A stretch of DNA of 64,000 bases from the NCBI GenBank assembly GCA_964643135.1, contig CAZXPC010000002.1, positions 73,049 through 137,048 on the forward strand. The letters run 5' to 3'. Positions 1 through 64,000 of the stretch are shown one piece after another. Each line of letters starts with the position of its first letter. Within the stretch, counting starts at the first letter, position 1. The position numbers were made by a program, and so were the translations under genes. This DNA is from an uncultured Candidatus Saccharibacteria bacterium (lineage in GTDB: Bacteria > Patescibacteriota > Minisyncoccia > UBA6257 > Colwellbacteraceae). The notes under the pieces were generated by a model that saw only the letters and a list, made by a program, of their open reading frames with translations, did not search any database and was not told the origin of the DNA.

Positions 1-10
1 ACCCCAGCAT

Positions 11-1150
11 ATGAAACTAAATAAAACATATCTTGGTTTTTCTTCAGCATTCTTGTTATTAGTTATAGGTTATCTGTTCTCAGTTTCCGCAGTCCTGGCC
101 GCCCCCACCCAAAACCCTCCCAATGGCGGAGTGATCCAGATAACCCCTTCAGCTACCGTCACCCCTCTCGTCATCAATGCCGCTACCGGAGCCATCACAA
201 CCGGTATTTGGAACGGCACTCCCGTTAGCCTCATCTATGGCGGCACTGGCCGAGCTATCACCGACTCTGCGAGCAAGACCGCCTTCAGAAACGATGTCCT
301 AGCCGCCCAAGGCAACGGCCAGAATGATGATATTACCGCCTTCTCTATCCTTAACAGCATCACGAGTAACACTTCTTTAGCCCTGAATGCCGGAGGCTCC
401 AACCAAAACATCACCCTGACTCCATCGGGGACGGGCTATACCATTCTGAATGGCAAGGTGGGAATTGGGATTGCGATTCCGCTGTCTACCCTTCATGTTA
501 GATCTTCAGGGAATGCCTTTGAAAGACTAGACGCAGATACGGGCGGCTATGCCGGCCTACAATTTAATACCGGTTCGACGGTAAACTGGACTATTCAACG
601 GCCGCCTAGCACAACCGACTTGAGGTTCAACGATGGTTCGGCGGATCGGCTAACGCTGAAGAACGGCGGCAACATTACCATTGCAGGCACGCTCGATTTG
701 GGTGCGAATAAAATTACCAACGTAGCTGCTCCGACGGCTAGTTCTGATGCTGCAACTAAAGGCTATGTTGATGCCGCGGCTGGAGGATGTAGCGGTTCTC
801 CAAAGGCTACCAACGACACTAGCCCATGGAATTATACTGGCGTTCTGGCAAACCTAACCGCATATGGTCCTTACGCCAGCCTATCTCCAGCTTTCAGCCA
901 AAACGGCTGTGTTTTTGGAGTATCAGTCTGGAACAAAAGCGGCACAAGTACGTCAATGAGTCTCGAGCTTTCAGTCGATGATGCCTCGAACACAGTGATA
1001 GCAGTAATTCCAATAGCATCATACACTGGTACTACACAGTATGTTTATTTCCCTCCCGTTCAAGTTGCCAGCGGACGCACTGTGCGTGGGCGCCTAGCTA
1101 CACATGATAATGCCCCCACTATTGATTTATCACTGCTCATGGATCGATAA
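11..1150 (+). CDS. Secreted protein with a phage tail-fibre-like motif
   Basis: N-terminal signal peptide (…FSVSAVLAAP…). Thr/Gly/Ser/Asn-rich. Contains LDLGANKITNVAAPTASSDAATKGYVD, the conserved motif found in phage tail fibres and CPR surface fibres. Confidence 0.5.
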   Translation: MKLNKTYLGFSSAFLLLVIGYLFSVSAVLAAPTQNPPNGGVIQITPSATVTPLVINAATGAITTGIWNGTPVSLIYGGTGRAITDSASKTAFRNDVLAAQGNGQNDDITAFSILNSITSNTSLALNAGGSNQNITLTPSGTGYTILNGKVGIGIAIPLSTLHVRSSGNAFERLDADTGGYAGLQFNTGSTVNWTIQRPPSTTDLRFNDGSADRLTLKNGGNITIAGTLDLGANKITNVAAPTASSDAATKGYVDAAAGGCSGSPKATNDTSPWNYTGVLANLTAYGPYASLSPAFSQNGCVFGVSVWNKSGTSTSMSLELSVDDASNTVIAVIPIASYTGTTQYVYFPPVQVASGRTVRGRLATHDNAPTIDLSLLMDR

Positions 1151-1215
1151 GGTAGGGTCAGGCCAGAATCTTCAAACTACGAATTTGCCTCTATTTGTGA
1201 GATAATCTCATAAAT

Positions 1216-2271
1216 ATGGACATCTTGTTTTTAGCCTTGATACTTGTTGCTGTTGTCGTCGGCTTCGGCGCGCTGTTTTTATATATCAAAAAGAATTCTC
1301 GGCCGGTTGAAACAGGGAAGGATAGTTTTCTGATGCTTCAGAACCAAATTAATGATTTGAACCGGGCGATGGAGGCCCGTATGCACGAATCGAATCGGAC
1401 TCTTAGAGAGCAGTCCAGCGAAAGCAATAAAACTGTCCGCGATGTTATCGAAAAGCTCACTAGGCTTGAGGAGACCAATAAGCAGGTTGTCGGTTTTGCC
1501 GATCAGCTTAAGTCTCTTCAGGATATTTTGAAAAACCCGAAACAGAGGGGAGTTCTCGGCGAATATTATTTGGAAACTTTATTGAAGAATGTCCTCCCGC
1601 CGGGCATCTATCAAATGCAATATCCGTTTAAGGACGGCGCGATCGTTGACGCGGTTGTGTTTGTTGGCAAGAAGCCGAATGAGAAAATAATTCCCATTGA
1701 CTCAAAGTTTTCGCTCGAAAATTATAATCGGCTCATCGAAGCCAGGGATCCGTCCGAAAAGGACCGCCTCGAGAAACTTTTTGTCAGCGACCTTAAGAAC
1801 CGAATTGTCGAGACATCAAAATATATCCGTCCTGAAGAGGGAACGACAGATTTTGCCTTTATGTTTATTCCGCATGAAGCGATTTATTATGATTTGCTTA
1901 TTAACAAAGTCGGAGCAGTTACCGAAGACACCGAGAATCTTATCCAGCGCGCCGCCGGGAAATACAAAGTATTAATTGTTTCGCCGACATCCTTCTTGGC
2001 TTATCTCCAAACTGTGCTTCAAGGCTTGAGAGCGGTCAAAATAGAAGAATCAGCCAAGGAAATAATTAAGCAAGTCGAGAATTTAGGCAAACACCTGAAA
2101 GGTTACGAAGACTACCACAACAAGTTGGGAAAGAACCTGGACACAGTAGTCAATCAATACAATCTTTCCGGCAATGAATTTAAAAAAATAGGCAAAGACG
2201 TTTTGAAGATCAGCGAATTCGCGATGAATGTCGAGCCGTTAGAGGTTGCGGGTCCAAAAAACGAAGAATAA
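1216..2271 (+). CDS. rmuC: RmuC-family DNA recombination protein (membrane-anchored, coiled-coil)
   Basis: Single N-terminal TM helix, a long coiled coil, and a C-terminal region with FAFMFIPHEAIYYDLL resembling the RmuC nuclease-like core. Confidence 0.5.
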   Translation: MDILFLALILVAVVVGFGALFLYIKKNSRPVETGKDSFLMLQNQINDLNRAMEARMHESNRTLREQSSESNKTVRDVIEKLTRLEETNKQVVGFADQLKSLQDILKNPKQRGVLGEYYLETLLKNVLPPGIYQMQYPFKDGAIVDAVVFVGKKPNEKIIPIDSKFSLENYNRLIEARDPSEKDRLEKLFVSDLKNRIVETSKYIRPEEGTTDFAFMFIPHEAIYYDLLINKVGAVTEDTENLIQRAAGKYKVLIVSPTSFLAYLQTVLQGLRAVKIEESAKEIIKQVENLGKHLKGYEDYHNKLGKNLDTVVNQYNLSGNEFKKIGKDVLKISEFAMNVEPLEVAGPKNEE

Positions 2272-2321
2272 TTAAATAAACCAAAGTCACCTCTATTGAC
2301 GATCGTTAATGTAGGCGACAT

Positions 2322-2993
2322 TTGAGAAAAATGAATGAGGAGTTGTTAAAAAATAAGTGGTCTGAGTTTCGTCGCCGGGCAGCGCTTTTTAACCATATTC
2401 CTTTTATTGATTTTGTCATGGCCGCTGGCTCGATGGCGATGGGGACGGCGAAGGAATCGTCTGATTTTGATGTGATCGTGGGCGTCCGCGCCGGCCGCAT
2501 GTTCACCGTAAGAATCTTGTCGGTGCTATTTTTTAATTTGGCTGGTTGGAGGAGGAATAAAGATGACAGCAAAGACAAGAATGAGTCGAAAGATAAAATT
2601 TGTCTCAGCCATTTTGTAACCCCGGCGAGCTACCGCCTCACTCCGCCGCACAATTCATATTGGGTAAAACTCTACCAGTCGCTGGTGCCGCTTGTCGGTA
2701 GCGCCGATAAAATAGGAGAATTTTTTGCGGCGAATGAAGACTGGGCTGCTCCTATGCCGAAATACAACGGCGGCGATCTCCGCAACCCTTCATTCATAAG
2801 AGCAGTCTTAGAGCTCATTCTCGGCGGCCGCTTCGGCGACTGGGCCGAGAAAAAATTTAAAGCTTATCAAATAAAGCGAGTGGAGCGCGGAATGGCCGAA
2901 ACGCCAACTTTCAAGCCGCGCATAATCTATTCGGATATTGAATTGGAATTCCATCCCCACACCAAAAGAATTGAGGAGATGATCTCGCGTTGA
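2322..2993 (+). CDS. Pol-beta-superfamily nucleotidyltransferase-domain protein
   Basis: N-terminal GS…D.D motif (AAGSMAMGTAKESSDFDVIVGV), as in KNTase/AadA-like nucleotidyltransferases. C-terminal ~120 aa not assigned. Confidence 0.5.
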   Translation: MRKMNEELLKNKWSEFRRRAALFNHIPFIDFVMAAGSMAMGTAKESSDFDVIVGVRAGRMFTVRILSVLFFNLAGWRRNKDDSKDKNESKDKICLSHFVTPASYRLTPPHNSYWVKLYQSLVPLVGSADKIGEFFAANEDWAAPMPKYNGGDLRNPSFIRAVLELILGGRFGDWAEKKFKAYQIKRVERGMAETPTFKPRIIYSDIELEFHPHTKRIEEMISR

Positions 2994-3027
2994 CTTTCAT
3001 CAGTAATTCCGATAGTTTTTAACAGAG

Positions 3028-3441
3028 TTGATCCTCGTGGTATTTGAGCACATGCCTGTTCTCATCCCCGTAGCAGGAAAGACGCCGCCGGAAGCGCATG
3101 CTCTTTTTAGAAAAGCCGGTCTTCGAAAGGGGACGCCTGAAGAGATCATGGTATTTCTGCAAGCCAACCCAGAGCTCGGACCGATTAGGATTGTCTGGCC
3201 AAAGTGGTACGGCAGTCCGAACGGCTTCGAGATCCTGAGCTCCGTGTATGGGCTTGTCTCGGGAAGGGTAGACAACAAGTGGGCGTACAATCAGGTTACC
3301 CAGATCAGAGCTGGAGTCTTCATACTGGGTTTCAAGTCCGTCCGTGTTCGGACAAGGAAGAAGAAGCTCGCCAAGCCCAAGTCCGTGAGAATGGGCTTGC
3401 GTTGCGATGACGATGCTCTGGCCGCCATAGACAGGTCCTAA
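3028..3441 (+). CDS. Hypothetical protein in a GC-rich island
   Basis: 137-aa ORF in a locally GC-rich stretch (~55%+). An intrinsic terminator follows. Overlapping ORFs on both strands make the strand call ambiguous. Confidence 0.3.
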   Translation: MILVVFEHMPVLIPVAGKTPPEAHALFRKAGLRKGTPEEIMVFLQANPELGPIRIVWPKWYGSPNGFEILSSVYGLVSGRVDNKWAYNQVTQIRAGVFILGFKSVRVRTRKKKLAKPKSVRMGLRCDDDALAAIDRS

Positions 3442-3454
3442 GTCTCTCGTCCCC

Positions 3455-3486
3455 CCTCGGTCCCGTGATCGAGGCTTTTTCTTTTC
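3455..3486 (+). terminator. Rho-independent terminator (5-bp GC stem CCTCG/CGAGG plus T-run CTTTTTCTTTTC)
   Basis: Hairpin followed by a T-tract directly after ORF 3028..3441 and before the SMC gene. Confidence 0.4.
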
Positions 3487-3516
3487 AACTAATTCTCTAT
3501 ATAATAACTCTATACT

Positions 3517-5712
3517 ATGTTGCTGAAATCACTGGAATTGCAGGGGTTCAAGTCATTTGCTGATAAAACAGTTTTGGACTTAAGTTCTGACATCACGGGC
3601 ATCGTTGGCCCGAACGGTTCGGGCAAATCGAACGTGACGGACGCGATCCGCTGGCTTTTGGGTGAGCGCGATGCCCGCAACTTGCGTGGCGGCAAAGTTG
3701 AGGACCTGATTTTTGCGGGCACTGAAAAAAAGCCCCGCTCGGGCCAAGCGCAGGCGACTTTAACTTTTGATAATTCGACTAAGTTTTTCCCAGTTGATTA
3801 CAACGAGGTCTCGATTTCCCGCAAAGTAACGCGTGACGGCGATTCGCTTTTTTATATCAATAAAGCCGAAGTGCGCCTGAAAGACGTGATCGATTTTTTT
3901 GCCAAAGCTAAACTCGGTGCGCGCGGGCTAACAATCATTACTCAAGGCTCAAGCGATTTATTTATCCGCTCGACGCCGGTGGAGAGAAAAGAGATGATCG
4001 AAGAGATTTTGGGTCTCAAGGAATATCAGATCAAAAAGAACGACTCGATACGTAAACTTAAGAATTCCAATATCAATTTAGAGACGGTTAACGCTTCGCT
4101 TCAGGAGCTGAAGCCTCATCTGAGATTCTTAAAGCGCCAGGTTTCGCGGTACGAAGAGCGCGACACCATGGCCACCGAACTAAAAAGTTTGGAAGACGGT
4201 TTCTATGGCCGCAAGTTTAAGTTTTTGAAAACAGATTCAGTAAATTTCAAGTCGCAGCTGGAGCGGATTGAGAAGATAATCATCGATGAGCAAAAGCTGT
4301 ATCAAGAGCTGGAAGCAAAACTGGCCGAGGTCAAGAAAACTGAACCGGAGAGCGCCGGCGACTTTAAAGCGCTCGAGCATGATCGGACGGCATTGCTTGT
4401 GAAACGCGCCGAGATTCAGCGCGAACTGGGCAAATTAGAGGCTCGTATCGAGTTTGAGATGGAGGCCGAAGTCGCCAAAAGCGTAGATGCTTTAGAAACC
4501 TTGAAAGAGCTAAGAGCAATCGCTGAGGATATACAATATGAGTCAGACGTGGCCAAGCTTAAGATTAAAATTGACGAAATGCTTGTTAAGATCGATGAGG
4601 TTTTTAATGGCCCCAAGGCTCCGTCCAAAGCCAAAAAAGAAATGAGCCCCGAGCTAAAAGAGCTGGAAAAAGGGCTGGGGACGCAGTTAAAGGGATTGGA
4701 TGCTGAAATAAAAGAATTGGCGCTCAAAGAAGAGCAGGTGCGGAGCGGGCTAAGCGGGTTCAATAAGCTTTTTAGCGAGAGCTACGAGCGGGCTGAGAGC
4801 CAGCGGAAAAAAGTAGACGGGCTCGCGGCCGACAAAAATAGATTGCAATTCGAAATTGAGAAAGTTGAACTAAAAATCAGCAACCTCAAAGAAGAAATCA
4901 TGCAGGCCGGGCGAACTCTGGAGTCTTTGGACGACGCCGGTTCAAAAGATTTGCCGAGCGGTATGGGTGATGATGAAATTATGCGCCGGATGTTTAAGCT
5001 GCGCGGCGAATTGGCCGGCATTGGCGAGATCGATCAAAATTTGGTTAAGGATGCGAAGGAGACCGAAGAAAGGTTTAATTTCCAAACTCAGCAGGTGGCC
5101 GACTTGGAAACGGCTATCAAGGATTTGAAAGTATTGATCAAGGATTTGGATCAAAAAATCCATTATGATTTTACCGAGGCGATTAAAACTATTAACGAGG
5201 AATTTATTAAATTGATTCGCATGACCTTCGGCGGGGGAACGGCGAAATTGGTCATCAAAAAAATTGAAACGAAGAGCGAAATTGAGGAGGTAGAGGAGGA
5301 GCAAGAGGGCGCGAAAAATAAGTCGGAGGAACTGGTCCCCGAGGAAAAAGAAGCAGCGCAGGGAATTGAAGTTGAGTTAAATCTGCCCAAAAAAAGGATC
5401 AAGGGCTTGGATGTTTTGTCCGGCGGAGAAAGAACTCTGGTTTCGGTAGCGGTCTTGTTCTCGCTGATTTCGGTCTCGCCGCCGCCGTTTCTAGTTTTAG
5501 ACGAAGTTGATGCGGCGCTCGATGAAGCGAACGCGCGCCGCTGCAGCGAAATATTAAAAGAATTTTCTAAAAAATCGCAGTTTATTGTGGTGACCCACAA
5601 CCGGGCGACGATGGAGGTAGCGAACGTGCTCTACGGAGTCACTATGCAAAACGACGGCACTTCTCGTCTTTTGTCTCTTAAATTGGAAGACGCCGATAAG
5701 GTTATTGCCTGA
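3517..5712 (+). CDS. smc: SMC-family chromosome segregation ATPase, short and hinge-less
   Basis: N-terminus MLLKSLELQGFKSFADK…GPNGSGKSNVTDAIRWLLGE (Walker A). C-terminus LSGGERTLVSVAVLFSLI…LVLDEVDAALDE (signature and Walker B), then …YGVTMQNDGTSRL. Central region is coiled-coil with no Gly-rich hinge. Only 731 aa. Confidence 0.7.
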   Translation: MLLKSLELQGFKSFADKTVLDLSSDITGIVGPNGSGKSNVTDAIRWLLGERDARNLRGGKVEDLIFAGTEKKPRSGQAQATLTFDNSTKFFPVDYNEVSISRKVTRDGDSLFYINKAEVRLKDVIDFFAKAKLGARGLTIITQGSSDLFIRSTPVERKEMIEEILGLKEYQIKKNDSIRKLKNSNINLETVNASLQELKPHLRFLKRQVSRYEERDTMATELKSLEDGFYGRKFKFLKTDSVNFKSQLERIEKIIIDEQKLYQELEAKLAEVKKTEPESAGDFKALEHDRTALLVKRAEIQRELGKLEARIEFEMEAEVAKSVDALETLKELRAIAEDIQYESDVAKLKIKIDEMLVKIDEVFNGPKAPSKAKKEMSPELKELEKGLGTQLKGLDAEIKELALKEEQVRSGLSGFNKLFSESYERAESQRKKVDGLAADKNRLQFEIEKVELKISNLKEEIMQAGRTLESLDDAGSKDLPSGMGDDEIMRRMFKLRGELAGIGEIDQNLVKDAKETEERFNFQTQQVADLETAIKDLKVLIKDLDQKIHYDFTEAIKTINEEFIKLIRMTFGGGTAKLVIKKIETKSEIEEVEEEQEGAKNKSEELVPEEKEAAQGIEVELNLPKKRIKGLDVLSGGERTLVSVAVLFSLISVSPPPFLVLDEVDAALDEANARRCSEILKEFSKKSQFIVVTHNRATMEVANVLYGVTMQNDGTSRLLSLKLEDADKVIA

Positions 5713-5782
5713 TTGACTCTTCGTGCCTTTCACGGTATAAAGAAGATGATCGCAGAGGGTCGTAAGACTTTTCTGCGTATGG

Positions 5783-6139
5783 ATGAGGGAACCGTACATG
5801 AGTGAAGAGCTTCGTGAATATCTGAAGGGGTGTGCGCAAGAACTCCAGGCCAGTTATCGCGGCTACGAGAAGCGGAAGCAAAGCTCGGCCGGGACGGCGG
5901 GTGAACATGTGGCCAAGTTCGAAGCAACGGTCTTGATGCTCGCAGCCATGGTCGACCACGGCGAGATCACTCTCGAGGAACTCGCTTTGGAAGGCGGACT
6001 GCTCTTGGACCTGCAAGGCAAGCTCAAGGGTCGACGGACCAAGGCCGAGCGCGCGATCGAGAGCGAGCGTCAAGAACTCGCGATCGTTGCGTTGGCGCAG
6101 ACGCTCTCTTCGGAGGAGCGGCTCTCGACGCAGTGGTAG
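5783..6139 (+). CDS. Hypothetical protein in a GC-rich island
   Basis: 118-aa ORF, local GC ~58%, followed by a clear intrinsic terminator. An antisense ORF overlaps it. Confidence 0.35.
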   Translation: MREPYMSEELREYLKGCAQELQASYRGYEKRKQSSAGTAGEHVAKFEATVLMLAAMVDHGEITLEELALEGGLLLDLQGKLKGRRTKAERAIESERQELAIVALAQTLSSEERLSTQW

Positions 6140-6145
6140 TGCTCT

Positions 6146-6190
6146 CACGGCTGCCTAGTTAGCCAGACTGGTCAGCCGTGTTTTATTTTT
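6146..6190 (+). terminator. Rho-independent terminator (CACGGCTG…CAGCCGTG plus TTTTATTTTT)
   Basis: 8-bp stem followed by a T-run. Confidence 0.55.
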
Positions 6191-6214
6191 GAATTATTAT
6201 GGTTTAATTAGGCT

Positions 6215-6829
6215 ATGGAAAGACTACCAAATAGAGAAAACCCAGGAATTCCGCATGATGTTGTGGTTAGGCCGGAAGAGGTTGTAGTTACTGCCAAGGT
6301 ACGAAACGGTGGCGACATCGAAGACGTAAACACTGCTGTCTACGAGGACTCCGGCGTGCAAAAGCTAAGAGTAAAAATCATACGCGAAAACGCCATCGAC
6401 AGTTTTGTGGCCGAGATGCCCGTAAAGGTCGCCGCGGGCACGAGGAACATTGAGACAAACTTTACCGATGATGGGATTGAGATAAGGGTTAGGAGAACTG
6501 GAGAGAGTGTGAAGATACTAAAGGATTTACCAGCCATCGAACCGAAAGATACTCTTTCGCCGCTGATTGCGCGAGATTTGGACCGAAATGGGTTTGTGTT
6601 CGATGTTGATCTGCATATGGTCGGTAACCCCGATGTTGAGATAACGCCCCGCAAGGAAGAAGGGACCGGCAAAGATTTAATTGATGTTAGAATCTCGATT
6701 GACAACGGAGAGTCGACGCTTCAGACTTTCCGGTTTCCGCTGCCCATTGACGTTGCGAGAATTAAGAAGAATACGAATAACGGCCAGCTCGAAGTTTTTT
6801 TCCCGATAAAGGTTGACAATAACGGATAA
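6215..6829 (+). CDS. Hypothetical protein, possibly Hsp20/alpha-crystallin-like with two beta-sandwich repeats
   Basis: Two internal repeats. C-terminal GQLEVFFPIKV resembles the Hsp20 C-terminal strand. Weak. Confidence 0.3.
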   Translation: MERLPNRENPGIPHDVVVRPEEVVVTAKVRNGGDIEDVNTAVYEDSGVQKLRVKIIRENAIDSFVAEMPVKVAAGTRNIETNFTDDGIEIRVRRTGESVKILKDLPAIEPKDTLSPLIARDLDRNGFVFDVDLHMVGNPDVEITPRKEEGTGKDLIDVRISIDNGESTLQTFRFPLPIDVARIKKNTNNGQLEVFFPIKVDNNG

Positions 6830-6859
6830 TCCTTTATTATCTTAAGCACACAAAAACAC

Positions 6860-7201
6860 ATGTTAGCTATCAAATTACAAGGAGCCGGCAAGAAGCATCA
6901 GCGGTCTTTTCGTTTTGTCGTTCAGGAAAGGCGCTCAAAGCTCGTCGGCAAGTCGATTGAAGACTTGGGCTGGTATAACCCCCACACCAATAAGTCAGAG
7001 ATCAACAAAGACCGGGCCGCTCACTGGATCAAAGTTGGCGCCAAGCCGACTATGACCGTGGCTCAGATTTTTAAGAAAAACAAAATCTCTTTACCGAAGG
7101 GTTTGAAGACATCAAAAACATACGCATTGAAGAAGTCTGAAGAGCCGGCCAAGGCCGCTCCAGCTGCCGCGCCAGCGGCTGAAGCTCCGGCCGCCGCCTA
7201 G
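6860..7201 (+). CDS. rpsP: 30S ribosomal protein S16
   Basis: MLAIKLQGAGKKHQRSFRFVV…GWYNP…HWIKVGAKPT matches the S16 consensus. An Ala/Pro-rich tail follows. Confidence 0.85.
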   Translation: MLAIKLQGAGKKHQRSFRFVVQERRSKLVGKSIEDLGWYNPHTNKSEINKDRAAHWIKVGAKPTMTVAQIFKKNKISLPKGLKTSKTYALKKSEEPAKAAPAAAPAAEAPAAA

Positions 7202-7293
7202 TTCTCTCTAAGATCGCCGCCGCAATTCAGATATTGTATAATCAGAGTTGATCAGAAAGGTCGAAAGAATAACAGATAATCCTAAAACGAAAG

Positions 7294-7653
7294 ATGTCAG
7301 AATTCGCTGATGAGAAGTTTCTAGAATTTGTTGTTAAGAACATTGTCGACAACCCGAATGATGTCAAAATCAACCGTGTTGTGGACGAAATGGGTGTGCT
7401 CTTGTCTTTGACCGTTAACGCTAAAGACATGGGCCAGGTGGTCGGTCGCGAAGGCAATACCGCCAAGGCTATTCGTTCATTGCTCCGTATAGTTGGTATC
7501 AAGCACAACGCTCGCATCAACCTGAAGATCGAGGAACCCGAGGGAGGAAGAATGAGCGGTACGCCGGCAGGCCAAGCGCCTGCTGAAGCCGCTCCACGCG
7601 CACCAAGAATGGGTGCTATGGACAAAGTGATCGACGATATTAAAGGAATGTAG
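7294..7653 (+). CDS. KH-domain RNA-binding protein (YlqC/UPF0109-like)
   Basis: VGREGNTAKAIRSLLRIVG (KH GxxG-type core). Sits in the conserved position after rpsP. Confidence 0.7.
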   Translation: MSEFADEKFLEFVVKNIVDNPNDVKINRVVDEMGVLLSLTVNAKDMGQVVGREGNTAKAIRSLLRIVGIKHNARINLKIEEPEGGRMSGTPAGQAPAEAAPRAPRMGAMDKVIDDIKGM

Positions 7654-7740
7654 AAACCAAGACCCGCCGGAAGGCGGGTCTTGAATTTGATAAGCTAGAA
7701 TCCTGTGATAACCTAAAGTTGTACAGATTCCATACTAAAC

Positions 7741-8058
7741 ATGGCTAATCAATCTATTTTTACAAAAGAGATGGGATTGTTCGCGATAGGTTTTTTTGCC
7801 GTAATCTTAATCTTGGCGTGGGGTATCATTATCCTGAGCCTGGGTTGTTATGGGTATAATTGTCTCGGGGCGGCATTAGCATTTTTCTGGGGCGCAATCC
7901 CAACATCAATATTAGGAGAAATTAGTTCGATCTTCGTCCTAATTGGCTCGAAGCAAGATAATATTACCAGAACTAAAGCCCTGTTCGCATCCATATTTTT
8001 TGGATTATTCATTCTTGTGTTTTTATTTTTCCTAATATCAGGAACTTCTCCTATTTAG
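7741..8058 (+). CDS. Small integral membrane protein (3 TM), hypothetical
   Basis: Hydrophobic 105-aa ORF occupying the slot where rimM normally sits. Confidence 0.35.
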   Translation: MANQSIFTKEMGLFAIGFFAVILILAWGIIILSLGCYGYNCLGAALAFFWGAIPTSILGEISSIFVLIGSKQDNITRTKALFASIFFGLFILVFLFFLISGTSPI

Positions 8059-8072
8059 CCTTATTCTTTTTA

Positions 8073-8747
8073 ATGCAATTTTACATCGTCACACTTTTTC
8101 CGGAAGTTATTGAGGCTTACACCAATGAGTCTATTATTGGTCGGGCGGTTAAAAATAAGCTGATCAAGGTTAAGACTGTTAATTTGCGCGAGTACGGAGA
8201 AGGTAAGCGGCGGAATGTTGATGAGCGCGCGTATGGCGGCGGGCCGGGGATGGTACTAAAGATTGGTCCGATATTAAAAGCGATCCAATATTTAACTAAA
8301 AGCTATAAGCTAAAAACTAAAAGCTCTAAAATTATTATTACTTCAGCTGGCGGGAAAACTTTTGATGACAAAATGGCGATCAATCTCTCAAAAAAGTTTA
8401 GAGATATTATAATTTTATGCGGTCACTACGAGGGGATTGATGAACGACTTAAGAAAATCCTGAAAGATCAGGGTTTCGCGGTGGAAGAGGTTTCGATAGG
8501 GGATTATGTTTTAACCGGCGGCGAATTGCCGGCGCTTGTTATGCTCGACTCGATTGCGCGGAAAATTCCTGGCGTTTTAGGCAAATTTGAATCGCTCGAG
8601 GAGAACCGCCTTGGCGCGGGCGTGCCGAGCTACACCCGGCCGGAAACTTTCAAATACAGAGGTGTCACCTATGCAGTTCCGAAAGTGCTGCTTTCGGGCC
8701 ACCATGCAGAAATTGAGAAGTGGAGAGCAAGCAAAAAGAAAATTTGA
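8073..8747 (+). CDS. trmD: tRNA (guanine37-N1)-methyltransferase TrmD
   Basis: MQFYIVTLFPE…YGGGPGMVLK…CGHYEGIDERL…LTGGELPALVMLDS. Classic SPOUT TrmD motifs. Confidence 0.9.
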   Translation: MQFYIVTLFPEVIEAYTNESIIGRAVKNKLIKVKTVNLREYGEGKRRNVDERAYGGGPGMVLKIGPILKAIQYLTKSYKLKTKSSKIIITSAGGKTFDDKMAINLSKKFRDIIILCGHYEGIDERLKKILKDQGFAVEEVSIGDYVLTGGELPALVMLDSIARKIPGVLGKFESLEENRLGAGVPSYTRPETFKYRGVTYAVPKVLLSGHHAEIEKWRASKKKI

Positions 8748-8792
8748 CGGAGTGGCGGGAAGACATATACTTTTAACGTTGGAGGAAAAAGC

Positions 8793-9119
8793 GTGTCTTC
8801 GCTAATCGCAGAAGCGCGATCTCCTCTCAATGTCGAGGGGATCATTCATTTCCCGGGCATAGGGAACACCTTCAATTACAAGGAGCTCCTGAAGCGCTAC
8901 CAACCTGTTTTTGAGGGCGATGCCGTTGTGATCATTGTCTTCGAAGATAACACGATGGTCCGTGCTGAAACCTTTGGTTTCCTCGTGTTGTCCATTCTGG
9001 GCAGTCATCAGCACCCGATCCGCGAGGTCCTGCGCATTCCTCTCCGCATCTGGGATAGTAAACCTATGCGCGAGATCGTGTCTAAGGTTATCATCCCGGA
9101 CCTCAGGGGGCCCATCTAG
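8793..9119 (+). CDS. Hypothetical protein in a GC-rich island (GTG start)
   Basis: GGAGG RBS upstream of a GTG start. A terminator hairpin follows at ~9138-9175. Confidence 0.3.
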   Translation: MSSLIAEARSPLNVEGIIHFPGIGNTFNYKELLKRYQPVFEGDAVVIIVFEDNTMVRAETFGFLVLSILGSHQHPIREVLRIPLRIWDSKPMREIVSKVIIPDLRGPI

Positions 9120-9304
9120 ACACTTAGACTCTTGCCATCGCTCCGCCGCTTGAATTGGCCGCGGAGCATTTTCTTACTTGAAAATAAAAAGGACCTAGTA
9201 TATGATTCTGGAACTAACTTATACCTTTTCTAGGTAGCCCCTGTGCTTTAACGGGAGGCGGTAAGTAAGTTTTTTATTAATCAAAACAAAAGTTAATTAT
9301 CAAC

Positions 9305-10129
9305 ATGACAAAAACAACAGCAGATCTTGAGGCAAATTTGGAAGAAGCGCAGAAATTAGAAGCCGCTGAACCGGAGGTGACTTTGACCCCCGCTGAAGAA
9401 ACTGAAATGAAAGCCATGATTGAGGCGAATGTTTTCTATGGCCACGCGAAGTCTAAGACCAATCCGAAGAACCGGCCACACATTGCCGCCACAAAATCAG
9501 GCGTTGAAATAATCGACCTTTTAAAGACTATCAAAGCCACCGAAGCTGTTGCCAAGCTCATCAAAGACAAAGTTTCAAAAGGCGGCACTATTTTATTCGT
9601 AGGTACGACTTCGGCTGCGAAATTTGCTGTTAAAGAAACTGCGGTGAAGCTCGGCATGCCGTATGTGACCGAGCGCTGGTTGGGTGGAACCTTAACTAAC
9701 TTCAAAACCATCTCTTCGCGCGTATCTTACTTCAAGAAGCTGGAAGACGACAAAAAGACCGGCCGCTGGGAGAAATATACCAAGAAAGAGAGGGTCGGCA
9801 TCGATCGCGAGCTCAGCCGTTTCGAGAAGGTTTTGCGAGGCATCAGCGCCATGGACAAGATGCCGGCGGCCGTGTTTGTAGCCGACTTGGGTACCAACGA
9901 GATTGCCGCTCATGAAGCTCGACGTATGAAGATACCGTCGATCGCGCTTGTTAACACCACTTCCGACCCGGACTTAGTTAACTACGCTATCCCGGCCAAC
10001 GATCGCAACTCAAAGAGCGTGGTTTATATCTTGTCCAAGATCGAAGCCGCTGTTGAAGAAGGTAGAAAGGCTGCCAAGGCAGCTGAGGACGCGAAGATTG
10101 TGAACGTGACCAAAACTCAGTCGGCTTAA
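9305..10129 (+). CDS. rpsB: 30S ribosomal protein S2, with an acidic N-terminal extension (alternative start at 9407)
   Basis: …VFYGHAKSKTNPK…ILFVGTTSAAKFAVKETAVKLGMPYVTERWLGGTLTNFKTI… matches the S2 core. Confidence 0.85.
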   Translation: MTKTTADLEANLEEAQKLEAAEPEVTLTPAEETEMKAMIEANVFYGHAKSKTNPKNRPHIAATKSGVEIIDLLKTIKATEAVAKLIKDKVSKGGTILFVGTTSAAKFAVKETAVKLGMPYVTERWLGGTLTNFKTISSRVSYFKKLEDDKKTGRWEKYTKKERVGIDRELSRFEKVLRGISAMDKMPAAVFVADLGTNEIAAHEARRMKIPSIALVNTTSDPDLVNYAIPANDRNSKSVVYILSKIEAAVEEGRKAAKAAEDAKIVNVTKTQSA

Positions 10130-10144
10130 TCTTTCAACCAAAAC

Positions 10145-10591
10145 ATGATTGATCCAACATTAGTTCAAAAGTTACGAGTTGAAACTGGCGCGGGGATTAT
10201 GGAATGTAAAAAAGCGCTTTTGGAAGCGAACGGCGATTACGACCGCGCGCGAGAATTGGTTCAGGAGAAAGGCGTGGCTAAGGCCGAAAAGAGGGCCGAC
10301 CGCGAGGCCGGCGCCGGCTTGGTTCACTCATACATTCATAACGGTCGTGTAGGTGTTTTGCTCCAGCTTAATTGCGAGACTGATTTTGTGGCCAGGAACG
10401 AGCAGTTTAAGGAATTGGCGCACAACATTGTGATGCAAATTGCCTCGATGAACCCGCAGACCGACGAAGAGCTCTTGTCCTCGCCCTACATCAAAGACCC
10501 ATCTATGACGGTTGATGCGCTAATTAAGGCTTCAATTGCTAAGATCGGCGAGAATATCAAGGTAGGCAAGTTTATACGCTACGAGGTCTAA
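10145..10591 (+). CDS. tsf: Elongation factor Ts, very short 148-aa form
   Basis: LRVETGAGIMECKKALLEANGDYDRARELV (UBA-like N-terminus) and …LNCETDFVARNEQF. Confidence 0.8.
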   Translation: MIDPTLVQKLRVETGAGIMECKKALLEANGDYDRARELVQEKGVAKAEKRADREAGAGLVHSYIHNGRVGVLLQLNCETDFVARNEQFKELAHNIVMQIASMNPQTDEELLSSPYIKDPSMTVDALIKASIAKIGENIKVGKFIRYEV

Positions 10592-10611
10592 TTTAGTATA
10601 ATTAGTTAAAC

Positions 10612-10902
10612 ATGTACGACTTAATTTTGCAGGTGGTTTTAATGGCGTCCTTGGGGGCAATCATTTATGTTTTTGCTTTGGCTATTCCCCGAACCGACGG
10701 CACTTTTTCGGCGAAGTTTGAAAGGCTAAGAGGGTGGGTCAAGAACCTGCCCTTTCACCACGTTGATGAAGCGATTAACGCATCAAAAGATAAATTTTTG
10801 CGCAAGGCCAAGATCGTCGTCATGAAGACCGAGAACATCATCAACAAGAACTTAAATAAAGATAAGGATGGTACCGGCTTAACGCCTGGTTCACAGGCAT
10901 AA
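10612..10902 (+). CDS. Small membrane protein, hypothetical
   Basis: One TM helix and a Lys-rich C-terminus. Confidence 0.3.
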   Translation: MYDLILQVVLMASLGAIIYVFALAIPRTDGTFSAKFERLRGWVKNLPFHHVDEAINASKDKFLRKAKIVVMKTENIINKNLNKDKDGTGLTPGSQA

Positions 10903-10938
10903 TTGATTCTTATCTAGCGAGAGGGTAAACTACAACTC

Positions 10939-11029
10939 ATGTGTTTTGGGCGGATACCGAAGTGGTCAAACGGGGGTGACTGTAAATCACCTGGCATCGC
11001 CTTCGGAGGTTCGAATCCTCCTCCGCCCA
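10939..11029 (+). tRNA. tRNA-Tyr(GUA), type II with long variable arm; CCA encoded at 11030-11032
   Basis: Acceptor GGGCGGA/TCCGCCC. Anticodon loop CTGTAAA. T-arm GGAGG-TTCGAAT-CCTCC. Confidence 0.8.
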
Positions 11030-11058
11030 CCAATTTAATTCTTGAGAATTAAATTATT

Positions 11059-11130
11059 GCCACCCTAGCTCAATGGCAGAGCAACTCTTTTGTAAAGAGA
11101 AGGTTGGAGGTTCAAGTCCTCTGGGTGGCT
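11059..11130 (+). tRNA. tRNA-Thr(UGU)
   Basis: Acceptor GCCACCC/GGGTGGC. Anticodon loop TTTGTAA. T-arm GGAGG-TTCAAGT-CCTCT. One A·A mismatch at 27:43. Confidence 0.7.
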
Positions 11131-11131
11131 C

Positions 11132-11476
11132 ATGGAGAATCCAATTGATCAACCGCATACCGATCCGCTTGAAGACGCCAGAAAAGTGGCTAAAAATGCA
11201 CGTGAATCAATTAATGCAGAATTGCTCAAAGCCCTGAATCAAACTTGGCTTGAGTGTTTTAGCTCGGTCGCCACAGCCTTGGGGAATTACCTCAGCATAG
11301 CTAAGAAGAAGAACCTGGTGGACGAGAGAGAATATTCCCTTTGGGAGAGCCGGTTCGAGGGTGTTTTAAGCAAGATTAGACAATATAAGCAAGAATACGA
11401 TGCCGAAAGGAAGGTGATGCCAGAAGAATTGAAAGAAGAACTATTGGCTGACATTGATATTTTTAGAGAGGAGTAG
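11132..11476 (+). CDS. Hypothetical protein
   Basis: 114-aa ORF starting one nucleotide after tRNA-Thr(UGU). Confidence 0.3.
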   Translation: MENPIDQPHTDPLEDARKVAKNARESINAELLKALNQTWLECFSSVATALGNYLSIAKKKNLVDEREYSLWESRFEGVLSKIRQYKQEYDAERKVMPEELKEELLADIDIFREE

Positions 11477-11548
11477 CCTCTATTGGTTGATTAAGATATG
11501 CACTTGGAGTAGCTTGACCAACGATTTCCCATATCTTATAATAGTGGT

Positions 11549-12154
11549 GTGTCCAACTCCCTTTCAGAATCAGAATTGAAAAGACTTTATTTGGATAAGA
11601 AATATTCTTCTGCGAAAATAGCAAAGCTATTTAATTGTTCGATCCACAAAGTAAATTATTGGCTTTTAGCGTATGCGATTCCCAAGAGATCTATTTCGGA
11701 CGCTATTTATGCCAAGCATAATCCTAATGGAGATCCTTTCAAATTCAGTCCACCGAAGAGTATTGAGGATGCTAAACTATTCGGTTTAGGGATTGGCCTG
11801 TATTGGGGAGAGGGGACTAAGGCGAATCAGAATTCAATACGATTGGGCAATACAGATCCCTATTTGATTGAGAAATTTATCGAATTCTTGGTTAGATTTT
11901 TTAATATTCGGAGAGAGGACATGACTTTCGGGTTGCAACTATTTACTGATATAGATCCCAAAAAGGCTCTGGACTTTTGGGCAAAACACCTTAGAATAAA
12001 TAAACATCAGTTCAATAAGCCAGTTGTTACGATATCTGGTTCAATCGGAACCTACCGAAGAAAAAACGAATTCGGAGTTCTCACGGCCATGTATCATAAT
12101 AAAAAGCTCAGAGACTTGATGATTAGTTTGATTGCAGAATATAAGCCAATGTAG
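11549..12154 (+). CDS. LAGLIDADG-type homing-endonuclease-like protein (single motif, N-terminal HTH)
   Basis: Motif LFGLGIGLYWGEGTK matches the LAGLIDADG pattern. The N-terminus has an HTH-like segment. The stop codon overlaps the 5' end of the intron-bearing tRNA gene. Confidence 0.45.
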   Translation: MSNSLSESELKRLYLDKKYSSAKIAKLFNCSIHKVNYWLLAYAIPKRSISDAIYAKHNPNGDPFKFSPPKSIEDAKLFGLGIGLYWGEGTKANQNSIRLGNTDPYLIEKFIEFLVRFFNIRREDMTFGLQLFTDIDPKKALDFWAKHLRINKHQFNKPVVTISGSIGTYRRKNEFGVLTAMYHNKKLRDLMISLIAEYKPM

Positions 12155-12410
12155 CTCAGTCGGTAGAGCAACTCCATGGTGGCTCGCGTAGAAATACAGA
12201 AGCCTGCCCACTAGATCGGTAACGGTTTAGTGAATCCCGAATAACGGTTAATAGCCTGATTAGGGCCAAGACCGTGGCGCAGATAGCTGCGCCCGAACGA
12301 CTGACAAGGGAATCCGATAAAATCGGATTAAGATACAGTCTAGCCCTCATATAACCAAGTTGAGGTGTAAGCGAAGGAGTAGGTCGTCGGTTCAATTCCG
12401 ACCATTGGCT
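12145..12410 (+). tRNA. tRNA-Thr(GGU) interrupted by a ~193-nt group I-like intron between positions 36 and 37
   Basis: 5' exon 12145-12180: GCCAATG-TA-GCTC-AGTCGGTA-GAGC-A-ACTCC-ATGGT. 3' exon 12374-12410: AA-GGAGT-AGGTC-GTCGG-TTCAATT-CCGAC-CATTGGC-T. The last exon nucleotide is U and the last intron nucleotide is G, as group I splicing requires. Confidence 0.6.
12181..12373 (+). ncRNA. Candidate small group I intron in the tRNA-Thr anticodon loop
   Basis: Contains AAGATACAGTCTAGCC (compare group I S element AAGAUAUAGUCC), an upstream GACTGACAAGG (R-like, P7 pairing GACUG/CAGUC) and ACTAGATCGG. Terminal G present. Confidence 0.5.
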
Positions 12411-12603
12411 CATAAATAAAATTGCTCAACTTTATGTTGGGCGATTTTATTTCTATGACATTGTGGTCGAATTGAACGGGAAGGGGGTCGGGAAAACGGT
12501 AGTTTTCCCGTAGCGGAAGGCTTGAAACCGCTGGGTTTCAAAGCGCAAGCCGATGTATATCGACTGAGCAGTGAAATAGCGAAGCGTCCGACCATTGGCT
12601 CAG
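12411..12603 (+). repeat. tRNA-flanking element, copy 1
   Basis: Opens with an inverted degenerate copy of the tRNA 3' arm (ATTGTGGTCGAATTGAACGG), then a conserved core GGGAAGGGGGTCGGGAAAACGGTAGTTTTCCCGTAGCGGAA…AAACCGCTGGGTTT, and ends with a direct copy of the tRNA 3' end lacking the T-loop (AGCGAAGCGTCCGACCATTGGCTCA). Confidence 0.5.
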
Positions 12604-12670
12604 GAATTGTCTGTGAACTTGCCATTTTTACGGTAATCATTTAATATACCCACTATCTAAATTAAACGTT

Positions 12671-12841
12671 ATGGGAAAGAAATTATCGGAAAACCTAATA
12701 AGACTGCGTTGCGCGACCTGCAAGCGTATTAACTATTACACTCGTAAGAACAAGAAGACCGTGGAGAAGAAGCTTGACTACAAGAAATTCTGTAACTGGT
12801 GCCGCCTTCACACGACTCACAAGGAAATTAAAGTTAAATAA
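12671..12841 (+). CDS. rpmG: 50S ribosomal protein L33 (56 aa; absent from the ORF track)
   Basis: MGKKLSENLIRLRCATCKRINYYTRKNKKTVEKKLDYKKFCNWCRLHTTHKEIKVK, with the Cys4 zinc ribbon of L33. Confidence 0.8.
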   Translation: MGKKLSENLIRLRCATCKRINYYTRKNKKTVEKKLDYKKFCNWCRLHTTHKEIKVK

Positions 12842-12848
12842 CGTTCGC

Positions 12849-12962
12849 CTCCGAAATCCGATCTACCCTTCAGGGCACAGGATAAATTTGGGGCTCAAAT
12901 TTTCCTTTCCGCTCGCCTACCCGGCTCCGCGAATCCCTTCAGAATAGATCCGGATTTCTCGG
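12849..12962 (+). repeat. Long imperfect hairpin closed by CTCCGAAATCCGATCTA / TAGATCCGGATTTCTCGG with a T-rich tail; member of a GAAATCCGA-stem family
   Basis: 17-18 nt inverted repeat enclosing ~80 nt, followed by GGATTTTTTGATTTG. A homologous closing stem occurs at 56207..56379. Confidence 0.5.
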
Positions 12963-13008
12963 CTGTGCTTCAGTGGATTTTTTGATTTGTTTGAAGTAAG
13001 ATAGGGCT

Positions 13009-13326
13009 ATGAAAATCAACATCACTGGCAATAACCTGGAGTTGACTCCGGCTCTTAAGGAGTATATCGAGAATCATTTGGGCACCTTGAGCAAACTACT
13101 CGGCAAATATGACGCTGATGCTGTGCAGGCGCACATTGTGGTGGCGCGGACGACCAAGCACCACAGCCACGGCGACGTCTACCAAGCTGAAATTTATCTC
13201 ACGATTCCCAAAAAATCGATTGCGGTTAAGGCCGATGCGGGGGATGCGCGGATTGCTATCGATGTTTCGGTTGATAAGCTGAAGCACGAAATTGTTAAAC
13301 ACAAAGAACAGACTTTAGGGCACTAG
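13009..13326 (+). CDS. hpf: Ribosome hibernation promoting factor (HPF/RaiA family, short form)
   Basis: MKINITGNNLELTPALKEYIE…HIVVARTT…YQAEIYL…DVSVDKLKHEIVKHKE, typical sigma-54 modulation/YfiA fold signature. Confidence 0.8.
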   Translation: MKINITGNNLELTPALKEYIENHLGTLSKLLGKYDADAVQAHIVVARTTKHHSHGDVYQAEIYLTIPKKSIAVKADAGDARIAIDVSVDKLKHEIVKHKEQTLGH

Positions 13327-13344
13327 CTCGGGATTTTAATATTT

Positions 13345-15930
13345 ATGTCTATTTTATCGAAACTTTTTAAGTTCGGGGGCGAAAAGGCTCCGGGAGAAAT
13401 TGCTATCATCAATTCGCTTGAAGAAGAGCTGAAGTCTTTGCCCAACGAAAAAATTCGCGAAGAATCTTTGGCTTTGCGCGACCGAGTTAAAAACGGCGAA
13501 AGCCTGAACGCAGTTTTGCCGAGAGCTTATGCTTTGGTGCGCGAGTCAGCTCGGCGCACCTTGAATCAGCGCCACTTCGATGTTCAGCTTTGGGGCGGCA
13601 TTGTTTTACATAGCGGCGCGATTGCCGAAATGTTTACGGGCGAGGGTAAAACTTTAACCGCGACCTCGCCGGCTTATTTAAATGCTTTGGAAGGCAAGGG
13701 CGTGCATGTGGTTACCGTCAATGACTACCTGGCCAAGCGTGATGCGGTTTGGATGGGCCAGATTTATTATTTTCTAGGCCTCACGACCGCCTGCATCTTG
13801 CACGACTCGGCTTTTATCTATGACCCGTCATGGAAAGTTCAGAAAGAAAACACCGAAGAAATGGCGGCGACTGATAAAGAGCGCGACATAAAAGGCGGGT
13901 TTCAAGTTGAGATGGATTATCTCCGTCCTATTTCGAGAAAAGAGGCCTACTTGGCCGACATCACTTATGGAACTAACCATGAGTTCGGTTTTGATTACCT
14001 GCGGGACAATTTAAGCCACACCATAGAAGGCCGGGTTCAGCGCGAATTGAATTTTGCGGTTATCGACGAGGTTGACTCGATTTTAATTGATGAGGCCAGG
14101 ACGCCGCTCATTATTTCGGTGCCCGATACTGAATCATCTGAATTTTACAAAGTCTTTTCGCGGGCGGTCCGCAACTTGAAGAAAGACGAGGACTATGTGG
14201 TTGATGAAAAGTTGAAATCGGTTGAGATCTTGGAGCCGGGGATCGATAAAATCGAGGCCTTTACTGGAGTTAAGGATCTATACGCCGCCGAGAATATCCG
14301 GCTGGTTCATTTCTTAGAAGCCAGCCTTAAAGCCCATGCGCTATTCCACTTAGATAAAGACTACGTGGTTCGCAAAAACGGCGATGGTCAGGGCGAGATC
14401 GTGATCGTCGACCAATTTACGGGCCGCTTAATGCTCGGCCGCCGCTACTCAGCCGGCTTGCACCAGGCGATTGAGGCTAAAGAGAATGTTCTGGTCAAAG
14501 AGGAAACCAGGACTTACGCCCAGATTTCGATCCAGAATTATTTTAGGCTTTACCAGAAGATTTCCGGCATGACCGGCACGGCCCAAACTTCGGCCGAAGA
14601 ATTCCACAAGGTTTATAAACTTGAGGTGTATACTATTCCGTCGAACAGGAAATTTGTGAGAGCTGATTTGCCGGACTTGGTTTTTAAGAATACCGAAGCC
14701 AAATATCGCGCCATGGTTGAAGACATGAGGGAACGCCACAAAAAAGGCCAGCCGATCCTGATCGGCACGGTCTCAATTGAGAAGAACGAGATGCTGGGCA
14801 AGGTTTTGCGCGACGCCGGCTTGCCTTTCGAAATATTGAATGCCAAAAACCACGAGCGTGAAGGCGCGATTATCGCTCAAGCGGGCCGCCTCGGCGCGAT
14901 CACGGTTGCCACCAACATGGCCGGTCGAGGCGTCGACATTATTTTAGGAGGCAACCCGCCGGACAAGGCCGAGGCTGAGAAAGTTCGCGCTTTAGGCGGC
15001 CTGCACATTATTGGCACGGAACGCCACGAAGCGCGGCGCATTGATAACCAGCTTCGCGGCCGCGCCGGCCGGCAAGGCGACCCGGGTTCATCGCAATTTT
15101 ACTTGTCTCTTGACGACGACCTCATGCGTATTTTTGGCGGCGACAGGATTAAAGGCATGATGGAGCGGTTTAAACTCGAAGATAACATTCCGATGAGCGG
15201 TATTGTTACGAAATCGATTGCTCAGGCTCAGTCGAGAGTTGAGGGTTTTAACTTCGATGCCCGCAAACATTTGCTCGAGTACGACGATGTGCTGAATAAG
15301 CAGAGAATCAATTATTATGCCCGCCGGCTGAATATTCTGGCTAACATAGCGAACGCCGAAGAAATAAAGAAAGTAGAAAAGGAATCTTTGGAGAGATATA
15401 TGGAGGTTTTTAACGGCCCGGACATTGAAGCCGACGAAATCAGAAAAATGATCGTGGCGACCGAGATTCTGCCGGCCGACGAGGCGGCTAAACATGACTA
15501 TAAAGAAGACCTTCTTAACGCTGCCCGCGAAACGGCTTTAGAAAAAATAGAGAAGCAGGAAGGCTGGAACTTTATCGGCCGGCAGATGTTGGCGGTGCTC
15601 GATATGTTCTGGATGACGCACTTGGAAGACATCGAGGCCTTAACCGAGTCGGTTCGCATGCGCGCTTATGCGCAGAAAGATCCGCTTGTAGAATACCGCC
15701 GCGAGAGCTACAAACTCTTTGAGGAGCTGAAATCTAATTTCGACGCCTGGGTTTTTAATAACGTCTTTAAGTTGGAGGTGGAAGCTAAGAAGATGGCTCA
15801 AGGCCAAATGTCGGGAAATGTTCCGAAAGTTGTTTTGAATACGCCTAAAGTGGAGTACAAAGATGTCGGCCGGAACGACCCCTGCCCGTGTGGCAGCGGC
15901 AAAAAATATAAGAACTGTCATGGAAGGTAA
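13345..15930 (+). CDS. secA: Preprotein translocase ATPase SecA
   Basis: DEAD-motor motifs (MFTGEGKTLTAT, VIDEVDSILIDEARTPLIIS, TNMAGRGVDI) and a C-terminal zinc finger CPCGSGKKYKNCHG. Confidence 0.95.
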   Translation: MSILSKLFKFGGEKAPGEIAIINSLEEELKSLPNEKIREESLALRDRVKNGESLNAVLPRAYALVRESARRTLNQRHFDVQLWGGIVLHSGAIAEMFTGEGKTLTATSPAYLNALEGKGVHVVTVNDYLAKRDAVWMGQIYYFLGLTTACILHDSAFIYDPSWKVQKENTEEMAATDKERDIKGGFQVEMDYLRPISRKEAYLADITYGTNHEFGFDYLRDNLSHTIEGRVQRELNFAVIDEVDSILIDEARTPLIISVPDTESSEFYKVFSRAVRNLKKDEDYVVDEKLKSVEILEPGIDKIEAFTGVKDLYAAENIRLVHFLEASLKAHALFHLDKDYVVRKNGDGQGEIVIVDQFTGRLMLGRRYSAGLHQAIEAKENVLVKEETRTYAQISIQNYFRLYQKISGMTGTAQTSAEEFHKVYKLEVYTIPSNRKFVRADLPDLVFKNTEAKYRAMVEDMRERHKKGQPILIGTVSIEKNEMLGKVLRDAGLPFEILNAKNHEREGAIIAQAGRLGAITVATNMAGRGVDIILGGNPPDKAEAEKVRALGGLHIIGTERHEARRIDNQLRGRAGRQGDPGSSQFYLSLDDDLMRIFGGDRIKGMMERFKLEDNIPMSGIVTKSIAQAQSRVEGFNFDARKHLLEYDDVLNKQRINYYARRLNILANIANAEEIKKVEKESLERYMEVFNGPDIEADEIRKMIVATEILPADEAAKHDYKEDLLNAARETALEKIEKQEGWNFIGRQMLAVLDMFWMTHLEDIEALTESVRMRAYAQKDPLVEYRRESYKLFEELKSNFDAWVFNNVFKLEVEAKKMAQGQMSGNVPKVVLNTPKVEYKDVGRNDPCPCGSGKKYKNCHGR

Positions 15931-15962
15931 AAGCGTTAAGTAATTTCAAGGAAATTTGGCAA

Positions 15963-16349
15963 ATGAGACAAATTACGAAACGTTTGATTGATGGAGCCGA
16001 TCTGAGAGAAGGGATCACTGCTATAGCTAAAGAAAATAATATTAAGGCTGGAGTTATTATCTCGGCGGTAGGGAGTTTGAAGAAGGCTAACCTAAGGATG
16101 GCAGGAGGGGAAACTTCAAGATCTTGGGACGGACCGCTTGAGATCGTTTCGGCGACAGGAACCCTATCGCAAGATGGCATGCACATACATATCTCTGTCT
16201 CCGACAAAGATGGCAGTGTTTTTGGCGGCCACTTGAGCGAGGGTTGTTTCGTTCGGACGACGGTGGAGATCGTTGTCTTAACTTTTGACGACGCTGAATA
16301 TAAAAGGGAGTTGGACGATACGACGGGCTACAAAGAGTTGAAAGTTTAG
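15963..16349 (+). CDS. PPC/DUF296-domain protein (predicted DNA-binding)
   Basis: …GPLEIVSATGTL…HIHISVSDKDGSVFGGHL… matches the PPC-domain signature. Confidence 0.55.
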   Translation: MRQITKRLIDGADLREGITAIAKENNIKAGVIISAVGSLKKANLRMAGGETSRSWDGPLEIVSATGTLSQDGMHIHISVSDKDGSVFGGHLSEGCFVRTTVEIVVLTFDDAEYKRELDDTTGYKELKV

Positions 16350-16390
16350 GTAGTTGGCAATTCTTCCTGCATAAGGTTATAATTTTTCTA

Positions 16391-17278
16391 ATGTTCAAGG
16401 ATGTTAAAAGTGTGTTGATGATCTTCGGGTATATTCTGCTTTCAATGGTGGCGATTGTCTTTTTCCCGCAGCTCGACAAAATGATATCGCCAAGCAATGT
16501 TCCGGCAAATCTAAACCCTTGCTGCTACCATTCAATCCCTGGTCCGATTACATTCATTGGCACCGGTCTCGCCCTTTCTTTATTTACTGCTTGTCTTTTA
16601 TATTTCGGTCTCGCCTCCAAAATGCAGGCCTACAAAAAGTTTTTTCTCTACGCCATTCTTTATAATGTCTTAATCATAATAATTAAATTCACTTTAGCTC
16701 CATTCAATTTATATTCTTACAATCAGCAAACCCCGTTTCTTATTGGCGTAGACCCCCTAGCCAATCTCAAGGGTCAGCCTCTTCTCACTCTTATTTTCGT
16801 TAGCCTGTTTGCCTTGGCTCTATACTTACTGATTTTTTATATCATTAACAAAGTTTCAAGAAATGAACTCAATCAGAGCTTAACAAAAGGCACGGCGTTA
16901 AAAACTGGTTTTCCATTTTTTGCTACAATTTTAACTTTCCTGATTCTAATAATAACGTCGATTTTACCTTTTGCCATGTTTATTATCCCAGGCTTGGGCG
17001 GGGCGTTCGGCAATTATTTAATGGACATTCTCTGGACAGGTCCAGTTTTCGGCATCATAATCGCCCTGCTTTTATTGGCGGCTGTTGTGCTCTGCGGCAA
17101 AGCTAGCCAGTCGGCAGCCTCAGCCGCTTTGGCTGTGAAAGATGTGGCTATTCTGAATTCTTTTATCATCGTTGGCTTTGGTCTTCTAATCTTTTTCCAT
17201 TTTCTCTGGGTCGTTTATATGTTTACGCTGGCTACGCTTTGGCCTTTTAATGTGGCCTACCCGGGCGGCGGCAAATAA
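16391..17278 (+). CDS. Polytopic membrane protein (~8 TM), hypothetical
   Basis: Hydrophobic throughout. 4-nt gap to the downstream UbiA-family gene, so probably co-transcribed. Confidence 0.4.
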   Translation: MFKDVKSVLMIFGYILLSMVAIVFFPQLDKMISPSNVPANLNPCCYHSIPGPITFIGTGLALSLFTACLLYFGLASKMQAYKKFFLYAILYNVLIIIIKFTLAPFNLYSYNQQTPFLIGVDPLANLKGQPLLTLIFVSLFALALYLLIFYIINKVSRNELNQSLTKGTALKTGFPFFATILTFLILIITSILPFAMFIIPGLGGAFGNYLMDILWTGPVFGIIIALLLLAAVVLCGKASQSAASAALAVKDVAILNSFIIVGFGLLIFFHFLWVVYMFTLATLWPFNVAYPGGGK

Positions 17279-17281
17279 GCG

Positions 17282-18268
17282 ATGGCAAAAATTCTGCGTT
17301 TATATATTTTAATGCTGCGCTATCGCGTGGCGATTATGCTCGCTATCTTCTTTTTGATCGGAGCTTCCGCGCGGTCTGGGCTGTCTGAATTTAAAACCTC
17401 TTATCTTTTCGGAATACTGGCGCTCTTCTTTAGCTTTATAGCGGCGACCTCAATCAACGATATCTCCGATAAAGATATCGATAAAATTAACCATCCGGGT
17501 GTAAAGGGGAGGCCTTTAGTTACGGGCGAAGCGACCGAAAAAGACTTGTATTTGGTTCATATCTCAGCTGGCATTTTGGCCATCCTTTTCGGCTTACTCA
17601 TCAATTTAGAGGGGGCATTGATCATGACTTCCTCTCTCATCATCAATTATATTTATTCGGCCAAACCATTTAGGATTTCTTATAAAACTCATTTTGCTCC
17701 ACTCCTTCTTACTGTTGCTTACGTTCTGGTGCCGTTTCTTTTGGGGTTCCAGGCTTCAAACTCGAATTTTATTTGGAACCAGGATGGATTTTTTGTTCTA
17801 TCTCTCATGCTGATGTTCGGCGGGAGACTGATTCTTAAAGATCTAAGAGACAGAAAAGGGGATTCGCTCTACGGCAAACCAACTTTTCTTTTAAAATACG
17901 GCAAAACCGCTACTTGTTTGGCCAGCCTGGCTTTAGTTTTTTCCGGGAATTTACTTTTATTCTGGTCTTTTCATGAGCCTTGGCTGCTCAAGCTCTTATT
18001 GGAGCCATACTTTTTGGCAATTTATTTTCTGCTTTACCGGCTTTGGCTTCTGCCGGAAGGAGAGATGGAGCAGTCTGCTATTGCCATTGCGGCTAAGATG
18101 GGCAACGGGGTTCTTTTGTCGATTTTAGGAATCCAGATTCTTAATGCTTATTATTTCCCGTCAAGCTATTATTACGGCTTTGTTTTTTCTCTTCTCGTGA
18201 TGTTCTTTTCCGTTTTTCTCTCTTTGCTTTCTAATCCTAAGTATGCAAGTATTGGATATAAAGGATAA
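17282..18268 (+). CDS. UbiA-family polyprenyl-phosphate (phosphoribosyl/aryl) transferase
   Basis: First Asp-rich motif NDISDKDIDKIN (NDxxDxxxD). Second motif DLRDRKGD (DxxxD). 8-9 TM. Confidence 0.65.
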   Translation: MAKILRLYILMLRYRVAIMLAIFFLIGASARSGLSEFKTSYLFGILALFFSFIAATSINDISDKDIDKINHPGVKGRPLVTGEATEKDLYLVHISAGILAILFGLLINLEGALIMTSSLIINYIYSAKPFRISYKTHFAPLLLTVAYVLVPFLLGFQASNSNFIWNQDGFFVLSLMLMFGGRLILKDLRDRKGDSLYGKPTFLLKYGKTATCLASLALVFSGNLLLFWSFHEPWLLKLLLEPYFLAIYFLLYRLWLLPEGEMEQSAIAIAAKMGNGVLLSILGIQILNAYYFPSSYYYGFVFSLLVMFFSVFLSLLSNPKYASIGYKG

Positions 18269-18270
18269 AA

Positions 18271-18744
18271 ATGAAGTTTCTGGCTTGGTTTTCGAAATAT
18301 CTCAAATATCTTTTAGTGTTCTTAATTGGCATAGCGATTGGCGGCTATCTTTTTTCGGGCGTTCAGCCGAGAACGTTTATCACGCCTAGCGGCTGTTTCG
18401 CCAAGTGCTTCTCTAAAAGCGAATTTTTAGGACTTTTGGCTTCAGTCGGTATACAGAGAACCGGAGGAACATTTTTCCCGATTGTTTTGGAAACCGATAA
18501 AACAATTGTGATCAATGACCCCGATAAATTGGCCACCGAAAAATATAATTTTATTATTATTCCCAAGAAAGACATTCATGACGCGGCCGACATTAGTGAA
18601 GAGGACCAGGCTTATCTAATAGACGCCTTTAATGTGATCCATAAGTTAGTTGCTCAATATCACTTAACTAGCTTTAAGGTTGTCTCGAACGGTCCAGGTT
18701 TTAGGAAGATGGCTTATCTCCACTTCCACCTGATCGCGCAGTAG
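18271..18744 (+). CDS. HIT-family (histidine triad) protein with an N-terminal TM anchor
   Basis: …NFIIIPKKDI… and C-terminal HFHLI (HxHxH-like triad). Confidence 0.5.
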   Translation: MKFLAWFSKYLKYLLVFLIGIAIGGYLFSGVQPRTFITPSGCFAKCFSKSEFLGLLASVGIQRTGGTFFPIVLETDKTIVINDPDKLATEKYNFIIIPKKDIHDAADISEEDQAYLIDAFNVIHKLVAQYHLTSFKVVSNGPGFRKMAYLHFHLIAQ

Positions 18745-19869
18745 CTAGCTTTTGAATGTCACGTAGTTTTGGATAACTTCCGAGAGTTTGCGTTTAAAAT
18801 TACTCTTCGAAAATTTGTGGGCGGTTTCTTTGACGCGGCCTCGGTCTAGATCTGAGGTCAGAAAAGTGGCGACGGCCTTGATTAGTGAATCGGGGTGCTG
18901 TTTTTTGAAGAAGAAGCCGTTTCGGCCCTCTTCGATAATTTCTCGGGCGCCTCCGCCGTCGTAGGCAATAACCGGAACGCCAGAAGAGATCGCTTCGGCG
19001 GCCACCAGCCCAAAATCTTCGACTTGCGGAAAGATCAGCGCTTTGGCCCGGCGCAAAATTTGGATGAGTTCTTGATCCGGCGGGGGAGCCATTAGGGTAA
19101 TGTTCTCAGATTTGATCAACTTTTCTAGATTTTTCTTATGCGGACCGCTGCCCATAATAATGAGCGGCAAGCCGAGCTTGTTAAAGGCCTCGATGATCAG
19201 ATCGAACCTTTTATAATGCAGGAGGCGGCCGTAAGCGACAAAATAATCGCTGGGGTAATCAACTGATTGGCTTGGCGCAGAGAACTGGTCATCAACGGGC
19301 GGGTAAATGATCTTGGCTTCGCGGTTATAATAATTTGAAATTTTTTCGGCGATGAATTTCGAATTGGCTACGATCAGATCAGGTTTTTGCGCGGCTTTGT
19401 AGTCCCACCGGCGCACATAAGAGATGATCGGTCCTCCGAGTTTGATCAGGAATTTTGGCAAAAGAGTGCCGAGATACATTTCCGGCTCCCAGGCGTAACG
19501 CAGAGGGGAATGGATGTAGCTGATGTGGATGCCCTTGGAATGATTAACGCCCTTTCCGAAACCGGCCGAGTCGGAAATTATTAGGTCATATTTATCTTTG
19601 AGATTCAAAGATTCGGCGGCTACGGGGAAGAACGGAATAAATAAGCGGTGGTAGTGCCGCACGATGACATTATCGAGAAAGCTGGTTTTGATGACGCGGT
19701 CTTTAAACTTGCCGCGGAGCAACTTTTTGTCGTAGAAAAGCGTGTAAATCGGGGCATCCGGGAACATTTCGGCCAGGCATTCCAGAACCCGCTCAGCGCC
19801 GCCGTATTGGTTTAAATAATCGTGGACTAAAGCCACCCGTAGTTTTTTGGAAGTATTAGCACCTATCAT
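18745..19869 (-). CDS. GT4-family glycosyltransferase (glycosyl transferase group 1)
   Basis: EDFGLVAAEAISSGVPVIAYDGGGAREII (the GT4 E-x7-E region). Confidence 0.8.
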   Translation of the reverse strand: MIGANTSKKLRVALVHDYLNQYGGAERVLECLAEMFPDAPIYTLFYDKKLLRGKFKDRVIKTSFLDNVIVRHYHRLFIPFFPVAAESLNLKDKYDLIISDSAGFGKGVNHSKGIHISYIHSPLRYAWEPEMYLGTLLPKFLIKLGGPIISYVRRWDYKAAQKPDLIVANSKFIAEKISNYYNREAKIIYPPVDDQFSAPSQSVDYPSDYFVAYGRLLHYKRFDLIIEAFNKLGLPLIIMGSGPHKKNLEKLIKSENITLMAPPPDQELIQILRRAKALIFPQVEDFGLVAAEAISSGVPVIAYDGGGAREIIEEGRNGFFFKKQHPDSLIKAVATFLTSDLDRGRVKETAHKFSKSNFKRKLSEVIQNYVTFKS

Positions 19870-19926
19870 CTATATATTGTACGCTTACCACGAAAATTGT
19901 AAATTATTAACTTATGTAAGAGAATT

Positions 19927-20538
19927 ATGAGCGTGGATTACCCCCGTTGGAAAAGAATTGAAGATATTGTGGGCGCCAGTATCGGAATAATGGTTGTGTC
20001 TCCTTTTGTGCCGTTTATAGTCTTAGCTATTAAATTAGAATATCCCGGCGAGCCGGTTTTGGTAAAGCTGCCCCGGGTGAGCGGCGGCAAGGTTATCAAC
20101 GTTTTCAAATTCAGGAACATGATTCCCGATGCTCACAAAATGAAAGACAGCCTGCTGCACTTGAATGAAAGAAAAGACGGGCCCTTTTTTAAGATCAAGA
20201 ACGATCCGCGGGTAACCCGGGTGGGCCGGGTTTTGAGGAAGTTTCGCATTGATGAATTGCCCCAGCTTTTGAACGTTTTACGCGGGGACCTGGCCTTAGT
20301 CGGCCCGCGTCCGCATGAGCCGAAGGAAGTAGAGGCGTATCCCGAACAATATAAACACATTCCTCATTTCCGAGCCGGCGCGACCGGCTTGTCGCAGGTG
20401 AGCGGATCATCGAGTTTGCCGTTCCTGAAGGAATTGGAACTGGAAAAAAGCTATTTGGAAGAATTTTCGCCGGCTAAAGACATCAAGATTATTTTTCATA
20501 GCGCGGCTATCTTCCTCTTTGACCCGAACGCGGTCTAA
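19927..20538 (+). CDS. Polyprenyl-phosphate sugar-phosphate transferase (bacterial sugar transferase family, WcaJ/WbaP C-terminal-domain type)
   Basis: KRIEDIVGA…FKFRNM…DELPQLLNVLRGDLALVGPRP, the PF02397 signature. Confidence 0.8.
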   Translation: MSVDYPRWKRIEDIVGASIGIMVVSPFVPFIVLAIKLEYPGEPVLVKLPRVSGGKVINVFKFRNMIPDAHKMKDSLLHLNERKDGPFFKIKNDPRVTRVGRVLRKFRIDELPQLLNVLRGDLALVGPRPHEPKEVEAYPEQYKHIPHFRAGATGLSQVSGSSSLPFLKELELEKSYLEEFSPAKDIKIIFHSAAIFLFDPNAV

Positions 20539-20661
20539 TGCTCGCAAATTTTTAACGATGGCGTTGTTGCGGAGCCTCTCAAATTCGTCGAAGTAGTATT
20601 TAAAGACTACATCTCCTCATTTGTTTCTCCGCGCCTAGCCCTGGTTCAAAATTTGCGAGCA
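20539..20661 (+). repeat. Structured intergenic element A, copy 1 (18-bp outer inverted repeat TGCTCGCAAATTTTTAAC/GTTCAAAATTTGCGAGCA around a conserved ~71-nt core)
   Basis: Core 20566..20636 GTTGCGGAGCCTCTCAAATTCGTCGAAGTAGTATTTAAAGACTACATCTCCTCATTTGTTTCTCCGCGCCT recurs at 42323..42392 with one indel. Internal hairpins GCGGAG/CTCCGC and GTAGT/ACTAC. Confidence 0.6.
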
Positions 20662-20692
20662 TTGGCTTGCGATAGTATTATGGGATAGACCA

Positions 20693-22801
20693 ATGGACAA
20701 AATTCCGCCCAAAAACATAAAGAGGACGATGTCCGATATCCATCATCCCCGGAGAGATAATCGTTCCGGCGATTTGAGCCGGGCTATTAGCGAGAGCGCT
20801 GAAAAGCTCGACTCATCCGACAAATTCTTCAAGCGAGGCAACTCAACTTTTCATCAAGATTTTAAGGTAAAGAGGAGCGTATTCACCGTGGCAAGGATAG
20901 CAAAATACACCGGTCTCTTGGTTCTCATCTCGATTTTGGGTTATGGCACATATCTCTTGGCTTCGAAGGACGATTCGATTAAATCAGCTCAGGATATTTA
21001 TGCTAATTTTAAACAAATTAGCAAGGATATCGGCGCGCTTAATACCGGTTCAGTCGACGGGCTGATCGCTAAAATTAACGGCGACCTTGGCAGTTTGAAA
21101 AATAAGACCGGGCCGCTTAATTTAGCGCCGGTTCTGAATGAGATTCCTAAAACCATCGGCCTCCTGGGAGAAGTTTCGGGCAAAGTCGGCGCGCTTAATA
21201 AAGACCTCACCGAATTAAAGACTAACGGCTTCAAAGATTTTATGTCTAAACCCGAAAAGAGCGTGGAGGGTGTCGCCCAAAGCAGCCTGGCCGGGCTCTT
21301 GGAAGACGCTAATAAAAACATTAAAGATTTAAGCAGCCTTTCGGCCGACTTACGGAACGCCGCCGCGAAATTTGACTTGGTGCCGTCCGGTGTTGATGCG
21401 CAGTATCTGAAAAGCGCCGCCGACCTGAATCAGCTGACCGAATTTTTGGATGCGGCAATTCCGATTCTCAAGTCGGAGGGCGAGCGGCATTTCCTCGTTA
21501 TGTTTGAAAATCCGACCGAAATACGGCCGGCCGGCGGCTTCTTGGGAAGTTACGGAGACATTACTTTGTCGGGCGGCAGTATTTCCTCGATTGACGTGAA
21601 TGATATTTATTACGCGACCCATTTTGCTTCCGACAAAATAATTCCTCCGGCTGAACTGCAGAGCATTACGACGGCTTGGAGTCCGCAAGACGCGAATTGG
21701 TTTTTCGATTTTCCGACTTCCGCCAAAAAGACGGCTGATTTTATCGAGAACTCTGCCCCCTATTCGGACAACAAGATCGCTTATGAAGGCGTGATCTCGC
21801 TTAATGTGCGTATTGTGGAAGACTTGCTCAAGATTACGGGGCCAATCGATATACCGGAATATAATATCACGCTTAACGAGACTAACTTTTTGCCCGAAGT
21901 TCAGCGTGAAGTGGAACAGGGTAAGGACAAGAAACCGGGCCAGAACCCCAAAAAGGTTTTGAAATTTATCATGCCGGTTTTGCTCGATCGGCTCGGCCAC
22001 CTGAGCGACCAGGACAAGCTGGCTGTGTTGGATATCTTCCGCAACCGGTTTCTGAGCAAGGATATTCAGATCTACTTTAAGGATCCGATTTTTGAGAATA
22101 TGGCCGTTCAATACGGCGTGGGCGGAGAGGTGTTCGATCTGCCCCAGGGCAATGCCGATTATTTAGCTGTGGTTGATGCTAATGTGGCCGGCGGTAAAAG
22201 CGATATGTTTATTTCGCAGAAAATCAACTTGAGGTCCGAGATCGATCCTCTGGGAGTTTTGAATAATAGCCTCACGGTGAGCCGGGCGAGTGCGGGCGGG
22301 CACGAGGCTGATTGGTGGTACAATTCGATCAACCAAAATTATATAAAAATTTTTACCGCTCCGGGATTCCAGCTCGAAAGCATCAAGGGCAATTCTAAAA
22401 AGACGATTAAGCCGCCAATCGACTACGCGAAAGCCGGGTATCATGTCGACCCTGAGCTGAGCGCGGTGGAAAATACCAAGAAGCTGATTGCGAGCGCCAA
22501 CTCGGCGGTATCGAGCGAGAACGGTAAGGATGTTTTTGGGACCTGGTTCAATGTGAAGCCGGGGGAAAGCCGCGACCTGGTTCTTAACTACACCAATGCT
22601 AAAAAATTAGACCTGACGCCGGGGTCGAAATTTCAGTTCGTCTTTGAAAAACAATCGGGAGTGGAATCGGTTCTGAATTATTCGATTGATGCGCCGTCCG
22701 GATTCATCTGGCGCGAGGCCAAAGGCCCGACCTTCAGCTACGTGAATGATAAGTTGCCGGCTAGAGTCATCATCAACCTGACGCTCGATAAAGAGCAATA
22801 A
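20693..22801 (+). CDS. Membrane-anchored large extracellular protein, hypothetical
   Basis: N-terminal cytoplasmic tail, a single TM (LLVLISILGYGTYLLA), and a ~600-aa exported domain. Preceded by element A. Confidence 0.5.
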   Translation: MDKIPPKNIKRTMSDIHHPRRDNRSGDLSRAISESAEKLDSSDKFFKRGNSTFHQDFKVKRSVFTVARIAKYTGLLVLISILGYGTYLLASKDDSIKSAQDIYANFKQISKDIGALNTGSVDGLIAKINGDLGSLKNKTGPLNLAPVLNEIPKTIGLLGEVSGKVGALNKDLTELKTNGFKDFMSKPEKSVEGVAQSSLAGLLEDANKNIKDLSSLSADLRNAAAKFDLVPSGVDAQYLKSAADLNQLTEFLDAAIPILKSEGERHFLVMFENPTEIRPAGGFLGSYGDITLSGGSISSIDVNDIYYATHFASDKIIPPAELQSITTAWSPQDANWFFDFPTSAKKTADFIENSAPYSDNKIAYEGVISLNVRIVEDLLKITGPIDIPEYNITLNETNFLPEVQREVEQGKDKKPGQNPKKVLKFIMPVLLDRLGHLSDQDKLAVLDIFRNRFLSKDIQIYFKDPIFENMAVQYGVGGEVFDLPQGNADYLAVVDANVAGGKSDMFISQKINLRSEIDPLGVLNNSLTVSRASAGGHEADWWYNSINQNYIKIFTAPGFQLESIKGNSKKTIKPPIDYAKAGYHVDPELSAVENTKKLIASANSAVSSENGKDVFGTWFNVKPGESRDLVLNYTNAKKLDLTPGSKFQFVFEKQSGVESVLNYSIDAPSGFIWREAKGPTFSYVNDKLPARVIINLTLDKEQ

Positions 22802-22841
22802 TTTGCTATCCGAGGCGGTATTTTGCTAACCTGTCCTCACC

Positions 22842-24650
22842 ATGTCGCAAAACATACGCAACTTCGTCATAATTGCCCACATTGACCACGGCAAATCGAC
22901 CCTCGCGGATCGCATGCTTGAGATTACGCGGACGGTTCAGTCTCACAAAATGAAGGATCAATATCTTGATTCGCATGAGCTGGAACGCGAGCGGGGGATT
23001 ACAATCCGCATGGCTCCGGTGCGCATGCACTACAAGAAGGGCAACGAGGAATATATTCTGAATTTGATCGATACGCCGGGTCACAGCGATTTTTCATATG
23101 AAGTTTCGCGGTCGCTTAAGGCGGTGGAAGGCGCGGTTTTGCTGGTGGATGCGACGCAAGGCATCCAGGCTCAAACTTTGGCTAACCTGCACTTTGCGCA
23201 AAAAGCGGGCTTAAAAATAATTGGCGCCTTGAACAAGGTTGATATGAACCCAGCCGGCCTCGATGATTTGGCTTTTGAATTGGCGTCGCTTATTAACGTT
23301 GAGCCGGAGGATATACATAGAATCTCGGGCAAGACCGGTCTCGGTGTGCCGGCCCTTTTGGATGATGTGGTCGCCAAGGTGCCGCCCCCTTCCCGAGGCG
23401 TAGCCTCGGGGCAGTCGGCGCTTGTTTTTAGCTCTCAGTATGATAACCACAAGGGCGTCGTGGCCTTTGTCCGGGTGTTTGGCGGGAAACTTAGTGATCA
23501 TGAAGATACCAAGCTTATCGCCGCTAACCATAATTTTAAAATTAAAGAGCTCGGCTATTTCTTGCCGGAGCTGACACCAGCCCAGGAATTGAAAGAGGGG
23601 GAGATCGGTTATATCGCGACCGGCATCAAAGACCCGGGGTTGATCCGCGTGGGCGACACGATCGGCGTTACGCCGATGCCGGGCTTTAAAATTCCGGCGC
23701 CGGTTGTGTTCGTTTCGATTTATCCGGACGATGCGTCTGACTACGAAAACTTGAAAGCGGCGATGGGCAAACTCCAGCTCAATGATTCTTCACTGACTTT
23801 CCAACCCGACATGAGCGAAGTTTTGGGCCGCGGCTTTCGGTGCGGGTTTTTGGGCCGGCTCCACTTTGAGATTACGATGCAAAGATTAGAGCGCGAATTT
23901 AATTTGGAAGTGGTTAACAGCTTTCCATCGGTGTCGTACAAGGTTAAATTTAGAACTCTGAAGAACTTGCCGAACCATTTAACGAATAAAGTTGATCAAG
24001 ACGGCTACGTGACGATCGAGAACCCGAAGGATTTGCCCGATGATTATGTCGAGATCTTGGAGCCGATTACGAGAATCGAAGTCTTGATGCCTTCGGAATA
24101 TCTCGGCGCTTTCTTGGGGTTGAAGGATCTTTTCAGATTTTCCGACACCGAGACAACGTCATACGGCTTATCGAGCGTAAAAGTAACGGCCAAGTTGCCG
24201 CTCTCGGAATTGATTCTGGACTTTGATGATAAATTAAAATCAGCGACTTCGGGCTTCGCCTCGTTTAGCTACGAAATGACCGGCTATGAAAAAACCCAAG
24301 TAAAAAGGCTGGATATCCACGTGGCCGAAGAATTAGTGACGGGTCTTAGCCGCATTATCTACGACGAGAATATCGAGGCTGTCGGCCGCACCATGCTCTT
24401 GAGGCTCAAGGATCTTTTGCCGAAGCAGCAATTTTCGCAGGCCTTGCAGGCGGTCAATGGCGGGCGCATCATCGCGCGTGAGACGATTCCGGCGATGCAG
24501 AAAAACTTGGGCGACTTCGGCAAAAACGGGGGAGACCGTACCCGGAAAATGAAGCTTTGGAAAAAGCAGAAAGAAGGCAAGGCGAGGCTGAAAGAAAGCG
24601 GCAAGGTTCATATCTCGCCCGAGATATTTAAAGAATTGCTGAAGAAATAG
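22842..24650 (+). CDS. lepA: Elongation factor 4 (LepA)
   Basis: RNFVIIAHIDHGKSTLADR…DTPGHSDF…NKVD…, and an LepA-specific C-terminal domain. Confidence 0.95.
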   Translation: MSQNIRNFVIIAHIDHGKSTLADRMLEITRTVQSHKMKDQYLDSHELERERGITIRMAPVRMHYKKGNEEYILNLIDTPGHSDFSYEVSRSLKAVEGAVLLVDATQGIQAQTLANLHFAQKAGLKIIGALNKVDMNPAGLDDLAFELASLINVEPEDIHRISGKTGLGVPALLDDVVAKVPPPSRGVASGQSALVFSSQYDNHKGVVAFVRVFGGKLSDHEDTKLIAANHNFKIKELGYFLPELTPAQELKEGEIGYIATGIKDPGLIRVGDTIGVTPMPGFKIPAPVVFVSIYPDDASDYENLKAAMGKLQLNDSSLTFQPDMSEVLGRGFRCGFLGRLHFEITMQRLEREFNLEVVNSFPSVSYKVKFRTLKNLPNHLTNKVDQDGYVTIENPKDLPDDYVEILEPITRIEVLMPSEYLGAFLGLKDLFRFSDTETTSYGLSSVKVTAKLPLSELILDFDDKLKSATSGFASFSYEMTGYEKTQVKRLDIHVAEELVTGLSRIIYDENIEAVGRTMLLRLKDLLPKQQFSQALQAVNGGRIIARETIPAMQKNLGDFGKNGGDRTRKMKLWKKQKEGKARLKESGKVHISPEIFKELLKK

Positions 24651-24662
24651 TATACTAGAAGC

Positions 24663-24929
24663 ATGGTCAAGCAGTTGGCTTACATAGGAGCTGGTGTTGT
24701 TATCCTCGGCTTAGGCTACCATATTTATAATGCTAATTTGGTGCGGGCCGACCTGCAAAAGCAATACCAAACGCTTTCGTCTGACTATCAAGGCCTGAAG
24801 AAAGATAACAACACCATGCAGGGCGATATTCAGTATTTTTCAGACCCGCACAACCTGGAAAAAGAATTGCGCGGAGAGAATTACCGCGCGCCGAACGAAA
24901 AAGTGATCATAGTTGCTCCGCCAAAGTAG
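24663..24929 (+). CDS. Septum-formation-initiator-like protein (FtsB/DivIC family)
   Basis: N-terminal TM, a coiled coil, and a C-terminal …EKELRGENYRAPNEKVIIV resembling the FtsB C-terminus. Confidence 0.45.
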   Translation: MVKQLAYIGAGVVILGLGYHIYNANLVRADLQKQYQTLSSDYQGLKKDNNTMQGDIQYFSDPHNLEKELRGENYRAPNEKVIIVAPPK

Positions 24930-24953
24930 TCCTCGAGGTCCGACCTTGAGAAT

Positions 24954-25024
24954 GCGAGTGTAGTACAGTGGCAGTACGCGACCTTCCCAAGGTTGAGACG
25001 AGGGTTCAATTCCCTTCACTCGCT
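24954..25024 (+). tRNA. tRNA-Gly(CCC)
   Basis: Acceptor GCGAGTG/CACTCGC. Anticodon stem CGACC/GGTTG with loop TTCCCAA. T-arm GAGGG-TTCAATT-CCCTT. Confidence 0.75.
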
Positions 25025-25027
25025 CCT

Positions 25028-25255
25028 CTATTTTTTTACCTCCTCCGGTGGGGTGGCCACTTCGGTCGGCACTACTACTTCAGCTTTTTTCTTCTTTTTA
25101 AGACCAGATACAAGCTTCTGGCCCAGTCCGCGGCCGATATGGAGATGTACCGCTTTTTCGATCAGGAGGCTTTTTTCAGATTGCTTAATCTCGGCTTCGG
25201 TGGCGGGTCTTTCGTTCAAGATTGCGTCGAAAAATTGTTGAGTGTTTTTGTCCAT
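25028..25255 (-). CDS. Small Lys-rich hypothetical protein, last gene of the minus-strand pil operon
   Basis: 75-aa ORF, but overlapped by ORFs on the opposite strand and adjacent to tRNA-Gly. Uncertain. Confidence 0.25.
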   Translation of the reverse strand: MDKNTQQFFDAILNERPATEAEIKQSEKSLLIEKAVHLHIGRGLGQKLVSGLKKKKKAEVVVPTEVATPPEEVKK

Positions 25256-25265
25256 AAAATCTAAG

Positions 25266-25484
25266 TTAGATTTTTATTGGTGTTAATCCCAAGCGCGGTG
25301 CGATTTTGTTGAAGGTAGCCAGGTCCAGCGCGGCGCCGGTGCTGTTCACTTTGGATTCGTCGACTTGAAAAGAATTATTAATGCGTTCGGCAAAAAATTT
25401 GCCGGAAGAAATAATAAGAAAGGTGATTACGACGCCTAGTACAATGATAATGCCGAGATATGTCAGGTTTTTGGTTTTAAACAT
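25266..25484 (-). CDS. Small single-TM protein in the pilM/N/O operon (PilP-like position)
   Basis: N-terminal TM (LTYLGIIIVLGVVITFLII). Confidence 0.35.
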   Translation of the reverse strand: MFKTKNLTYLGIIIVLGVVITFLIISSGKFFAERINNSFQVDESKVNSTGAALDLATFNKIAPRLGLTPIKI

Positions 25485-25488
25485 GGTT

Positions 25489-26058
25489 TTAAATGCTGAT
25501 TTGCTTTAAGTAAATTTTACCATGCAGATTTATCGTCGAGGCGCTGTCCCAGCCCTGAGGGCCGCCCCCGACAATGGAGATGCTATCGACAGCTGCGAAA
25601 TATTGGAATTTTTCCAAGGCTTTCAAAAATCGGACAAATTGGCTTTCGGTGCCGGTTAGAGTCAGGGAAATATCAATGGTCGAGAGCGTCGCGCCCGGCT
25701 CATTGATAGCGATATCGGTGGGCGTCAGAGACCCGAATGATTTGGTCATCGCAACGCCGTTTCCCGCCGCGAGCTTGTCTAGAGCCGCGCCGATTTCGAC
25801 GACGTTATCGGTCGTGGGGAACGCGTTTAAGACCGCGTTGTAATTTTTGTCTCCTAGCATGGCAAAGTCGGTTTGGAGAGAACCGACGGCTTCGACCCGC
25901 TTTTGCAGAATTGCGTTGGCGGTGTTTTTCTCATTCATTTTGTCGCTGATACTGGAGATCTTTCCGACAAAGAAGAAGACCAGCCCCAGGCAGATCAAAA
26001 CGGCGATGGCCGGCTTAAGCGTATATTTTCCCACTCGCGCGAGCAGTTCTTTATTCAT
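25489..26058 (-). CDS. pilO: PilO-like type IV pilus assembly protein
   Basis: N-terminal TM, a coiled coil and a periplasmic domain. Located directly downstream of pilM/N. Confidence 0.45.
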   Translation of the reverse strand: MNKELLARVGKYTLKPAIAVLICLGLVFFFVGKISSISDKMNEKNTANAILQKRVEAVGSLQTDFAMLGDKNYNAVLNAFPTTDNVVEIGAALDKLAAGNGVAMTKSFGSLTPTDIAINEPGATLSTIDISLTLTGTESQFVRFLKALEKFQYFAAVDSISIVGGGPQGWDSASTINLHGKIYLKQISI

Positions 26059-26072
26059 GTTACTTAATTATA

Positions 26073-27482
26073 TTATTTTGGGGTTAACATACTCGGATCT
26101 TTTAAAGTGATTGAGGCAGAGAAAGATATGTTGGTCGTTTTTTCGAGGTCGGTTGGGGGGATCGGAGCCACAGTCCACATAGTTGAAGTATCAAGAGATT
26201 TCTTAAAGTTAGCCAGCTGTATCCTGGTTACGGCCGAGCCGGATATGCTGATCGCGCTTTGCGTACCGGCCGCGCTGAAATTGTTAATCGTGATGCCCGG
26301 CGTTATTTTAGTGCGCAGTTCGTCGAAAAAGATGCTCCAGTTGGGCGACCGGTCGATCACTGCTTTAACGGCCGCAACCATGGTATTGAATTTAGCAACT
26401 TTCGGTTCCAAGTCCGACCCATTTTGAGGCAGGGGACTAGTTGAAGACGCGGTATGGATGGACCGAGATTGGAGTGAGAGCATCAGTATCCACACCAGAA
26501 CGAAAGCGATTGCGATCACGGCGCTGATTGCAGCGATGGCGTCAGAAATGAATTTGGCAAAGAGCGTGTCTTTTTGGATTTCATAAGCCACTTCAGTGCC
26601 GACCGAAGTTAAGCTGATCAAGTTGTCTTCCGCCCGCGGCAAGAGCCCGCGCAAGGCGGCGCCCAGCGCGATGAGCCAGCTTTTCGGGTCGCCCGCTAAT
26701 TTCGGGTCGCCGGCAAACTTTTTCGCCATGGGCAACTCAGAGAGGTCGACGAACTTCTTGATGCTCTCATCGCTCACTTCATAAAAATCAGAAATCTTTT
26801 TAATTTCGGCATCAAGATCGGCGTCGGTCATGAGCCGGTTAATCATGCGGGAGAATTTGAGAGACTTGCCCTTCATGACTATGAAGCCGCTGTAACTCTT
26901 GCCTTTGACGATTACTAGAGTGGTTAGCTTGTCATCCAGCGCGATGCCGCGAACGAGGCTCAAGATATGAGTCTCAACGATAAACGGATTGAGGCCCGCC
27001 TTTTCTATGCTCTTTAAAAACGGGTCGACGATATTCTTGGGGATTAGCGCCAAGTAAACTTCGTTATCTTTTTCGGACGGAATCGTTTCCCAGTCGAGGT
27101 AAACGTCTTCGATCTTGACTGGTAGGTTAAAGCCGGCTGTGACCTTCATGGCGTCATTTATTTTCCCGCCGGGCAGAGTTTTAGGGAAAGAGAATATTTT
27201 TGAGTAAGCATTGAGGTCGCTTAAAGAGACGACGACATTTTTAACATGCCACTTAGTTTTGCCGATGAGCGATTTAAGGGCCGTTATAAAAGCCTCTTCG
27301 TTCTTTAAGATGCCGCTTTCGACAACACCGGCCGGGAGAGGCTCTTCGACAGCTTCTTTCACAAAAGTTAATTTAGCCCCACGGGTTTTGCCCAGCAAAA
27401 CTAACCGCAGAAATTCATCGCTAACTTCAAGCCCGCCAATAGGTTCTTTATCTGACAGCGCTTCGACTAGATTCAGTTTCAT
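26073..27482 (-). CDS. pilM: PilM-PilN fusion (actin-like ATPase domain, TM, periplasmic PilN-like domain)
   Basis: N-terminal PilM-like fold (…GGLEVSDEFLRLVLL…), a central TM (AIAAISAVIAIAFVLVWILMLSL) and a ~140-aa C-terminal domain. Confidence 0.55.
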   Translation of the reverse strand: MKLNLVEALSDKEPIGGLEVSDEFLRLVLLGKTRGAKLTFVKEAVEEPLPAGVVESGILKNEEAFITALKSLIGKTKWHVKNVVVSLSDLNAYSKIFSFPKTLPGGKINDAMKVTAGFNLPVKIEDVYLDWETIPSEKDNEVYLALIPKNIVDPFLKSIEKAGLNPFIVETHILSLVRGIALDDKLTTLVIVKGKSYSGFIVMKGKSLKFSRMINRLMTDADLDAEIKKISDFYEVSDESIKKFVDLSELPMAKKFAGDPKLAGDPKSWLIALGAALRGLLPRAEDNLISLTSVGTEVAYEIQKDTLFAKFISDAIAAISAVIAIAFVLVWILMLSLQSRSIHTASSTSPLPQNGSDLEPKVAKFNTMVAAVKAVIDRSPNWSIFFDELRTKITPGITINNFSAAGTQSAISISGSAVTRIQLANFKKSLDTSTMWTVAPIPPTDLEKTTNISFSASITLKDPSMLTPK

Positions 27483-27556
27483 CTTATAGATTATACATTA
27501 AAGAGGCATTTGGTATATAATTTTAAGATATCCACAGGCGCCCGTATTGCCGAGTT

Positions 27557-27584
27557 TTGCATTGGATGGGCGATGTAGTATAAT
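27557..27584 (+). promoter_or_regulatory. Sigma-70-like promoter for the pilin gene (TTGCAT, 16 nt spacer, TATAAT)
   Basis: Near-consensus -35/-10 hexamers 28 nt upstream of the pilin start codon. Confidence 0.45.
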
Positions 27585-27611
27585 AACCAGAGTTAATAAA
27601 TTAGTAATAAA

Positions 27612-28361
27612 ATGAATATAAATAAAGTTGTGGATGGAAAGCGGGTCAAAGGTTTCACATTGTTGGAACTTTTAATCGTTATCACCATCATTGCCATTTT
27701 GTCGGTTGCCCTAATCGTCGTCATCAACCCAGCTGAAACGCTCAAGAAATCTAGAGACACACAGAGAATCTCCGACATGGCTGCTTTGAAGACTGCCATT
27801 GGTATCTACACCACGACCGTATCGAGCCCTCTGATGGACAATGGAAGCAACACCCTTTGCCAGCCGACCACTGCTGGTACTTGGGCTAACAACGACCAAG
27901 TTTGGTACGACCAGACAGGCATGAATGCCACTATCACTTTTGCCGGCGGAACCAACAACACTAATCCGTTGTATGTCGGCAGTACCACGACAACTACAGG
28001 CGGCAGCGGCTGGTTGCCGATTAACTTCAATGCTATTACCGGCGGCTCTCCGATCTCCAACTTGCCGTTAGACCCGAGCAATACCTTTGCACCCGGCTCT
28101 GCCCCGATAGGCAACACAAATTCCTCAGTAGACAGGCCTAATGCAAATGCCCTGGTTTATCGCTATGCTTGTTTCTCTACAACTTTATTGCAGTACGAAA
28201 TTGATGCCACACTAGAAAGTGCCGCCTATGGGAACTCTGCTACCGGCAGCGACAACAAAATGGCCAGTGATGGGGGCAACTCGACGATTCAATACGAAGT
28301 TGGTACAAACCTCAGCATCCTTGGAGCCAATACGACTAACAACGGTACGGCCGGGTTCTAG
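27612..28361 (+). CDS. pilA: Type IV major pilin (prepilin N-terminal cleavage/methylation domain)
   Basis: …KRVKG|FTLLELLIVITIIAILSVALIVV… with Gly at -1 and Glu at +5. C-terminal region is S/T/N/G-rich with at least 9 N-x-S/T sequons. Confidence 0.85.
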   Translation: MNINKVVDGKRVKGFTLLELLIVITIIAILSVALIVVINPAETLKKSRDTQRISDMAALKTAIGIYTTTVSSPLMDNGSNTLCQPTTAGTWANNDQVWYDQTGMNATITFAGGTNNTNPLYVGSTTTTTGGSGWLPINFNAITGGSPISNLPLDPSNTFAPGSAPIGNTNSSVDRPNANALVYRYACFSTTLLQYEIDATLESAAYGNSATGSDNKMASDGGNSTIQYEVGTNLSILGANTTNNGTAGF

Positions 28362-28382
28362 CACCTTTTCTTAGACAGAGAA

Positions 28383-28409
28383 AAACGCCCCGATGAGGGG
28401 CGTTTTTTA
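28383..28409 (+). terminator. Strong rho-independent terminator (AACGCCCC-GATG-AGGGGCGTT plus TTTTTT)
   Basis: 8-bp GC-rich stem, tetraloop and U-run directly after the pilin gene. Confidence 0.8.
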
Positions 28410-28469
28410 ATTGCTCTGGAGTTACTCCACTTTGTCTTGTAATATACGAATTGACCATTACATAAACAC

Positions 28470-30086
28470 ATGACCAGATTGCTGTTGATAATTTACTTGT
28501 CCGCTATTTTTTTTGCCGCTTTGTATCCAGTATTCGATATCGACCTGGGTTATGTCATGAGAACCGGACAATATGTAGTTCAGAATCTTCAGGTGCCCAC
28601 TCATGATATCTTCTCCTTTTCCGCCGCCGGCGCGCCTTGGATAGCTCACTATTGGTTCTCAGGGGTTATTTTTTATATTACTCAACTGTTTTTTGGAATA
28701 AATGGGTTAATTGTTCTAGTGGGGATTATTGCCGCGGCAACGTACTTCTTTGTTATCAAGAAGGTTGCGCTTCATTTTAAAGACAATATTACTTTCTTCT
28801 GGCTTATTTTTGTAATAGGTTCTTTCTATTTTGCCTGGAGCGTCAGGGCTCAAATTTTTACCAACCTATTTTTAGCCATAACTCTATTTTTGCTTGAGAG
28901 ATATGAAGTTGATCATAAGAAAATCAGCCTCTATCTGATTCCTCCGCTAGTCATTTTCTGGGCCAACATGCACGCGGGTGTCGCTGTTATTTTGCCGATC
29001 ATTGTTTTGTGGATTCTGAGTAAGGTGATCGAACACAAATTTAGCCTCCAAAATATAAAGACAGAAATATTGTTGGCGGTTTCGGTATTTGTGGCCACGG
29101 TTGTAAATCCTTGGGGTTACAAGCTTTTGATGTATCAATTTTATGTAGATAAATATAATACACAATTTGTTACGCTCCTGGGCTTTTCCAATTTCGCCAT
29201 TGTTAGAGCGCTGATTTTTCTAATGGTAGCTTTTTCGGCCTTCATTTTGTTCAGACAATTATCAAAGTTGATAAAAGGCAAGGCAGTAAACTTCTTTGAG
29301 ATTGGCCTCACCGTTTTTGCGTTAGCTATGCCCCTTATCTCTGTGAGGCATATGATAATGTTCCCGATTATAGTTTTCCCGATTTTTGTTAAAGAATGGC
29401 ATAACTTTACCAAAGAGGGCCATTTTAAAGTTGAAAACCCCGGCAGATTTAGTGTTTATCTTCTTGTTTTAGGCCTCGGATTTATAGTTTGGCCGCTTAT
29501 CAATATTAAATCTAGATTTAATATTGATGAGAGTCTGCTGCCGAATAAAGGGGTCGATTTTATCAAGACTGCCAATGTCCCTGGCCCGACTTTTAATACT
29601 ATCGAATACGGTGGTTGGCTGATTTGGAAGCTTTGGCCGGACCGAAAGGTATATATCGATGGTCGCAATGACGTCTATTATGGAGGCATGATGGACGAAT
29701 ATCGCTCGATTCTTGCCGAGGCTCCCGGGTGGGAACATGTTGTTAATGATAAATATAAATTCGAATCTTTCATTATGTTTTATCGATCGGACAACCGTCC
29801 TTTTCAGTCCCAGGTAGGAAAATTAAGTGGGGATCTTATAGATAAATTAGATTTCAAATTGGTTTATTGGGACGATGCATCGATTGTTCTGGTTCGCGAT
29901 ACTCCTGAGAATTCTGAAATAATAAAAAAATACGGTTATAACATAATAAGACCATTTAAAAATCCATCAGTATTTTCTAAAGGAGATAGAATAATAGCCT
30001 TGGCCGAAGTTGAGCGCGCTCTGCGGATATCGCCAGACTCAGCGGTCTTACGAGACTTCAAAAGATTAATTTTAGAAAATCAGTAA
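28470..30086 (+). CDS. GT-C-like polytopic membrane glycosyltransferase paralog 1 (about 11-12 TM plus C-terminal soluble domain)
   Basis: Family motifs DLGY…KTGQYVVQNLQVPTHDIFSFSAAGAPWIAHYWFSG, WANMHAGV, GGWLIWKLWPDRKVYIDGRNDVY, KYKF, LVYWDDASIVLVRDT, ISPDS. Confidence 0.55.
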   Translation: MTRLLLIIYLSAIFFAALYPVFDIDLGYVMRTGQYVVQNLQVPTHDIFSFSAAGAPWIAHYWFSGVIFYITQLFFGINGLIVLVGIIAAATYFFVIKKVALHFKDNITFFWLIFVIGSFYFAWSVRAQIFTNLFLAITLFLLERYEVDHKKISLYLIPPLVIFWANMHAGVAVILPIIVLWILSKVIEHKFSLQNIKTEILLAVSVFVATVVNPWGYKLLMYQFYVDKYNTQFVTLLGFSNFAIVRALIFLMVAFSAFILFRQLSKLIKGKAVNFFEIGLTVFALAMPLISVRHMIMFPIIVFPIFVKEWHNFTKEGHFKVENPGRFSVYLLVLGLGFIVWPLINIKSRFNIDESLLPNKGVDFIKTANVPGPTFNTIEYGGWLIWKLWPDRKVYIDGRNDVYYGGMMDEYRSILAEAPGWEHVVNDKYKFESFIMFYRSDNRPFQSQVGKLSGDLIDKLDFKLVYWDDASIVLVRDTPENSEIIKKYGYNIIRPFKNPSVFSKGDRIIALAEVERALRISPDSAVLRDFKRLILENQ

Positions 30087-30088
30087 AG

Positions 30089-31717
30089 ATGTTCAACTCT
30101 TTGATTATAGTTTACTTATTCGCCGTTTTTATTTATGTGTTGGCGCCAATCGATAATGTTGATATTGGTTATATTTTAAAGACCGGTCAATATGTAGTTC
30201 AGAATCTTCAGGTGCCCACTCATGATATCTTCTCCTTTTCCGCCGCCGGCGCGCCTTGGATAGCTCACTATTGGTTCTCAGGGGTTTTGATGTATCTCGT
30301 TGTCCACTTCTTGGGTTTTTATGCCTTGATAGCCACCACGGCTCTGATTGCTGCCTTGACGTATTGGCTGGTTGTGAAGAAGTTCCAGCTTTATTTTAAA
30401 GATCCGTCGTTGGCGCTTCTATTGATTTTTCCAACCAGCATCTTGATATTTGGTTTTTGGAGTCCAAGGGGACAAATTTTTACCAATCTCTTCACCGGTT
30501 TATTTTTGTTTTTAATCGAAAAATGGAGACTGCAGAAAACAAAGATTATTCCTTATGTCATACCGCCTCTTGTCGTGCTCTGGGCCAATTTACATGCCGG
30601 AGTGATACTTGGTCTCGCCATCCTTGGTTTGTGGATGGTTGTAAGTTTTATAGAAGCCAGATTTGATCTAACAAAAATAAAAACCCAAGTTATGGTTTTC
30701 TTTGTCTCATGTCTTGCTTCGCTTGTAAATCCTTGGGGCTATAAGCTTCTGACGATCCAATCGTATGTCTATAAAGATAATGCCGAATTCCAATCGATAT
30801 TCAATGCTCTCGATAATCCCACCTTTTCCCTATTTCTCATAACTATGATTTTATCGCTGGGGTTTATTATTTACAGAAAGGTTCTCTACTGCAGAAGAAA
30901 TAAAACGATAGACCTATGGAATTTCGGCATTATGCTTTCTGCGTTTCTCATGCCCATTTTCGCGATAAGGCATGTGGTCTTGGTTCCGTTATTTATTCTT
31001 CCCCTATTGGCCAAAGATCTGTGGGAATTTTGGATTGAAATACGTCCCCGATTTAACAAACGCAAGCTATATATCGCGACTTTGGCAATTGGTTTGATGT
31101 TAATTATTTTAAGGCTGCCTTTTATATTCGGTATGGAAAGCGTTAATAGCCATAATATGCCGGTCAGTGTGGCCAATTTTATTAGAGAGCAGGGCGTTGC
31201 CGGACCTTTGTTTAACTCAAGTGTTTCCGGAGGGTGGCTTATTTGGCAACTCTGGCCCGGACATAGGGCTTATTTTGATAGCCGGAATGATGTTTATTCC
31301 AGCCAGATCTATGATGAGTATCTTAATATATTAAAGAAGGGAGATGGGTGGCAGGAAATTGTTAATGAGAAATATAAATTTAACGCTTTTCTAATTAATT
31401 ATCGTCTTTCCAAATCCGTTTATGTGCAAAAAACGATAGGATCGCTGATTGATTCGCTAATCGATGATTTACATTTCAAGTTGGTTTATTGGGATGACGT
31501 CGCCGTCATCCTGGTACGAGATACGAAGGATACTCAGGAAGTCATCAATAAGTATGACTATCATCTGATTAGGCCTTTCCAAAACCCAAGCTATTTCATA
31601 TCTCCCAAAGACCGACTTGATGCGATCGCCGAGGTCGATAGAGCTCTTAGCGTGTCACCGGATTCGACGGTGTTGCAAGATCTAAGAAATAGACTTTTGA
31701 AGCTAAACGGGGAATAA
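30089..31717 (+). CDS. GT-C-like membrane glycosyltransferase paralog 2
   Basis: Same motif set as paralog 1. A ~100-nt stretch (30181-30290) is nucleotide-identical to 28561-28670. Confidence 0.55.
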   Translation: MFNSLIIVYLFAVFIYVLAPIDNVDIGYILKTGQYVVQNLQVPTHDIFSFSAAGAPWIAHYWFSGVLMYLVVHFLGFYALIATTALIAALTYWLVVKKFQLYFKDPSLALLLIFPTSILIFGFWSPRGQIFTNLFTGLFLFLIEKWRLQKTKIIPYVIPPLVVLWANLHAGVILGLAILGLWMVVSFIEARFDLTKIKTQVMVFFVSCLASLVNPWGYKLLTIQSYVYKDNAEFQSIFNALDNPTFSLFLITMILSLGFIIYRKVLYCRRNKTIDLWNFGIMLSAFLMPIFAIRHVVLVPLFILPLLAKDLWEFWIEIRPRFNKRKLYIATLAIGLMLIILRLPFIFGMESVNSHNMPVSVANFIREQGVAGPLFNSSVSGGWLIWQLWPGHRAYFDSRNDVYSSQIYDEYLNILKKGDGWQEIVNEKYKFNAFLINYRLSKSVYVQKTIGSLIDSLIDDLHFKLVYWDDVAVILVRDTKDTQEVINKYDYHLIRPFQNPSYFISPKDRLDAIAEVDRALSVSPDSTVLQDLRNRLLKLNGE

Positions 31718-31734
31718 TATACGGATATTTCAAA

Positions 31735-32358
31735 ATGGATAACAAGCACCTGGTCATGCCCGAAGATCATATGGATGAGCTCTATAACTCATCCAACCCT
31801 ATTGTTAAGTTTGTGCACCGCGCCAGATTGAAGGCTATTATGGACGTTATGCCCGAGACTAAAGGATTAAAAGTTCTGGACGCCGGCTGCGGGGAGGGGC
31901 ATTTAATTGAAATGCTCAATACTAAATTTCCGGAGAATAAATATTATGGAGCTGATGTGACCGAGGTGGCGCTTAAGCGCGCGCGCGGAAGGTGTCCGCT
32001 TGCCGATTTTAGACTCGAAGACTTAAGCGACTTGAAGTTTGAAGATAAATATTTCGATGTCGTTATTATTACCGAAGTCTTGGAACACATTTTTGATTAT
32101 AAGAAAGTTATTACAGAGCTGAAGAGAGTTCTTAAGAAGGGCGGTATTTTAATCATCACTTTTCCGAATGAATTTCTCTGGACGGCTGGCAGGTTTGTTC
32201 TTGGGATAAGGCCGCCAAAAGTTCCGGACCATGTTAACTCTTTTAGCCCAGCTCAAATAGAAAACCTTGCTGGGATGAGAGTCGTAGACCGGCGAGGGTT
32301 GCCTCTGCGTTGGCCTTTCTTGATATCCTTAGGCTATTTGATCAAGTTTAAGAAATAA
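31735..32358 (+). CDS. Class I SAM-dependent methyltransferase
   Basis: Motif I VLDAGCGEGHLIEML. Post-I acidic GADV. Motif III LKKGGILIITFP. Confidence 0.75.
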   Translation: MDNKHLVMPEDHMDELYNSSNPIVKFVHRARLKAIMDVMPETKGLKVLDAGCGEGHLIEMLNTKFPENKYYGADVTEVALKRARGRCPLADFRLEDLSDLKFEDKYFDVVIITEVLEHIFDYKKVITELKRVLKKGGILIITFPNEFLWTAGRFVLGIRPPKVPDHVNSFSPAQIENLAGMRVVDRRGLPLRWPFLISLGYLIKFKK

Positions 32359-34011
32359 ATGACTTCGGCCAATAAAAATATCTTCCTCACCGCAATCTTC
32401 CTTTGCGCAGTCTTCTTATTCACCTTTTTCGCGATTAACAACACCGACTTAGGCTTCATCCTTAAGACTGGCCAATATATTTGGGAGCATCATGAGATTC
32501 CTCACAATGATATCTTCTCTTTCTCCGCCCCGGGCGTAGATTGGATCGCCCACTATTGGCTAACTGGCGTGTTATTCTACGGCATCTTCCTGCTAGGAGG
32601 CTACCTGGGCCTTAAGATCAGTGTGGCCTTGGTGGCTGCGCTGACCTTCTTCTTTGTTATCAAAAGGTTTGGCCTCTACAGCAAGGATTATCCTTTGTTC
32701 TTAATTCTCTTCTATCCGCTGACTTTCTTCTCGTTTGAATTTTGGAATGTCCGAGGTGAGAACTTCTCGAATCTCTTTCTGGCTATACTCTTATACCTTA
32801 TTGATCAATGGAGATTCAAGAAATCAAAGTGGGCGCTCTATCTAATTCCTCTCTTATCCATGCTGTGGGCCAATATGCATGGGGGAGTGCTGTTGGGGTT
32901 GGCGATACTCGGTTTCTGGGCGGCCGTTAGCCTATATGAAGCACATTTTGCGTTGTCAAAGATCAAAATACAGGCTTCTGTTTTTGTCGCCGCCTGTTTG
33001 GCGTCCCTTCTCAACCCATTCGGTTACAAGTCGCCACTTCTTCTCTTCTTGCTGAACTCGAAGGGGATTAGTGAATTTGATTCGCTCTTTGCGTTTGTTT
33101 TTGGACATGCGCCAAATCTACTGAGATACATAGCCTTTGGCATTATGGTGTTCGCGGCTGGGTTTCTGATTTGGAGACAATATTCGTTATGGAAAAGAGG
33201 CCGCTCGTTTGGAAAATTATTTGATATTGGTCTTGTATCGGTGGCATTTTTAATGCCCTTGATGTCAATCAGGTACATGGTTTTTTTGCCTCTTATAGCC
33301 TTGCCTTTCGTAATTGGAGAATTAAGCAGTTTTCTCACGGAGAGATTCCCGAATCAAGATCGGGAGAATCTTTTTAAGGCCGCGGTTGGGGTCGGCCTAA
33401 TTTTAATAGTTCTCCGTTTGCCGTTTGTCTTGTCCGAGCCTGATGTTAATACTGCCGCTATTCCTGTCGCTGCAACTGATTTTATTAAGAACGCGAATGT
33501 TCCAGAGCCTCTATTCAATAATTTGGAGAATGGAGGTTGGTTGATCTGGAAACTTTGGCCCGAGAGGAAAGTTTTTATCGACGGCCGTTCGGATATATAT
33601 AAATATGGAGTCTACGATGATTATCTTGATATTCGTTCCATGTCGAACGGCTGGGTAAATTTAGTTAACGAGAAATACAAATTTAATTCTTTTCTTCTTA
33701 GCTACCGCCTTAGCAAGGAGACTGAGATCCCTGTGAGTAATTTGATGAATAAATTGAATGATCTAGGGTTTAGGCTTATTTATTGGGATGATAACTATAT
33801 TATTCTGGTACGCGATACGCCTGAAAATCAGCCAATAATTAAAAAATATGCTTATTATTTCATCAAACCATTCCAAAACTCGGCTTCACTGCCGCCGGAT
33901 AAGCTGCCGTTGGCGCTAGAAGAAGTGCGTCGAGCCCTTAGCATTTCTCCGGATTCTAAGATTCTGCAGAATTTAGAAAAAAGCATTTTGAATATAATTA
34001 ACCTGCAATGA
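32359..34011 (+). CDS. GT-C-like membrane glycosyltransferase paralog 3
   Basis: Same motif set (…TGQYIWEHHEIPHNDIFSFSAPGVDWIAHYW…, WANMHGGV, LIYWDDNYIILVRDT). Confidence 0.55.
   Translation: MTSANKNIFLTAIFLCAVFLFTFFAINNTDLGFILKTGQYIWEHHEIPHNDIFSFSAPGVDWIAHYWLTGVLFYGIFLLGGYLGLKISVALVAALTFFFVIKRFGLYSKDYPLFLILFYPLTFFSFEFWNVRGENFSNLFLAILLYLIDQWRFKKSKWALYLIPLLSMLWANMHGGVLLGLAILGFWAAVSLYEAHFALSKIKIQASVFVAACLASLLNPFGYKSPLLLFLLNSKGISEFDSLFAFVFGHAPNLLRYIAFGIMVFAAGFLIWRQYSLWKRGRSFGKLFDIGLVSVAFLMPLMSIRYMVFLPLIALPFVIGELSSFLTERFPNQDRENLFKAAVGVGLILIVLRLPFVLSEPDVNTAAIPVAATDFIKNANVPEPLFNNLENGGWLIWKLWPERKVFIDGRSDIYKYGVYDDYLDIRSMSNGWVNLVNEKYKFNSFLLSYRLSKETEIPVSNLMNKLNDLGFRLIYWDDNYIILVRDTPENQPIIKKYAYYFIKPFQNSASLPPDKLPLALEEVRRALSISPDSKILQNLEKSILNIINLQ
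32386..33075 (+). repeat. Direct repeat (5' half of GT-C paralog 3), ~625 bp perfect then slightly diverged; partner at 34095-34784
   Basis: Nucleotide identity between the two gene 5' halves. Downstream segments alternate between diverged and near-identical. Confidence 0.85.
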
Positions 34012-34064
34012 TTGTTTTTGGTTACTTACTCTGTGTTACACTTATTTAATTAGAAATTATCCTA

Positions 34065-35720
34065 ATGACGTCTGTAAGCAAAAACGCTCTACTCACCGCA
34101 ATCTTCCTTTGCGCAGTCTTCTTATTCACCTTTTTCGCGATTAACAACACCGACTTAGGCTTCATCCTTAAGACTGGCCAATATATTTGGGAGCATCATG
34201 AGATTCCTCACAATGATATCTTCTCTTTCTCCGCCCCGGGCGTAGATTGGATCGCCCACTATTGGCTAACTGGCGTGTTATTCTACGGCATCTTCCTGCT
34301 AGGAGGCTACCTGGGCCTTAAGATCAGTGTGGCCTTGGTGGCTGCGCTGACCTTCTTCTTTGTTATCAAAAGGTTTGGCCTCTACAGCAAGGATTATCCT
34401 TTGTTCTTAATTCTCTTCTATCCGCTGACTTTCTTCTCGTTTGAATTTTGGAATGTCCGAGGTGAGAACTTCTCGAATCTCTTTCTGGCTATACTCTTAT
34501 ACCTTATTGATCAATGGAGATTCAAGAAATCAAAGTGGGCGCTCTATCTAATTCCTCTCTTATCCATGCTGTGGGCCAATATGCATGGGGGAGTGCTGTT
34601 GGGGTTGGCGATACTCGGTTTCTGGGCGGCCGTTAGCCTATATGAAGCACATTTTGCGTTGTCAAAGATCAAAATACAGGCTTCTGTTTTTGTCGCCGCC
34701 TGTTTGGCGTCCCTTCTGAACCCATTCGGTTACAAGTCGCCCCTGCTTCTATTTCTGCTGAACTCGAAGGGGATTAGTGAATTCCAGTCCATACTTGCTG
34801 ACTTTATATCCGAACCGGACATGATGCGAAATGTCGCTCTCGGCGCTATGGTCTTGACCACTGTTTTCCTGATGTGGAGGCAGTATTCGTCGAGAAAGAA
34901 TGATCGCCGGCCCGGCAGGCTATACGAGACCGGCCTGGTACTTGTGGCATTTATTATGCCCATGGTGTCGGTTCGCTATACAGTTTTTTTCCCGCTCATA
35001 ACTTTGCCTTTGATGATCAAGGAGTTAAGCATTTTCCTCAAGGAAAAATTCCCAGAGCAGGACGCGGGGAGTCTTTGGAAGGCGGCGCTCGGTGTTGGGT
35101 TTATTATGATCGCCGGCCGTTTGCCATTCGTTATATCGCAGCCCGATATTAATACTGAGGCGATCGCGGTTGGCGCGACTGACTTTGTTAAGAACGCGAA
35201 TGTTCCAGAGCCCTTATTTAATGGTCTGGGGAACGGCGGCTGGCTCATTTGGAAACTTTGGCCCGAGAGGAAAGTTTTTATCGACGGGCGTTCCGACATA
35301 TACAAATATGGAGTGTACGATGACTACCTTACTATCGAGTCGCAGTCTGACGGCTGGATAAATTTAGTTAATGAGAAATATAAATTTAATTCCTTCTTGG
35401 TTCCTTATCGTTCGAGCCAGGCGACTGCCATAGCCATGAGCCATTTAATAGATCAGCTGACCAATGACTTGGGGTTTAAACTTATATACTGGGATAACGA
35501 TTATATTATTCTGGCGCGCGATACGCCGGAGAATCAGGAAATTATTAAAAAATATGCCTATTCTGTTATAGGGCCCTTTAAGAACCCAGCTTCTATACCT
35601 AAAGATAAGCGGAAGTTAGCCCTGGAAGAGATTCGGCGCGCCCTCTCTATTTCTCCGGATTCCAAGGTTCTAAAAGATTGGGAAAGCAACATGGCTTTCT
35701 TAGCCAATCTCAGCAAATAA
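34065..35720 (+). CDS. GT-C-like membrane glycosyltransferase paralog 4 (N-terminal ~238 aa identical to paralog 3)
   Basis: Same motifs. Nucleotides ~34095-34784 are a near-perfect direct repeat of ~32386-33075. Confidence 0.55.
   Translation: MTSVSKNALLTAIFLCAVFLFTFFAINNTDLGFILKTGQYIWEHHEIPHNDIFSFSAPGVDWIAHYWLTGVLFYGIFLLGGYLGLKISVALVAALTFFFVIKRFGLYSKDYPLFLILFYPLTFFSFEFWNVRGENFSNLFLAILLYLIDQWRFKKSKWALYLIPLLSMLWANMHGGVLLGLAILGFWAAVSLYEAHFALSKIKIQASVFVAACLASLLNPFGYKSPLLLFLLNSKGISEFQSILADFISEPDMMRNVALGAMVLTTVFLMWRQYSSRKNDRRPGRLYETGLVLVAFIMPMVSVRYTVFFPLITLPLMIKELSIFLKEKFPEQDAGSLWKAALGVGFIMIAGRLPFVISQPDINTEAIAVGATDFVKNANVPEPLFNGLGNGGWLIWKLWPERKVFIDGRSDIYKYGVYDDYLTIESQSDGWINLVNEKYKFNSFLVPYRSSQATAIAMSHLIDQLTNDLGFKLIYWDNDYIILARDTPENQEIIKKYAYSVIGPFKNPASIPKDKRKLALEEIRRALSISPDSKVLKDWESNMAFLANLSK
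34095..34784 (+). repeat. Direct repeat (5' half of GT-C paralog 4); partner at 32386-33075
   Basis: See the partner entry. Confidence 0.85.
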
Positions 35721-35724
35721 GGCC

Positions 35725-36441
35725 TTAAAAGGAGAGACTGTATTTTTTGTTTAAATCGTTGGACTTGATTTTGCCTAACGCTGTCAGCATCGAGAATGGG
35801 TGTAAAAAGAAGTTTACTTTGGAATTATCGCTATTATTAAAAACGACCGGCACGGCCTTTATTTTGTAATTGTTTCTTACTGCAATTAGCAATATTTCTA
35901 CGTCATATGCGAAGCCGGTAATGGTTTGCTTGCTAAATATTTTTAACGCGGCCGTTCGTTTGAATAACTTGAAGCCGCATTGGGTGTCGTTAAAATTAGG
36001 AAGAAGGAGCAATCTTACAATTAAGTTAAATGTTTTGCCGCTCAAGGTGCGGTGCAGGGGATTGGTGTCGGATGAACCTCCATTCCGGTCGCCGATTACG
36101 AGGTCGAATTCAGGAATGCATTTTATAAACTCGGTTAGTGACTCAATCGGCGTTGAGAGGTCGGCGTCGCAGGTCAGAACTAGGTCTTTCGAGGCCTCTA
36201 TGACACCACGTTTCACAGCGTTGCCTTTGCCCGATCTTTGTCCGCTGTTTAATATGGGCCTTATTTTTTGATTCTTGAAGTCAACAATAATTTTTAATGT
36301 TCCCTCCGCGTCGCCATCGATTACAACCAATATTTCGTAATCGAAATTATTCTTTTCCAGATACTCAATGATCGATTCAAGGGTTTTCTTGATGCGTTGC
36401 TCTTCTTTATAGCTGGGTATGACGATAGATAGACCGATCAT
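35725..36441 (-). CDS. GT2-family polyprenyl-phosphate sugar synthase (Dpm1/GtrB/ArnC-like)
   Basis: LSIVIPSYKEEQRI…EILVVIDGDAEGT…DADLSTP… GT-A fold with DxD. Confidence 0.8.
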   Translation of the reverse strand: MIGLSIVIPSYKEEQRIKKTLESIIEYLEKNNFDYEILVVIDGDAEGTLKIIVDFKNQKIRPILNSGQRSGKGNAVKRGVIEASKDLVLTCDADLSTPIESLTEFIKCIPEFDLVIGDRNGGSSDTNPLHRTLSGKTFNLIVRLLLLPNFNDTQCGFKLFKRTAALKIFSKQTITGFAYDVEILLIAVRNNYKIKAVPVVFNNSDNSKVNFFLHPFSMLTALGKIKSNDLNKKYSLSF

Positions 36442-38045
36442 TGGTTGTAAAAGAATAGAGCATCGGGAGATTGTGTTCGGACGCGCTTCAATTCGGCCTG
36501 GTATTCTTGATTTTTTTCTTTAGGAACGTTTTGAGGGCTGACATACGGGCTGACAACATTATAACCGTATTTATCTATCACGGTTTTGTTTTCGGGAGTG
36601 TTTCTGACCAAGACTATTACCGATTCGCCCCAGTAAACCAGTTTAAATTCATTATTTTTTGTCAGCGCATTAAAAAGGTCGGCGACATAATTGGCGTTGG
36701 CGTCGCGGTACGAAAGGAAAAAGCTGTTAAATTTATATTTATCGTCGACAATTTTCTCCCAGTCGGGCGATTGGCGTACGATTGAAAGATATTCTTGGTC
36801 GACTGCTCCGGAATAGACATCGCTTCGGCCGTCGATAAAAATTTTATGATTTGGATAGAGCCTGTGTATCAGATAACCGCCAAAGATTGGGTCATTGAAC
36901 ATATTGTCAGCGAGGTTATTATACTCCACAAAACCTACCGCTTCGGCGGGCAAAAAGAATGAACTTGTGACGGGCGTTCTAAATGCCTGGAAAATACTTA
37001 AAGCGTTTAATAATAGGAAGGCTGTGAGGGTTGTGAGAGATAGGAGGACCCAATTTTTTGAAGATAGCTTGGTTTTGCGTTTTAGGTAGCTGATAAATAT
37101 CGGCAATATCAGGATCGGAAAGAAGCCGACGTATCTAATTGAGATGAGGGGCATGGCGAAGGCGGCTAATGTTAGGAGTGTGTCTGCGATCGGCCAGTTT
37201 CTAAAAGCTCTCTTTTTGCCAAAGATCTTATAGGAGATGAAAGCAGTTAGCGCGATAGATAAACACAAGAAGAATTTAGCTTCCCCAGTCTGCAGAAAAT
37301 CCAGAAGTGATCGGAATTCGAGAACGTTCATTGCTTTCACTGCGGGGGATATAGTCCAACTAAAAATGATTAGTTTATAGCCATTCGGGTTGATTAAGGT
37401 GGCAGCGATCGAGGTGAGGGCCGTAATCAAAAATCTGACATCGTATTTTTTAATTATATTTTCCAGCATGTAGGCGCCCAAGATCGCGATGCCCAGAATG
37501 ACCCCACCGTGGAGGTTGGCCCAGACGAGCATGAGCGGGGGCATTAAATAAAGTAATTTTGAACTGGGGGCCGATTTCCATTTTTCTAAAAGGAATATAA
37601 GTATAGCTGTGCATAAGTAAGAGAAAATTTGTGGTCTGGTAAACCAGGCGTCATAAGTGATGAAGCTGAGTGGTATTATCAGAATCAGAGAGAGCAAATT
37701 GCGGCCGGACTTTAAAAGAGCCGTTTTATAAACAAAAAAGTAGGTTAGAGCGGCAATAAGCGAGGTGCCGAGCGTTAGGCCTAGAAAGCCGAGCCATTTA
37801 TACTCGAAGAATAGAATGATCCCGGAGAGCCAGTAGTGGGCGATCCACTCGTTTTTGGGGTAAGCGAATGAAAATATGTCTTCGTGTGGAACGCTGAAGT
37901 GCTGAAGGACATACTCGCCGGTTTTCATTTCATAACCAACATCTCCAAAAGTTTCGCCGACGGTTCTGATTGTTAGGGAAAATACTGCCGTAAGGAATAA
38001 CAGTAGTAGCAGCCATTGAACGTGCTTAATAGACATTGAGGCCAT
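36438..38045 (-). CDS. GT-C-like membrane glycosyltransferase paralog 5 (minus strand; overlaps the GT2 gene by 4 nt)
   Basis: …KTGEYVLQHFSVPHEDIFSFAYPKNEWIAHYWLSG…, WANLHGGV, GGYLIHRLYPNHKIFIDGRSDVY, LVYWGESVIVLVRNT, QSPDA. Confidence 0.55.
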   Translation of the reverse strand: MASMSIKHVQWLLLLLFLTAVFSLTIRTVGETFGDVGYEMKTGEYVLQHFSVPHEDIFSFAYPKNEWIAHYWLSGIILFFEYKWLGFLGLTLGTSLIAALTYFFVYKTALLKSGRNLLSLILIIPLSFITYDAWFTRPQIFSYLCTAILIFLLEKWKSAPSSKLLYLMPPLMLVWANLHGGVILGIAILGAYMLENIIKKYDVRFLITALTSIAATLINPNGYKLIIFSWTISPAVKAMNVLEFRSLLDFLQTGEAKFFLCLSIALTAFISYKIFGKKRAFRNWPIADTLLTLAAFAMPLISIRYVGFFPILILPIFISYLKRKTKLSSKNWVLLSLTTLTAFLLLNALSIFQAFRTPVTSSFFLPAEAVGFVEYNNLADNMFNDPIFGGYLIHRLYPNHKIFIDGRSDVYSGAVDQEYLSIVRQSPDWEKIVDDKYKFNSFFLSYRDANANYVADLFNALTKNNEFKLVYWGESVIVLVRNTPENKTVIDKYGYNVVSPYVSPQNVPKEKNQEYQAELKRVRTQSPDALFFYNQ

Positions 38046-38116
38046 TCTAATACAGAAATCGCCCTAATGCCACTTGCCTGGAACTCGAAGGGGATTTATA
38101 ATTCCACATAAACAAA

Positions 38117-38794
38117 ATGATTAATTTTCTGCTTTATGTGGTCATCTGGCTGCCGATTATATTTTACTGGGCGGTTTTTGTAGCGGCGCTATTGCTATAT
38201 GCTTTTAGGCATCACGAGAAAGCGGCGATTAAGTCGAAATTTTTGAACTACAGGGTGATTATCATCGGGACGATCGTTTTCCGGTTCCTCTATGCGCTCT
38301 TGGAATCGGTTGCGCAATATTACGTTTGGACGACCAGCGATCTGACCAGGAGTTTGCTGAACAGCCCCCTTAGCGACAAGGTGCCGCCGGAGGGTTTTAT
38401 TGTGCAGGCTTTCCCATCGCTCTTTAAGACTGGGGCGGGATACTTCTTGTATTATGCTTACGGCCGGTTTTTTCTAAACGCCATACTCGTCGTTATCTGC
38501 GCTTTTATTTTCTACTTTATTCTAAAAGCTCTACAGAAATACCAGGATCGGTTCTTTGATACGGGCGAGACTGAATTGGGCTTTTTGTGCTGCCTCATCG
38601 TCGGCTGGCCGGCCTTTGTGGTTTTTGTGCCGCTCGCTTTTGTGGCGGTTGTCATTGTCTCTGTTTTCCGCGGTATTTTCTTCAGGGAACTTTATACCAC
38701 GCTGGGCTATCCGTTCCTTTTGGCCGCGCTGATGTGCCTGATACTCGGGGAAAACTTGATTACGATGTTCAATCTCCTGGTCTTGAAAGTGTAG
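38117..38794 (+). CDS. Integral membrane protein (~6 TM), hypothetical
   Basis: Hydrophobic. Weak similarity to the prepilin-peptidase GGGDVKL region that lacks the catalytic Asp, so not called as PilD. Confidence 0.35.
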   Translation: MINFLLYVVIWLPIIFYWAVFVAALLLYAFRHHEKAAIKSKFLNYRVIIIGTIVFRFLYALLESVAQYYVWTTSDLTRSLLNSPLSDKVPPEGFIVQAFPSLFKTGAGYFLYYAYGRFFLNAILVVICAFIFYFILKALQKYQDRFFDTGETELGFLCCLIVGWPAFVVFVPLAFVAVVIVSVFRGIFFRELYTTLGYPFLLAALMCLILGENLITMFNLLVLKV

Positions 38795-38797
38795 GAG

Positions 38798-38830
38798 GAA
38801 CTCATAACTGATAACGTATAACTCATAACA
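38798..38830 (+). repeat. ATAACTCATAAC-type repeat arm (left arm of the cassette around the 4HB gene)
   Basis: AACTCATAACTGATAACGTATAACTCATAAC. Its reverse-complement partner lies at 39196-39254. Confidence 0.6.
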
Positions 38831-38832
38831 AT

Positions 38833-39195
38833 TTGGAAATCTTTAGATTTAAAAATTGGAAAGTTTATAAGGAATCCAAGGATTTGTTTAAACTTCTACT
38901 CAAGATATCTGATAAATTGCCTAAGGATTATAAATATTCTATTGGTTCGCAGGTTTTAAGGTCGGGGCTGTCGATCATCCTAAACATTGCAGAAGGTAGC
39001 GGCAAAGATTCTGATAAAGAATTAAATCGATATTTCAACATATCCATAGGTTCAATAAATGAGACTTTGGCATTTACTGATACATTGACCGATTTAGGCT
39101 TGATAACGGCAACTGAGTTCCAGAATGTATATAAATTATGTGAGAGCATCTCTCGGCAGTTGGGTGGTTTTAAGAGAAGGCTTAAAGAAGAATAG
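38833..39195 (+). CDS. Four-helix-bundle protein (TIGR02436, 23S rRNA intervening-sequence protein family); TTG start
   Basis: …LSIILNIAEGSGKDSDKELNRYFNISIGSINETLAF… The family signature NIAEG…S.E is present. Confidence 0.7.
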   Translation: MEIFRFKNWKVYKESKDLFKLLLKISDKLPKDYKYSIGSQVLRSGLSIILNIAEGSGKDSDKELNRYFNISIGSINETLAFTDTLTDLGLITATEFQNVYKLCESISRQLGGFKRRLKEE

Positions 39196-39254
39196 GTTTT
39201 AAGTTATAATATGGAAGTTATTAGTTATGAGTCATAAGTTATAAGTTACCCGAT
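39196..39254 (+). repeat. ATAACTCATAAC-type repeat arm (right arm: GTTATTAGTTATGAGTCATAAGTTATAAGTTAC)
   Basis: Reverse complement of the motif at 38798-38830. Ends at the pilB start codon. Confidence 0.6.
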
Positions 39255-40967
39255 ATGCACTTAACTCCCGATAAACTTAAAATTTTACTGCGAGAATCCG
39301 GCGTGGTTGACGAGGATGCTTTTGATACGGCGGTTAAAGAAGCTGAGCAGACCGGCCGCTCGGTGGAAGAAATTTTAATTGCCCGCGGCGATGTGCCGGA
39401 ACACTACCTAACCGAGCTCTTAGCTAAATATTTTAATGTTCCGGTTGTGAATCTCGACTCGGTTGTGATTCCCAAAGAAGTAATCGAGCTTATTCCCGAG
39501 AGCTACGCTCAGCTTAAGAAGCTAGCCATCTTCGATTACAAAAAGGGGGAGTACGCCAAGGTCGCCATGCTGGACCCGCTCGACTACGACGCGATCGAAT
39601 ATTTGAAAACTAAGCTGGGTGTGGCGATCCAGCCCTCTCTTACGACCGGTTCCAGCCTGAGCAATGCTTTGAAGCAGTACAAGGAGCAAATCGGGAATGA
39701 ATTTAGCAAGATCATCCGCGAGAACGTGGAAAAATCGGTTACTCAAACCGGAGAAACCGACCTGGCCAAAATGGCGGCCGCCGTGCCGGTGGTGGCCATT
39801 CTAAAAAGTATTATCGAATACGCTATTTCTTTAAATGCGTCGGACATTCACTTTGAGCCGTTTTTCCAGAATTTGGTTATCAGGTACCGCGTCGACGGCG
39901 TTTTGCGCGAGGCTTTCGATTTGCCCAAACAAGTCGAGCCGACCATTGTGGCGCGCGTTAAAATTTTGGCCAACTTGCAGATCGACGAGCACCGCCTGCC
40001 GCAGGACGGCCGATTCAAATTTAATGTGACGGAAAAAGAAACGATTGATGTGCGTGTCAACATTATCCCGGTGCTTTACGGCGAAAAGGCGGAAATGAGG
40101 CTGTTGCGGAGCAGTTCGCGGCCGATTATGCTGGAAGACATCGGCTTCTCTAAAGAGGCGGTTGAAAAGGTGAACGACGAGATTCGGAAACCGCACGGTA
40201 TGATTTTGGTTACCGGTCCGACCGGTTCCGGTAAAACGACGACTCTTTACGCGATTTTGAGTATTTTGAATACGCCCAAGGTTAACATTACGACCATTGA
40301 AGACCCGATCGAGTACGAAGTTTCGGGCATCAACCAGATTCAGGTCAACACGAAAGCGGGCGTAACTTTTGCGTCGGGGCTGCGCGCTATTTTGAGGCAG
40401 GACCCGAACGTGATCATGATTGGTGAAATTCGCGACAACGAAACGGTTGAGATCGGCATTCAGGCGGCCTTGACCGGACACTTGGTTTTGTCGAGCTTGC
40501 ACACCAACGACGCGCCGTCGGCTCTGCCGAGGCTCTTGGACATGGGGGCGCCGGCGTTTTTGCTTGCTTCAACCGTTAACCTCTCAATCGCGCAGAGGCT
40601 GGTTCGTAAAATTTGCACTTCCTGCATCGAATCATACGTGCCTTCGGAAGAGTCCCGGCGGCTCGCTTTGGCGCAGTTTGAATTGGCCGGGCACAAGATT
40701 GACAAAGAGGCTATTCCTAAAAATCTATACCGCGGCAAGGGCTGTAATGTCTGCACCAATACCGGCTACCGCGGCCAGATCGCTATTTTTGAACTTATGA
40801 AAATGAGCGATGCGATCAGGGCTATGGTTTTGAAGATGGCCCCGTCGGGAGAGATCAGAGAACAGGCGATCAAAGAAGGTATGACGACGATTTTTGAGGA
40901 CGGCCTCGATAAAGCGAAAAAGGGGATCACCACGCTCGATGAGGTCCTGCGCGTGATACAAGAATAA
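39255..40967 (+). CDS. pilB: Type IV pilus assembly ATPase PilB (GspE family)
   Basis: N-terminal GSPII_E_N-like domain. Walker A GPTGSGKTTTLYA. Asp box, His box. Tetracysteine CTSC…CNVC. Confidence 0.9.
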   Translation: MHLTPDKLKILLRESGVVDEDAFDTAVKEAEQTGRSVEEILIARGDVPEHYLTELLAKYFNVPVVNLDSVVIPKEVIELIPESYAQLKKLAIFDYKKGEYAKVAMLDPLDYDAIEYLKTKLGVAIQPSLTTGSSLSNALKQYKEQIGNEFSKIIRENVEKSVTQTGETDLAKMAAAVPVVAILKSIIEYAISLNASDIHFEPFFQNLVIRYRVDGVLREAFDLPKQVEPTIVARVKILANLQIDEHRLPQDGRFKFNVTEKETIDVRVNIIPVLYGEKAEMRLLRSSSRPIMLEDIGFSKEAVEKVNDEIRKPHGMILVTGPTGSGKTTTLYAILSILNTPKVNITTIEDPIEYEVSGINQIQVNTKAGVTFASGLRAILRQDPNVIMIGEIRDNETVEIGIQAALTGHLVLSSLHTNDAPSALPRLLDMGAPAFLLASTVNLSIAQRLVRKICTSCIESYVPSEESRRLALAQFELAGHKIDKEAIPKNLYRGKGCNVCTNTGYRGQIAIFELMKMSDAIRAMVLKMAPSGEIREQAIKEGMTTIFEDGLDKAKKGITTLDEVLRVIQE

Positions 40968-41067
40968 CTCTAACTCATAACCAATAACTCATCACTAATC
41001 ACAGTGGACTTTTAGGATTTAACTCATTGTAATGTATAATTGTCATAAGTAATAAGTTATTAGTTAT
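40964..41067 (+). repeat. ATAACTCATAAC-type palindromic element with no gene inside (pilB-pilC intergenic)
   Basis: Left arm TAACTCTAACTCATAACCAATAACTCATCAC overlaps the pilB stop. Right arm TGTCATAAGTAATAAGTTATTAGTTAT ends at the pilC start. Confidence 0.6.
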
Positions 41068-42294
41068 ATGTTATTCACTTACGAAGCTTTTAATCGGAAT
41101 GGCGCTATTGTTACGGGTGAAGTCGACGCCGAAGATGAGAGAGGCGTAGTTTTATATCTCGAAACCAAAGACTTAATTCCGTCGAAGATCCGGCCCAAAG
41201 GCGAGAAGGGCGGTATATTAGATTTAAAATTTCTGCAGAAAATCAGGCTCTTTGAAAGAGTTAAGACGACCGACATTATCTTCTTGGTCCGGAACTTGGC
41301 GACTGCGATCAAGGCCGGCCTTAGCATTTCCGAGGCGCTTGAAATATTGATCAATGACTCCAAGCCGGGAACTTTGCGGTATGTTTTAATCAGCGCCAAG
41401 GCCACTGTTCAAGCCGGGCGGCCGCTTTCAGACGCTTTTGAGCAATATAAGAAAATATTCCCGTCGGTTTTTATCGGCCTCATTAAAGCCGGCGAGGTTT
41501 CGAGCCGTTTGGATAAGGCGCTCGAGGAACTCTCGAACCATTTGGTGAAGGAATATAACTTGGTGCGCAAAATCCGGTCGGCCATGGTTTATCCGGCTCT
41601 GCTTTTAGTGGCCACGATCGGCGTAACTGTTTTTTTGCTGACGGTTGTTTTGCCGAAGCTCACTAAAGCCTTCCAGCAGAGCAACGCTTCACTGCCGCTC
41701 ATCACGAAAATCCTTCTCGCGACCGGCACCTTTATGGCGCATAATTTTATTATTCTCTCGATTATCACGACAGCTCTGATCGGCGGATTTATCTATATGG
41801 CCAGCACCGAAAGGGGCAAGCTTTATATCGAAAAAATATTATTGAAGATTCCCGTTGTGAACGAGCTGATGAAGCGGGTCGACCTGGTGCGTTTTACCCG
41901 GACGCTGGGCAGTTTGCTCGCGAGCGCGATGCCGGTTTTAGACGCTTTGCAGATTTCAGCCGATGCGATCGGCAGCTATACCTACCGCGCGGCGCTGAAA
42001 GACGTGATCGATAAGGTTAAGTCCGGCGTGCCGCTCTCGAAGAGCCTGCAGTTCCACAAAGACCTTTTCCCGACGCTTTTGACGAGCCTGATTTCGGTGG
42101 GCGAGCGGACGGGCAACCTCGAATATGTGCTCACGACTTTTTCGGATTTCTACGATGAAGAAGTCGACAACAAGCTGAAAGACCTGACAACGCTTTTCGA
42201 ACCGATTATGCTCCTGGTGATGGGTGTTATCGTGGGCGGCGTCGCGCTTTCGATACTCTTGCCGATCTACAGCCTGGTCAGCCAGTTCACCTAA
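41068..42294 (+). CDS. pilC: Type IV pilus platform protein PilC (GspF family)
   Basis: Two GspF repeats. 3 TM. …ISEALEIL… and …GERTGNLEYVL…. Confidence 0.85.
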   Translation: MLFTYEAFNRNGAIVTGEVDAEDERGVVLYLETKDLIPSKIRPKGEKGGILDLKFLQKIRLFERVKTTDIIFLVRNLATAIKAGLSISEALEILINDSKPGTLRYVLISAKATVQAGRPLSDAFEQYKKIFPSVFIGLIKAGEVSSRLDKALEELSNHLVKEYNLVRKIRSAMVYPALLLVATIGVTVFLLTVVLPKLTKAFQQSNASLPLITKILLATGTFMAHNFIILSIITTALIGGFIYMASTERGKLYIEKILLKIPVVNELMKRVDLVRFTRTLGSLLASAMPVLDALQISADAIGSYTYRAALKDVIDKVKSGVPLSKSLQFHKDLFPTLLTSLISVGERTGNLEYVLTTFSDFYDEEVDNKLKDLTTLFEPIMLLVMGVIVGGVALSILLPIYSLVSQFT

Positions 42295-42416
42295 AAATAA
42301 ATTAAATTTGATGCACTTCTACGTTGCGGAGCCTCTCAAATTCGTCGAAGTAGTATTTAAGACTACATCTCCTCATTTGTTTCTCCGCGCCTTGAATTGC
42401 GTCAAATTAAATTGAT
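42295..42416 (+). repeat. Structured intergenic element A, copy 2 (core 42323-42392)
   Basis: The same ~70-nt core as at 20566-20636, flanked by a different imperfect inverted repeat (AAATTAAATTTGATGCA / TGCGTCAAATTAAATT). Confidence 0.6.
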
Positions 42417-42422
42417 TTTCCA

Positions 42423-45400
42423 ATGTTTATTCTAAAAGAGAAAGCTCAGAGGCTAAGGGGGTATAGAAGCGGCTTCACTCTGCTTGAGTTTTTGATTGTC
42501 TCGACGGTGCTGGTGATTTTAGCCGTTGTGGCCATCAATTCTTTCGGCGGTTTTTCGCGCAAAGCTGCAATTGATAGCGCGGCCCGGGCGATTATTTCCG
42601 ACCTTCGGACGGTTCAGAGTAAGGCGGTAGCCGGGACTGATGCCGATAGTGGCGGCTCGGCTGACGACTGGGGAATTTGTTTCGTGCATGCCGCGTCGGG
42701 AGACTATTACCAAACCGTGGGAGCTATGATCGCAGCTTCATGTAAGACAACCGGCTACGATACTGCTTCCGGCGGAGTTGTCCAGGCTAAAATATTTTTG
42801 CCCAGCGGCGTAACTTATTCAACAGCCGATGATTGGTATACCAGCCCCGGCTTCGACGCCATAGTTTTTAATAAAATCAGCGGCACGCCTTCAACTACCG
42901 ACAATGTCATTGTTATCACTTCTTCCCTGGCCGACAAAATTACGACCGTCAGCTCCGATGGGCTTATTACCCAAACCTCAGTTGATATTACCTCTGTCGT
43001 TCCGACTTCAGGAATCAACACCAATTCAGCTTTCCAATTTACTCAAATCAACGGCCACGGTTTTGCGTCGGGTGCCTCGGTCAGCCTCCAGCGAAATATC
43101 CAAGGGACAGTTAATACCATAAGCTGTACCGGTGCGTCGGTCAACGCCACTGGAACGCAGATCACCGGAGCGACATGCAATTTGACCTTAGACAAACCGG
43201 CGAGCTGTACGGGCTGCCATGCTTTGGCGGGCAAGTGGGATGTTTTGGTTACGAATACCGACACCACTTCCGCGACTTTGCCCGGGGGACTCACTGTTAC
43301 CGCCAATCCGCCGACTGTGACTACGATAGTTCCGACCTCGACCGTGAACGACGACACATCGGCTCACAACACGTTAACGACGGTTAACGGTTCTAATTTT
43401 CAGGCCGGCGCAACCGTGCAGCTGACGAGAAGCGGCACGACCATTAATTGCGATACGACTTCTTCGACCATCGTGGCCGGTTCAATTTCGAGCGTCACCT
43501 GTAACGACATCGGCGGCGCTTTGGGCGCGAGCGATTGGAATGTTGTGGTAACCAATACTCTGGGAGATGGCGCCAGCGCTACTTGCAATCCGGCGTCTTG
43601 CTTAACTATCAATAACCCGACGCCGACTATAGCCGTGGGCAGTCTTACTCCGAACAGATCTAGCGCTGGCGATAGTGTGGATATAACCCTGGTCGGGGAT
43701 TCGACAGCTAACAACGGACATAATTTTGCGACCAATGCCAAAGTAAAATGGGACTGTACCAGCGACTGCACAACCGATGCTTCGAGTACAGGCATAAGCA
43801 ATGTCGTTGTCAATTGGTCCACCGATACCATTACCGCGACCGTCGCTTCGTCGTTAACAACAACCGCTGGCAGCCCTCACGCGGTCAAAGTTTTTAATCC
43901 AACTCCCGGAGGTGGCATTTCGACAAACTCGGAGCCATTTACGGTGAGCGGGGGCGCTACTTTCGGGATTACCGGCCTTAAAACTTCCGGCAGCTGTCCG
44001 GGCAGCGCTTCGGTTACGAGCAATAACGCCGGTTCTTTTGCATTCGATATTTGCGGGTCAGGTTTTTCCACAATTTCTGGCGACGTTAAAGTAACTCTTC
44101 ATGAGTCCGGCCAGCCGACCATAACCTGCAGCGGTTTCACCGTGGCGGCCAACCTCATAACCGGCGCCTCGTGCGATTTAACTAACGTGGCGGTTGCGAG
44201 CGATTGGGATGTTTGGGTAACCAACCTCTCAACCGATTCGACTGCCAAATGCTCTGACGTTGGGGGCACCGGGCCGACCCCGCGCTGCGAAGTGATTGTC
44301 ACCGCGCAGGGAGTTTCGGTGGGAAGCATCACGCCGGCTAATGGCATTCAGTTTACCTGGAACCAGCCGATTTTAGCCATTAGCGGGACCAGTTTTTCCG
44401 GCACGCCAACAGTAACCCTTACTAATGGCGGGTCCACTATAACTTGCACTGGTTTTACGGTGGCTAGTTCAACCTTGCTCATAAACGGTAGCTGTCCGAT
44501 TACTAATACAACTGCTGCCACCACCTGGACTGTACACGTGATTGTTGGCGCCTCTGATGCCACATGCGCGTGTTTTTCGATTGTAACTGCCGCTAATAAT
44601 GCCACGCTTACGCCAATAGCGCGTTTTTGGTTCCCGGCGGTTGGCGGAAGTTGCGGCTTGAGCGCTTGCGGGACCGGCAGCTGGAGTACCACCAACACCT
44701 TGAATTGGGCGACTACGCCAACCGGTTTAGGCACGGACGGCATAACTCCTACCACCGGCGCGACTGTGCCTACGACGGCGACAGATGTTTATTTTACTAA
44801 GAATTCTTTTACGGCCGACGGGGAAACAGTTACGGTTTCGAACCCTGCCTCCGCATCAAGTCTGGTTTTTTCAGGACCCGACGGGGTAAGCAAAAATATC
44901 ACTTTTACCGGTGGGGCCGAAGCAATTACTTTAGGCGATGCGACCCATGATGGCTCATTGAACTTTCAGCCTTCATGCCCTAGCACTTGCACAATAACTC
45001 GTAGTGGTGAGACTGGAGATATCAACTTCAAGTCGGGCCACGTGGGACAAGTTGCTAACTTTGCCGCGAAAGACACCGACCCCAGCTCCACCCAAAATTC
45101 TTTCGGCAAAGTTTTCTTTAATAACGGCGGAACCTATACGTTTATCAACCCATATAATTCAAACACTGCGGCTAGCAACGACATTGCTATTCTAAATTCA
45201 ACCACTGTTAATACCAATAACAACGCCCTGATATTCGGGTCCCTCACTTTCAGTTCCGGAACATTTAACCTGGGCACTAGCACCGTAACTCTTAAAGACA
45301 GCGGCAGCACGAGTTGGAGTGTGACCGGCGGAACTTTAAACGCCGCTTCCAGCACTATCGCGGTTAGTCCGGCGAGTTCCGGCACCAATACTTTTTTGGG

Positions 45401-48400
45401 CGGCGGCAAGACCTATAGCGATGTTACTTTTTCAAGCAACAATACCAATGTGACCTTAGACAGCGATGCCGCTAACAGTACCTTTAACGACATTACTTTT
45501 AGCAATACCGGCACAGTCGCATACGGAGCCGCTAGCCAAGCGACGACGGCACATGACGTCAAATTCAATAACACCAATCAGGCCGTAACGGTTAACGGCA
45601 CGGCGAATGTTTTTTACGGTATTGTTGTTAAGTGTCAAGACACTTGCGCGGGAGACACAGGCGCATTTACTTTGAGCAGCGGCTCCTCGAGCACCTTCTA
45701 TAAAACTGCGAAATTTAATAATACGACGGGCGGCACTTCCATCAGCGGCAGCAATACTTTTACCGGCGCCGTCACGTCTGCCGGAACAGTTTCAATTACC
45801 GGCAGCAGCAATACGTTTTCCAGCACGCTCGACATAGGCGGCAGCGGCAACCTGACCGTGAGCGCGAGCCAGACTTCCAACGATTATAAGGCAGCAGTTA
45901 CGGTGGCCGGCAATGCAACCTTGGAGTCGGGCAACCATTTCGAATCGACTTTAACGATTTCGGGAACGACCGCCTCGTCGATGGCCGGCGCGAGCGGCAC
46001 TTCGGCCAACAATTTTGACGATGTGGTCCGATTCGGCGGTAGTACTACCATTAAGGGGACCAACAACACCTTCGCTAAGACGCTTTGTATAGGCACGAAT
46101 AGCGGCTGCACTACGGGCTCCGGTGATTTGATATTCCATAATACGACCAACGACAACCTTGTCCACGACAACACTTTTACGGGCGCCGTCACGGTTATGG
46201 GAGTGCTGACTATGAATACTTTGCCATACGCTAATACTTTTGGAGCTAACGGGCACACCGGCGCGATCCTGACGGTGAACGGCACCACTGCTTCGTCCAT
46301 ATCAGGCAAAGGCAGCGGCACGGCCGGCAACAAATTCAACGGCGATGTTTCGATTGCCGGGACGACCAACATTAACGCCGACAACAACGAAATTACCGGC
46401 TCTTTCACTACGACCGGTTCGAGCCACGTTAATAATTTGGTTTTGACCGGCTCGGCCGGACACGACAACAAATTTGATGGAGCAGTTACAGTTGATGGAG
46501 TGCTCAATATGAATACCTCTAATACCAACACTTTTTCCGGCGCGGTCACGGTTAACGGCACCGGCACCTCGACCGTCTCAACGGGCAATACCTTTGATGT
46601 TGGAGCGCCGGTCATTGTAAGCGGAGCGTTGTCCTTGGGGTCAACCAATACGTTTAGAAGCACGGTCAATATTACCGGCGTGCTTACGGCTGTGTCGACC
46701 AACCATTTCGATGACAGCACCCACGACACGCTTACTTGCAACGATGCGGCCAATCCGGTCAATGTTTGCGTGGCGGGCACGACTTTGTCTTCCATGACCG
46801 ATAGCAACACTTTTGCCGGCAATGTTAAATTCTCTGGCGTCGGCGGCAGTGCCAGGGTGACCATGGGATCAGGCAATCAGGTTAATAATCAGAAGACTTT
46901 TAAGGTTATGGGGTCCGGCAATTCGAGCGTGATCGGGACGTCGCTCTTGCCCAACAGCTTTACCGGCACGATGTACTTCGGCGGTCAGCTTACCATTAGC
47001 GGCACTAACAACACTTTTGGAGACACCTCGGGCGACACACTGACTCTTAATACCGGCGACCTGATTTTCAGTTCCGGCGCGAGCACCAACACTTTTGCTG
47101 GCGCGGTTGCGATTACGGCCGGAGTCCTCAATATGCAAGGCACGACCAATACCAATACAAATCAGTTTTTGAGCACGCTCACGGCCGGCGGAAGCGGAGC
47201 CTCGACCATATCTTCCGGCACCAGCACAGGAACGAAAAATACTTTTGCCGGGCTAGCCACTTTTACAGGGAGGCTCGACGTGGGCAATTGGAATGCTTTT
47301 TCGGCCACGCCGACCTCGCTCACTGTGGCGGGGACAGGGACTTCTACGATGGGGCAGGACAATTCCTTTAGCGGGGCGGTGTCGTTCTCAAACGCGGGGA
47401 GCGACCTGACTTTAGCGGCAACCTCCGGGCACACCAACACTTTTAGCGGCGCCTTGACTGTTTCGGGAACGGGTGCATTTACCGGCACGGCCTACGCCAA
47501 CAACACTTTTAGTGGTGCCGTGAATATTGCCAACTCGGCTATGGCCGTAGGGTTAAACACTTGGAACACGGGCAGCTCCCTGACTCTAACCGGGGCTAGT
47601 CCGGCTCTCTCGGGCGGAAACACCTTCAAGGATGTTACGCTGAGCGGCGGCGGAACGGCGACCGTAACCGGAACTAATTCTTTCGTGAATTTGACTCGCA
47701 ACCCGGCCGCGGCTGCGACGTCTGACGGCATAACTTTCCCGGCCAGCGTTACTCAGACTGTGAGCGGCACTCTGACATTAACGGGCCACGATTTGGGCAG
47801 CCGGCTCTTTGTCACTTCCGGCACCCCGGGAACCAGAGCTACTCTTTCGGCGGCTACCGTGGCGCTTTCCAATTCTAACTTCCAAGATATAGCCGCGACC
47901 GGGACTGGAACAAAAACCGGTCCGGCTTGCGATGACGTGGCTGTGTCTACCACCTGGTGCGGAGTGTCCTTGGGAGACAACGGCAACAATACCGGCATAC
48001 ACTTTAGCGCCACCAAAACCTGGTATTGGAAGAGCGCCGGCAACACCGGCAATTGGTCGGACAGCTCGAAGTGGGCCAGCAACTCCGCCGGCACAACTCT
48101 TTGCACCTGTGTGCCTTTGCCTCAGGATACGTCTATTTTTAACGCCAACAGTTTCAACACCGGAAGCCAAATTATACACGTTGATGTTTCGAGAATCGGC
48201 GCCATCGATTTTACCGGCGTTACCAATGCTCCTCAGATTTCATTCGATACAGCGACAACTATTATGGGGGACCCGGCGACCAACGATAACAATATTATTA
48301 CTATGACGAGCGGCACCGGCAGCCCGACTATCGCCGGTACGACTGCGCTCACCTTCGGCAACGTCGGCGTAAGGAAAAAAATAACAAGCGCCACCAAGAC

Positions 48401-51038
48401 ATTTACCATGCCGATCGTGATTGATGCGACAGGGGGTAAGATTACCCTCGTTGACGCCCTCTCTATCTCGAATACTTTGACCTTAACCAATGGAACTTTA
48501 GACGCTAACAATCAAGCCGTCAGCGTTACGACATTCGATGGGTCGAACAGCAATACCAGGGGTCTTGTTATGGGCACCGGCACCTGGACTTTGAGCGGCA
48601 CGGGCACGGTTTGGAACTTATCGACCACGACCAACCTTACATATACGGCACCGACAAGTCCCGGCCTTATCACCATGAACGGTTCGAGTACCAGCGCTAA
48701 GAATTTTAACGGCGGCGGTTTGACTTACTATAACGTCTCGGTAAGCAACGGCACAACTTCGGCCTCGACCACATCAATTGACGCTTCGAATACGTTTCAG
48801 GACTTGACCGATTCGAGTGCCGGAGTTTTGACAATCGCGGCGCCCAGCACTGTTAACGGTAACTTTAATTACAGCGGCGCCGGCGGCGTGACTCTTAATT
48901 CCGGTACGGGCCCGCTCAGCGTAACCGGAACTTTCGCCGCGACCGGCGCGGTAACGATTAACGGCACCAGCAATGCTTTTCATAGCACTGCAGATATCGG
49001 GAGCGGAGCGAACGCGGTAGCGATTAACAATGCCAGCAACCATTTCTACGGCGATGTGAATTTTAATAATACCGGCAACTTAACTATCGCGGGCGGCAGC
49101 AATACTTTCGACGGGTCAGTCAATATCGCGAGCAACGGCACAGCCACGATTAGCGGTACCAGCAATACTTTCGGCAACAGCGTGACGAACAAGACCTTCA
49201 AGGTAACGGGTACGGGCGGGATCACTATCAACGGGTCGCATTTCTTCGGCACGGGCTTAACCGGCTGCGTGGTTGGAGGCATAACTCAGGCGAGCAACTG
49301 TTTCGGCGGCAACGTAACCCTGGCTTCGGGCAGCAATACTTTCGACAGTTCGTTTGGCACAACCACGGCGGGCGGCGGATCTCTAACGGCGAACACCGGC
49401 ACCACAGCCAACCTTTTCTCGGGAACGGTTACGGTCGCCGGCAACGCTGCTCTGAACTCAGTTACTTCGGATCCGACGGTTACATTCAGCAACACGGTCA
49501 ATATTACAGGGAACCTGACTCTCGGATCGTTTGCTCATTTCAACGACACCCTGACAGTGGCGAGCGCGAGCGCATCGACTATTACGAGCAGTAACGTGTT
49601 TGCCAAGGCGGTTAACTTTAGCGGCGCCGGCTTAACCATGACCGACAGCAATAACTTCTCGACCATCGCTTCGTCACTGAACGTGGCCGGAGCATTGTCG
49701 ATAGGCATAGCCAATAAATTCCACGCCACGGCTGTTTTAAATTGCACCGGCGGCAATGCGCCTGTCTGCGTAGCCGGCGGCGTGACTCTCAAAGGAGACA
49801 ACAATACTTTTGACGGTGCCTTGACGACTACTTCCAGCGGCGATTTGATATTCCATAATACGACCAACGACAACCTCGTTCACGACAACACCTTTACCGG
49901 CGCTGTCGTTGTTGCCGGAGTATTAACCATGAACACGACTCCATATAAAAATACTTTTAGCAGCACTCTCAATGTGGCCGGGAGTGGCGCCTCGTCGATC
50001 TCGGGCAAGGGCAGCGGTACGGCCGGCAATACCTTCACCAATGCTGTTTCTATAGCCGGCACGACTACAATTAATGCCGATAGCAATACTTTCAGCAGTA
50101 CGCTTGATATTACCGGGGCTCATAACTTAGTTTTCGCGGCGGCGGCCACGAGCAATATCTTTACCAGCACGGTTACGGTGGGCGGCATTTTGACCATGAA
50201 CACCGGCGCGAATAGCAATCAATTCCAGTCGACCACGACGGCTTTGAGTGTATCCGGCTCGGGCACCTCGTCGATCTCGGCTTCCAATATTTTCGGCTCG
50301 GGTTCGTCGGGGTCGGTGACGATCACCAATGCCACCGGTTCATCAACGATTGGCGACAGCAACGCTTTCCATGGACCATTCAGCTTTACCGGCACGAACG
50401 GCAGCGTGACGGTTGGTTCAAGCGCCGGGGGCAACGTATTTAGCAGCACTTTCAGTTATACCAATAGTGGACCGGCGTCTGGGTCAGTAACTTTCACCGG
50501 CGCGGGGAATAATGTGGCGAGCGGACTGACCACTCTGACCTTTAACGGCGGAGGACTCTTCAGTATCGCGGGGGCGAATACATTTCAAGATTTTACGGTT
50601 AACGGTTCCAGCATGATTACTTCCAGCTTCGCCAGTGACAATACATTTAGAGACTTTACATTCACGGGCAGTAATAGCGGAGGCATAACTTTCAAGGGAA
50701 CCGGCACTTCGACTTTTAGGAATTTCACAGTTGATACCGCTCCGAAAACCGTGAAGGTCCACACCGCCAGCACGCTCTCGATAACTAACGGATTCACGGC
50801 TACAGGCAGCCTTGCCGCCGCGGGGAGTCAGATCACTTTTTCCATGGATGGCGGAACGACCGGAGTTAACAGCTGGAATATTAGCGCTAATACCACGAGC
50901 GTAGGCGGCTTAAACGTGGCCGACAGCACCGCGAGCTTAACTGGTTCCACGCCGCATGGAGACTCATTTACCTGCAGCACCTTGAGTGAAAATTGTACCG
51001 GCATCGTTCACGACAGCGGCTGGACATTCACGCCATAG
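42423..51038 (+). CDS. Giant (2871 aa) pilin-like surface protein: type IV prepilin N-terminal domain followed by a Thr/Ser/Gly/Asn-rich beta-rich repetitive region
   Basis: N-terminus MFILKEKAQRLRGYRSG|FTLLEFLIVSTVLVILAVVAINSF (Gly at -1, Glu at +5). Then 4 tandem ~95-aa Cys-pair modules (…C.G…GA.C.LT…WDV.VTN…), then >2000 aa of G.NTF.G/NTF repeats including a long internal duplication (~46085-46420 vs ~49740-50110). Confidence 0.8.
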   Translation: MFILKEKAQRLRGYRSGFTLLEFLIVSTVLVILAVVAINSFGGFSRKAAIDSAARAIISDLRTVQSKAVAGTDADSGGSADDWGICFVHAASGDYYQTVGAMIAASCKTTGYDTASGGVVQAKIFLPSGVTYSTADDWYTSPGFDAIVFNKISGTPSTTDNVIVITSSLADKITTVSSDGLITQTSVDITSVVPTSGINTNSAFQFTQINGHGFASGASVSLQRNIQGTVNTISCTGASVNATGTQITGATCNLTLDKPASCTGCHALAGKWDVLVTNTDTTSATLPGGLTVTANPPTVTTIVPTSTVNDDTSAHNTLTTVNGSNFQAGATVQLTRSGTTINCDTTSSTIVAGSISSVTCNDIGGALGASDWNVVVTNTLGDGASATCNPASCLTINNPTPTIAVGSLTPNRSSAGDSVDITLVGDSTANNGHNFATNAKVKWDCTSDCTTDASSTGISNVVVNWSTDTITATVASSLTTTAGSPHAVKVFNPTPGGGISTNSEPFTVSGGATFGITGLKTSGSCPGSASVTSNNAGSFAFDICGSGFSTISGDVKVTLHESGQPTITCSGFTVAANLITGASCDLTNVAVASDWDVWVTNLSTDSTAKCSDVGGTGPTPRCEVIVTAQGVSVGSITPANGIQFTWNQPILAISGTSFSGTPTVTLTNGGSTITCTGFTVASSTLLINGSCPITNTTAATTWTVHVIVGASDATCACFSIVTAANNATLTPIARFWFPAVGGSCGLSACGTGSWSTTNTLNWATTPTGLGTDGITPTTGATVPTTATDVYFTKNSFTADGETVTVSNPASASSLVFSGPDGVSKNITFTGGAEAITLGDATHDGSLNFQPSCPSTCTITRSGETGDINFKSGHVGQVANFAAKDTDPSSTQNSFGKVFFNNGGTYTFINPYNSNTAASNDIAILNSTTVNTNNNALIFGSLTFSSGTFNLGTSTVTLKDSGSTSWSVTGGTLNAASSTIAVSPASSGTNTFLGGGKTYSDVTFSSNNTNVTLDSDAANSTFNDITFSNTGTVAYGAASQATTAHDVKFNNTNQAVTVNGTANVFYGIVVKCQDTCAGDTGAFTLSSGSSSTFYKTAKFNNTTGGTSISGSNTFTGAVTSAGTVSITGSSNTFSSTLDIGGSGNLTVSASQTSNDYKAAVTVAGNATLESGNHFESTLTISGTTASSMAGASGTSANNFDDVVRFGGSTTIKGTNNTFAKTLCIGTNSGCTTGSGDLIFHNTTNDNLVHDNTFTGAVTVMGVLTMNTLPYANTFGANGHTGAILTVNGTTASSISGKGSGTAGNKFNGDVSIAGTTNINADNNEITGSFTTTGSSHVNNLVLTGSAGHDNKFDGAVTVDGVLNMNTSNTNTFSGAVTVNGTGTSTVSTGNTFDVGAPVIVSGALSLGSTNTFRSTVNITGVLTAVSTNHFDDSTHDTLTCNDAANPVNVCVAGTTLSSMTDSNTFAGNVKFSGVGGSARVTMGSGNQVNNQKTFKVMGSGNSSVIGTSLLPNSFTGTMYFGGQLTISGTNNTFGDTSGDTLTLNTGDLIFSSGASTNTFAGAVAITAGVLNMQGTTNTNTNQFLSTLTAGGSGASTISSGTSTGTKNTFAGLATFTGRLDVGNWNAFSATPTSLTVAGTGTSTMGQDNSFSGAVSFSNAGSDLTLAATSGHTNTFSGALTVSGTGAFTGTAYANNTFSGAVNIANSAMAVGLNTWNTGSSLTLTGASPALSGGNTFKDVTLSGGGTATVTGTNSFVNLTRNPAAAATSDGITFPASVTQTVSGTLTLTGHDLGSRLFVTSGTPGTRATLSAATVALSNSNFQDIAATGTGTKTGPACDDVAVSTTWCGVSLGDNGNNTGIHFSATKTWYWKSAGNTGNWSDSSKWASNSAGTTLCTCVPLPQDTSIFNANSFNTGSQIIHVDVSRIGAIDFTGVTNAPQISFDTATTIMGDPATNDNNIITMTSGTGSPTIAGTTALTFGNVGVRKKITSATKTFTMPIVIDATGGKITLVDALSISNTLTLTNGTLDANNQAVSVTTFDGSNSNTRGLVMGTGTWTLSGTGTVWNLSTTTNLTYTAPTSPGLITMNGSSTSAKNFNGGGLTYYNVSVSNGTTSASTTSIDASNTFQDLTDSSAGVLTIAAPSTVNGNFNYSGAGGVTLNSGTGPLSVTGTFAATGAVTINGTSNAFHSTADIGSGANAVAINNASNHFYGDVNFNNTGNLTIAGGSNTFDGSVNIASNGTATISGTSNTFGNSVTNKTFKVTGTGGITINGSHFFGTGLTGCVVGGITQASNCFGGNVTLASGSNTFDSSFGTTTAGGGSLTANTGTTANLFSGTVTVAGNAALNSVTSDPTVTFSNTVNITGNLTLGSFAHFNDTLTVASASASTITSSNVFAKAVNFSGAGLTMTDSNNFSTIASSLNVAGALSIGIANKFHATAVLNCTGGNAPVCVAGGVTLKGDNNTFDGALTTTSSGDLIFHNTTNDNLVHDNTFTGAVVVAGVLTMNTTPYKNTFSSTLNVAGSGASSISGKGSGTAGNTFTNAVSIAGTTTINADSNTFSSTLDITGAHNLVFAAAATSNIFTSTVTVGGILTMNTGANSNQFQSTTTALSVSGSGTSSISASNIFGSGSSGSVTITNATGSSTIGDSNAFHGPFSFTGTNGSVTVGSSAGGNVFSSTFSYTNSGPASGSVTFTGAGNNVASGLTTLTFNGGGLFSIAGANTFQDFTVNGSSMITSSFASDNTFRDFTFTGSNSGGITFKGTGTSTFRNFTVDTAPKTVKVHTASTLSITNGFTATGSLAAAGSQITFSMDGGTTGVNSWNISANTTSVGGLNVADSTASLTGSTPHGDSFTCSTLSENCTGIVHDSGWTFTP
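46085..46420 (+). repeat. Internal long-range repeat within the giant pilin-like gene, copy 1 (approximate bounds)
   Basis: GGTGATTTGATATTCCATAATACGACCAACGACAACCTTGTCCACGACAACAC… recurs at 49839 with ~85% identity. Protein-level …GDLIFHNTTNDNLVHDNTFTGAV…SISGKGSGTAGN…INAD…. Confidence 0.7.
49740..50110 (+). repeat. Internal long-range repeat within the giant pilin-like gene, copy 2 (approximate bounds)
   Basis: See copy 1. Confidence 0.7.
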
Positions 51039-51077
51039 TTTCATTATCAAGCTTAAATTTGTGATATAATCTGACTA

Positions 51078-53327
51078 ATGGATAAATCTTTGAGGCGCGG
51101 CCAGCTTATTTTGGAAGCTCTGATGGCTATTGGCGTGGCCGCTATTGTGGTCGGCCTCAGCGCCGGAATTTTCACGATCAGTTTGCGCGGTAACAAAGTA
51201 TCATTAGAGCGCGATATCGCGACCGGCCTGCTCGCCGAAACCATGGATGCCGTCAAGGCAATCGGTTTTGAGAAGTGGCTGAATCTATCTAACCCGATTG
51301 ACAACACCAATACAGGCACACCGAATAAGGGGACAGGCAATCTTTATTTTATAAGCCAATCCGATTCTTCGAACGCCTTTCTTTTAGCCAGCCAGGCGCC
51401 GAGCGCAGCTCCCAATTGGCAGGCTACGTCGTCTTCATCGCCGCGGAATGTTTGGGCAGTCGGTTCGGCCTTGTCGAGCAAGGGCCAAGCCTGGAAATGG
51501 GACGGAGAAAACTGGATTGATTATTCATCGGACAGCGGCGGCGTCTCTTATTTTGGCAATGTTACCATGAACGGGGTCTCGGCTGTTTCTCTCAACGAGG
51601 TGTGGGCAGTTGGCGATACCGCCTCATCGAACTTCAAAGTTTTTAAATTTGACGGCAATGGGTTTGTCGATGAGCACGGCAACTTAACGAGCGGCGCGGT
51701 CAACCTCAATGACGTTTCGGCTCCCGGTTCAACCTCTTCTGATAAAACCAGGGTTTGGATTGTGGGGGACGGCGGTTTTGTCAGATTTAATTCGGGCCTA
51801 ACGACACCTAGCTGGAGTAATAAAGGGTATTCCGGGAGCGCAAATCTTTTCGGCGTTTCCGGGGTTGTCGATGCCGCTAATAATAATGCCGACGATGCTT
51901 TGGTGGTCGGCGCGAGCGGCACGGTCAAACTCTATAACGGTAAAGATGATGCCTGGACGGATCACACTCCGGGTGCCGGGGTGAGGTGGTCCACCAACAC
52001 TATGCGCGGCGCTTCCATGATCTCGACCAAGGATCTTTGGGTAGCGGGCGATGGGGGCAACGTTTGGAGTTACAACGGCACTACCTGGACCAGCCGCTCA
52101 AGCGATACCGGTGCCAGTTGGGGAGCGACTAACTTAAAAAAAATAACGGCTTTTAATGACAACTATGTTATCGTAACAGGCGCGAGCGGCAACGTGTGGA
52201 CTTGGAATGGTTCGACCTGGTCTAATCTCACTCCCGCCGCGGGCACAAAGTGGGACTCAAATACCATGCGCGTTTCTGATAGGTTCTCAACGGACCTCTG
52301 GTTTGTTGGAGACAATGTCGGAGGCAGCCAGGTGTGGAGATACCAGCCGGTCAAGTGGACGATTGGTTCTTGCGGCGGATCAACTTGCACGGGCACTCCG
52401 CCGGTTGATCAGGTTACCGAAAACGGCGTTACCTATAACCGCCACTTCTTTATTCAAAATATTTGCCGCTCTACTTCTGCCAATACAATTATCACCGGCC
52501 CGACCGACAGTAACGGCAATGATACAGCATGCGTCGGCAGCACGGGTTCACAAGATCCGTCAACTTTAGGTGTTACGGCTACTGTAACCTGGGCCGGCGG
52601 CAGTGTTTCTTCGTCTGACTATGTAACGAGGTGGGCTAATATTGCCTGCACCCAATCATCATGGAACGGTAGTGTTGTAGCGGATCCCAACGACGCCAAA
52701 AAGAACACTAATGTCTCGACTTGCGGCACGAGCAACTTTTCGAGTATCACTACCGATACGACTCCGCAGCATAACGCGCAATTGGCTCAATCGCCAAACG
52801 GCAATTTAGCCATTGGCAGTGCCGAGACCAAGGGAGGGACATTTACCTCGGGTGTTTTCGATGGAACTCTCTTGCCCTATAACCAAGCGCAAGGAGGCGC
52901 GTTTCCGATCGCTTCGAGGGGAGTAACTCTAAATTCGCTAATATGGAATGGCAGCAATAGCATCGGTTCTGGAGCGGTTAGGATTGCCGTTGCCACATCG
53001 AATTGCCCTAATGCCTCGACCAATGACGGGACTCACTCAGGCGATACCGGGACATGCCTGCCCGCCGGAACTTGGAATTTTGTGAATGAGTCGGGTGCCG
53101 CCGTTGGTTATGATGCGTCGAATTGCAATACCCCCGCTGGGAAATGTCTTTTGACGAGCAATTTTATGACCCCGGACCCGGGGAAGTTTGTGAAATTTAA
53201 TAATAGCAGTTTTACTAACACAAGATATTTTCGTTTTCAATTTACACTTTGCCGCACCGCTGTTTGCGCAGTATCTGTCAGTGCCCAGCCAACATTTAAT
53301 TCTATTACCATCAACTATTCTCCCTAG
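51078..53327 (+). CDS. Pseudopilin-like protein with a large W-rich repeat (propeller-like) extracellular domain
   Basis: N-terminus …LRRG|QLILEALMAIGVAAIVVGL (Glu at +5). C-terminal region has recurring …G.VW.WNG.TW…/VW.VGD… units at a ~40-50 aa period. Confidence 0.6.
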   Translation: MDKSLRRGQLILEALMAIGVAAIVVGLSAGIFTISLRGNKVSLERDIATGLLAETMDAVKAIGFEKWLNLSNPIDNTNTGTPNKGTGNLYFISQSDSSNAFLLASQAPSAAPNWQATSSSSPRNVWAVGSALSSKGQAWKWDGENWIDYSSDSGGVSYFGNVTMNGVSAVSLNEVWAVGDTASSNFKVFKFDGNGFVDEHGNLTSGAVNLNDVSAPGSTSSDKTRVWIVGDGGFVRFNSGLTTPSWSNKGYSGSANLFGVSGVVDAANNNADDALVVGASGTVKLYNGKDDAWTDHTPGAGVRWSTNTMRGASMISTKDLWVAGDGGNVWSYNGTTWTSRSSDTGASWGATNLKKITAFNDNYVIVTGASGNVWTWNGSTWSNLTPAAGTKWDSNTMRVSDRFSTDLWFVGDNVGGSQVWRYQPVKWTIGSCGGSTCTGTPPVDQVTENGVTYNRHFFIQNICRSTSANTIITGPTDSNGNDTACVGSTGSQDPSTLGVTATVTWAGGSVSSSDYVTRWANIACTQSSWNGSVVADPNDAKKNTNVSTCGTSNFSSITTDTTPQHNAQLAQSPNGNLAIGSAETKGGTFTSGVFDGTLLPYNQAQGGAFPIASRGVTLNSLIWNGSNSIGSGAVRIAVATSNCPNASTNDGTHSGDTGTCLPAGTWNFVNESGAAVGYDASNCNTPAGKCLLTSNFMTPDPGKFVKFNNSSFTNTRYFRFQFTLCRTAVCAVSVSAQPTFNSITINYSP

Positions 53328-53330
53328 ATT

Positions 53331-54035
53331 ATGAAGACTAATCCGAAGAAAGGCTTCAGCTTGATTGAACTCCTTATTTATACGGCTCTTTTTGCCGCTA
53401 TTTCCATTTTCACGACCGGAACTTTTATTTCGGTCAGCAAAGGAGCCGCTAAGAACACTTCTTCTTACGAAGTGGTCTCCAATATGCGGTTTGCCTTGGA
53501 AAAAATCAGGCAAGATGTCAAAAATTCGATTGCGATTATCAGCCCGGTGCCGGACCAATCGAGTTCGACCCTTAATCTTCTGGTTGATACCGTCCAGGTA
53601 GCGTACAGCATCTCGGGCGGAGTTCTCCAGAGACAGACAATCGACCCCGTTTCTGGCAGTGTTCTTACAACTGGCAATATCACGTCCAGTGATACCAATG
53701 TGACCAATATCACTTTCCGATTTTTTGATAATCCTGCCATTCCTTTAGGCGTGGATCTTGCTGCGAGTATTAATACTGATATTTCCGCAAAATATAACAG
53801 CGGTTCGCCTGACTACAGCTACTCCGGAGAGCTGAATCAAACAGCCCTGGTTGAGGGCCGCTTGTCGGTCGAGAGAGGCTACTTCGGCAGTTATATCGGC
53901 GGCGGCGGCAACAACCATCCGACGAATTGTAGCAATGTATATAACAATTGGTGGCGAGAAATCTTCCTAAAAAAGGCCTATGCTCTATTACCGCCGTCAG
54001 GTTTCCCTTGCGTAGCCTCCGTGCCGCCACTATAA
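53331..54035 (+). CDS. Minor pilin / pseudopilin (prepilin-type N-terminus)
   Basis: MKTNPKKG|FSLIELLIYTALFAAISIF. Confidence 0.7.
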   Translation: MKTNPKKGFSLIELLIYTALFAAISIFTTGTFISVSKGAAKNTSSYEVVSNMRFALEKIRQDVKNSIAIISPVPDQSSSTLNLLVDTVQVAYSISGGVLQRQTIDPVSGSVLTTGNITSSDTNVTNITFRFFDNPAIPLGVDLAASINTDISAKYNSGSPDYSYSGELNQTALVEGRLSVERGYFGSYIGGGGNNHPTNCSNVYNNWWREIFLKKAYALLPPSGFPCVASVPPL

Positions 54036-54036
54036 A

Positions 54037-54873
54037 ATGAAGAATAGGAAATTTAAAAAAATCGAGGCTTTTGTGGCGGTGCCGGTGGTGCTGGTTTTAG
54101 CGATACTTATGATCTCACTGGGCGGGCTGGCGCTTTCGACTTCTTACAACAACATAATTTCTTCCGGCCAAGCGGCCACGGCCGCGCGTGCCTTTCTTTT
54201 TGCCGAAGCGGGGGCGAGGGACATTTTGGGTTTGCTCGCAGTTAATCGAGACTATTGCGGTCTAGCCCAAGCATCGTGCACAACTAGTACGTCTCTTGCT
54301 TACGGCATCAATTTTAAAACCGGTGCATCCGGAAGCAGTGTCTGCGCCTCGACGAGTGATTTTACCGACGGCTGCGCCTTAGTCCGCCTCGAAGCGGAGC
54401 CTAATGATGCTTCAACTGTGGCCATAAGTTCAATGAGAATTGCAACCATAACCGGCCACCTTAAGGATGCCGTGCGGAAACTTGAATATGACGTGCTTTT
54501 TTCATCGTCAGGAAAGATTCTTAATATAAACCAAGCCGAGGTCCAGAACCAACCCACGGCTGCGACTGCCGGCGCAACCGGCGTAACTACCAATGGGGCC
54601 AACCTAAATTTGTTCACCAATCCGAACGGCAAAACAGTGACGGCTTGGTTCAGATATGGCACTAGCAACCCAACAGTTTGCAATGATACCGATTTTGGCA
54701 AGTCCACTAATCCTCCTACTTCGGGTAATTTAACCGGGACCAATCCGACATCGTATTCGGTGGGGATAAGCTCATTAAACGCGGGAACGGTCTATTACTA
54801 CTGTGCTATTGTTCAAGACACCGTGACTCTAACCAAATATTACGGCGACGTTCTTTCCATGCAGACTAACTAG
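54037..54873 (+). CDS. Pilin-like or exported protein (N-terminal hydrophobic segment with Glu, non-canonical cleavage site)
   Basis: MKNRKFKKIEAFVAVPVVLVLAILMISLGG… 1-nt gap to the upstream pilin gene. Confidence 0.4.
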   Translation: MKNRKFKKIEAFVAVPVVLVLAILMISLGGLALSTSYNNIISSGQAATAARAFLFAEAGARDILGLLAVNRDYCGLAQASCTTSTSLAYGINFKTGASGSSVCASTSDFTDGCALVRLEAEPNDASTVAISSMRIATITGHLKDAVRKLEYDVLFSSSGKILNINQAEVQNQPTAATAGATGVTTNGANLNLFTNPNGKTVTAWFRYGTSNPTVCNDTDFGKSTNPPTSGNLTGTNPTSYSVGISSLNAGTVYYYCAIVQDTVTLTKYYGDVLSMQTN

Positions 54874-54880
54874 TTTTATT

Positions 54881-55070
54881 CTTGCGGAGCCGAAGGTGGG
54901 AGATCTCACGTCGTCGCTACGCTCCTCCCTAAAACCCAGCGGTTTTAGCTCGCGTCTATCGGCGCTTTTCCGCCACGGGAAAACTCCCGTTTTCCCGACC
55001 CCTTTCCCGTTCGATTCCTTCACCACCAAAATCAAAAAGGGAATGATTTAGCATCATTCCATTCTTGATT
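54881..55070 (-). repeat. tRNA-flanking element, copy 2 (downstream of minus-strand tRNA-Thr(CGU))
   Basis: In tRNA orientation: an inverted degenerate copy of the tRNA 3' arm (GGTGGTGAAGGAATCGAAC), then a core GGGAAAGGGGTCGGGAAAACGGGAGTTTTCCCGTGGCGGAA…AAACCGCTGGGTTT homologous to 12411-12603, then a direct copy of the tRNA 3' end with the T-loop replaced by AGATCT (GACGTGAGATCTCCCACCTTCGGCTCC, plus strand 54884-54908). Confidence 0.5.
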
Positions 55071-55144
55071 TGGAGCCGAAGGTGGGAATCGAACCCACGT
55101 CTATGCTTTACGAAAGCATTGTTCTACCACTGAACTATATCGGC
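55071..55144 (-). tRNA. tRNA-Thr(CGU), CCA encoded; acceptor stem has two mismatches (6:67, 7:66)
   Basis: Reverse complement GCCGATA-TA-GTTC-AGTGGTA-GAAC-A-ATGCT-TTCGTAA-AGCAT-AGACG-GTGGG-TTCGATT-CCCAC-CTTCGGC-T-CCA. Confidence 0.5.
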
Positions 55145-55228
55145 TTTTTGGGCCCGTTAGAGATATTAATAGATTTGGTTTAAATAGACAATCTTGGATA
55201 TTAGCTCAATTTGCTTCATAATGGCTAG

Positions 55229-56194
55229 ATGGACAAGAAAGAAACAAATAACCTGGCCGATCTGATTGCTGACCTGGCCTCGAAGCTGGACATTCCGGCG
55301 AAAAAGAATCAGTTGAGAGAACTAGAGGGCGAGATTGGCGACCCGGATATTTGGCGGAACGATCGGGCTTTGGCCGAAGAAAAGAACAAAGAGGCCGGAT
55401 TTCTCCGCGATATGATTGAGAAGTTTGAAGCGATTAAATCGGTGGAAGATATCCGCGCCTTGGAAACGCACTTGGCGATGCGGGGCAAGTACGACAAGCT
55501 GGGGGCAATTATTTCAACTTTCCCCGGCGTGGGCGGGGAAGATGCAGCGAATTGGGCCGAAATGCTTTTGGCTATGTATGAACGCTATGGAGCCAAACGT
55601 GGCTGGAAAATGCGTCTCTTGGACGACAACGCTTTGGAAGTTTCTTCGCCTTTTGCCTATGGCTTCTTGAAAAAAGAAATGGGCGTTCACCGGCTGGTCC
55701 GAATATCGCCCTACGACTCAAAGAAGCTTCGCCACACGGCTTTTGCGCTGGTGGAAGTTGTGCCTGATTTGCCGCCGACTGATTCGGAAAATATAAAATT
55801 GCCGCCGGAAGATTTGAAGCTCGAATTTGCGCGGTCGGGCGGCCCGGGCGGACAAAACGTGAACAAAGTTGAAACGGCGGTGCGCATCGTCCACATTCCG
55901 ACCGGCATCTTTGCCGCGTCGCGCGCCGAGCGGTCACAGCAGCAGAACCGCGAAAAAGCGATGGCGCTCCTCAAGGGCAAGTTAGTAAAGTTGATGGAAC
56001 AGAACCATGCGCAGGAACTTTCCGAGCTGCGCACCAAAGTTAAGCCGGAGTGGGGAAACCAAATTAGAAGCTACGTGATGCACCCCTATAAAATGGTAAA
56101 AGATCATCGCACAGAAATGGAGACTTCAGACGTCGATGGGGTTTTGGCAGGGGACTTGGACAAATTTATCGAGGCGGAGCTTTCGATAAAATAA
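55229..56194 (+). CDS. prfB: Peptide chain release factor 2, compact, no programmed +1 frameshift
   Basis: SPYDS motif (RF2-specific tripeptide anticodon SPF-class). GGQ motif ([21 protein letters not shown]). No in-frame UGA near codon 25. Confidence 0.85.
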
Positions 56195-56206
56195 CTCCAT
56201 CCGCCT

Positions 56207-56379
56207 CCAGAAATCCGAATCTCCTCCTCGCTTAGCTCTCTCCTCGTGACCGTACTCGCACACTGTCTACAAGATAGCGCTCATGGCCGCTTGGCCCAGC
56301 TTTACTATCTTTACGACAGTATGCTCGCCAACTCGGGGGAGCTAGAGCTCAGGATAGATTTCGGATTTCTCGGCTCTGG
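56207..56379 (+). repeat. Long imperfect hairpin closed by CCAGAAATCCGAATCT / AGATTTCGGATTTCTCGG; family partner of 12849-12962
   Basis: ~165-nt irregular helix with an apical GGCCGCTTGGCC hairpin and internal complementary segments (AAGATAG/CTATCTT, ACTGTC/GACAGT). Confidence 0.5.
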
Positions 56380-56496
56380 TTGCTAAAACTAGCTATATAG
56401 CCTCCGAACCGCCAGGCTCTGAAGCAACATCCCGCAGGAGAGTGGAGCTTGGTGCGCCGTTTTATATCTACGGCGACCACTCTCCGAGGGCGAAGA

Positions 56497-56530
56497 AAAA
56501 TCTGCCGCAGGAGCAGATTTATTCTGTTTG
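56497..56530 (+). terminator. Rho-independent terminator candidate (AATCTGC-CGCAGGA-GCAGATT plus TATTCTGTTTG)
   Basis: 7-bp stem with a U-rich tail between prfB and ftsE. Confidence 0.4.
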
Positions 56531-56609
56531 CTGAAGGGTTTGGTGGTGAGGGGGCGGAGGAGAGTTCTTATCGCGTGACTAATGACATTTCGATTTTTTT
56601 CTGATAGAC

Positions 56610-56638
56610 TTGAAAAATAGTTCCTAGACGAGTATATA
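56610..56638 (+). promoter_or_regulatory. Sigma-70-like promoter for ftsEX (TTGAAA, 17 nt spacer, TATATA)
   Basis: Hexamers at the appropriate distance (~34 nt) upstream of the ftsE start. Confidence 0.4.
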
Positions 56639-56671
56639 GCTAGTGTATATCCCGGTAACGCCAACAACAAA

Positions 56672-57349
56672 ATGATAAATTTTCAGAACGTTTCTAAAAA
56701 TTATGGCCCGGAAGAATCACTGAGAGACGTCAGCTTCCACGTTGATCCGCGGGAATTTGTTTCGATTGTGGGCCGTTCGGGCGCGGGCAAGTCGACCATC
56801 ATCAAGCTCTTAATCGGCGAAGAAAAGCCGTCGAAGGGCCGGATTACTTTTGGCCAGTATGATGTTAATAAGCTGAAGAGCCACGACCTGCCGAGGCTGC
56901 GCCGTCATATCGGGATTGTTTTCCAGGATTTTAAATTATTGCCGACCAAAAATGTTTATGAAAATATTGCTTTTGCTTTGGAAGTGGCCGGCAAGCCGGA
57001 ACCGGAAATTAGGGAACTGGTTAAAGAAGTGCTGGACCTGGTCGGCATTGCCGATAAAGAAAAGCATTTTATCCACCAGCTTTCGGGCGGGGAAAAGCAG
57101 AGGGTGGCGATTGCGCGCGCGATGGTCAACCGTCCCGACGTTGTGATCGCCGACGAGCCGACCGGAAATTTAGACCCGATGAACACGATGGGCATTTTGA
57201 ACCTCCTCACCAAAATTAATGAGATGGGCACGACGATCATCTTGGCGACTCACAGCAAGGATATGGTGAACCAATTGCGCAAGCGCGTGATTGTGATCGA
57301 GGACGGACGGCTCATTAAGGATGAGGAAAATAGTAAATATCAGCTATAA
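56672..57349 (+). CDS. ftsE: Cell division ABC ATPase FtsE
   Basis: Walker [10 protein letters not shown]. Signature [14 protein letters not shown]. Walker [13 protein letters not shown]. Confidence 0.9.
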
Positions 57350-57352
57350 AAT

Positions 57353-58267
57353 ATGGTTACCGCTTTATACCGCATAATTAAATATGGATTGAAGAATTTC
57401 TGGCGGCAAAGGCTGATTTCTTTAGCGACATTGACGATTATTTTGCTGGCCGTTTTTGTTTTGCAGGGACTCCTGATTTTTAATGCGGTGGCGAACAAGC
57501 TGCTCGCGACGATCGAAGATAAGATCGACATCAGCGTTTACTTTAATACCAATGCGCCGGAAGATCAGATCTTGAATCTCAAGAAAAGTTTGGAAGGATT
57601 AAGCGAGGTTAAGAATGTTGAATACGTTTCCCGCCAGCAGGCGCTCGATACCTTTAAAGCCAATCACGCTAACGACAAAGATGGCAATATTGTGAAAGCG
57701 ATTGACCAACTGGGCGACAACCCCTTGCCGGCCTCGCTCAATATCAAGGCCAATGACCCGACTAAATATGCCGATATCGCGACTCACCTGACTGGAGATG
57801 CGCTCAGTAGTATCGTGAGCGAAGTCAGCTACAGCCAGAACCAGACAGTGATCGACAAGCTCGCTTCGATAATTGATGTGAGCAAAAAAGGCGGCATACT
57901 TTTGACGATTGTGCTTTCGCTGGTGGCTATGATCGTATCTTTCAACACGATTCTTTTGGCGATCTATTCGAACCGCGAAGAGATCGGGATAATGAGGCTC
58001 GTGGGCGCTTCGAACACATTTATCCGCGGGCCGTTTGTGGTCGAGGGCATCATTTACGGATTGGTAGCTTCAGTTTTGTGTATTGCCATAACTTTGCCGG
58101 TTATTTATTCGCTTTCGCCCTATCTCAAATTATTATCCAGCGATATCGATCTCTCAGCCTATTATGCCGCGAATATTTTCTCGCTTTTCGGCTACGAATT
58201 GCTGTTCGCCATCTCAATCGGGGTCGCCTCGAGCTTGGTCGCCATCAGAAAATACATCAAAATATAG
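57353..58267 (+). CDS. ftsX: Cell division permease FtsX
   Basis: N-terminal TM, large extracytoplasmic domain, C-terminal 3 TM. Immediately follows ftsE. Confidence 0.85.
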   Translation: MVTALYRIIKYGLKNFWRQRLISLATLTIILLAVFVLQGLLIFNAVANKLLATIEDKIDISVYFNTNAPEDQILNLKKSLEGLSEVKNVEYVSRQQALDTFKANHANDKDGNIVKAIDQLGDNPLPASLNIKANDPTKYADIATHLTGDALSSIVSEVSYSQNQTVIDKLASIIDVSKKGGILLTIVLSLVAMIVSFNTILLAIYSNREEIGIMRLVGASNTFIRGPFVVEGIIYGLVASVLCIAITLPVIYSLSPYLKLLSSDIDLSAYYAANIFSLFGYELLFAISIGVASSLVAIRKYIKI

Positions 58268-58270
58268 TTT

Positions 58271-58564
58271 ATGCTAAGCAGTATCAAGCCGCTTTCAAAC
58301 CATATTTTCCTTGAGGTCGCCGAAGAGGAGAAAAAGACTAAATCGGGAATTTATATTCCGGAAACTGCGTCGCAGGAGAAGCCGACAACGGGCACGGTGG
58401 TGGCAGCGGGTCCGGGGAAATATAACGACTCCGGCGAGATAGTGCCGATGACGGTTAAGGTCGGCGACAAGGTGCTCTTCAAGAAATACGGCATGGATGA
58501 AATTGAGATTAACGGCAAGAAATATCTGGTCGGCGACGAAGACGACGTACTGGCGATTCTCTAA
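58271..58564 (+). CDS. groES: Co-chaperonin GroES
   Basis: IKPLSNHIFLEVAEEEKKTKSGIYIPETA…GTVVAAGPG…. Confidence 0.9.
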   Translation: MLSSIKPLSNHIFLEVAEEEKKTKSGIYIPETASQEKPTTGTVVAAGPGKYNDSGEIVPMTVKVGDKVLFKKYGMDEIEINGKKYLVGDEDDVLAIL

Positions 58565-58669
58565 CTCATAACACATAACTAATAACAAATAACAAAATGC
58601 AATTAAGAATAAAATTCAGAAACAAAAAGTCGTTATCAGTCATAAGTTATCAGTCATAAGTTATTTATT
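58562..58669 (+). repeat. ATAACTCATAAC-type palindromic element in the groES-groEL spacer
   Basis: Left arm TAACTCATAACACATAACTAATAACAAATAAC overlaps the groES stop. Right arm GTCGTTATCAGTCATAAGTTATCAGTCATAAGTTAT ends 5 nt before the groEL start. Confidence 0.6.
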
Positions 58670-60331
58670 ATGGCCAAGCAAATTTTGTTTAACGAAGCGG
58701 CGCGGGCGGCGATGAAAAAGGGCATCGATAAGCTGGCTAATGCAGTTATGATGACTTTGGGGCCTCGGGGCCGCGCGGTCGTGATTGAGAAAACTTACGG
58801 CGCGCCGCAGGTTACTTTTGACGGCGTTACGGTTGCTAAAGAAATTACACTGGAAGATAAATTTGAAAATCTCGGCGCCGAGCTTATTAAACAAGCGGCG
58901 GACAAGACCAATGACAACGTCGGCGACGGCACGACGACCTCGATTGTTCTAGCCCATGCGCTGATTAATGAAGGCGATCAGGCTATCAAAGAAAGGGGAT
59001 TTAACGTGATCCAGCTTGGGCGCGAACTTCATAAAGCTAGTGAGTCGGTCCTAAAAAGCCTGGAGAGCCAGAAAGAATTGATTAATGATAATAAAAAGAT
59101 CGAAGAAGTCGCGACCCTTTCGGCAAAGGATAAAAATATCGGCAAGCTGATTGCGGAAGTGATGGAGAAGATAGGCAAAGAGGGGGTGGTTACGATCGAA
59201 GACTCCAACACGATCGCGAATAGCTACGAGCTGGTTGAAGGCATGGAATTCGACCGAGGCTATATTTCTCAATACATGGTTTCCAACCCAGAACGCATGG
59301 AATCCTCGATCGATGACCCTTATATTCTCGTAACTGACAAAAAAATCTCTTCGATCAAGGAAATTTTGCCGATTTTGGAAAAGGTGATGGAGAGCGGCAA
59401 GAAAGACTTGGTTATTGTGGCCGAAGATCTTGACGGCGAAGCGCTGACGACCTTGGTTTTGAACAAGATTCGCGGCGTTTTCAATGTTTTGGCGGTTAAG
59501 GCGCCGGGTTTTGGCGACCGCCGCAAAGAAATGCTAGAAGACATCGCGGCTGTAACCGGCGCAGAATTCATTTCTGAAGATCTGGCTAAAAAACTTGAGA
59601 CGACTGATGTTGGCGCTCTCGGCCGAGCGCATCGCGTGGTTTCAACCAAAGATAAGACCATTATCGTTGGCGGCAAAGGAGATAAGAAAAATATTGAAGC
59701 CAGGATTTCCCAGATTAAAGCGCAAATCAAAAAGGCTGAATCCGATTTTGATAAGGAGAAGATGCAGGAAAGGTTGGGCAAACTGTCGGGCGGGGTGGCG
59801 GTAATTCGTGTCGGTGCGCCGACTGAATCGGCTCAAAAAGAATTGAAGCAAAGAGTGGAAGATGCGGTCTCGGCGACCCGCGCGGCCATGGAAGGCGGTA
59901 TTGTCCCGGGTGGCGGCATTGCGCTTTATAATGTCCGCTTGGAATTGGGCGAGGCGAAAGAAGAATATAAAACGGAGGCCGACGCAGCGAGAGCGATTTT
60001 GAAACGCGCTCTGGAAGCCCCGATTACGTCGATTGTGATGAATAGCGGCGAAAAGCCGGAGAAAGTTTTGGAAGAATTAAAGTCTAAAAAGATCGCCTTA
60101 AAGAGTTTGGAGGGAGTTTGGCTGGGATTCAATTCGGAACACAACAAAATAGATGACCTCAAGAAGGCGGGGATTATCGATCCGCTTAAAGTTGTGAAAG
60201 AGGCCTTGATGAATGCGCTTTCAGTGGCGACTAACTATTTAATGATCGGCGCCGCCGTGGCTAATATTCCGGAGAAGAAAGAAAATGCCTCAAATGCATC
60301 TGGCATGTCGGGCATGGGTGGGGAATTTTAA
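58670..60331 (+). CDS. groEL: Chaperonin GroEL
   Basis: [12 protein letters not shown]…[23 protein letters not shown]…[10 protein letters not shown]…. Gly/Met-rich C-terminal tail. Confidence 0.95.
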
Positions 60332-60373
60332 TTTGTTTTTCAAATTTAGTGATATTTGTGATATAGTGGACTG

Positions 60374-60919
60374 ATGATTATATTAATTTTGGTTGTGTTT
60401 TTGTTGGCATGGGTCGCGTATGTTTTTAATTCTTTAGTTATTAAGAAAAATAGGGTTTCCAATGCGTGGTCGGATATCGATGTTCAGCTCAAAAGGAGAT
60501 ACGACCTTGTCCCCAACCTGGTAGAGACGGTCAAAGGTTATAAAAACCATGAGGCCTCGGTTTTGGAAAATGTTACCAAGGCCCGAACCAGCGCCATGAA
60601 TGCCGGAGGAGGCAGCTTAGCTCAGAAGGCGGAAGCGGAAAATATGCTTTCCGGTGCTTTGAAAACTCTTTTCGCGGTTACCGAGAATTATCCGGACCTC
60701 AAGGCCTCGGAGAGTTTCCAGAAACTTCAAGATTCATTATCTTCTTTGGAAGATGAAATACAATCCGCTCGCAGGTATTACAACGCGGCCGTCCGAGAAT
60801 TTAACAATGCCATACAGGTTTTCCCGGCTAACATGATTGCCGGACAGTTAGGTTTCAAGCCGGCAGAATTTTTCGGTGCAGCGGAAGAGGAGAAGGCAAC
60901 GCCGAAAGTTTCCTTTTAG
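60374..60919 (+). CDS. lemA: LemA-family protein
   Basis: N-terminal TM plus …NAWSDIDVQLKRRYDLVPNLVETVKGY…TENYPDLKASESFQKLQ…. Confidence 0.85.
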   Translation: MIILILVVFLLAWVAYVFNSLVIKKNRVSNAWSDIDVQLKRRYDLVPNLVETVKGYKNHEASVLENVTKARTSAMNAGGGSLAQKAEAENMLSGALKTLFAVTENYPDLKASESFQKLQDSLSSLEDEIQSARRYYNAAVREFNNAIQVFPANMIAGQLGFKPAEFFGAAEEEKATPKVSF

Positions 60920-60923
60920 CTTT

Positions 60924-62744
60924 ATGTTCTCGCGAAAATTTTTATTTTATCTCATCTCGGGTCTGTCAGTTTTAGCCGTTTTTTTAAGCGTCTTTATCCC
61001 GAGAGCTTTGGCGGCGGACTACGGGGAGCGGATTGATTCTTTCGTCTCTAATATTGCTATTCATTCGGATGGTTTAGCGGTAGTGACGGAGAAACTTAAC
61101 TATAATTCTGGCTCTATCACGCGGCATGGAATTATAAGAGATATACCCTTTGGTAGTCACAATGGCCCGGATTTGAATCTTCGGGTCATCGGCGTCACGA
61201 GTGATTTCGGCTTAAAAGAAAATTATTTAACCTATTTAAGCGGTGATAATTTAGAGATAAAAATAGGTGATCCGAATATAACTTTCAACGGCCCCAGGTC
61301 TTATCAAATTGTCTACGAAGTCCGTAATGCCATTAGGCCGTTTACCGATCACGATGAATTCTACTGGAACGTTACTGGAAATGACTGGGATTTTCCTATT
61401 AACTCGGCTTCAGCCGTCATCTCGCTTCCGCCTGAGTTGAGCGGCCAGAATATTAAGATTAATTGTTTTACCGGGGTCCAGGGATCGTCCGACAAGAACT
61501 GCACAACGAAGAATCAGGGTAATATAGCGAGTGTTGTCGCATCGAATGTTTTGGATGCTGGGGAGGGCCTGACCGCGGCTGTCTCCTTCCCGACGGGTTA
61601 TATATCAACTAACGCGATAGCTTCGAATAGTGGTGATTATTCGGGAATTTCAGTTTCAGCCGGTCAGGGCTGGTTGTTTTTTATCGGCATCTTCGCCCTC
61701 TTCGGAATCATATTTGTTGTGGCGATAATAAAGCAGATCGTTCCCGCTCTATTCTATAAAAAGCCCAAACCGGTTGTCCCTTGGGCCTTAAGAGGTAAGC
61801 CGGTCGTGGTCGAATATACCCCGCCGGCTAACCTGCCGCCGATTGAAGTCGGGACGATCTTGGACCGGAAAGTCGACCTGACGGATATCTCCTCAGTCAT
61901 AGTGGATTTGGCGGTTAAGGGCTATCTTAAGATAAAATATATCAATAAAGAGATTCCATTTTGGCCTGACAAGAAAGATTACCAGCTAGTTAAGTTAAAA
62001 GATGGCGCCGATCTGGTTCACCCTGCCTATCAAATTATTTTCGACTACCTCTTCTCCGGCCGCGATGAGGTGACGCTGTCTGACCTAAAGAACAGCAGTT
62101 CCTATCAATCGGCTAAGCTGAAAGACCTGATCAAGGATACGCAAGACCATCTCCATGATGAGGGCTACCTGCCGATGACGAGCCAAAGCCTTAACGCAAT
62201 CAGAGTGGGGATGTCGATTGCAATCTTCTTCCTGCTTCAGCTCTCTCTTAGTTTTATCGCCGGGCCGATTTTTCCGCTCGTGATTATTATCGCCGTTGGC
62301 TCAATCGGTACGGTTAACAGGTATTTTTCTTCGAAATTAACACCGATGGGTTTGGATGTACTTTATAAGATTCTTGGTTTCAGGGATTTTCTCCGTCTCA
62401 CCGAAACTGACCGGTTGAAACTTTTGAACGCGCCGAAACTTGAGCCGCAGATTTTCGAAAAGTTTTTGCCCTATGCCATGGTCCTGGGTGTTGAGAACGA
62501 ATGGGCTAAGCAGTTCGAAGGCATTTATCAAGGTAGCCCGATCTGGTACGAAGACACGGTCAATCATAACTTAGCCTTCAACGCTCTTATTTTGAATAAC
62601 AGCCTCAACTCTTTCGGCAGCAGTTTTAATAAATCTTTTAGCGTGCCGGCTAACAAATATGGGAGCGGCTTTGGCGGCGGAGGCTTTGGCGGCGGAGGAT
62701 TTTCGGGCGGCGGCTCGGGCGGCGGCGGGGGACACGGCTGGTAG
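60924..62744 (+). CDS. DUF2207-family membrane protein with a Gly-rich C-terminus (start moved to the internal Met at 60924 to avoid overlap with lemA)
   Basis: Signal/TM segment, a large extracytoplasmic domain, internal TM helices and a C-terminal GSGFGGGGFGGGGFSGGGSGGGGGHGW. A classic LemA partner. Confidence 0.7.
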   Translation: MFSRKFLFYLISGLSVLAVFLSVFIPRALAADYGERIDSFVSNIAIHSDGLAVVTEKLNYNSGSITRHGIIRDIPFGSHNGPDLNLRVIGVTSDFGLKENYLTYLSGDNLEIKIGDPNITFNGPRSYQIVYEVRNAIRPFTDHDEFYWNVTGNDWDFPINSASAVISLPPELSGQNIKINCFTGVQGSSDKNCTTKNQGNIASVVASNVLDAGEGLTAAVSFPTGYISTNAIASNSGDYSGISVSAGQGWLFFIGIFALFGIIFVVAIIKQIVPALFYKKPKPVVPWALRGKPVVVEYTPPANLPPIEVGTILDRKVDLTDISSVIVDLAVKGYLKIKYINKEIPFWPDKKDYQLVKLKDGADLVHPAYQIIFDYLFSGRDEVTLSDLKNSSSYQSAKLKDLIKDTQDHLHDEGYLPMTSQSLNAIRVGMSIAIFFLLQLSLSFIAGPIFPLVIIIAVGSIGTVNRYFSSKLTPMGLDVLYKILGFRDFLRLTETDRLKLLNAPKLEPQIFEKFLPYAMVLGVENEWAKQFEGIYQGSPIWYEDTVNHNLAFNALILNNSLNSFGSSFNKSFSVPANKYGSGFGGGGFGGGGFSGGGSGGGGGHGW

Positions 62745-62798
62745 AGATTCATCAGCGCTCTTGCGGATTAATAATATTGGTTCTAATATACACAGCGC

Positions 62799-63485
62799 AT
62801 GAAAAATAAACTTGTGGTGGTCTCTTTGGGCGGCTCGATTGTCGCGCCTGACGGCATCGATGCTGATTTTCTAAAAAAGTTCAACCGCTTTATTCGCGGG
62901 TTCGTTAAAAGGGGTTATCAATTTGTGATTGTTGTTGGCGGGGGCAAAATTTGCCGCCACTATCAAGATGCCGCTTCGAAAGTTATGGGCAAAGTCTCAG
63001 ATGAAGACCAAGATTGGCTTGGCATTCACGCCACTCGTTTAAACGCTCAGCTGTTGCGGACGATTTTTAAAGATATCGCGAATCCGGTCTTATTCGATCA
63101 CGCCGGCCGTTTTCTGAAACTTGAATATCCGGTTACGATTGGCGCCGGCTGGAAGCCGGGCTGGTCGACTGATTACGTCACGTCAGCCATCGCAGTTGAG
63201 TTTGGCGCCAAGATTATTGTAAACGCGGGCAAGCCGACGCATGTTTTTGATAAAGATCCGCATGTGCATAAAGATGCTAAGCACTTCGGCGCTCTAAGCT
63301 GGAAGGATTACCGGAAATTCATACCTAAAAAGTGGTCGCCGGGGCTCTCGAGCCCGTTTGATCCGGTGGGCGCCAAGCTTTGTGAGAAGGAGGGGATTAG
63401 GGTCGCTATCATTAATGGCAAGGATCTAGAGAATTTCAAAAAGGTTATAGAAGGCAAAGACTTTGTCGGCACGATTATATCTTAA
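62799..63485 (+). CDS. pyrH: Uridylate kinase, archaeal-type (amino-acid kinase family)
   Basis: VVSLGGSIVAP…VIVVGGGK…GIHATRLNAQLL…GAGWKPGWSTDYV… colinear with archaeal-type PyrH. Confidence 0.7.
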   Translation: MKNKLVVVSLGGSIVAPDGIDADFLKKFNRFIRGFVKRGYQFVIVVGGGKICRHYQDAASKVMGKVSDEDQDWLGIHATRLNAQLLRTIFKDIANPVLFDHAGRFLKLEYPVTIGAGWKPGWSTDYVTSAIAVEFGAKIIVNAGKPTHVFDKDPHVHKDAKHFGALSWKDYRKFIPKKWSPGLSSPFDPVGAKLCEKEGIRVAIINGKDLENFKKVIEGKDFVGTIIS

Positions 63486-63516
63486 TGCGGAGGGCAGTGG
63501 ACGATGTTAGAACCTA

Positions 63517-63876
63517 TTGGCAGACTACTACGGAGAGGTTTTTCATACCAAGTTTATCAAACAGAGTATTCGTTTGAATAAAAAAAGCGTGAACTGGTCA
63601 CGCACCGCAAGAGCGGATTTATTTGAACGGATTGAATCGGTCAAGGAACTTGAGGAATCTTTCCAGCTTGTTACGAGGTCCGAAAGTTGGAACATTGTCC
63701 AGATGCCGGCTGGCTCCGCTCAAGGCTCTCGGACAGGCGAGCATTCGACAGTGGAGGTTATGGAATCCCTGCTGTGTTACACTCTCGTGGTTGTGGCAAA
63801 CCATATCGGTAATACCAGCTCCTCCACGATGTGGAGGACAAATCTTGTCTTGAGTCATTGTCACTCCACCCGGTAA
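63517..63876 (+). CDS. Questionable ORF (TTG start) in a region with overlapping ORFs on both strands; may be non-coding
   Basis: No recognizable motifs. Three other ORFs overlap it. Lies between pyrH and tRNA-Ser. Confidence 0.15.
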   Translation: MADYYGEVFHTKFIKQSIRLNKKSVNWSRTARADLFERIESVKELEESFQLVTRSESWNIVQMPAGSAQGSRTGEHSTVEVMESLLCYTLVVVANHIGNTSSSTMWRTNLVLSHCHSTR

Positions 63877-63909
63877 TATTGAAACACAAATATATTATTA
63901 CGTCAATTG

Positions 63910-63994
63910 CGGAGAGGGAGAGATTCGAACTCTCGATACCTTGCGGTATACAGTCTTTCCAGGACTGCCAATTAAACCACTCTTGCACCTCTCC
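63910..63994 (-). tRNA. tRNA-Ser(GGA), type II
   Basis: Reverse complement GGAGAGG-TG-CAA-GAGTGGTTTAA-TTG-G-CAGTC-CTGGAAA-GACTG-(16-nt variable arm)-GAGAG-TTCGAAT-CTCTC-CCTCTCC-G. Confidence 0.8.
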
Positions 63995-64000
63995 AGATAA

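Follow-up and report, generated by a model that had tools for sequence, protein, structure and literature searches.

This locus raises the question of how two neighbouring genes, P3 and P4, came to share an internal stretch of perfect nucleotide identity between flanks that have diverged. The pair belongs to an array of five paralogs located within a type IV pilus locus of the window, by which we mean the whole 64,000-nucleotide stretch of DNA that was analysed. The genes of the array and its surroundings are the following.

27612-28361, plus strand: prepilin gene, directly 5' of the array (Pfam N_methyl; G/FTLLE class III signal)
28470-30086, plus strand: P1, predicted GT-C-fold paralog, 538 aa (ORF list)
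30089-31717, plus strand: P2, predicted GT-C-fold paralog, 542 aa (ORF list)
31735-32358, plus strand: SAM-dependent methyltransferase between P2 and P3 (Pfam Methyltransf_31/11/25)
32359-34011, plus strand: P3, predicted GT-C-fold paralog, 550 aa (ORF, AlphaFold model and Foldseek)
34065-35720, plus strand: P4, predicted GT-C-fold paralog, 551 aa (paralog comparison and dN/dS)
35725-36441, minus strand: GT2 glycosyltransferase of the polyprenyl-phosphate-sugar synthase type (Pfam Glycos_transf_2, E 2e-23)
36438-38045, minus strand: P5, a fifth and older predicted GT-C-fold paralog, 535 aa (paralog comparison)
38833-39195: 23S-rRNA-IVP/bAvd-like protein

P1 to P4 form one clade, with the topology (P1,(P2,(P3,P4))) in a tree of the unconverted part, and P3 and P4 are 80% identical in amino-acid sequence overall. 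P5 shares 35-37% identity with these four and groups with an external homologue, P0008, apart from them. We think it very probable that P1 to P4 arose long ago by a tandem expansion, specific to this lineage, of an uncharacterised membrane glycosyltransferase with a GT-C fold. Apart from the sequences themselves, the best homologue shares 40% identity, a search of 5.8 billion proteins, GTDB representative genomes and JGI metagenomes found nothing above 45%, and profile scans of GTDB genomes and metagenomes returned only relatives of 38% identity or less. As to strain variants, the exact P3 and P4 proteins are present on a single NCBI contig, and a scan of the JGI metagenomes for close relatives returned nothing. 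Among the neighbouring genes, the stop codon of the methyltransferase abuts the start codon of P3, and this gene is syntenic in a relative (L169). The GT2 gene overlaps the end of P5, and in L169 it is paired with the P5 orthologue as in the window. Its closest NCBIfam models are PgfS, dolichyl-phosphate hexose transferase, AglJ, ArnC and PpgS, every one scoring under its cut-off. The mature part of the prepilin contains 23% Ser plus Thr, 10% Asn and eight N-x-S/T sequons; gene context makes it a candidate acceptor.

Pairwise nucleotide alignment of P3 and P4 revealed divergence that is not uniform along the genes, with a sharp block of identity. The block and the other segments discussed below are as follows.

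32386-33011, plus strand: probable conversion tract, P3 copy (codons 10-218; TM1-TM7 and external loop 1), from exact identity and dS contrast; probably the recipient
34092-34717, plus strand: probable conversion tract, P4 copy, from exact identity and GC3; probably the donor
33012-33077, plus strand: transition zone in P3, spanning codons 218-240, with the NPxGYK motif and the first part of the loop that follows TM7; paired with 34718-34783 in P4
33547-33584, plus strand: 38-nt exact run in the conserved GGWLIWKLWPERKVFIDGR region, identical to 35250-35287 in P4
28569-28667, plus strand: probable short conversion tract in P1, at the catalytic motif of external loop 1, exact over 99 nt
30188-30286, plus strand: probable short conversion tract in P2, an exact match to 28569-28667 in P1

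The two copies of the long tract match at 626 of 626 nucleotides with an offset of 1706. The original prediction, made from the letters of the sequence, had given a perfect identity of about 625 bp, and both this length and the start of the first copy at 32386 hold; the start of the second copy lies at 34092, 3 nt from the predicted 34095. It had also equated the tract with amino acids 10 to about 238. The nucleotide run ends earlier, covering codons 10-218, with protein identity extending to residue 240. Across codons 10-217 there is no synonymous difference and at codon 218 there is one, giving 1 difference in 142 synonymous sites for codons 10-218 (pS 0.007). Synonymous divergence collapses within the tract relative to outside it, for in codons 241-550 the synonymous sites are saturated (pS 0.72, dS >2, dN 0.23).

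The segment of much higher identity sits between flanks that are homologous yet diverged on both sides. On the left, the first nine codons (27 nt) of the two genes are homologous but match at only 15 of 27 nucleotides (56%), and the DNA upstream of P3 is unrelated to that upstream of P4. To the right, past 33077, nucleotide identity is 54-69% over amino acids 241-375, where strong divergence had been predicted, rising to 79-87% over amino acids 376-425 and then falling to 63-80%. A 3-nt indel lies just downstream of the tract end. Using a GENECONV-style permutation test, restricted to codons that encode the same amino acid and applied to all paralog pairs among P1-P5, we obtained a run of 198 consecutive identical codons for P3 and P4 (p<5e-5). 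These observations lend good support to the proposal of gene conversion between the paralogs.

Immediately beyond the tract, the transition zone differs at 6 of 66 nucleotides, all synonymous. Against the background, the probability of at most 6 differences among 16 synonymous sites is 0.004 and that of no nonsynonymous difference is 1e-5, and the zone may be either an older tract or the product of patchy mismatch repair at the tract end. The second region of similarity, at amino acids 376-425, had been read as patchwork recombination. Its proteins are indeed near-identical, but pS here is 0.5-0.65, and the exact runs of 25 nt and 38 nt are not significant as conversion (longest identical-codon run, p=0.087), and conversion was rejected for this segment. 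The similarity is better explained by purifying selection, because the segment carries the family-wide invariant residues G392, G393, D408 and R410.

A second pair in the array gave a significant result. P1 and P2 were predicted to share an identical patch of about 100 nt, and the exact match is 99 nt, containing 32 consecutive identical codons among synonymous codons (permutation p<5e-5). The identical-codon runs of the remaining 8 paralog pairs were non-significant (p>0.07). We think it highly likely that the P1/P2 tract records a second event, independent of that in P3 and P4, which homogenised the motif of the catalytic loop. Both the 626-nt and the 99-nt repeats are direct and exact.

To which protein class the paralogs belong could be addressed at the level of fold. 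The AlphaFold model of P3 has a pLDDT of 94.7 and a pTM of 0.93. In a Foldseek search of the PDB, all matches with E<=0.001, and the entire top 29, were GT-C enzymes (STT3, PglB, AglB, ALG9/12, ArnT, AftA/B, Emb, Pmt1/2 and a chain of the GPI transamidase complex), with TM-scores of 0.39-0.60; ALG9 and ALG12 matched with E-values of 3e-4 to 7e-4. Sequence searches gave a different picture. None of P1-P5 matched a Pfam or NCBIfam model, and the 76 family members had no such match except for TPR repeats in some. phmmer against the PDB was negative, the family profile yielded only spurious matches to bacteriorhodopsin, and these Pfam, NCBIfam and PDB searches found no similarity to any characterised GT-C family. 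The original GT-C label is thus supported by the model at fold level only and fails at the level of sequence family. Membership of the oligosaccharyltransferases (STT3/PglB/AglB) was rejected on the WWDxG motif of their C-terminal domain, as there is no WWD in the five paralogs and only YWDD in P1-P3.

Enzymes of class GT-CA consist of a conserved seven-TM module, with an acidic catalytic residue on the first helix of the first external loop, and a variable module, which provides most of the contacts to the acceptor (PMC13503287). In the P3 model, helices 2-21, 67-107, 111-128, 134-154, 157-173, 177-194 and 199-216 form seven TM helices, and an external loop 1 helix spanning residues 30-44 begins at D30. 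D30 is invariant in the 76 homologues and D51 nearly so. The model therefore has the features of a GT-CA N-terminal module, seven TM helices and an acidic, predicted catalytic residue on the first helix of the loop. The tract ends at residue 218, just past the seventh modelled helix, and would cover TM1-TM7, the predicted conserved catalytic module. The diverged amino acids 241-375, which had been taken for a periplasmic region, are placed by the model mostly in TM8-TM11, a four-helix variable module within the membrane. The soluble C-terminal domain (amino acids 360-550) is better conserved than this stretch.

Our preferred reading is an internal, non-reciprocal gene conversion between the old tandem paralogs P3 and P4. 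Together with the tandem expansion and the separate P1/P2 event, we give it a probability of roughly 85%. P3 and P4 would first have diverged to synonymous saturation. The two direct copies would then, in the very recent past, have undergone homologous recombination, either within a chromosome or across sister chromosomes, and an inner part of one gene would have replaced its counterpart in the other with nothing passing back. Such ectopic gene conversion proceeds by heteroduplex formation followed by repair, and we infer a RecA-type route. At least 626 nt (codons 10-218) would have been converted, perhaps inside an older tract, or one with patchy repair, that reaches codon 240. GC3 is 0.593 in the tract; outside it, P4 has 0.547 and P3 has 0.423, and the 5' and 3' parts of P1, P2 and P5 differ by no more than 0.055. 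Base composition (GC3), the sole indicator of direction, suggests that P4 was the donor and P3 the recipient. If so, P3 would be a chimera in which the conserved seven-helix catalytic and donor-binding module comes from P4, the variable module (TM8-TM11) and the soluble C-terminal domain being its own. The two enzymes would then share the same donor chemistry and differ in their acceptor modules. From gene context, the sugar donor would be a polyprenyl-phosphate sugar made by the adjacent GT2.

An identity this exact in a metagenome contig could also come from the assembly, through collapse or mis-resolution of a repeat, strain chimerism, or polishing that homogenised two different sequences, a possibility consistent with the presence of the exact P3 and P4 proteins on just one contig at NCBI. 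As an independent check we used Logan k=31 contigs from runs SRR8931233 and SRR8931234, which are 100% identical to the window. L168 spans 24976-28598, L167 28638-30217 and L084 30257-32415; L085 and L086 end at 35258, breaking at the 38-nt run. L084 runs exactly 30 nt past the left edge of the 626-nt repeat before it stops, and at all four edges of the 99-nt repeat the contigs end (28598, 30217) or start (28638, 30257) 30 nt inside. The ends of L167 and L168 were predicted before retrieval and the predictions matched. Two parts were not recovered in the Logan contigs, the right-hand end of the 626-nt repeat and the junction from the P3 stop to the P4 start. Look-ups of the partial products (151 aa and 342 aa) predicted for a contig carrying the 3' end of P3 and the start of P4 found none on record. 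An artefact is nonetheless very unlikely, because wherever the independent k=31 assemblies of two runs reach a repeat boundary, they break off exactly 30 nt (k-1) beyond it, as expected of true repeats with two contexts. An assembler could not, moreover, have invented the diverged first nine codons of P4 and the unique 53-nt intergenic spacer (34012-34091), and at a background identity of about 65% the reads of one copy would not map to the other and lead to mis-polishing. It is extremely improbable, in our view, that the genes duplicated recently and then diverged at an accelerated rate over their 3' two-thirds, the alternative offered in the original prediction, or that an unequal crossover or partial tandem duplication had its junction within the gene. 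P3 and P4 are adjacent, co-oriented and each other's closest paralogs along their whole length, as a duplication would have them. The saturation of synonymous sites outside the tract, beyond what positive selection on the protein could yield, refutes recent duplication, and the tract is internal, with diverged first codons and unrelated DNA upstream. An unequal crossover should have made the intergenic region identical, or have left a neighbouring gene with the same 3' half, and neither is seen.

It is also conceivable that conversion is part of a selected, recurrent modular system, in which the catalytic module is homogenised while the variable modules diverge, and the 626-bp repeat switches copy number by P3/P4 fusion or amplification, varying a pilus or surface glycan. 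The two independent tracts both fall within the conserved module, the nested zone at codons 219-240, intermediate in divergence, suggests more than one event, the long tract ends at the boundary between conserved and variable modules, and the array lies within a type IV pilus locus, next to a pilin rich in Ser, Thr and Asn. A distant relative (L134) also carries, at the same motif, a 50-nt identical patch between its tandem paralogs. This is the only such case among about 160 related loci, few of which have tandem pairs; most relatives have a single copy or unconverted pairs, which counts against such a system. So does the absence of a site-specific recombinase or reverse transcriptase from the window ORFs scanned. 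With this and the direct orientation of the repeats, a DGR, a shufflon and an invertible cassette were rejected; the bAvd-like protein is without a reverse transcriptase partner. Conserved motifs are, in addition, where recombination can start, and a bias in position is expected without selection. The end of the tract is also where nucleotide homology collapses, next to the 3-nt indel, and this may explain its coincidence with the module boundary purely mechanically. We regard selected modularity as improbable. The earlier suggestion that conversion is ongoing and keeps the core while diversifying specificity fits the module boundary, but one recent event and one short tract do not prove an ongoing process.

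Internal, non-reciprocal conversion between P3 and P4 has ample precedent. Ectopic conversion and concerted evolution occur among bacterial paralogs such as tufA/tufB, rRNA operons, Helicobacter babA/babB and Mycobacterium PE/PPE. Conversion across prokaryotes has been surveyed (PMC6053082). The present case resembles known bacterial examples in its internal tract of perfect identity between diverged paralogs, its non-reciprocal character, its homologous flanks and a typical length of about 0.1-0.7 kb. It differs in affecting GT-C-fold membrane glycosyltransferases in a Patescibacteria-like genome, with only part of the gene homogenised, coinciding with a structural module. In the tandem lpl cluster of Staphylococcus aureus, surface-related paralogs similarly recombine at conserved intragenic sequence to give 5'/3' mosaics; the moving unit, exchanged by crossover at a conserved central block, consists of a 3' region, the intergenic spacer and the next 5' region (Tsuru and Kobayashi 2008, PMC2568036). 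Unlike lpl, P3 and P4 do not have the spacer, the first nine codons or the 3' halves in common, which points to internal conversion and excludes lpl-type shuffling of units. In predicted architecture the paralogs are like ALG9 and ALG12 (GT-CA; 7+4 TM and a C-terminal lumenal domain, PMC13503287), with seven N-terminal TM helices, a loop helix from D30, four more TM helices and a soluble C-terminal domain, although P1-P5 are without detectable sequence similarity to characterised GT-C families. By gene context only, they recall the pilin-modifying GT-C TfpW of Pseudomonas aeruginosa, whose gene adjoins the pilin gene (bioRxiv 10.1101/2020.04.19.049825). Gene context likewise recalls the three-component GT2/flippase/GT-C systems (Gtr; CsbB-GtcA-YfhO, PMC5836110), in which GT-C genes adjoin a GT2 of the polyprenyl-phosphate-sugar-synthase type. 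In contrast to the TfpW and YfhO systems, no GtrA-like flippase was recognised here and there are five GT-C paralogs instead of one.

Gene conversion between tandem bacterial paralogs is already well known, and P3 and P4 are a fresh example, a clean and statistically unambiguous partial conversion in an uncultivated lineage. The segment affected corresponds to the predicted conserved catalytic module of the GT-C fold, making P3 a probable natural domain-swap chimera, with a catalytic module from P4 and the variable module of P3. Such a chimera would be a convenient test of whether the variable modules of GT-CA enzymes set acceptor specificity. It is possible, though unlikely, that an episymbiotic Patescibacteria-like cell uses the five-gene array as a modular locus for diversifying its glycans, where recurrent conversion keeps the catalytic and donor module, acceptor modules diverge, and the 626-bp repeat allows reversible fusion or amplification of P3 and P4. 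If true, this would imply heterogeneous pilus or envelope glycosylation within a population. More broadly, an unannotated GT-C family present in five copies in a type IV pilus locus is a candidate system for the glycosylation of pilin or envelope in Patescibacteria.

Five paralogous ORFs of about 540 amino acids each (P1-P5) form an array that is enclosed by a type IV pilus locus:

26073-27482, PilM-like gene of the pilus locus
27612-28361, prepilin gene of the pilus locus, directly 5' of the array
28470-30086, plus strand, P1
30089-31717, plus strand, P2
31735-32358, SAM-dependent methyltransferase, separating P2 from P3
32359-34011, plus strand, P3
34065-35720, plus strand, P4
35725-36441, minus strand, GT2 glycosyltransferase, overlapping the end of P5
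36438-38045, minus strand, P5
38117-38794, 225-aa multi-pass membrane protein, no family match
38833-39195, 23S-rRNA-IVP/bAvd-like four-helix protein
39255-40967, PilB ATPase of the pilus locus
41068-42294, PilC of the pilus locus

More pilin-like ORFs lie downstream in this locus, and the remainder of the window holds housekeeping genes such as SecA, S2, TrmD, LepA, RF, GroEL and FtsEX. The array (28000-38000) has a GC content of 41-44% versus 47-53% in the flanks, relative to which its AT skew is strongly negative. The prepilin carries a canonical G/FTLLE signal, and Ser+Thr make up 23% and Asn 10% of its mature part, which includes 8 N-x-S/T sequons and one TTTTT run; the protein is a plausible candidate glycosylation acceptor. 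A giant ORF (42423-51038, 2871 aa), with an N-terminus like the pilin N-terminal methylation segment, sits where GC is raised (52-55% versus 41-44% in the array) and may encode a giant pilin-like adhesin. Upstream, a glycan-synthesis cluster (16391-22801) encodes a UbiA-family prenyltransferase, a HIT/DcpS_C-like protein, a GT4, a Bac_transf initiating sugar transferase and a DUF4012 protein. In mycobacterial arabinan synthesis a UbiA-type enzyme makes the polyprenyl-phosphate pentose donor, and by analogy we speculate that the enzyme here might do the same.

P3 and P4 share an exact run of 626 nt at an offset of 1706 (32386-33011 = 34092-34717), followed by further exact runs of 23 and then 28 nt. 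Past 33077 the similarity falls abruptly, with a 3-nt indel moving the offset to 1703. At the gene starts 15 of the first 27 nt match, and the DNA 5' of P3 is unrelated to that 5' of P4. P1 and P2 share an exact patch of 99 nt (28569-28667 = 30188-30286). The original prediction had placed both patches correctly to within a few bases, and the 626-nt run and the drop after 33077 confirm the identical stretch and strong divergence that it described between P3 and P4.

Differences between P3 and P4, counted by Nei-Gojobori
Codons 10-218: synonymous 1 in 142 sites, nonsynonymous 0; pS 0.007, dN 0
Codons 219-240: synonymous 6, nonsynonymous 0; pS 0.38, dN 0
Codons 241-550: synonymous 146.5 in 204 sites, nonsynonymous 145.5 in 723 sites; pS 0.72 (saturated, dS >2), dN 0.23

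Divergence at codons 219-240 is significantly below background (P=0.004 at synonymous and 1e-5 at nonsynonymous sites), a sign either of a longer tract from an earlier event or of mismatch repair that was patchy where the tract ends. The renewed convergence reported further downstream stands for the protein, near-identical at aa 376-425, but not as a conversion patch, as pS there is still 0.5-0.65 and the longest run of identical codons is not significant (p=0.087). We attribute this near-identity to purifying selection, because the segment sits on family-wide invariant residues.

In a permutation test limited to codons for the same amino acid and applied to all ten P1-P5 pairs, the runs of consecutive identical codons in P3/P4 (198) and P1/P2 (32) each gave p<5e-5, and the remaining 8 pairs were unremarkable. 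These runs, together with the contrast in pS, support the gene conversion favoured previously. The alternative considered at that time, a recent whole-gene duplication with accelerated protein divergence, is refuted by saturated synonymous sites (pS 0.72) abutting a block without differences. The identical block is internal, flanked on both sides by homologous yet diverged sequence, and the intergenic spacer and 3' halves are common to no neighbouring gene; this excludes both a duplication junction and unequal crossover of the type described for lpl, a tandem paralog cluster of Staphylococcus aureus (PMC2568036). Gene conversion is thus strongly supported for P3/P4, and the best reading of the array is two independent ectopic conversion events between adjacent paralogs. 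The literature amply records conversion between paralogs in bacteria (PMC6053082, PMC2568036), and P3/P4 is a new, tidy example of it in an unannotated GT-C family.

It is unlikely that the identical segment is an assembly artefact. Independent Logan per-run assemblies (k=31) of SRR8931233 and SRR8931234, in which the same organism is present, gave contigs that match the window at 100% identity and break off exactly 30 nt (k-1) within exact repeats:

L168, 24976-28598; P1 tract starts at 28569
L167, 28638-30217; P1 tract ends at 28667, P2 tract starts at 30188
L084, 30257-32415; P2 tract ends at 30286, P3 tract starts at 32386
L085 and L086, both ending at 35258; 38-nt repeat at 35250-35287

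The ends of L167 and L168 agreed with positions predicted before retrieval. Contigs break in this way at a k-mer that the reads place in two contexts, which means that the raw data contain the repeats. P4 also begins with diverged sequence of its own, behind a spacer (34012-34091) that is unique. The Logan contig expected to bear the P3 stop and P4 start is not on record, so the independent support covers the left edge of the 626-nt tract but not its right edge. We also observed a perfect 30-nt palindrome, ATCAATATTAAATCT followed by AGATTTAATATTGAT, where P1 is most variable (29499-29528). It is unique in the window, none of 100 shuffles gave a match, and L167 contains it as well.

None of the paralogs or 76 homologues matched Pfam/NCBIfam glycosyltransferase models or PDB sequences. 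An AlphaFold model of P3, built from the 76-sequence alignment, was confident (pLDDT 94.7, pTM 0.93). Its Foldseek matches in the PDB with E<=0.001 were all GT-C enzymes (STT3, PglB, AglB, ALG9, ALG12 and ArnT; TM-scores about 0.4-0.6), and the same class of enzymes or related ER membrane complexes accounted for all weaker matches to rank 29 (AftA/B, Emb and Pmt1/2 among them). The model comprises:

Residues 2-21, TM1
Residues 30-44, external loop helix beginning with invariant D30
Up to residue 216, six more helices
After residue 216, two short loop helices
Residues 254-359, four further TM helices
Residues 360-550, soluble alpha/beta domain

[quoted passage not shown] The predicted architecture of P3 is this plan, and resembles ALG9/ALG12 in having four variable helices and then a C-terminal domain. 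As the modelled seven-helix module reaches residue 216, the conversion tract (codons 10-218, or to 240) would match the conserved module almost exactly. The diverged aa 241-375, originally assigned to the periplasm, are mostly membrane-embedded variable module in the model.

Unlike OST, the paralogs lack its defining WWDxG motif. The adjacent GT2 is similar to polyprenyl-phosphate-sugar synthases. P1-P5, like the external homologues P0004-P0120, belong to a widespread family without a Pfam/NCBIfam model (295 matches at E<=1e-3 among 8000 candidates scored), and the fold confidently predicted for the paralogs is GT-C. Many members from Acidobacteriota, Omnitrophota and Nitrospirota have C-terminal TPR repeats, in which they resemble TMTC-type enzymes.

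The closest homologues come from Patescibacteria (CPR) metagenome-assembled genomes, at 30-38% identity. In a tree of the unconverted part P1-P4 form one clade, (P1,(P2,(P3,P4))), and P5 clusters with an external homologue. A relative's contig, L169, keeps the core order of IVP-like gene, 225-aa membrane protein, P5 orthologue with GT2, methyltransferase and one GT-C gene. Since P1-P4 form a clade and this single gene is equidistant from them, we interpret P1-P4 as a lineage-specific tandem expansion. The 225-aa and IVP-like proteins are syntenic with the P5-GT2 pair in L169 (133-1220); the former, whose gene is the best conserved of the set at 63% identity, is a candidate for the missing flippase-like component. 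Few of about 160 related loci have tandem pairs, and only the pair in L134, a distant GC-rich relative with paralogs 55% identical in amino acids, has an identical patch. These 50 nt (9609-9658 and 11363-11412), at the same DFYWHLKTGELIAQTG loop motif, may stem from a further short conversion or from biased codon use in a conserved motif. Convergent GT-C 'paralogs' on L098 (ERZ1292640, 5730 nt) were rejected as a palindromic assembly artefact, the entire contig equalling its own reverse complement. In the locus that encodes P0004, the nearest of the external homologues (L001, 273-1731), a 165-aa ORF and then a reverse transcriptase (RVT_1) gene may form a retron or DGR-type element, without relation to the window.

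GC3 is 0.593 in the P3/P4 tract, 0.547 in the rest of P4 and 0.423 in the rest of P3; the two gene parts of P1, P2 and P5 differ by at most 0.055. Across the array, values of about 0.40-0.45 in the native part of P3 and in P1/P2 compare with about 0.55-0.59 in P4. The tract is close to the rest of P4 and distant from that of P3, so that, judging from composition only, transfer probably went from P4 as donor to P3 as recipient. The conserved module of P4 would have been copied into P3 by homologous recombination between direct tandem paralogs with heteroduplex repair, through a presumed recombination machinery. Exchange would start at short identical stretches supplied by conserved motifs and stop where homology collapses, which would also be a structural module boundary. 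The predicted catalytic and donor-binding modules of P3 and P4 are now identical, and over the predicted variable module and C-terminal domain the two diverge by about 30%. The 626-bp direct repeat may also allow the 1706-bp unit to be deleted or amplified in a RecA-dependent manner.

What the first reader, a model, noticed from the sequence alone, without database searches (positions are those of the whole stretch)
38798..39254. ATAACTCATAAC-based palindromic repeat family: one copy encloses a four-helix-bundle (IVS-protein family) gene as a hairpin cassette, others are empty hairpins between operon genes
Four intergenic sites (38798-38830 with 39196-39254, 40964-41067, and 58562-58669) consist of arms built from ATAACTCATAAC-like units on the left and the reverse complement (GTCATAAGTTAT…) on the right. 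The left arm begins at or overlaps the upstream stop codon. The right arm ends at the downstream start codon (4HB gene/pilB, pilB/pilC, groES/groEL). At 38798-39254 the arms flank a complete four-helix-bundle protein gene of the 23S rRNA intervening-sequence protein family. In rRNA IVSs, that family is likewise carried inside an RNase III-processed stem. This suggests an IVS-like hairpin element that can carry a 4HB gene and has spread into mRNA intergenic spacers, where the long stems could act as RNase III processing sites or translational uncouplers between operon genes.
Basis: partly seen in the sequence, partly recalled or inferred. Interest (0 to 1): 0.6.

Follow-up and report, generated by a model that had tools for sequence, protein, structure and literature searches.

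The report
Heptamer-stem hairpin cassettes carrying 4HB genes
Three gaps between genes in this candidate-phyla-radiation bacterium are filled by hairpins whose arms are tandem 7-base repeats, one of which carries a small four-helix-bundle gene. The same design surrounds that gene family in many phyla, which ties ribosomal-RNA intervening sequences to the unexplained heptamer repeats of bacterial genomes.

Summary
Three spacers (38795-39254, 40962-41076, 58559-58669) each consist of a left array of TNATAAC heptamers, a loop, and a right array of the complementary heptamer. Each runs from the upstream stop codon to the downstream start codon. The unit is a 7-mer, not a 12-mer.

One loop is exactly a PF05635/TIGR02436 four-helix-bundle (4HB) gene.
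- **Protein-selected relatives:** of 67 loci, 51 have an upstream heptamer array, against 3 of 140 control ORFs. Period 7 is the best period in 55-57 of the 67. Each locus's own arms pair far better than arms swapped between loci (z = -9.2).
- **Other lineages:** Flavobacteriales, Nostoc, Verrucomicrobia and high-GC contigs show the same architecture with different heptamers.
- **Published cases:** Xanthomonas XCC0516 and the Coxiella 23S IVS each have at least one heptamer arm.

All three window sites are 4HB-occupied in some relatives. The five closest GroEL relatives have no hairpin at groES-groEL.

Heptamer arrays (TAACTGA and GGGAATC repeats) and IVS elements were each known separately. 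I found no paper linking them through the 4HB gene.

RNase III processing of the stems fits the roughly 24-28 bp stem length and the transcribed-spacer locations, but it is untested. Whether the hairpin acts as RNA or as DNA is undecided. I rate this a new variant of a known kind, interest about 0.7.

The parts
38117..38794 (+). Upstream gene of site 1 (225 aa, no Pfam match). Its TAG stop at 38792-38794 abuts the left arm.
   Evidence: A promoter-like site at 38074-38102 precedes it.
38795..38832 (.). Site 1 left arm: GAGGAAC TCATAAC TGATAAC GTATAAC TCATAAC AAT. Four or five heptamer units, with stop codons in all three frames.
38833..39195 (+). Cargo gene: a four-helix-bundle protein (120 aa, TTG start) of PF05635 / TIGR02436. 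It fills the loop exactly.
   Evidence: Relatives are under purifying selection.
39190..39254 (.). Site 1 right arm: period-7 array ...TTATAAT ATGGAAG TTATTAG TTATGAG TCATAAG TTATAAG TTACCCG. It ends 2-6 nt before the pilB ATG.
   Evidence: (TRF 39192-39248, 8.1 copies)
39255..40967 (+). pilB (T2SSE ATPase). Its TAA stop at 40965-40967 is part of the first unit of the site 2 left arm.
40962..41003 (.). Site 2 left arm: GAATAAC TCTAAC TCATAAC CAATAAC TCATCAC TAATCAC.
41004..41041 (.). Site 2 loop (38 nt, no ORF). It has no significant similarity to the ends of 4HB ORFs.
41042..41076 (.). Site 2 right arm: GTCATAA GTAATAA GTTATTA GTTATAT GTTATTC. It overlaps the pilC ATG at 41068.
41068..42294 (+). 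pilC (T2SSF platform protein), the gene downstream of site 2.
58271..58564 (+). groES. Its TAA stop at 58562-58564 lies inside the first unit of the site 3 left arm (CTCTAAC).
58559..58596 (.). Site 3 left arm: CTCTAAC TCATAAC ACATAAC TAATAAC AAATAAC.
58597..58629 (.). Site 3 loop (about 33 nt, no ORF).
58630..58669 (.). Site 3 right arm: (GTTATCA GTCATAA) x2.4, then GTTATTTATT, directly before the groEL ATG.
   Evidence: (TRF 58632-58664, 100% match at period 14)
58670..60331 (+). groEL, the gene downstream of site 3.

Best explanation
**What it is (shown).** The three sites belong to one element family. Each is an intercistronic hairpin whose two arms are inverted tandem arrays of about four 7-nt units. 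In this genome the unit is TNATAAC. Each hairpin fills the spacer from the upstream stop codon to the downstream start codon.

The loop is either short (sites 2 and 3) or holds one promoter-less PF05635/TIGR02436 four-helix-bundle gene that fills it exactly (site 1). This matches the architecture of the ORF-bearing 23S rRNA intervening sequence. Here it sits in mRNA spacers, and in relatives also in tRNA-tRNA and SRP-RNA spacers.

**How it most likely works (inferred).**
1. The element is transcribed as part of the host operon.
2. The arms fold into a stem of about 24-28 bp.
3. That stem keeps the insert as a self-contained RNA domain and is a substrate for RNase III.
4. Cleavage separates the flanking cistrons and releases the 4HB message, so the insert is tolerated inside essential operons.

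The left arm also places stop codons in all three reading frames.

**Turnover (partly shown).** Hairpins are gained and lost on short evolutionary timescales, and 4HB occupancy varies at orthologous sites.
For: **In the window.**
- Heptamer arrays are far above chance.
- The arms pair with each other.
- The 4HB identity is secure.
- The only strong promoter-like site on the + strand lies upstream of the first gene, and there is no terminator-like site at the hairpins.
- Each left arm has stop codons in all three frames.

**In the family, using 67 unique loci chosen by protein alone.**
- An upstream array of at least 3 units occurs in 51 of 67, a downstream array in 39 of 67, and both in 34 of 67. 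In 140 control ORFs the counts are 3, 5 and 0.
- Period 7 is the best period in 55 of 67 upstream flanks and 57 of 67 downstream flanks, against 8 of 174 control segments.
- The 4HB stop codon lies inside the first right-arm unit in 42 of 67.
- Own-arm duplex energy is -28.6 kcal/mol against -22.6 for swapped arms, z -9.2, with 0 of 5000 permutations as low.
- When whole cassettes are folded, the arms pair with each other in 65 of 70, median 24 bp.
- The 4HB ORF has dN/dS of 0.05-0.21 in the closest pairs.

**Contexts are transcribed spacers.**
- Of 58 upstream neighbours, 53 are on the same strand.
- Cassettes occur between tRNA genes and after SRP RNA genes.
- In Flavobacteriales they lie inside suf and MoxR operons.

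**Other phyla show the same design with other heptamers.** These are L024, Riemerella and Nostoc, and high-GC contigs.

**Link to true IVS elements.**
- The Coxiella IVS has a 28-bp stem, GACAGAT heptamers next to its S23p ORF, and proven RNase III cleavage (PMC4990558).
- 23S_rRNA_IVP ORFs occur in insertions in CPR 16S and 23S rRNA genes (PMC11270868).

**Occupancy varies at the same site.**
- The tRNA-Ser(tga)/tRNA-Ser(gct) spacer is occupied in L138 and L139 but empty in L197.
- groES-[4HB]-groEL occurs in L182, and pilB-[4HB]-pilC in six loci.
- The five closest GroEL relatives have no hairpin at groES-groEL.
Against: - No RNA data exist. Co-transcription, stem formation in vivo and RNase III cleavage are all inferred.
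- The two empty window hairpins are only marginally more stable than shuffled sequence (z -1.1 and -1.9).
- Imperfect stem positions show no sense-strand G.U bias. The sense strand is more stable in 26 loci and the antisense in 41, so a DNA-level structure fits equally well.
- Co-orientation with neighbouring genes is no higher than the window's background of 88%.
- An RNase III stem does not explain why the arms are built from 7-nt repeats.
- It also does not explain why hairpins within one genome share a heptamer version independent of GC content.
- Most heptamer arrays in other phyla have no inverted partner (139 solo arrays against 24 pairs).
- The loops of the empty hairpins show no detectable 4HB remnant.
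Confidence: 0.55

Rival explanations
1. The heptamer arrays are arrays of binding sites for a protein. That protein may be the ring-shaped pentameric 4HB protein itself. It would control translation or stability of the neighbouring cistrons and autoregulate its own gene. On this view the hairpin potential is secondary.
For: - MacGregor 2015 proposed a repeat-binding post-transcriptional regulator for TAACTGA arrays next to start codons that lack a Shine-Dalgarno sequence. That paper also suggested the binding protein might be the mobile entity.
- Six of the seven unit positions are constrained.
- Hairpins within one genome share a heptamer version (similarity 0.78 against 0.37, 0 of 5000 permutations), and GC content does not explain it. 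This is what a co-evolving trans-acting factor would produce.
- The 4HB protein is under purifying selection.
- Solved relatives have five chains per entry, and the protein is distantly related to the nucleic-acid-associated Avd protein.
- Many arrays in other phyla have no inverted partner.
Against: - No binding data exist.
- The arms covary as complements, which a model based only on single-strand binding sites does not require.
- The modal arm length is 4 units, not 5 (Rehm 2015).
- The arrays also flank tRNA and SRP RNA genes, where translation is irrelevant.
- Only one 4HB gene was found in 840 kb of array-selected loci. Genome-level co-occurrence was not tested.
Confidence: 0.2
2. The element works at the DNA level as a mobile or recombinogenic palindrome, comparable to REP/RAYT or MITE elements. 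The arms would extrude as a cruciform or as a single-stranded DNA hairpin. The 4HB gene would be the autonomous element's cargo or helper, and the empty hairpins would be non-autonomous copies.
For: - The closest GroEL relatives lack the insertion.
- The same spacers are occupied, empty or absent in different relatives.
- 4HB phylogeny only partly follows insertion site.
- Hairpins within one genome share a heptamer version.
- There is no sense-strand bias in wobble positions.
- The overall pattern of a gene flanked by inverted repeats plus many gene-less copies resembles RAYT/REP.
Against: - No transposase, recombinase or nuclease domain is present. The cargo is a 120-aa helical bundle with no match in PADLOC.
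- No target-site duplication is visible at the junctions.
- The loops of the empty hairpins are unrelated to one another and to 4HB ends.
- Short relatives' spacers already contain AC-type heptamer-like units (L222 and L223), which would equally allow in-situ growth by replication slippage.
- The element boundaries coincide with stop and start codons rather than with a recognisable target sequence.
Confidence: 0.15
3. The arrays are functionless slippage-prone microsatellites that accumulate in AT-rich spacers, and the 4HB association and arm complementarity are incidental.
For: - Heptanucleotide repeats are the most over-represented long simple-sequence repeats in many bacteria (Mrazek 2007, as cited).
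- Unit numbers vary widely, from 3 to 39.
- The Coxiella repeat number varies among strains.
Against: - Own arms pair far better than swapped arms (z -9.2).
- Arrays flank 51 of 67 4HB genes, against 3 of 140 control ORFs.
- The same design recurs with unrelated heptamers in at least five lineages.
- Arm length is consistent at about 4 units.
- The arms are placed precisely from stop codon to start codon.
Confidence: 0.05

Closest known systems
ORF-bearing 23S rRNA intervening sequences (the Leptospira / Coxiella / Xanthomonas type that encodes S23p)
   Same: - An extended terminal stem encloses a PF05635 gene that nearly fills the loop.
- The element is carried inside a host transcript without an evident promoter of its own.
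- The Coxiella stem is 28 bp and contains tandem heptamers whose copy number varies between strains.
- ORF-containing and ORF-less versions occur at the same rRNA sites in CPR bacteria.
   Different: - The window's elements lie between protein-coding cistrons, not inside rRNA helices. In relatives they also lie between tRNA genes and after SRP RNA genes.
- RNase III excision is proven for rRNA IVS elements but untested here.
- The 4HB gene is under purifying selection here, whereas the Coxiella copy is decaying.
TAACTGA intergenic heptamer direct repeats (MacGregor 2015, PMC4679880)
   Same: - It is the same heptamer in a different register: TGATAAC repeated equals TAACTGA repeated.
- The arrays are intergenic and abut start codons of genes without a Shine-Dalgarno sequence.
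- Occasional 'reverse' copies occur inside ORFs, like the one at 55-80.
- The distribution is patchy across phyla.
   Different: - They were described as direct repeats. Only one inverted case was noted.
- No link to 4HB genes was made.
- They were not reported in CPR bacteria.
- In the window the arrays are always in inverted pairs, and the GT-type arm, not the TAACTGA strand, is the one next to the start codon.
Inverted G-rich heptamer repeat pairs of Xanthomonas and Nostoc (Rehm et al. 2015, PMC4692102)
   Same: - Arms of about four heptamers (28 nt) occur as convergent pairs 20-70 nt apart between co-oriented ORFs, starting a few nt after the stop codon.
- The affected spacers include groES-groEL, and an array lies between xpsE and xpsF, which belong to the same protein families as pilB and pilC.
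- A four-unit array overlaps the start of XCC0516, the crystallised 4HB protein.
   Different: - That heptamer is GGGAATC and was interpreted as G-quadruplex-forming. The window's AT-rich arms have no G-tracts, so G-quadruplexes cannot explain the shared preference for four units.
- The palindrome class is opposite: the G/T-rich arm comes first there, and the A/C-rich arm comes first here.
- The 4HB connection was not made.
REP elements with RAYT transposase genes, and MITEs
   Same: - Many short gene-less palindromic copies lie in intergenic spacers, alongside a minority of copies whose inverted arms flank one small gene.
- Sequence is homogenised within each genome.
   Different: - The cargo has no recognisable transposase or nuclease fold.
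- The arms are tandem-repeat arrays rather than a unique palindrome.
- No target-site duplication was seen.
DGR accessory protein Avd
   Same: It is a distant sequence relative. PF22296 scores 20 bits and NF033474 scores 23 bits. It shares the pentameric four-helix-bundle fold family.
   Different: Both scores fall well below the curated cutoffs of 40 and 80 bits. No reverse transcriptase was identified among the neighbouring genes examined (pilB, pilC and a 225-aa ORF with no Pfam match), and template and variable repeats were not searched for.

Membership tests
PF05635 / TIGR02436 four-helix-bundle (23S rRNA IVS protein) family | Profile match above the curated cutoff over the full length | tested here: met
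   - PF05635: 94.8 bits against a cutoff of 33.8, covering profile positions 2-105 of 106.
- TIGR02436: 91.1 bits against a cutoff of 24.
- PDB 2GSC matches at E 4.8e-14.
rRNA intervening sequence (IVS) element | Inserted within a helix of a 23S or 16S rRNA gene | tested here: not met
   All three sites lie between protein-coding genes. Rfam finds no rRNA in the window.
rRNA intervening sequence (IVS) element | Terminal inverted repeats that form an extended stem enclosing the insert | tested here: met
   The arms pair in the minimum-free-energy fold. The window cassette forms 23 arm-to-arm base pairs. In the family the arms pair in 65 of 70 cassettes, median 24 bp.
rRNA intervening sequence (IVS) element | Excision from the precursor RNA by RNase III | not testable with these tools
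   This needs in vitro cleavage or RNA end mapping. It has been shown for Coxiella (PMC4990558).
rRNA intervening sequence (IVS) element | S23p/PF05635 ORF in the loop (ORF-bearing class) | tested here: met
   Met at site 1. Sites 2 and 3 have no ORF. This parallels the ORF-less insertions found at the same rRNA sites.
TAACTGA-type heptamer repeats (MacGregor 2015) | At least two tandem copies of TAACTGA or a one-base variant, intergenic and near a start codon | tested here: met
   The units are TNATAAC, and TGATAAC is TAACTGA in a different register. All arrays but one are intergenic. The orientation next to the start codon is the 'reverse' one.
G-quadruplex-forming heptamer repeats (Rehm 2015) | Four consecutive G-tracts (GGG or longer) able to form a G-quadruplex | tested here: not met
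   The arms contain at most one G per unit.
G-quadruplex-forming heptamer repeats (Rehm 2015) | Convergent pairs of arrays of about four units between co-oriented ORFs, close to the stop codon | tested here: met
   For comparison see S2 Table A of the paper.
MITE / REP-RAYT mobile palindromes | An associated transposase (RAYT or an IS family) and target-site duplication | tested here: not met
   The only recurrent cargo is the 4HB gene. No duplication is seen at the groES-groEL junction when compared with relatives.
Integron gene cassette (attC) | A tandem cassette array next to an intI integrase, with each cassette ending in an attC hairpin | tested here: not met
   The cassettes are single and dispersed inside housekeeping operons. 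No integrase was found among the neighbours examined.
DGR Avd | NF033474 above its cutoff, with an adjacent reverse transcriptase and template/variable repeats | tested here: not met
   NF033474 scores 23.4 bits against a cutoff of 80. The neighbours are a 225-aa ORF with no Pfam match and pilB. Template and variable repeats were not searched for.

The most novel reading that the evidence does not exclude
The four-helix-bundle (S23p/TIGR02436) protein may be the long-sought trans-acting partner of bacterial heptamer repeats. On this reading a ring-shaped oligomer recognises its genome's heptamer version and maintains, propagates or regulates inverted heptamer hairpins throughout the genome. 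Its own gene would sit inside one of those hairpins. That would give a function to a very large orphan family. It would also give a single explanation for rRNA IVS elements, TAACTGA repeats, the 'G-quadruplex' heptamer repeats, and the general excess of 7-nt microsatellites in bacteria.
Probability: 0.15. Interest if true: 0.85.

Novelty: new variant of a known kind. Interest (0 to 1): 0.7.

Why it matters
**It connects three literatures that have not been linked.**
- rRNA intervening sequences and their orphan S23p gene.
- TAACTGA repeats in Beggiatoaceae, Cyanobacteria and Bacteroidetes.
- The G-rich heptamer repeats of Xanthomonas and Nostoc.

All three share one architecture: inverted arms of about four heptamers, optionally enclosing a TIGR02436 gene, placed in transcribed spacers.

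**What follows if this holds.**
- IVS-type elements are not peculiar to rRNA. They are a general class of passenger in operons, tRNA clusters and stable-RNA genes.
- The four-unit preference previously attributed to G-quadruplex formation needs another explanation, because AT-rich arms show it too.
- A very large protein family of unknown function acquires a concrete nucleic-acid partner to test. More than 7,900 relatives were returned in a search that was capped.

**For CPR bacteria specifically.** These organisms largely lack Shine-Dalgarno sequences. How cistrons separated by such hairpins get expressed becomes a tractable question.

Tried and rejected
1. **Empty hairpins as deletion remnants of 4HB cassettes.** By eye the site-2 loop resembled a 4HB 5' end. 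Local alignment of both loops against 71 4HB ORF ends was no better than shuffled loops (P 0.05-0.57). The idea is not supported.
2. **Fixed arm polarity as evidence for a transcription-strand constraint.** I withdrew this. An inverted repeat reads identically on both strands, so polarity only defines a palindrome class.
3. **A sense-strand G.U bias to separate RNA from DNA structure.** The sense strand is more stable in 26 loci and the antisense in 41, which is not significant.
4. **Missing Shine-Dalgarno sequences next to the arms as a special feature.** Rejected, because only 4 of 52 genes in the window have one.
5. **Heptamer version as a by-product of genomic GC content.** Rejected (Spearman 0.06, P 0.71).
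6. **Arrays as promoters or terminators.** No + strand promoter-like or terminator-like hits fall at the hairpins.
7. **Other cargo genes between heptamer arms.** None recur. The other long 'loops' are ordinary genes lying between two neighbouring spacer hairpins.
8. **Known RNA family.** Rfam returns only tRNAs at gathering threshold.
9. **Defence system.** PADLOC returns no match.
10. **Retrieving the source genome to inspect its rRNA operons.** Exact-protein look-ups found no record, and the cluster record carries no name.
11. **4HB genes in array-selected loci from other phyla.** Only 1 was found in 120 loci, so arrays do not predict a nearby 4HB gene.
Full report
**1. The observation**

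Each has a left block of tandem 7-nt units and a right block of the complementary units.
- Site 1 left arm: GAGGAAC TCATAAC TGATAAC GTATAAC TCATAAC.
- Site 3 right arm: GTTATCA GTCATAA GTTATCA GTCATAA GTTATTT.

Statistical support:
- ATAACNNATAAC occurs 12 times, against 0.11 expected from dinucleotide-preserving shuffles.
- Tandem Repeats Finder reports period 7 for all six arms.
- A phased scan finds no comparable array elsewhere in the 64 kb, except one GT-type array at 55-80 inside an ORF.

Position relative to genes:
- The left arms start at the upstream stop codon. At sites 2 and 3 the TAA stop is part of the first unit.
- The right arms end 0-6 nt before the ATG of pilB, pilC and groEL.
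- Each left arm puts stop codons in all three frames within about 30 nt.

Gene identities:
- The ORF enclosed at site 1 (38833-39195, TTG start) is PF05635 (E 4.5e-27) and TIGR02436.
- It has sequence relatives of solved structure, 2GSC and 2RLD, each with five chains per entry.
- It is the only such gene in the window.
- The neighbours are pilB (T2SSE), pilC (T2SSF) and groEL (Cpn60).

Folding: the arms pair with each other in the minimum-free-energy structures. However, the two empty hairpins are only marginally more stable than shuffled sequence (z -1.1 and -1.9).

**2. Where else the repeat occurs**

The hits came from Cyanobacteria, Bacteroidota, Verrucomicrobiota, Planctomycetota, Poribacteria, Desulfobacterota, Beggiatoaceae and CPR.

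Many of these loci show inverted pairs that fill stop-to-start spacers. In L024 (Verrucomicrobia) the two arms enclose another TIGR02436 gene, between ORFs that look like nuoI and nuoJ.

**3. Reverse test: from the protein to the repeat**

A metagenome scan seeded only with a 4HB protein alignment returned 80 loci, 70 of them unique, at 50-68% identity. Inspection showed almost every ORF bracketed by (NN-A-Y-R-A-C)n upstream and (G-T-Y-R-T-NN)n downstream.

| Measure (67 loci with both flanks) | 4HB genes | Controls |
|---|---|---|
| Upstream array, at least 3 units | 51 of 67 | 3 of 140 ORFs |
| Downstream array, at least 3 units | 39 of 67 | 5 of 140 ORFs |
| Both arrays | 34 of 67 | 0 of 140 ORFs |
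| Period 7 is the best period, upstream flank | 55 of 67 | 8 of 174 segments |
| Period 7 is the best period, downstream flank | 57 of 67 | 8 of 174 segments |

Further results:
- The 4HB stop codon lies inside the first right-arm unit in 42 of 67, so the ORF fills the loop exactly.
- The core differs between loci (ATAAC, ACAAC, ACGAC, ATGAC), but the two arms of a locus match each other.
- Own-arm duplex energy is -28.6 kcal/mol against -22.6 for arms swapped between loci, z -9.2, with 0 of 5000 permutations as low.
- When whole cassettes are folded in context, the arms pair with each other in 65 of 70, median 24 bp. The window's cassette gives 23 bp.
- The modal arm length is four units.
- The ORF is under purifying selection, with dN/dS 0.05-0.21 in the closest pairs.

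**4. Forward test: from the repeat to the protein**

In the 120 array-selected genome loci (840 kb), an iterated 4HB profile found only the L024 gene. There were 139 arrays without an inverted partner and 24 inverted pairs. No other cargo gene recurred.

The relationship is therefore asymmetric. 4HB genes live in heptamer hairpins, but most heptamer arrays are empty, and in other phyla many are unpaired.

**5. Other lineages use other heptamers**

| Lineage and locus | Arms |
|---|---|
| Riemerella (L201) | (GGTTYAA)n ... 4HB ... (TTRAACC)n, between an Fe-S assembly gene and the next gene |
| Nostoc punctiforme plasmid pNPUN01 (L202) | (GGGTGTR)n ... 4HB ... (YACACCC)n |
| High-GC viral-collection contigs (L204-L207) | (GTAGGGA)n / (TCCCTAC)n and (GTGGTAC)n / (GTACCAC)n, in 4 of 6 loci |
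| Five Flavobacteriales contexts | Period-7 inverted arms pairing at -21 to -42 kcal/mol |

The Flavobacteriales contexts are sufA-[4HB]-sufB, sufC-[4HB]-sufD, DinB-[4HB]-SpoU and a MoxR operon.

What is conserved is the 7-nt period, the arm inversion and an arm length of about four units. The sequence is not conserved.

**6. Contexts and turnover**

Contexts:
- Of 58 upstream neighbours within 250 nt, 53 are on the same strand. Eight of the 58 are tRNA genes.
- Cassettes and empty hairpins fill tRNA-tRNA spacers.
- Two cassettes directly follow an SRP RNA gene.

Occupancy varies at orthologous spacers:
- tRNA-Ser(tga)/tRNA-Ser(gct) is occupied in L138 and L139 and empty in L197.
- pilB-pilC is occupied in six loci and empty in the window.
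- groES-groEL is occupied in L182, whose GroEL is 70% identical to the window's, and empty in the window.
- A 4HB gene lies directly upstream of pilB in both L140 and the window.

An unbiased sample points to recent gain. The five closest GroEL relatives (73-78% identity) share the window's synteny around groESL, with ftsX upstream and/or LemA downstream. Their groES-groEL spacers are 11-35 nt with no hairpin, so the window's 105-nt module is a gain. No target-site duplication is visible. Two of the short spacers contain two or three AC-type heptamer-like units, which could seed growth in place.

An unbootstrapped tree of the 4HB proteins shows partial clustering by site, for example a tRNA-spacer clade. 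It also shows site switches.

Hairpins in one genome share a heptamer version. Similarity is 0.78 within loci against 0.37 between loci, with 0 of 5000 permutations as high, based on 11 pairs. Genomic GC content does not explain this (rho 0.06).

**7. What is already known**

- **MacGregor 2015 (PMC4679880).** Describes TAACTGA direct repeats, which are the same heptamer in another register, in Beggiatoaceae, Cyanobacteria and Bacteroidetes. They lie next to start codons without a Shine-Dalgarno sequence. The paper proposes a repeat-binding translational regulator. The terms 'four helix' and 'intervening' never occur in it, and only one inverted repeat is recorded.
- **Rehm et al. 2015 (PMC4692102).** Describes GGGAATC and GGGGAYT heptamer repeats in Xanthomonas and Nostoc. 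These prefer four units, lie between aligned ORFs, and form about 70 convergent pairs per genome. The authors interpret them as G-quadruplex repeats.
  - Their Table A lists inverted 28-nt pairs in the groES-groEL, atpA-atpG, atpD-atpC and gltB-gltD spacers.
  - It lists an array between xpsE and xpsF, which belong to the same families as pilB and pilC.
  - It lists a four-unit array 6 nt from bccP that overlaps the start of XCC0516, the 4HB protein crystallised as 2GSC. No inverted partner is recorded for that array.
- **Warrier et al. 2016 (PMC4990558).** Shows that the Coxiella 23S IVS has a 28-bp stem and three or four GACAGAT heptamers next to the S23p ORF, varying between strains. RNase III cuts at the first repeat.
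- **PMC11270868.** Reports 23S_rRNA_IVP ORFs in insertions in CPR 16S and 23S rRNA genes, with ORF-less insertions at the same sites.

Six full-text searches found no paper connecting PF05635 genes with heptamer-built hairpins in general. The library covers open-access papers only, so an earlier description elsewhere cannot be excluded.

**8. Mechanism**

Shown:
- The architecture, its statistical association with the 4HB family, and arm complementarity maintained across diverging heptamers.
- Location in transcribed spacers, variable occupancy, and purifying selection on the cargo.

Inferred:
- The element is co-transcribed with its host operon. The only strong promoter-like site on the + strand (38074-38102) precedes the first gene, and there is no terminator-like site at the hairpins.
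- The stem of about 24-28 bp forms in RNA and is cut by RNase III, as in rRNA IVS elements. This would make the insert harmless inside essential operons and release the 4HB message.

Points in favour:
- The four-unit arm equals the 28-bp Coxiella stem.
- AT-rich arms that cannot form G-quadruplexes show the same four-unit preference.

Weak points of this model:
- There is no sense-strand G.U bias.
- Co-orientation with neighbours is no greater than the window's background.
- It gives no reason for the 7-nt periodicity or for the genome-specific heptamer.

Those last two features fit a sequence-specific trans-acting factor better. The 4HB oligomer is the obvious candidate, but this is untested.

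This organism almost never uses Shine-Dalgarno sequences (4 of 52 genes). It often has a TATAAT-like box 4-12 nt before the start codon (11 of 52 genes, against 2.1 expected). How internal cistrons downstream of such hairpins are initiated remains open.

**9. Verdict**

The interpretation as an IVS-like cassette is partly supported and can be generalised. The processing mechanism is untested.

The individual ingredients were known. The new point is that they are unified around the TIGR02436 gene and extended to mRNA, tRNA and SRP-RNA spacers in CPR bacteria. I rate it a new variant of a known kind, with interest about 0.7.

The source organism is inferred to be a Parcubacteria-group CPR bacterium, from the named GroEL and 4HB relatives.

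Noticed in passing
window, whole (gene starts listed): Shine-Dalgarno-like motifs precede only 4 of 52 genes. In contrast, 11 of 52 genes have a TATAAT-like box ending 4-12 nt before the start codon, where random positions give 2.1 +/- 1.4. This suggests many leaderless mRNAs.
   Followed up: partly
window 8296-8325: A different heptamer array, (CTAAAAG) x 4.3, lies inside the trmD ORF (8073-8747, PF01746). Its 30 nt keep the reading frame, so it may be an in-frame repeat insertion in a housekeeping enzyme.
   Followed up: no
window 55-80: A GT-type heptamer array (GTTATTA GTTATAG GTTATCT) sits inside ORF 11-1150 and encodes a hydrophobic N-terminal segment (LLLVIGYL). It resembles the 'reverse' intragenic TAACTGA repeats reported by MacGregor 2015.
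   Followed up: partly
window 42423-51038 and 53331-54035: A 2871-aa ORF directly after pilC starts with a prokaryotic N-terminal methylation (pilin) motif. A second pilin-like ORF follows. The hairpins therefore sit in a type IV pilus gene cluster that includes a giant pilin-like protein.
   Followed up: partly
L202 about 985-1025 (Nostoc punctiforme pNPUN01): The 4HB ORF itself is interrupted by an internal array of the same GGGTGTR heptamer that forms its flanking arms.
   Followed up: no
L154 2704-2829; L010, L099, L056: Some arrays are greatly expanded. L154 has 15 units between tRNA-Arg and tRNA-Lys, and cyanobacterial loci reach 35-39 units. This indicates strong slippage dynamics.
   Followed up: no
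L164 244-918; L168 2633-3357: A 4HB cassette lies immediately downstream of a bacterial large SRP RNA gene in two related loci. This adds another stable-RNA context besides tRNA and rRNA.
   Followed up: partly
Xanthomonas campestris, S2 Table A of PMC4692102: Inverted four-unit heptamer pairs occupy the groES-groEL spacer, and an array lies between xpsE and xpsF (GspE/GspF). These are the same gene-pair families that carry hairpins in this CPR window. The atp and glt operon spacers are also affected.
   Followed up: partly
L001-L120 versus L121-L200 and the window: The palindrome class is lineage-specific. The A/C-rich arm comes first in all CPR-like hairpins. The G/T-rich arm comes first in 19 of 20 pairs from other phyla, and also in the Flavobacteriales, Nostoc and Xanthomonas examples. 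The reason is unknown.
   Followed up: partly
L132 1-2187: A 16S rRNA 3' portion is followed by a group I intron match, upstream of a 4HB cassette on the same contig.
   Followed up: no

What the first reader, a model, noticed from the sequence alone, without database searches (positions are those of the whole stretch)
42423..51038. 2871-aa protein with a canonical type IV prepilin N-terminus directly downstream of pilB-pilC: a giant pilin-like fibre or adhesin
The ORF begins with a prepilin-type leader and cleavage/methylation motif (…RSG|FTLLEFLIVSTVLVILAV…, Glu at +5). It then continues for ~2800 aa through four tandem ~95-aa Cys-pair modules (Ig/TIG-like …C.G…GA.C.LT…WDV.VTN…) and a very long run of short G.NTF.G / NTF repeats. 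These repeats are typical of right-handed beta-helix or beta-solenoid fibres, and include a megabase-scale internal duplication (~46.1 kb vs ~49.8 kb). Canonical pilins are 120-250 aa, so a pilin-anchored 2871-aa solenoid looks like a pilus-tip or pilus-displayed adhesin, or a cell-envelope fibre delivered through the T4P machinery. It is co-transcribed in orientation with pilB and pilC, and followed by three further pilin-like genes. In a CPR-like episymbiont, T4P-linked giant surface proteins are strong candidates for host attachment.
Basis: partly seen in the sequence, partly recalled or inferred. Interest (0 to 1): 0.75.

Follow-up and report, generated by a model that had tools for sequence, protein, structure and literature searches.

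The report
Giant fibre-bearing type IV minor pilin
A candidate-phyla-radiation (CPR) bacterium encodes a 2,871-residue pilus subunit: an ordinary small FimU/GspH-type pilin head fused to a roughly 65-nm stalk of Ig-like domains and phage-tail-fibre-like beta-helix, probably a pilus-tip adhesin and over three times the largest modular pilin in a 2021 survey.

Summary
The ORF is real: 42423..51038 (+), 2,871 aa, uninterrupted, with GC3 like the housekeeping genes. It lies 128 nt after pilB-pilC and ahead of three more pilin-like genes.

- Residues 1-17 are a prepilin leader (…RSG|FTLLE, Glu+5).
- The beta-helix cap modules have ≥475 relatives in giant ORFs of predicted phages; where checked, these lie next to baseplate and tail-fibre genes.
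- A collinear 1,993-aa orthologue sits in the same four-gene cassette on a metagenomic contig, which argues against an assembly artefact.

Best reading: a core minor pilin of the priming/tip complex carrying a very long adhesive fibre. Function is inferred. This is an extreme, undescribed variant of the known "modular pilin" design (largest in the 2021 survey: 860 aa).

The parts
42423..42473 (+). Class III (prepilin) leader peptide, aa 1-17, ending in Gly17. The predicted cleavage and N-methylation site lies before Phe18.
   Evidence: Read directly from the sequence. TIGR02532 scores above its cut-off. The site is conserved in 70 homologues.
42474..42977 (+). Pilin module, aa 18-185. It comprises the long alpha-1 helix (aa 20-70) and a beta-sheet head, of FimU/GspH type.
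42978..44618 (+). Five Ig-like (IPT/TIG-like) modules, aa 186-732. Four share the C…C / W.V.VTN pattern; the module at aa ~401-509 is divergent.
   Evidence: The modules align with modules of P0002 and P0003, which carry PF01833. A profile search returns mostly PF01833 proteins. The modules themselves give no direct Pfam hit.
44619..48011 (+). Beta-helix unit A, aa 733-1863. It has a 'W…W…NW' cap of type 1, NTF coils, and a unit terminus (…GNNTGIHF).
   Evidence: Self-similarity to unit B. Collinear with P0009. Its C-terminal part matches large ORFs on viral contigs.
48012..51038 (+). Beta-helix unit B, aa 1864-2871 plus the stop codon. It has a type-2 cap (KTWYW…GNWS…PLPQDT), NTF coils, and a C-terminal end conserved with P0009.
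39255..40967 (+). pilB, the assembly ATPase.
   Evidence: Pfam T2SSE 427 bits, plus the MshEN domain.
41068..42294 (+). pilC, the platform protein.
   Evidence: Pfam T2SSF 203 bits, two repeats.
51078..53327 (+). Second minor pilin, 749 aa (RRG|QLILE), with a beta-propeller-like repeat extension.
   Evidence: Prepilin motif. Blade-like hWhVGD repeats. A 707-aa orthologue follows the giant in L081.
53331..54035 (+). Third minor pilin, 234 aa (KKG|FSLIE).
   Evidence: Pfam N_methyl at cut-off. Weak GspJ and ComGE N-terminal matches. A 223-aa orthologue is present in L081.
54037..54873 (+). Fourth cassette gene, 278 aa. It has a hydrophobic N-terminus without Gly-1 or Glu+5, so it is GspK/PilX-like by position only.
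   Evidence: Assignment rests on position only.
55040..55060 (+). Terminator-like hairpin after the last cassette gene.
   Evidence: Consensus scan only. Overall counts in the region equal chance expectation.
27612..28361 (+). Candidate major pilin, 249 aa (VKG|FTLLELLIVITIIAILSVAL…NPAET).
   Evidence: Pfam N_methyl 32.4 bits. It has the same N-terminus as the pilin directly upstream of pilB in related CPR loci.
26073..27482 (-). PilM-like assembly protein.
   Evidence: Pfam PilM_2 46.8 bits.

Best explanation
The gene encodes a modular type IV minor pilin of extreme size.

Shown by sequence, models and comparisons:
- A prepilin leader.
- A complete FimU/GspH-type pilin module (aa 18-185).
- A ~2,690-aa C-terminal extension made of five IPT/TIG-like Ig modules and two long right-handed beta-helix units.
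- Cys pairing that suggests disulfide bonds, hence an extracytoplasmic protein.

Inferred mechanism:
1. The prepilin is inserted into the membrane, and its extension is exported unfolded.
2. A prepilin peptidase encoded outside this window removes the 17-residue leader after Gly17.
3. The pilin module joins the products of the next three genes (H-I-J-K-like order). Together they form the complex that primes pilus assembly on PilC/PilM, powered by PilB.
4. As major pilin (candidate gene 27612-28361) is added underneath, this complex ends up at the pilus tip.
5. A thin fibre of roughly 65 nm then projects from the tip. The estimate assumes ~100 beta-helix coils at 0.48 nm each, plus five Ig domains.
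6. The fibre works as an adhesin or receptor-binding device, probably for the surface of another cell. CPR bacteria lack an outer-membrane secretin, so nothing limits the size of what a pilin can carry.
For: Intact, native gene. One ORF. GC3 is 0.60, against 0.55-0.64 in pilB, pilC, secA, lepA and groEL; the raised GC comes from GC2, i.e. amino-acid composition.

Pilin signature.

Positional orthology. In related CPR loci the gene directly after pilC is a ~150-aa pilin that aligns along its whole length with aa 1-185. The closest small relative, P0010 (182 aa), also follows pilB-pilC.

Family size. Among the best 150 of 913 library hits, nearly all are 140-200 aa. About ten others carry extensions (306-610 aa). 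Only P0009 (1,993 aa) exceeds 1,000 aa.

Orthologue. P0009 is collinear (34% identity over 1,290 aa; 48% at the C-terminus) and sits in pilC / giant / 707 aa / 223 aa / 254 aa.

Phage link. At least 475 IMG/VR relatives of the cap module lie in ORFs of 400-2,390 aa. In L127 these lie beside baseplate-wedge-like and tail-fibre-like genes, and L087 carries a terminase. P0004, P0005 and P0007 are full-length homologues of these viral ORFs.

Extracytoplasmic character. 21 sequential Cys pairs and a single strongly hydrophobic N-terminal segment.

Literature.
- Core minor pilins FimU/PilV/PilW/PilX (= GspH/I/J/K) form the initiating tip complex (PMC7248040).
- Modular pilins are expected to be tip-exposed and often adhesive (PMC8179133).
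- In Saccharibacteria TM7x, a minor pilin with a large accessory domain (PilX2) is needed for efficient host binding (PMC11623550).
Against: - There is no experimental evidence of expression, processing, pilus incorporation or binding.
- No prepilin peptidase gene lies in the 64-kb window, and no retraction ATPase was seen.
- The giant itself does not reach the Pfam GspH or NCBIfam GspH cut-offs. The family assignment rests on fold and on 13 of 70 relatives.
- The I/J/K identities of the three downstream genes rest on gene order and weak N-terminal matches.
- The beta-helix model has moderate confidence (pTM 0.53) and was built from an 8-row alignment.
- In T2SS/T4P models GspH/FimU sits below the I-J-K cap, so the fibre would emerge just under the very tip.
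- Only one giant orthologue was found.
Confidence: 0.62

Rival explanations
1. The pilin-type N-terminus serves only as a membrane anchor, or builds a very short pseudopilus as in type II secretion. The Ig and beta-helix fibre then stands directly on the cell envelope as a surface fibril, not on the tip of an extended pilus.
For: GspH-type subunits also work in short T2SS pseudopili (PMC7248040). No PilT gene lies in the window. A ~65-nm fibre could cross a cell wall or S-layer on its own (inference).
Against: The gene occupies the slot of a core minor pilin inside a pilB-pilC-minor-pilin cassette. A typical major pilin gene and a pilM gene are nearby. The invariant Glu+5 and the conserved alpha-1 helix are features needed for filament assembly, not for mere anchoring.
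Confidence: 0.2
2. The beta-helix units are enzymes rather than passive adhesins. On this reading they are tailspike-like polysaccharide depolymerases, carried on the pilus to cut a path through the capsule or cell wall of a host cell.
Against: The top matches are non-enzymatic adhesins (EtpA, Vag8, pertactin). No glycosidase or lyase family was detected by Pfam or NCBIfam. The regular NTF coils look structural. No catalytic residues could be assessed.
Confidence: 0.1
3. The cassette builds a competence (ComG-like) pilus for DNA uptake, and the giant subunit is its ComGD-like component with no role in cell-cell adhesion.
For: Weak NCBIfam matches to ComGD for the giant (E 2.4e-4) and to ComGE for the 234-aa gene (E 2.2e-4). 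The gene order resembles comGA-GB…GD-GE. CPR are thought to scavenge DNA, and Thermus ComZ is a pilin with a DNA-binding beta-solenoid (PMC8179133; PMC7248040).
Against: All of those matches fall far below the family cut-offs and cover only the N-terminal helix. The protein is acidic (137 Asp+Glu against 81 Lys+Arg), which is a poor fit for DNA binding. DNA uptake does not explain a ~65-nm Ig and beta-helix stalk.
Confidence: 0.06
4. The long ORF is an artefact: a mis-assembly of repeats, a fusion of several genes, or a decaying pseudogene.
For: The sequence is repetitive and low in complexity. Read mapping could not be done.
Against: The longest internal DNA repeat is 132 nt at 77% identity, and there are no tandem arrays, so there is nothing for an assembler to collapse. 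There are 2,871 codons without a stop. GC3 matches the rest of the genome. An independent contig from another sample carries a collinear orthologue with the same domain order and the same neighbours.
Confidence: 0.03

Closest known systems
Modular type IV pilins (Raynaud et al. 2021, PMC8179133): S. sanguinis PilB (pilin + vWA) and PilC (pilin + lectin), ETEC CofB, Thermus ComZ (pilin + beta-solenoid)
   Same: A small N-terminal pilin module with a class III signal peptide is fused to extra functional modules. These proteins are minor, low-abundance subunits, are expected to be tip-exposed, and are often adhesive. Many examples come from CPR.
   Different: The largest case in that InterPro-based survey was 860 aa. 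This one is 2,871 aa, with about 2,690 aa of extension. The extension is a long multi-domain fibre rather than a single globular module. None of its modules is recognised by Pfam, so such a survey would not have counted it.
FimU / GspH (EpsH, XcpU) core minor (pseudo)pilins
   Different: FimU and GspH are about 140-190 aa with no extension. Sequence similarity here is below the family cut-offs. The host is a CPR bacterium without a secretin.
PilY1 / PilC tip adhesins of T4aP, and TM7x PilX2 (PMC11623550)
   Same: A large adhesive protein is presented by the minor-pilin tip complex. In TM7x, PilX2 is a minor pilin with a large accessory domain that is needed for efficient host binding.
   Different: PilY1 is not a pilin and has a beta-propeller. 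Here the adhesin candidate is covalently part of a core minor pilin and is a beta-helix fibre. The neighbouring 749-aa pilin, not the giant, carries the propeller-like repeats.
Beta-helical fibre adhesins of two-partner and autotransporter secretion (EtpA, FHA/HMW1, pertactin, Vag8)
   Different: There is no TPS domain, no autotransporter barrel and no detectable sequence homology. Export and anchoring go through the pilin route.
Giant tail-region (putative tail-fibre) proteins of uncultivated phages (IMG/VR loci L083-L162; relatives P0004, P0005 and P0007)
   Same: The ~300-aa beta-helix cap modules are homologous at 36-43% identity, and the repeated-unit design is the same.
   Different: The viral proteins have no pilin module and sit among baseplate and tail-fibre genes. 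The window gene lies in a chromosome among housekeeping genes.

Membership tests
Type IV pilin (class III signal peptide; TIGR02532 / PF07963) | Short charged leader ending in Gly, then about 20 hydrophobic residues with Glu at +5. | tested here: met
   …RSG|FTLLEFLIV…. In 70 relatives, Gly-1 occurs in 62/68, Phe+1 in 60/68 and Glu+5 in 70/70.
Type IV pilin (class III signal peptide; TIGR02532 / PF07963) | HMM score above the curated cut-off. | tested here: met
   TIGR02532 scores 19.7 against 16.3. PF07963 scores 23.7 against 21.2 on aa 1-190, but 19.5, below cut-off, when the whole 2,871 aa is scored.
Type IV pilin (class III signal peptide; TIGR02532 / PF07963) | Lollipop fold: an extended alpha-1 helix packed on an antiparallel beta-sheet. 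| tested here: met
Type IV pilin (class III signal peptide; TIGR02532 / PF07963) | Cleavage and N-methylation by a prepilin peptidase, and polymerisation into a filament. | not testable with these tools
   No A24 peptidase gene lies in the window. The rest of the genome was not available.
Type IV pilin (class III signal peptide; TIGR02532 / PF07963) | Encoded with type IV filament machinery. | tested here: met
   pilB and pilC lie directly upstream. A pilM-like gene and a major-pilin-like gene are in the window.
GspH/FimU core minor pilin (PF12019, TIGR01708) | Sequence match above the family cut-off. | tested here: not met
   There is no PF12019 hit for the giant. TIGR01708 scores 24.9 bits against a cut-off of 80. 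However, 13 of 70 aligned relatives do hit PF12019 (best E 1.2e-7).
GspH/FimU core minor pilin (PF12019, TIGR01708) | GspH/FimU-type globular fold. | tested here: met
GspH/FimU core minor pilin (PF12019, TIGR01708) | First gene of an H-I-J-K-type minor pilin cassette. | tested here: inconclusive
   The four-gene cassette and its order are conserved. The I/J/K identities rest only on position and weak N-terminal matches.
Modular pilin (sensu Raynaud et al. 2021) | A complete pilin module followed by additional, non-pilin modules. | tested here: met
   aa 1-185 match whole small pilins. aa 186-2871 are Ig-like plus beta-helix.
IPT/TIG Ig-like domain (PF01833) | Pfam match of the modules. | tested here: inconclusive
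   No direct hit even at E ≤ 1. The modules align at 34-47% identity with modules of PF01833-annotated proteins, and most profile hits carry PF01833.
Right-handed parallel beta-helix (pectin-lyase-like fold) | Stacked three-strand coils, with fold similarity to known beta-helices. | tested here: met
PilY1/PilC tip adhesin | C-terminal PilY1-type beta-propeller in a non-pilin protein. | tested here: not met
   No such Pfam match. The protein is itself a pilin, and its extension is beta-helical.
Phage tail fibre / receptor-binding protein | Encoded in a phage structural module. | tested here: not met
   The window is chromosomal, with secA, rpsB, trmD, lepA, prfB, ftsEX and groEL, and the gene's GC3 is native. 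Only the beta-helix cap modules are shared with viral ORFs.

The most novel reading that the evidence does not exclude
The episymbiont has grafted a phage-type receptor-binding fibre onto the core minor pilin that primes pilus assembly. Every pilus would then be born with a ~65-nm, host-specific 'tail fibre' at its end, turning the type IV pilus into a harpoon for catching the right host cell.

On this reading, exchange of beta-helix units with phages that infect the same hosts would set and shift the symbiont's host range. The variable coil number between orthologues (2,871 vs 1,993 aa) would tune reach.
Probability: 0.2. Interest if true: 0.8.

Novelty: new variant of a known kind. Interest (0 to 1): 0.55.

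Why it matters
How ultrasmall CPR/Patescibacteria find and hold their host cells is largely unknown. Type IV pili are the one machinery shown experimentally to contribute, in Saccharibacteria (PMC11623550).

This locus offers a concrete, testable candidate for the recognition device. A single gene's N-terminus plugs into the pilus, and its remaining 94% is a fibre built from adhesin-like and phage-tail-fibre-like parts.

For pilus biology, it stretches the 'modular pilin' idea more than three-fold in size. It also shows that a core FimU/GspH-type subunit, not just an accessory pilin, can carry the cargo. That is plausible only in cells without a secretin.

The shared modules with phage tail-region proteins hint that symbionts and phages draw on one pool of host-binding parts.

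Tried and rejected
Searches that led nowhere:
- A word-indexed homologue search with aa 1-190 alone returned nothing.
- The whole-protein search returned only 7 partial hits and missed the true orthologue.
- The profile of pilin plus Ig region retrieved only TIG proteins. No further giant pilins were found that way.
- An exact-sequence contig look-up of the window protein failed, and no source names it.
- A PDB profile search with the Ig-module alignment gave nothing.
- Pfam on each Ig module and on the unit caps gave nothing.
- The metagenome scan yielded a single locus, holding the small relative P0010.
- PHROGs did not recognise the viral beta-helix ORFs themselves. The cultured-phage hit, Limnohabitans phage DC31, lies in an unannotated stretch.
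- The promoter and terminator scan was at chance level.

Ideas considered and rejected:
- A diversity-generating retroelement, prompted by the Avd-like gene upstream of pilB. The internal repeat pair differs by all kinds of substitutions, not at adenines only, and no reverse transcriptase was seen.
- Recent horizontal acquisition. GC3 is native.
- A C-terminal membrane or wall anchor. There is no second hydrophobic segment and no sorting motif.
Full report
**1. The observation**

The window holds one uninterrupted ORF at 42423..51038 on the + strand, 2,871 codons. The ATG is the only possible start, because an in-frame stop lies five codons upstream.

The N-terminus reads MFILKEKAQRLRGYRSG|FTLLEFLIVSTVLVILAVVAINSF. 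This is a basic leader ending in Gly, then Phe+1, Glu+5 and a ~24-residue hydrophobic stretch.
- NCBIfam TIGR02532 (IV_pilin_GFxxxE) scores above its cut-off (19.7 vs 16.3).
- Pfam N_methyl passes on the isolated N-terminal 190 aa (23.7 vs 21.2). It falls just short when the whole low-complexity protein is scored (19.5).
- It is the only strongly hydrophobic segment in the protein.

Directly upstream are pilB (T2SSE, 427 bits) and pilC (T2SSF, 203 bits). Downstream, separated by 39, 3 and 1 nt, are three more genes:
- a 749-aa protein (RRG|QLILE);
- a 234-aa protein (KKG|FSLIE);
- a 278-aa protein with a hydrophobic but non-canonical N-terminus.

The composition is extreme: 30% Ser+Thr, 12% Gly and 9% Asn.

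1. The internal duplication near 46.1 and 49.8 kb is 132 nt at 77% DNA identity, and about 195 aa at 54.5% protein identity. It is not 'megabase-scale'.
2. There are five Ig-like modules, four of them with the quoted motif.
3. Only two of the three downstream genes are canonical prepilins.
4. There are no tandem DNA arrays.

**2. Is it a real gene?**

Four lines of evidence say yes.
- GC3 of the giant gene is 0.60, the same as pilB, pilC, secA, lepA, prfB and groEL (0.55-0.64). The raised overall GC comes from second codon positions, i.e. from amino-acid composition.
- Internal DNA repeats are short and diverged, so there is nothing for an assembler to collapse.
- A full HMMER scan of 1.84 billion representative proteins with aa 1-190 found a second giant, P0009 (1,993 aa). 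It is collinear with the window protein: 34% identity over 1,290 aligned residues and 48% at the C-terminus.
- The P0009 contig (L081, from a different sequencing run) reads pilC-3' end / 1,993 aa / 707 aa (RKG|QLLLE) / 223 aa (EG|FTLVE) / 254 aa. This is the same cassette.

The two orthologues differ mainly in the number of NTF coils.

**3. What the N-terminus is**

PilB's closest relatives (59-62% identity) are from Parcubacteria/Paceibacteria-type CPR MAGs. In those loci the order is major pilin - pilB - pilC - a ~150-aa pilin - a ~200-330-aa 'G(Q/A)LLxE' pilin.

The first ~185 residues of the giant align end to end with those ~150-aa pilins. They share motifs throughout, including DL+..Q.KA..G…WG..F…YYE.F, YLP.G..F and ..F.+I.G.

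Results of the library scan:
- 913 proteins matched at E ≤ 0.001.
- Of the best 150, almost all are 140-200 aa and are matched over their entire length.
- About ten others carry extensions (306-610 aa).
- Apart from the query itself, only P0009 exceeds 1,000 aa.

The closest small relative (P0010, 182 aa) also lies directly after pilB-pilC. The giant is therefore the positional orthologue of an ordinary minor pilin that has acquired a ~2,690-aa C-terminal extension. Other lineages have added unrelated extensions to the same pilin (L006 574 aa, L011 737 aa, P0056 and P0037).

The prepilin site is conserved across 70 aligned relatives: Gly-1 in 62/68, Phe+1 in 60/68 and Glu+5 in 70/70.

Thirteen of the 70 relatives hit Pfam GspH. 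The giant itself does not reach any GspH cut-off, and Foldseek found nothing. I therefore call it FimU/GspH-like by fold and position, not a demonstrated sequence-family member.

**4. What the extension is**

*aa 186-732.* These are five ~100-aa modules. They align at 34-47% identity with modules of multi-domain proteins annotated with IPT/TIG (PF01833). A profile search retrieves mostly PF01833 proteins. Pfam does not score the modules directly.

*aa 733-1863 and 1864-2871.* These are two large units. Each opens with a Trp-rich cap:
- type 1: …W.…G.W……NW……VPT..D.YF;
- type 2: KTWYW..AG..GNWS…W…..PLPQDT.IF.

Each then continues with NTF coils of irregular ~21-22-aa period.

All 42 cysteines fall in 21 sequential pairs 2-21 residues apart (0 of 20,000 random placements). 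That pattern fits a disulfide-bonded extracytoplasmic protein.

*Length estimate (inference).* About 2,140 aa of beta-helix at ~21.5 aa and 0.48 nm per coil gives ~48 nm. Five Ig domains add ~20 nm. The extension would then be roughly 65 nm, the same order as whole pili measured on TM7x (means 77 and 122 nm; PMC11623550).

**5. An unexpected relationship**

The first ~300 aa of unit B have at least 475 relatives (36-43% identity) in IMG/VR viral contigs. They lie inside ORFs of about 400-2,390 aa.
- In L127 the flanking genes match PHROG baseplate-wedge and tail-fibre/tail-collar families.
- L087 carries a large terminase.
- The best non-orthologous cellular-database hits to the giant (P0004, P0005, P0007) are full-length homologues (39-59% identity) of these viral ORFs.
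- One cultured phage, Limnohabitans phage DC31, also encodes the module, in an unannotated stretch.
- Some relatives (P0006, P0008) look like cellular surface proteins with terminal membrane segments.

The beta-helix units therefore belong to a module family used by phage tail-region proteins, which are probably receptor-binding fibres, and by cell-surface proteins.

**6. How it most likely works**

Shown: the anatomy described above and the gene context.

Established knowledge (PMC7248040):
- FimU/PilV/PilW/PilX correspond to GspH/I/J/K.
- These core minor pilins assemble first and end up at the filament tip.
- Modular pilins carry functional modules and are expected at the tip (PMC8179133).
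- In Saccharibacteria, a minor pilin with a big accessory domain (PilX2) is needed for efficient host binding (PMC11623550).

Inference: the giant prepilin is inserted in the membrane and processed after Gly17. Together with the next three gene products it primes assembly on PilC/PilM, driven by PilB. It is then lifted out on the growing filament of the candidate major pilin (27612-28361). Its fibre projects from the tip region as an adhesin or receptor-binding device. CPR cells lack an outer-membrane secretin, which removes the size limit that diderm pili impose (my own knowledge).

Caveats:
- No PilD or PilT gene lies in the window.
- The I/J/K assignments are positional.
- GspH-type subunits sit under the cap, not at its apex.

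**7. Rivals**

- *Surface fibre anchored by an unassembled pilin helix or a short pseudopilus (0.2).* It cannot be excluded without imaging. The invariant Glu+5 and the cassette context argue for assembly.
- *Competence pilus component (0.06).* The ComGD and ComGE matches are weak, and the protein is acidic.
- *Artefact or pseudogene (0.03).* It is contradicted by the orthologue, the codon usage and the lack of near-identical repeats.

**8. Comparison with the known, and novelty**

It works like a modular minor pilin and meets that definition. The published InterPro survey found more than 1,200 modular pilins with 264 architectures; the largest was an 860-aa Falkowbacteria protein (PMC8179133). 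This protein differs in several respects:
- It is 3.3 times larger.
- None of its extension modules is recognised by Pfam.
- The carrier is a FimU/GspH-type core pilin.
- The cargo is a fibre as long as a short pilus, built partly from phage-tail-type modules.

Full-text searches for giant or large pilins in CPR found no description of such a protein. The sequence is in NCBI without a name.

I rate it a new variant of a known kind, with interest 0.55. It is notable for pilus and CPR specialists and directly testable, but it is conceptually an extension of an established design principle.

Noticed in passing
window 51078-53327 (+): The second minor pilin (749 aa, RRG|QLILE) is itself a large modular pilin. 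It carries at least four blade-like 'hWhVGD…W' repeats that suggest a beta-propeller. A 707-aa orthologue follows the giant in L081. It recalls TM7x PilX2 and PilY1, but gives no Pfam or PDB sequence hit.
   Followed up: partly
window 28470-38045 (both strands): Five paralogous ~540-aa polytopic membrane proteins (35-80% identical, 6-8 TM-like segments) lie here, with a class I methyltransferase (31735-32358) and a GT2 glycosyltransferase (35725-36441, - strand). None of the five has a Pfam hit even at E ≤ 1. In related CPR loci the major pilin gene lies directly upstream of pilB, so this ~10-kb block looks inserted between them. It may be a glycosylation island for the Ser/Thr-rich pilins.
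   Followed up: partly
loci L083-L162 (IMG/VR); window 48012-48980: The ~300-aa Trp-rich beta-helix cap module (…YW..G.GNW…W…SGG…PL.QDTA.F) defines a large family not recognised by Pfam or PHROGs. The family occurs in giant ORFs (up to ~2,390 aa) of predicted phages. In L127 the neighbours are baseplate-wedge-like and tail-fibre-like genes.
   Followed up: partly
L163 (Limnohabitans phage DC31, PQ492658.1 record 2294-3124, - strand): A 36.6%-identical match to the beta-helix cap module lies in a stretch where the GenBank record annotates no CDS on that strand. A large structural gene may have been missed in that phage's annotation.
   Followed up: no
window 38833-39195 (+): A 23S-rRNA-IVP / bAvd-like four-helix-bundle protein is encoded just upstream of pilB. 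No reverse transcriptase was seen in the window. The giant's internal repeat pair does not show adenine-specific mismatches, so there is no sign of a diversity-generating retroelement.
   Followed up: yes
window 54037-54873 (+); L081 9457-10221: The fourth cassette gene lacks Gly-1 and Glu+5 (KKIEA|FVAVP here; DNG|FISLP in the orthologue), as GspK/PilX-type cap subunits do. Its C-terminal ~90 aa ('W(F/Y)RYG…YYYC…YG.V.SF.T') recurs at the C-terminus of the 297-aa pilin P0012 and in the surface protein P0008. This looks like a small shared domain of unknown function.
   Followed up: no
window 25489-27482 (-): A PilM-like gene (469 aa, PilM_2 46.8 bits) is followed by a 189-aa ORF with a sub-threshold T2SSM_b match (E 0.012). 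They lie divergently upstream of the major-pilin-like gene and are probably the alignment/platform components of the same pilus.
   Followed up: no
window 46125-46165 vs 49842-49882: Within the diverged internal duplication there is a run of about 35-40 nt of perfect identity, encoding DLIFHNTTNDNLVHDNTF. The surrounding sequence has drifted to 77% identity. This could reflect local gene conversion or strong constraint on this coil.
   Followed up: no
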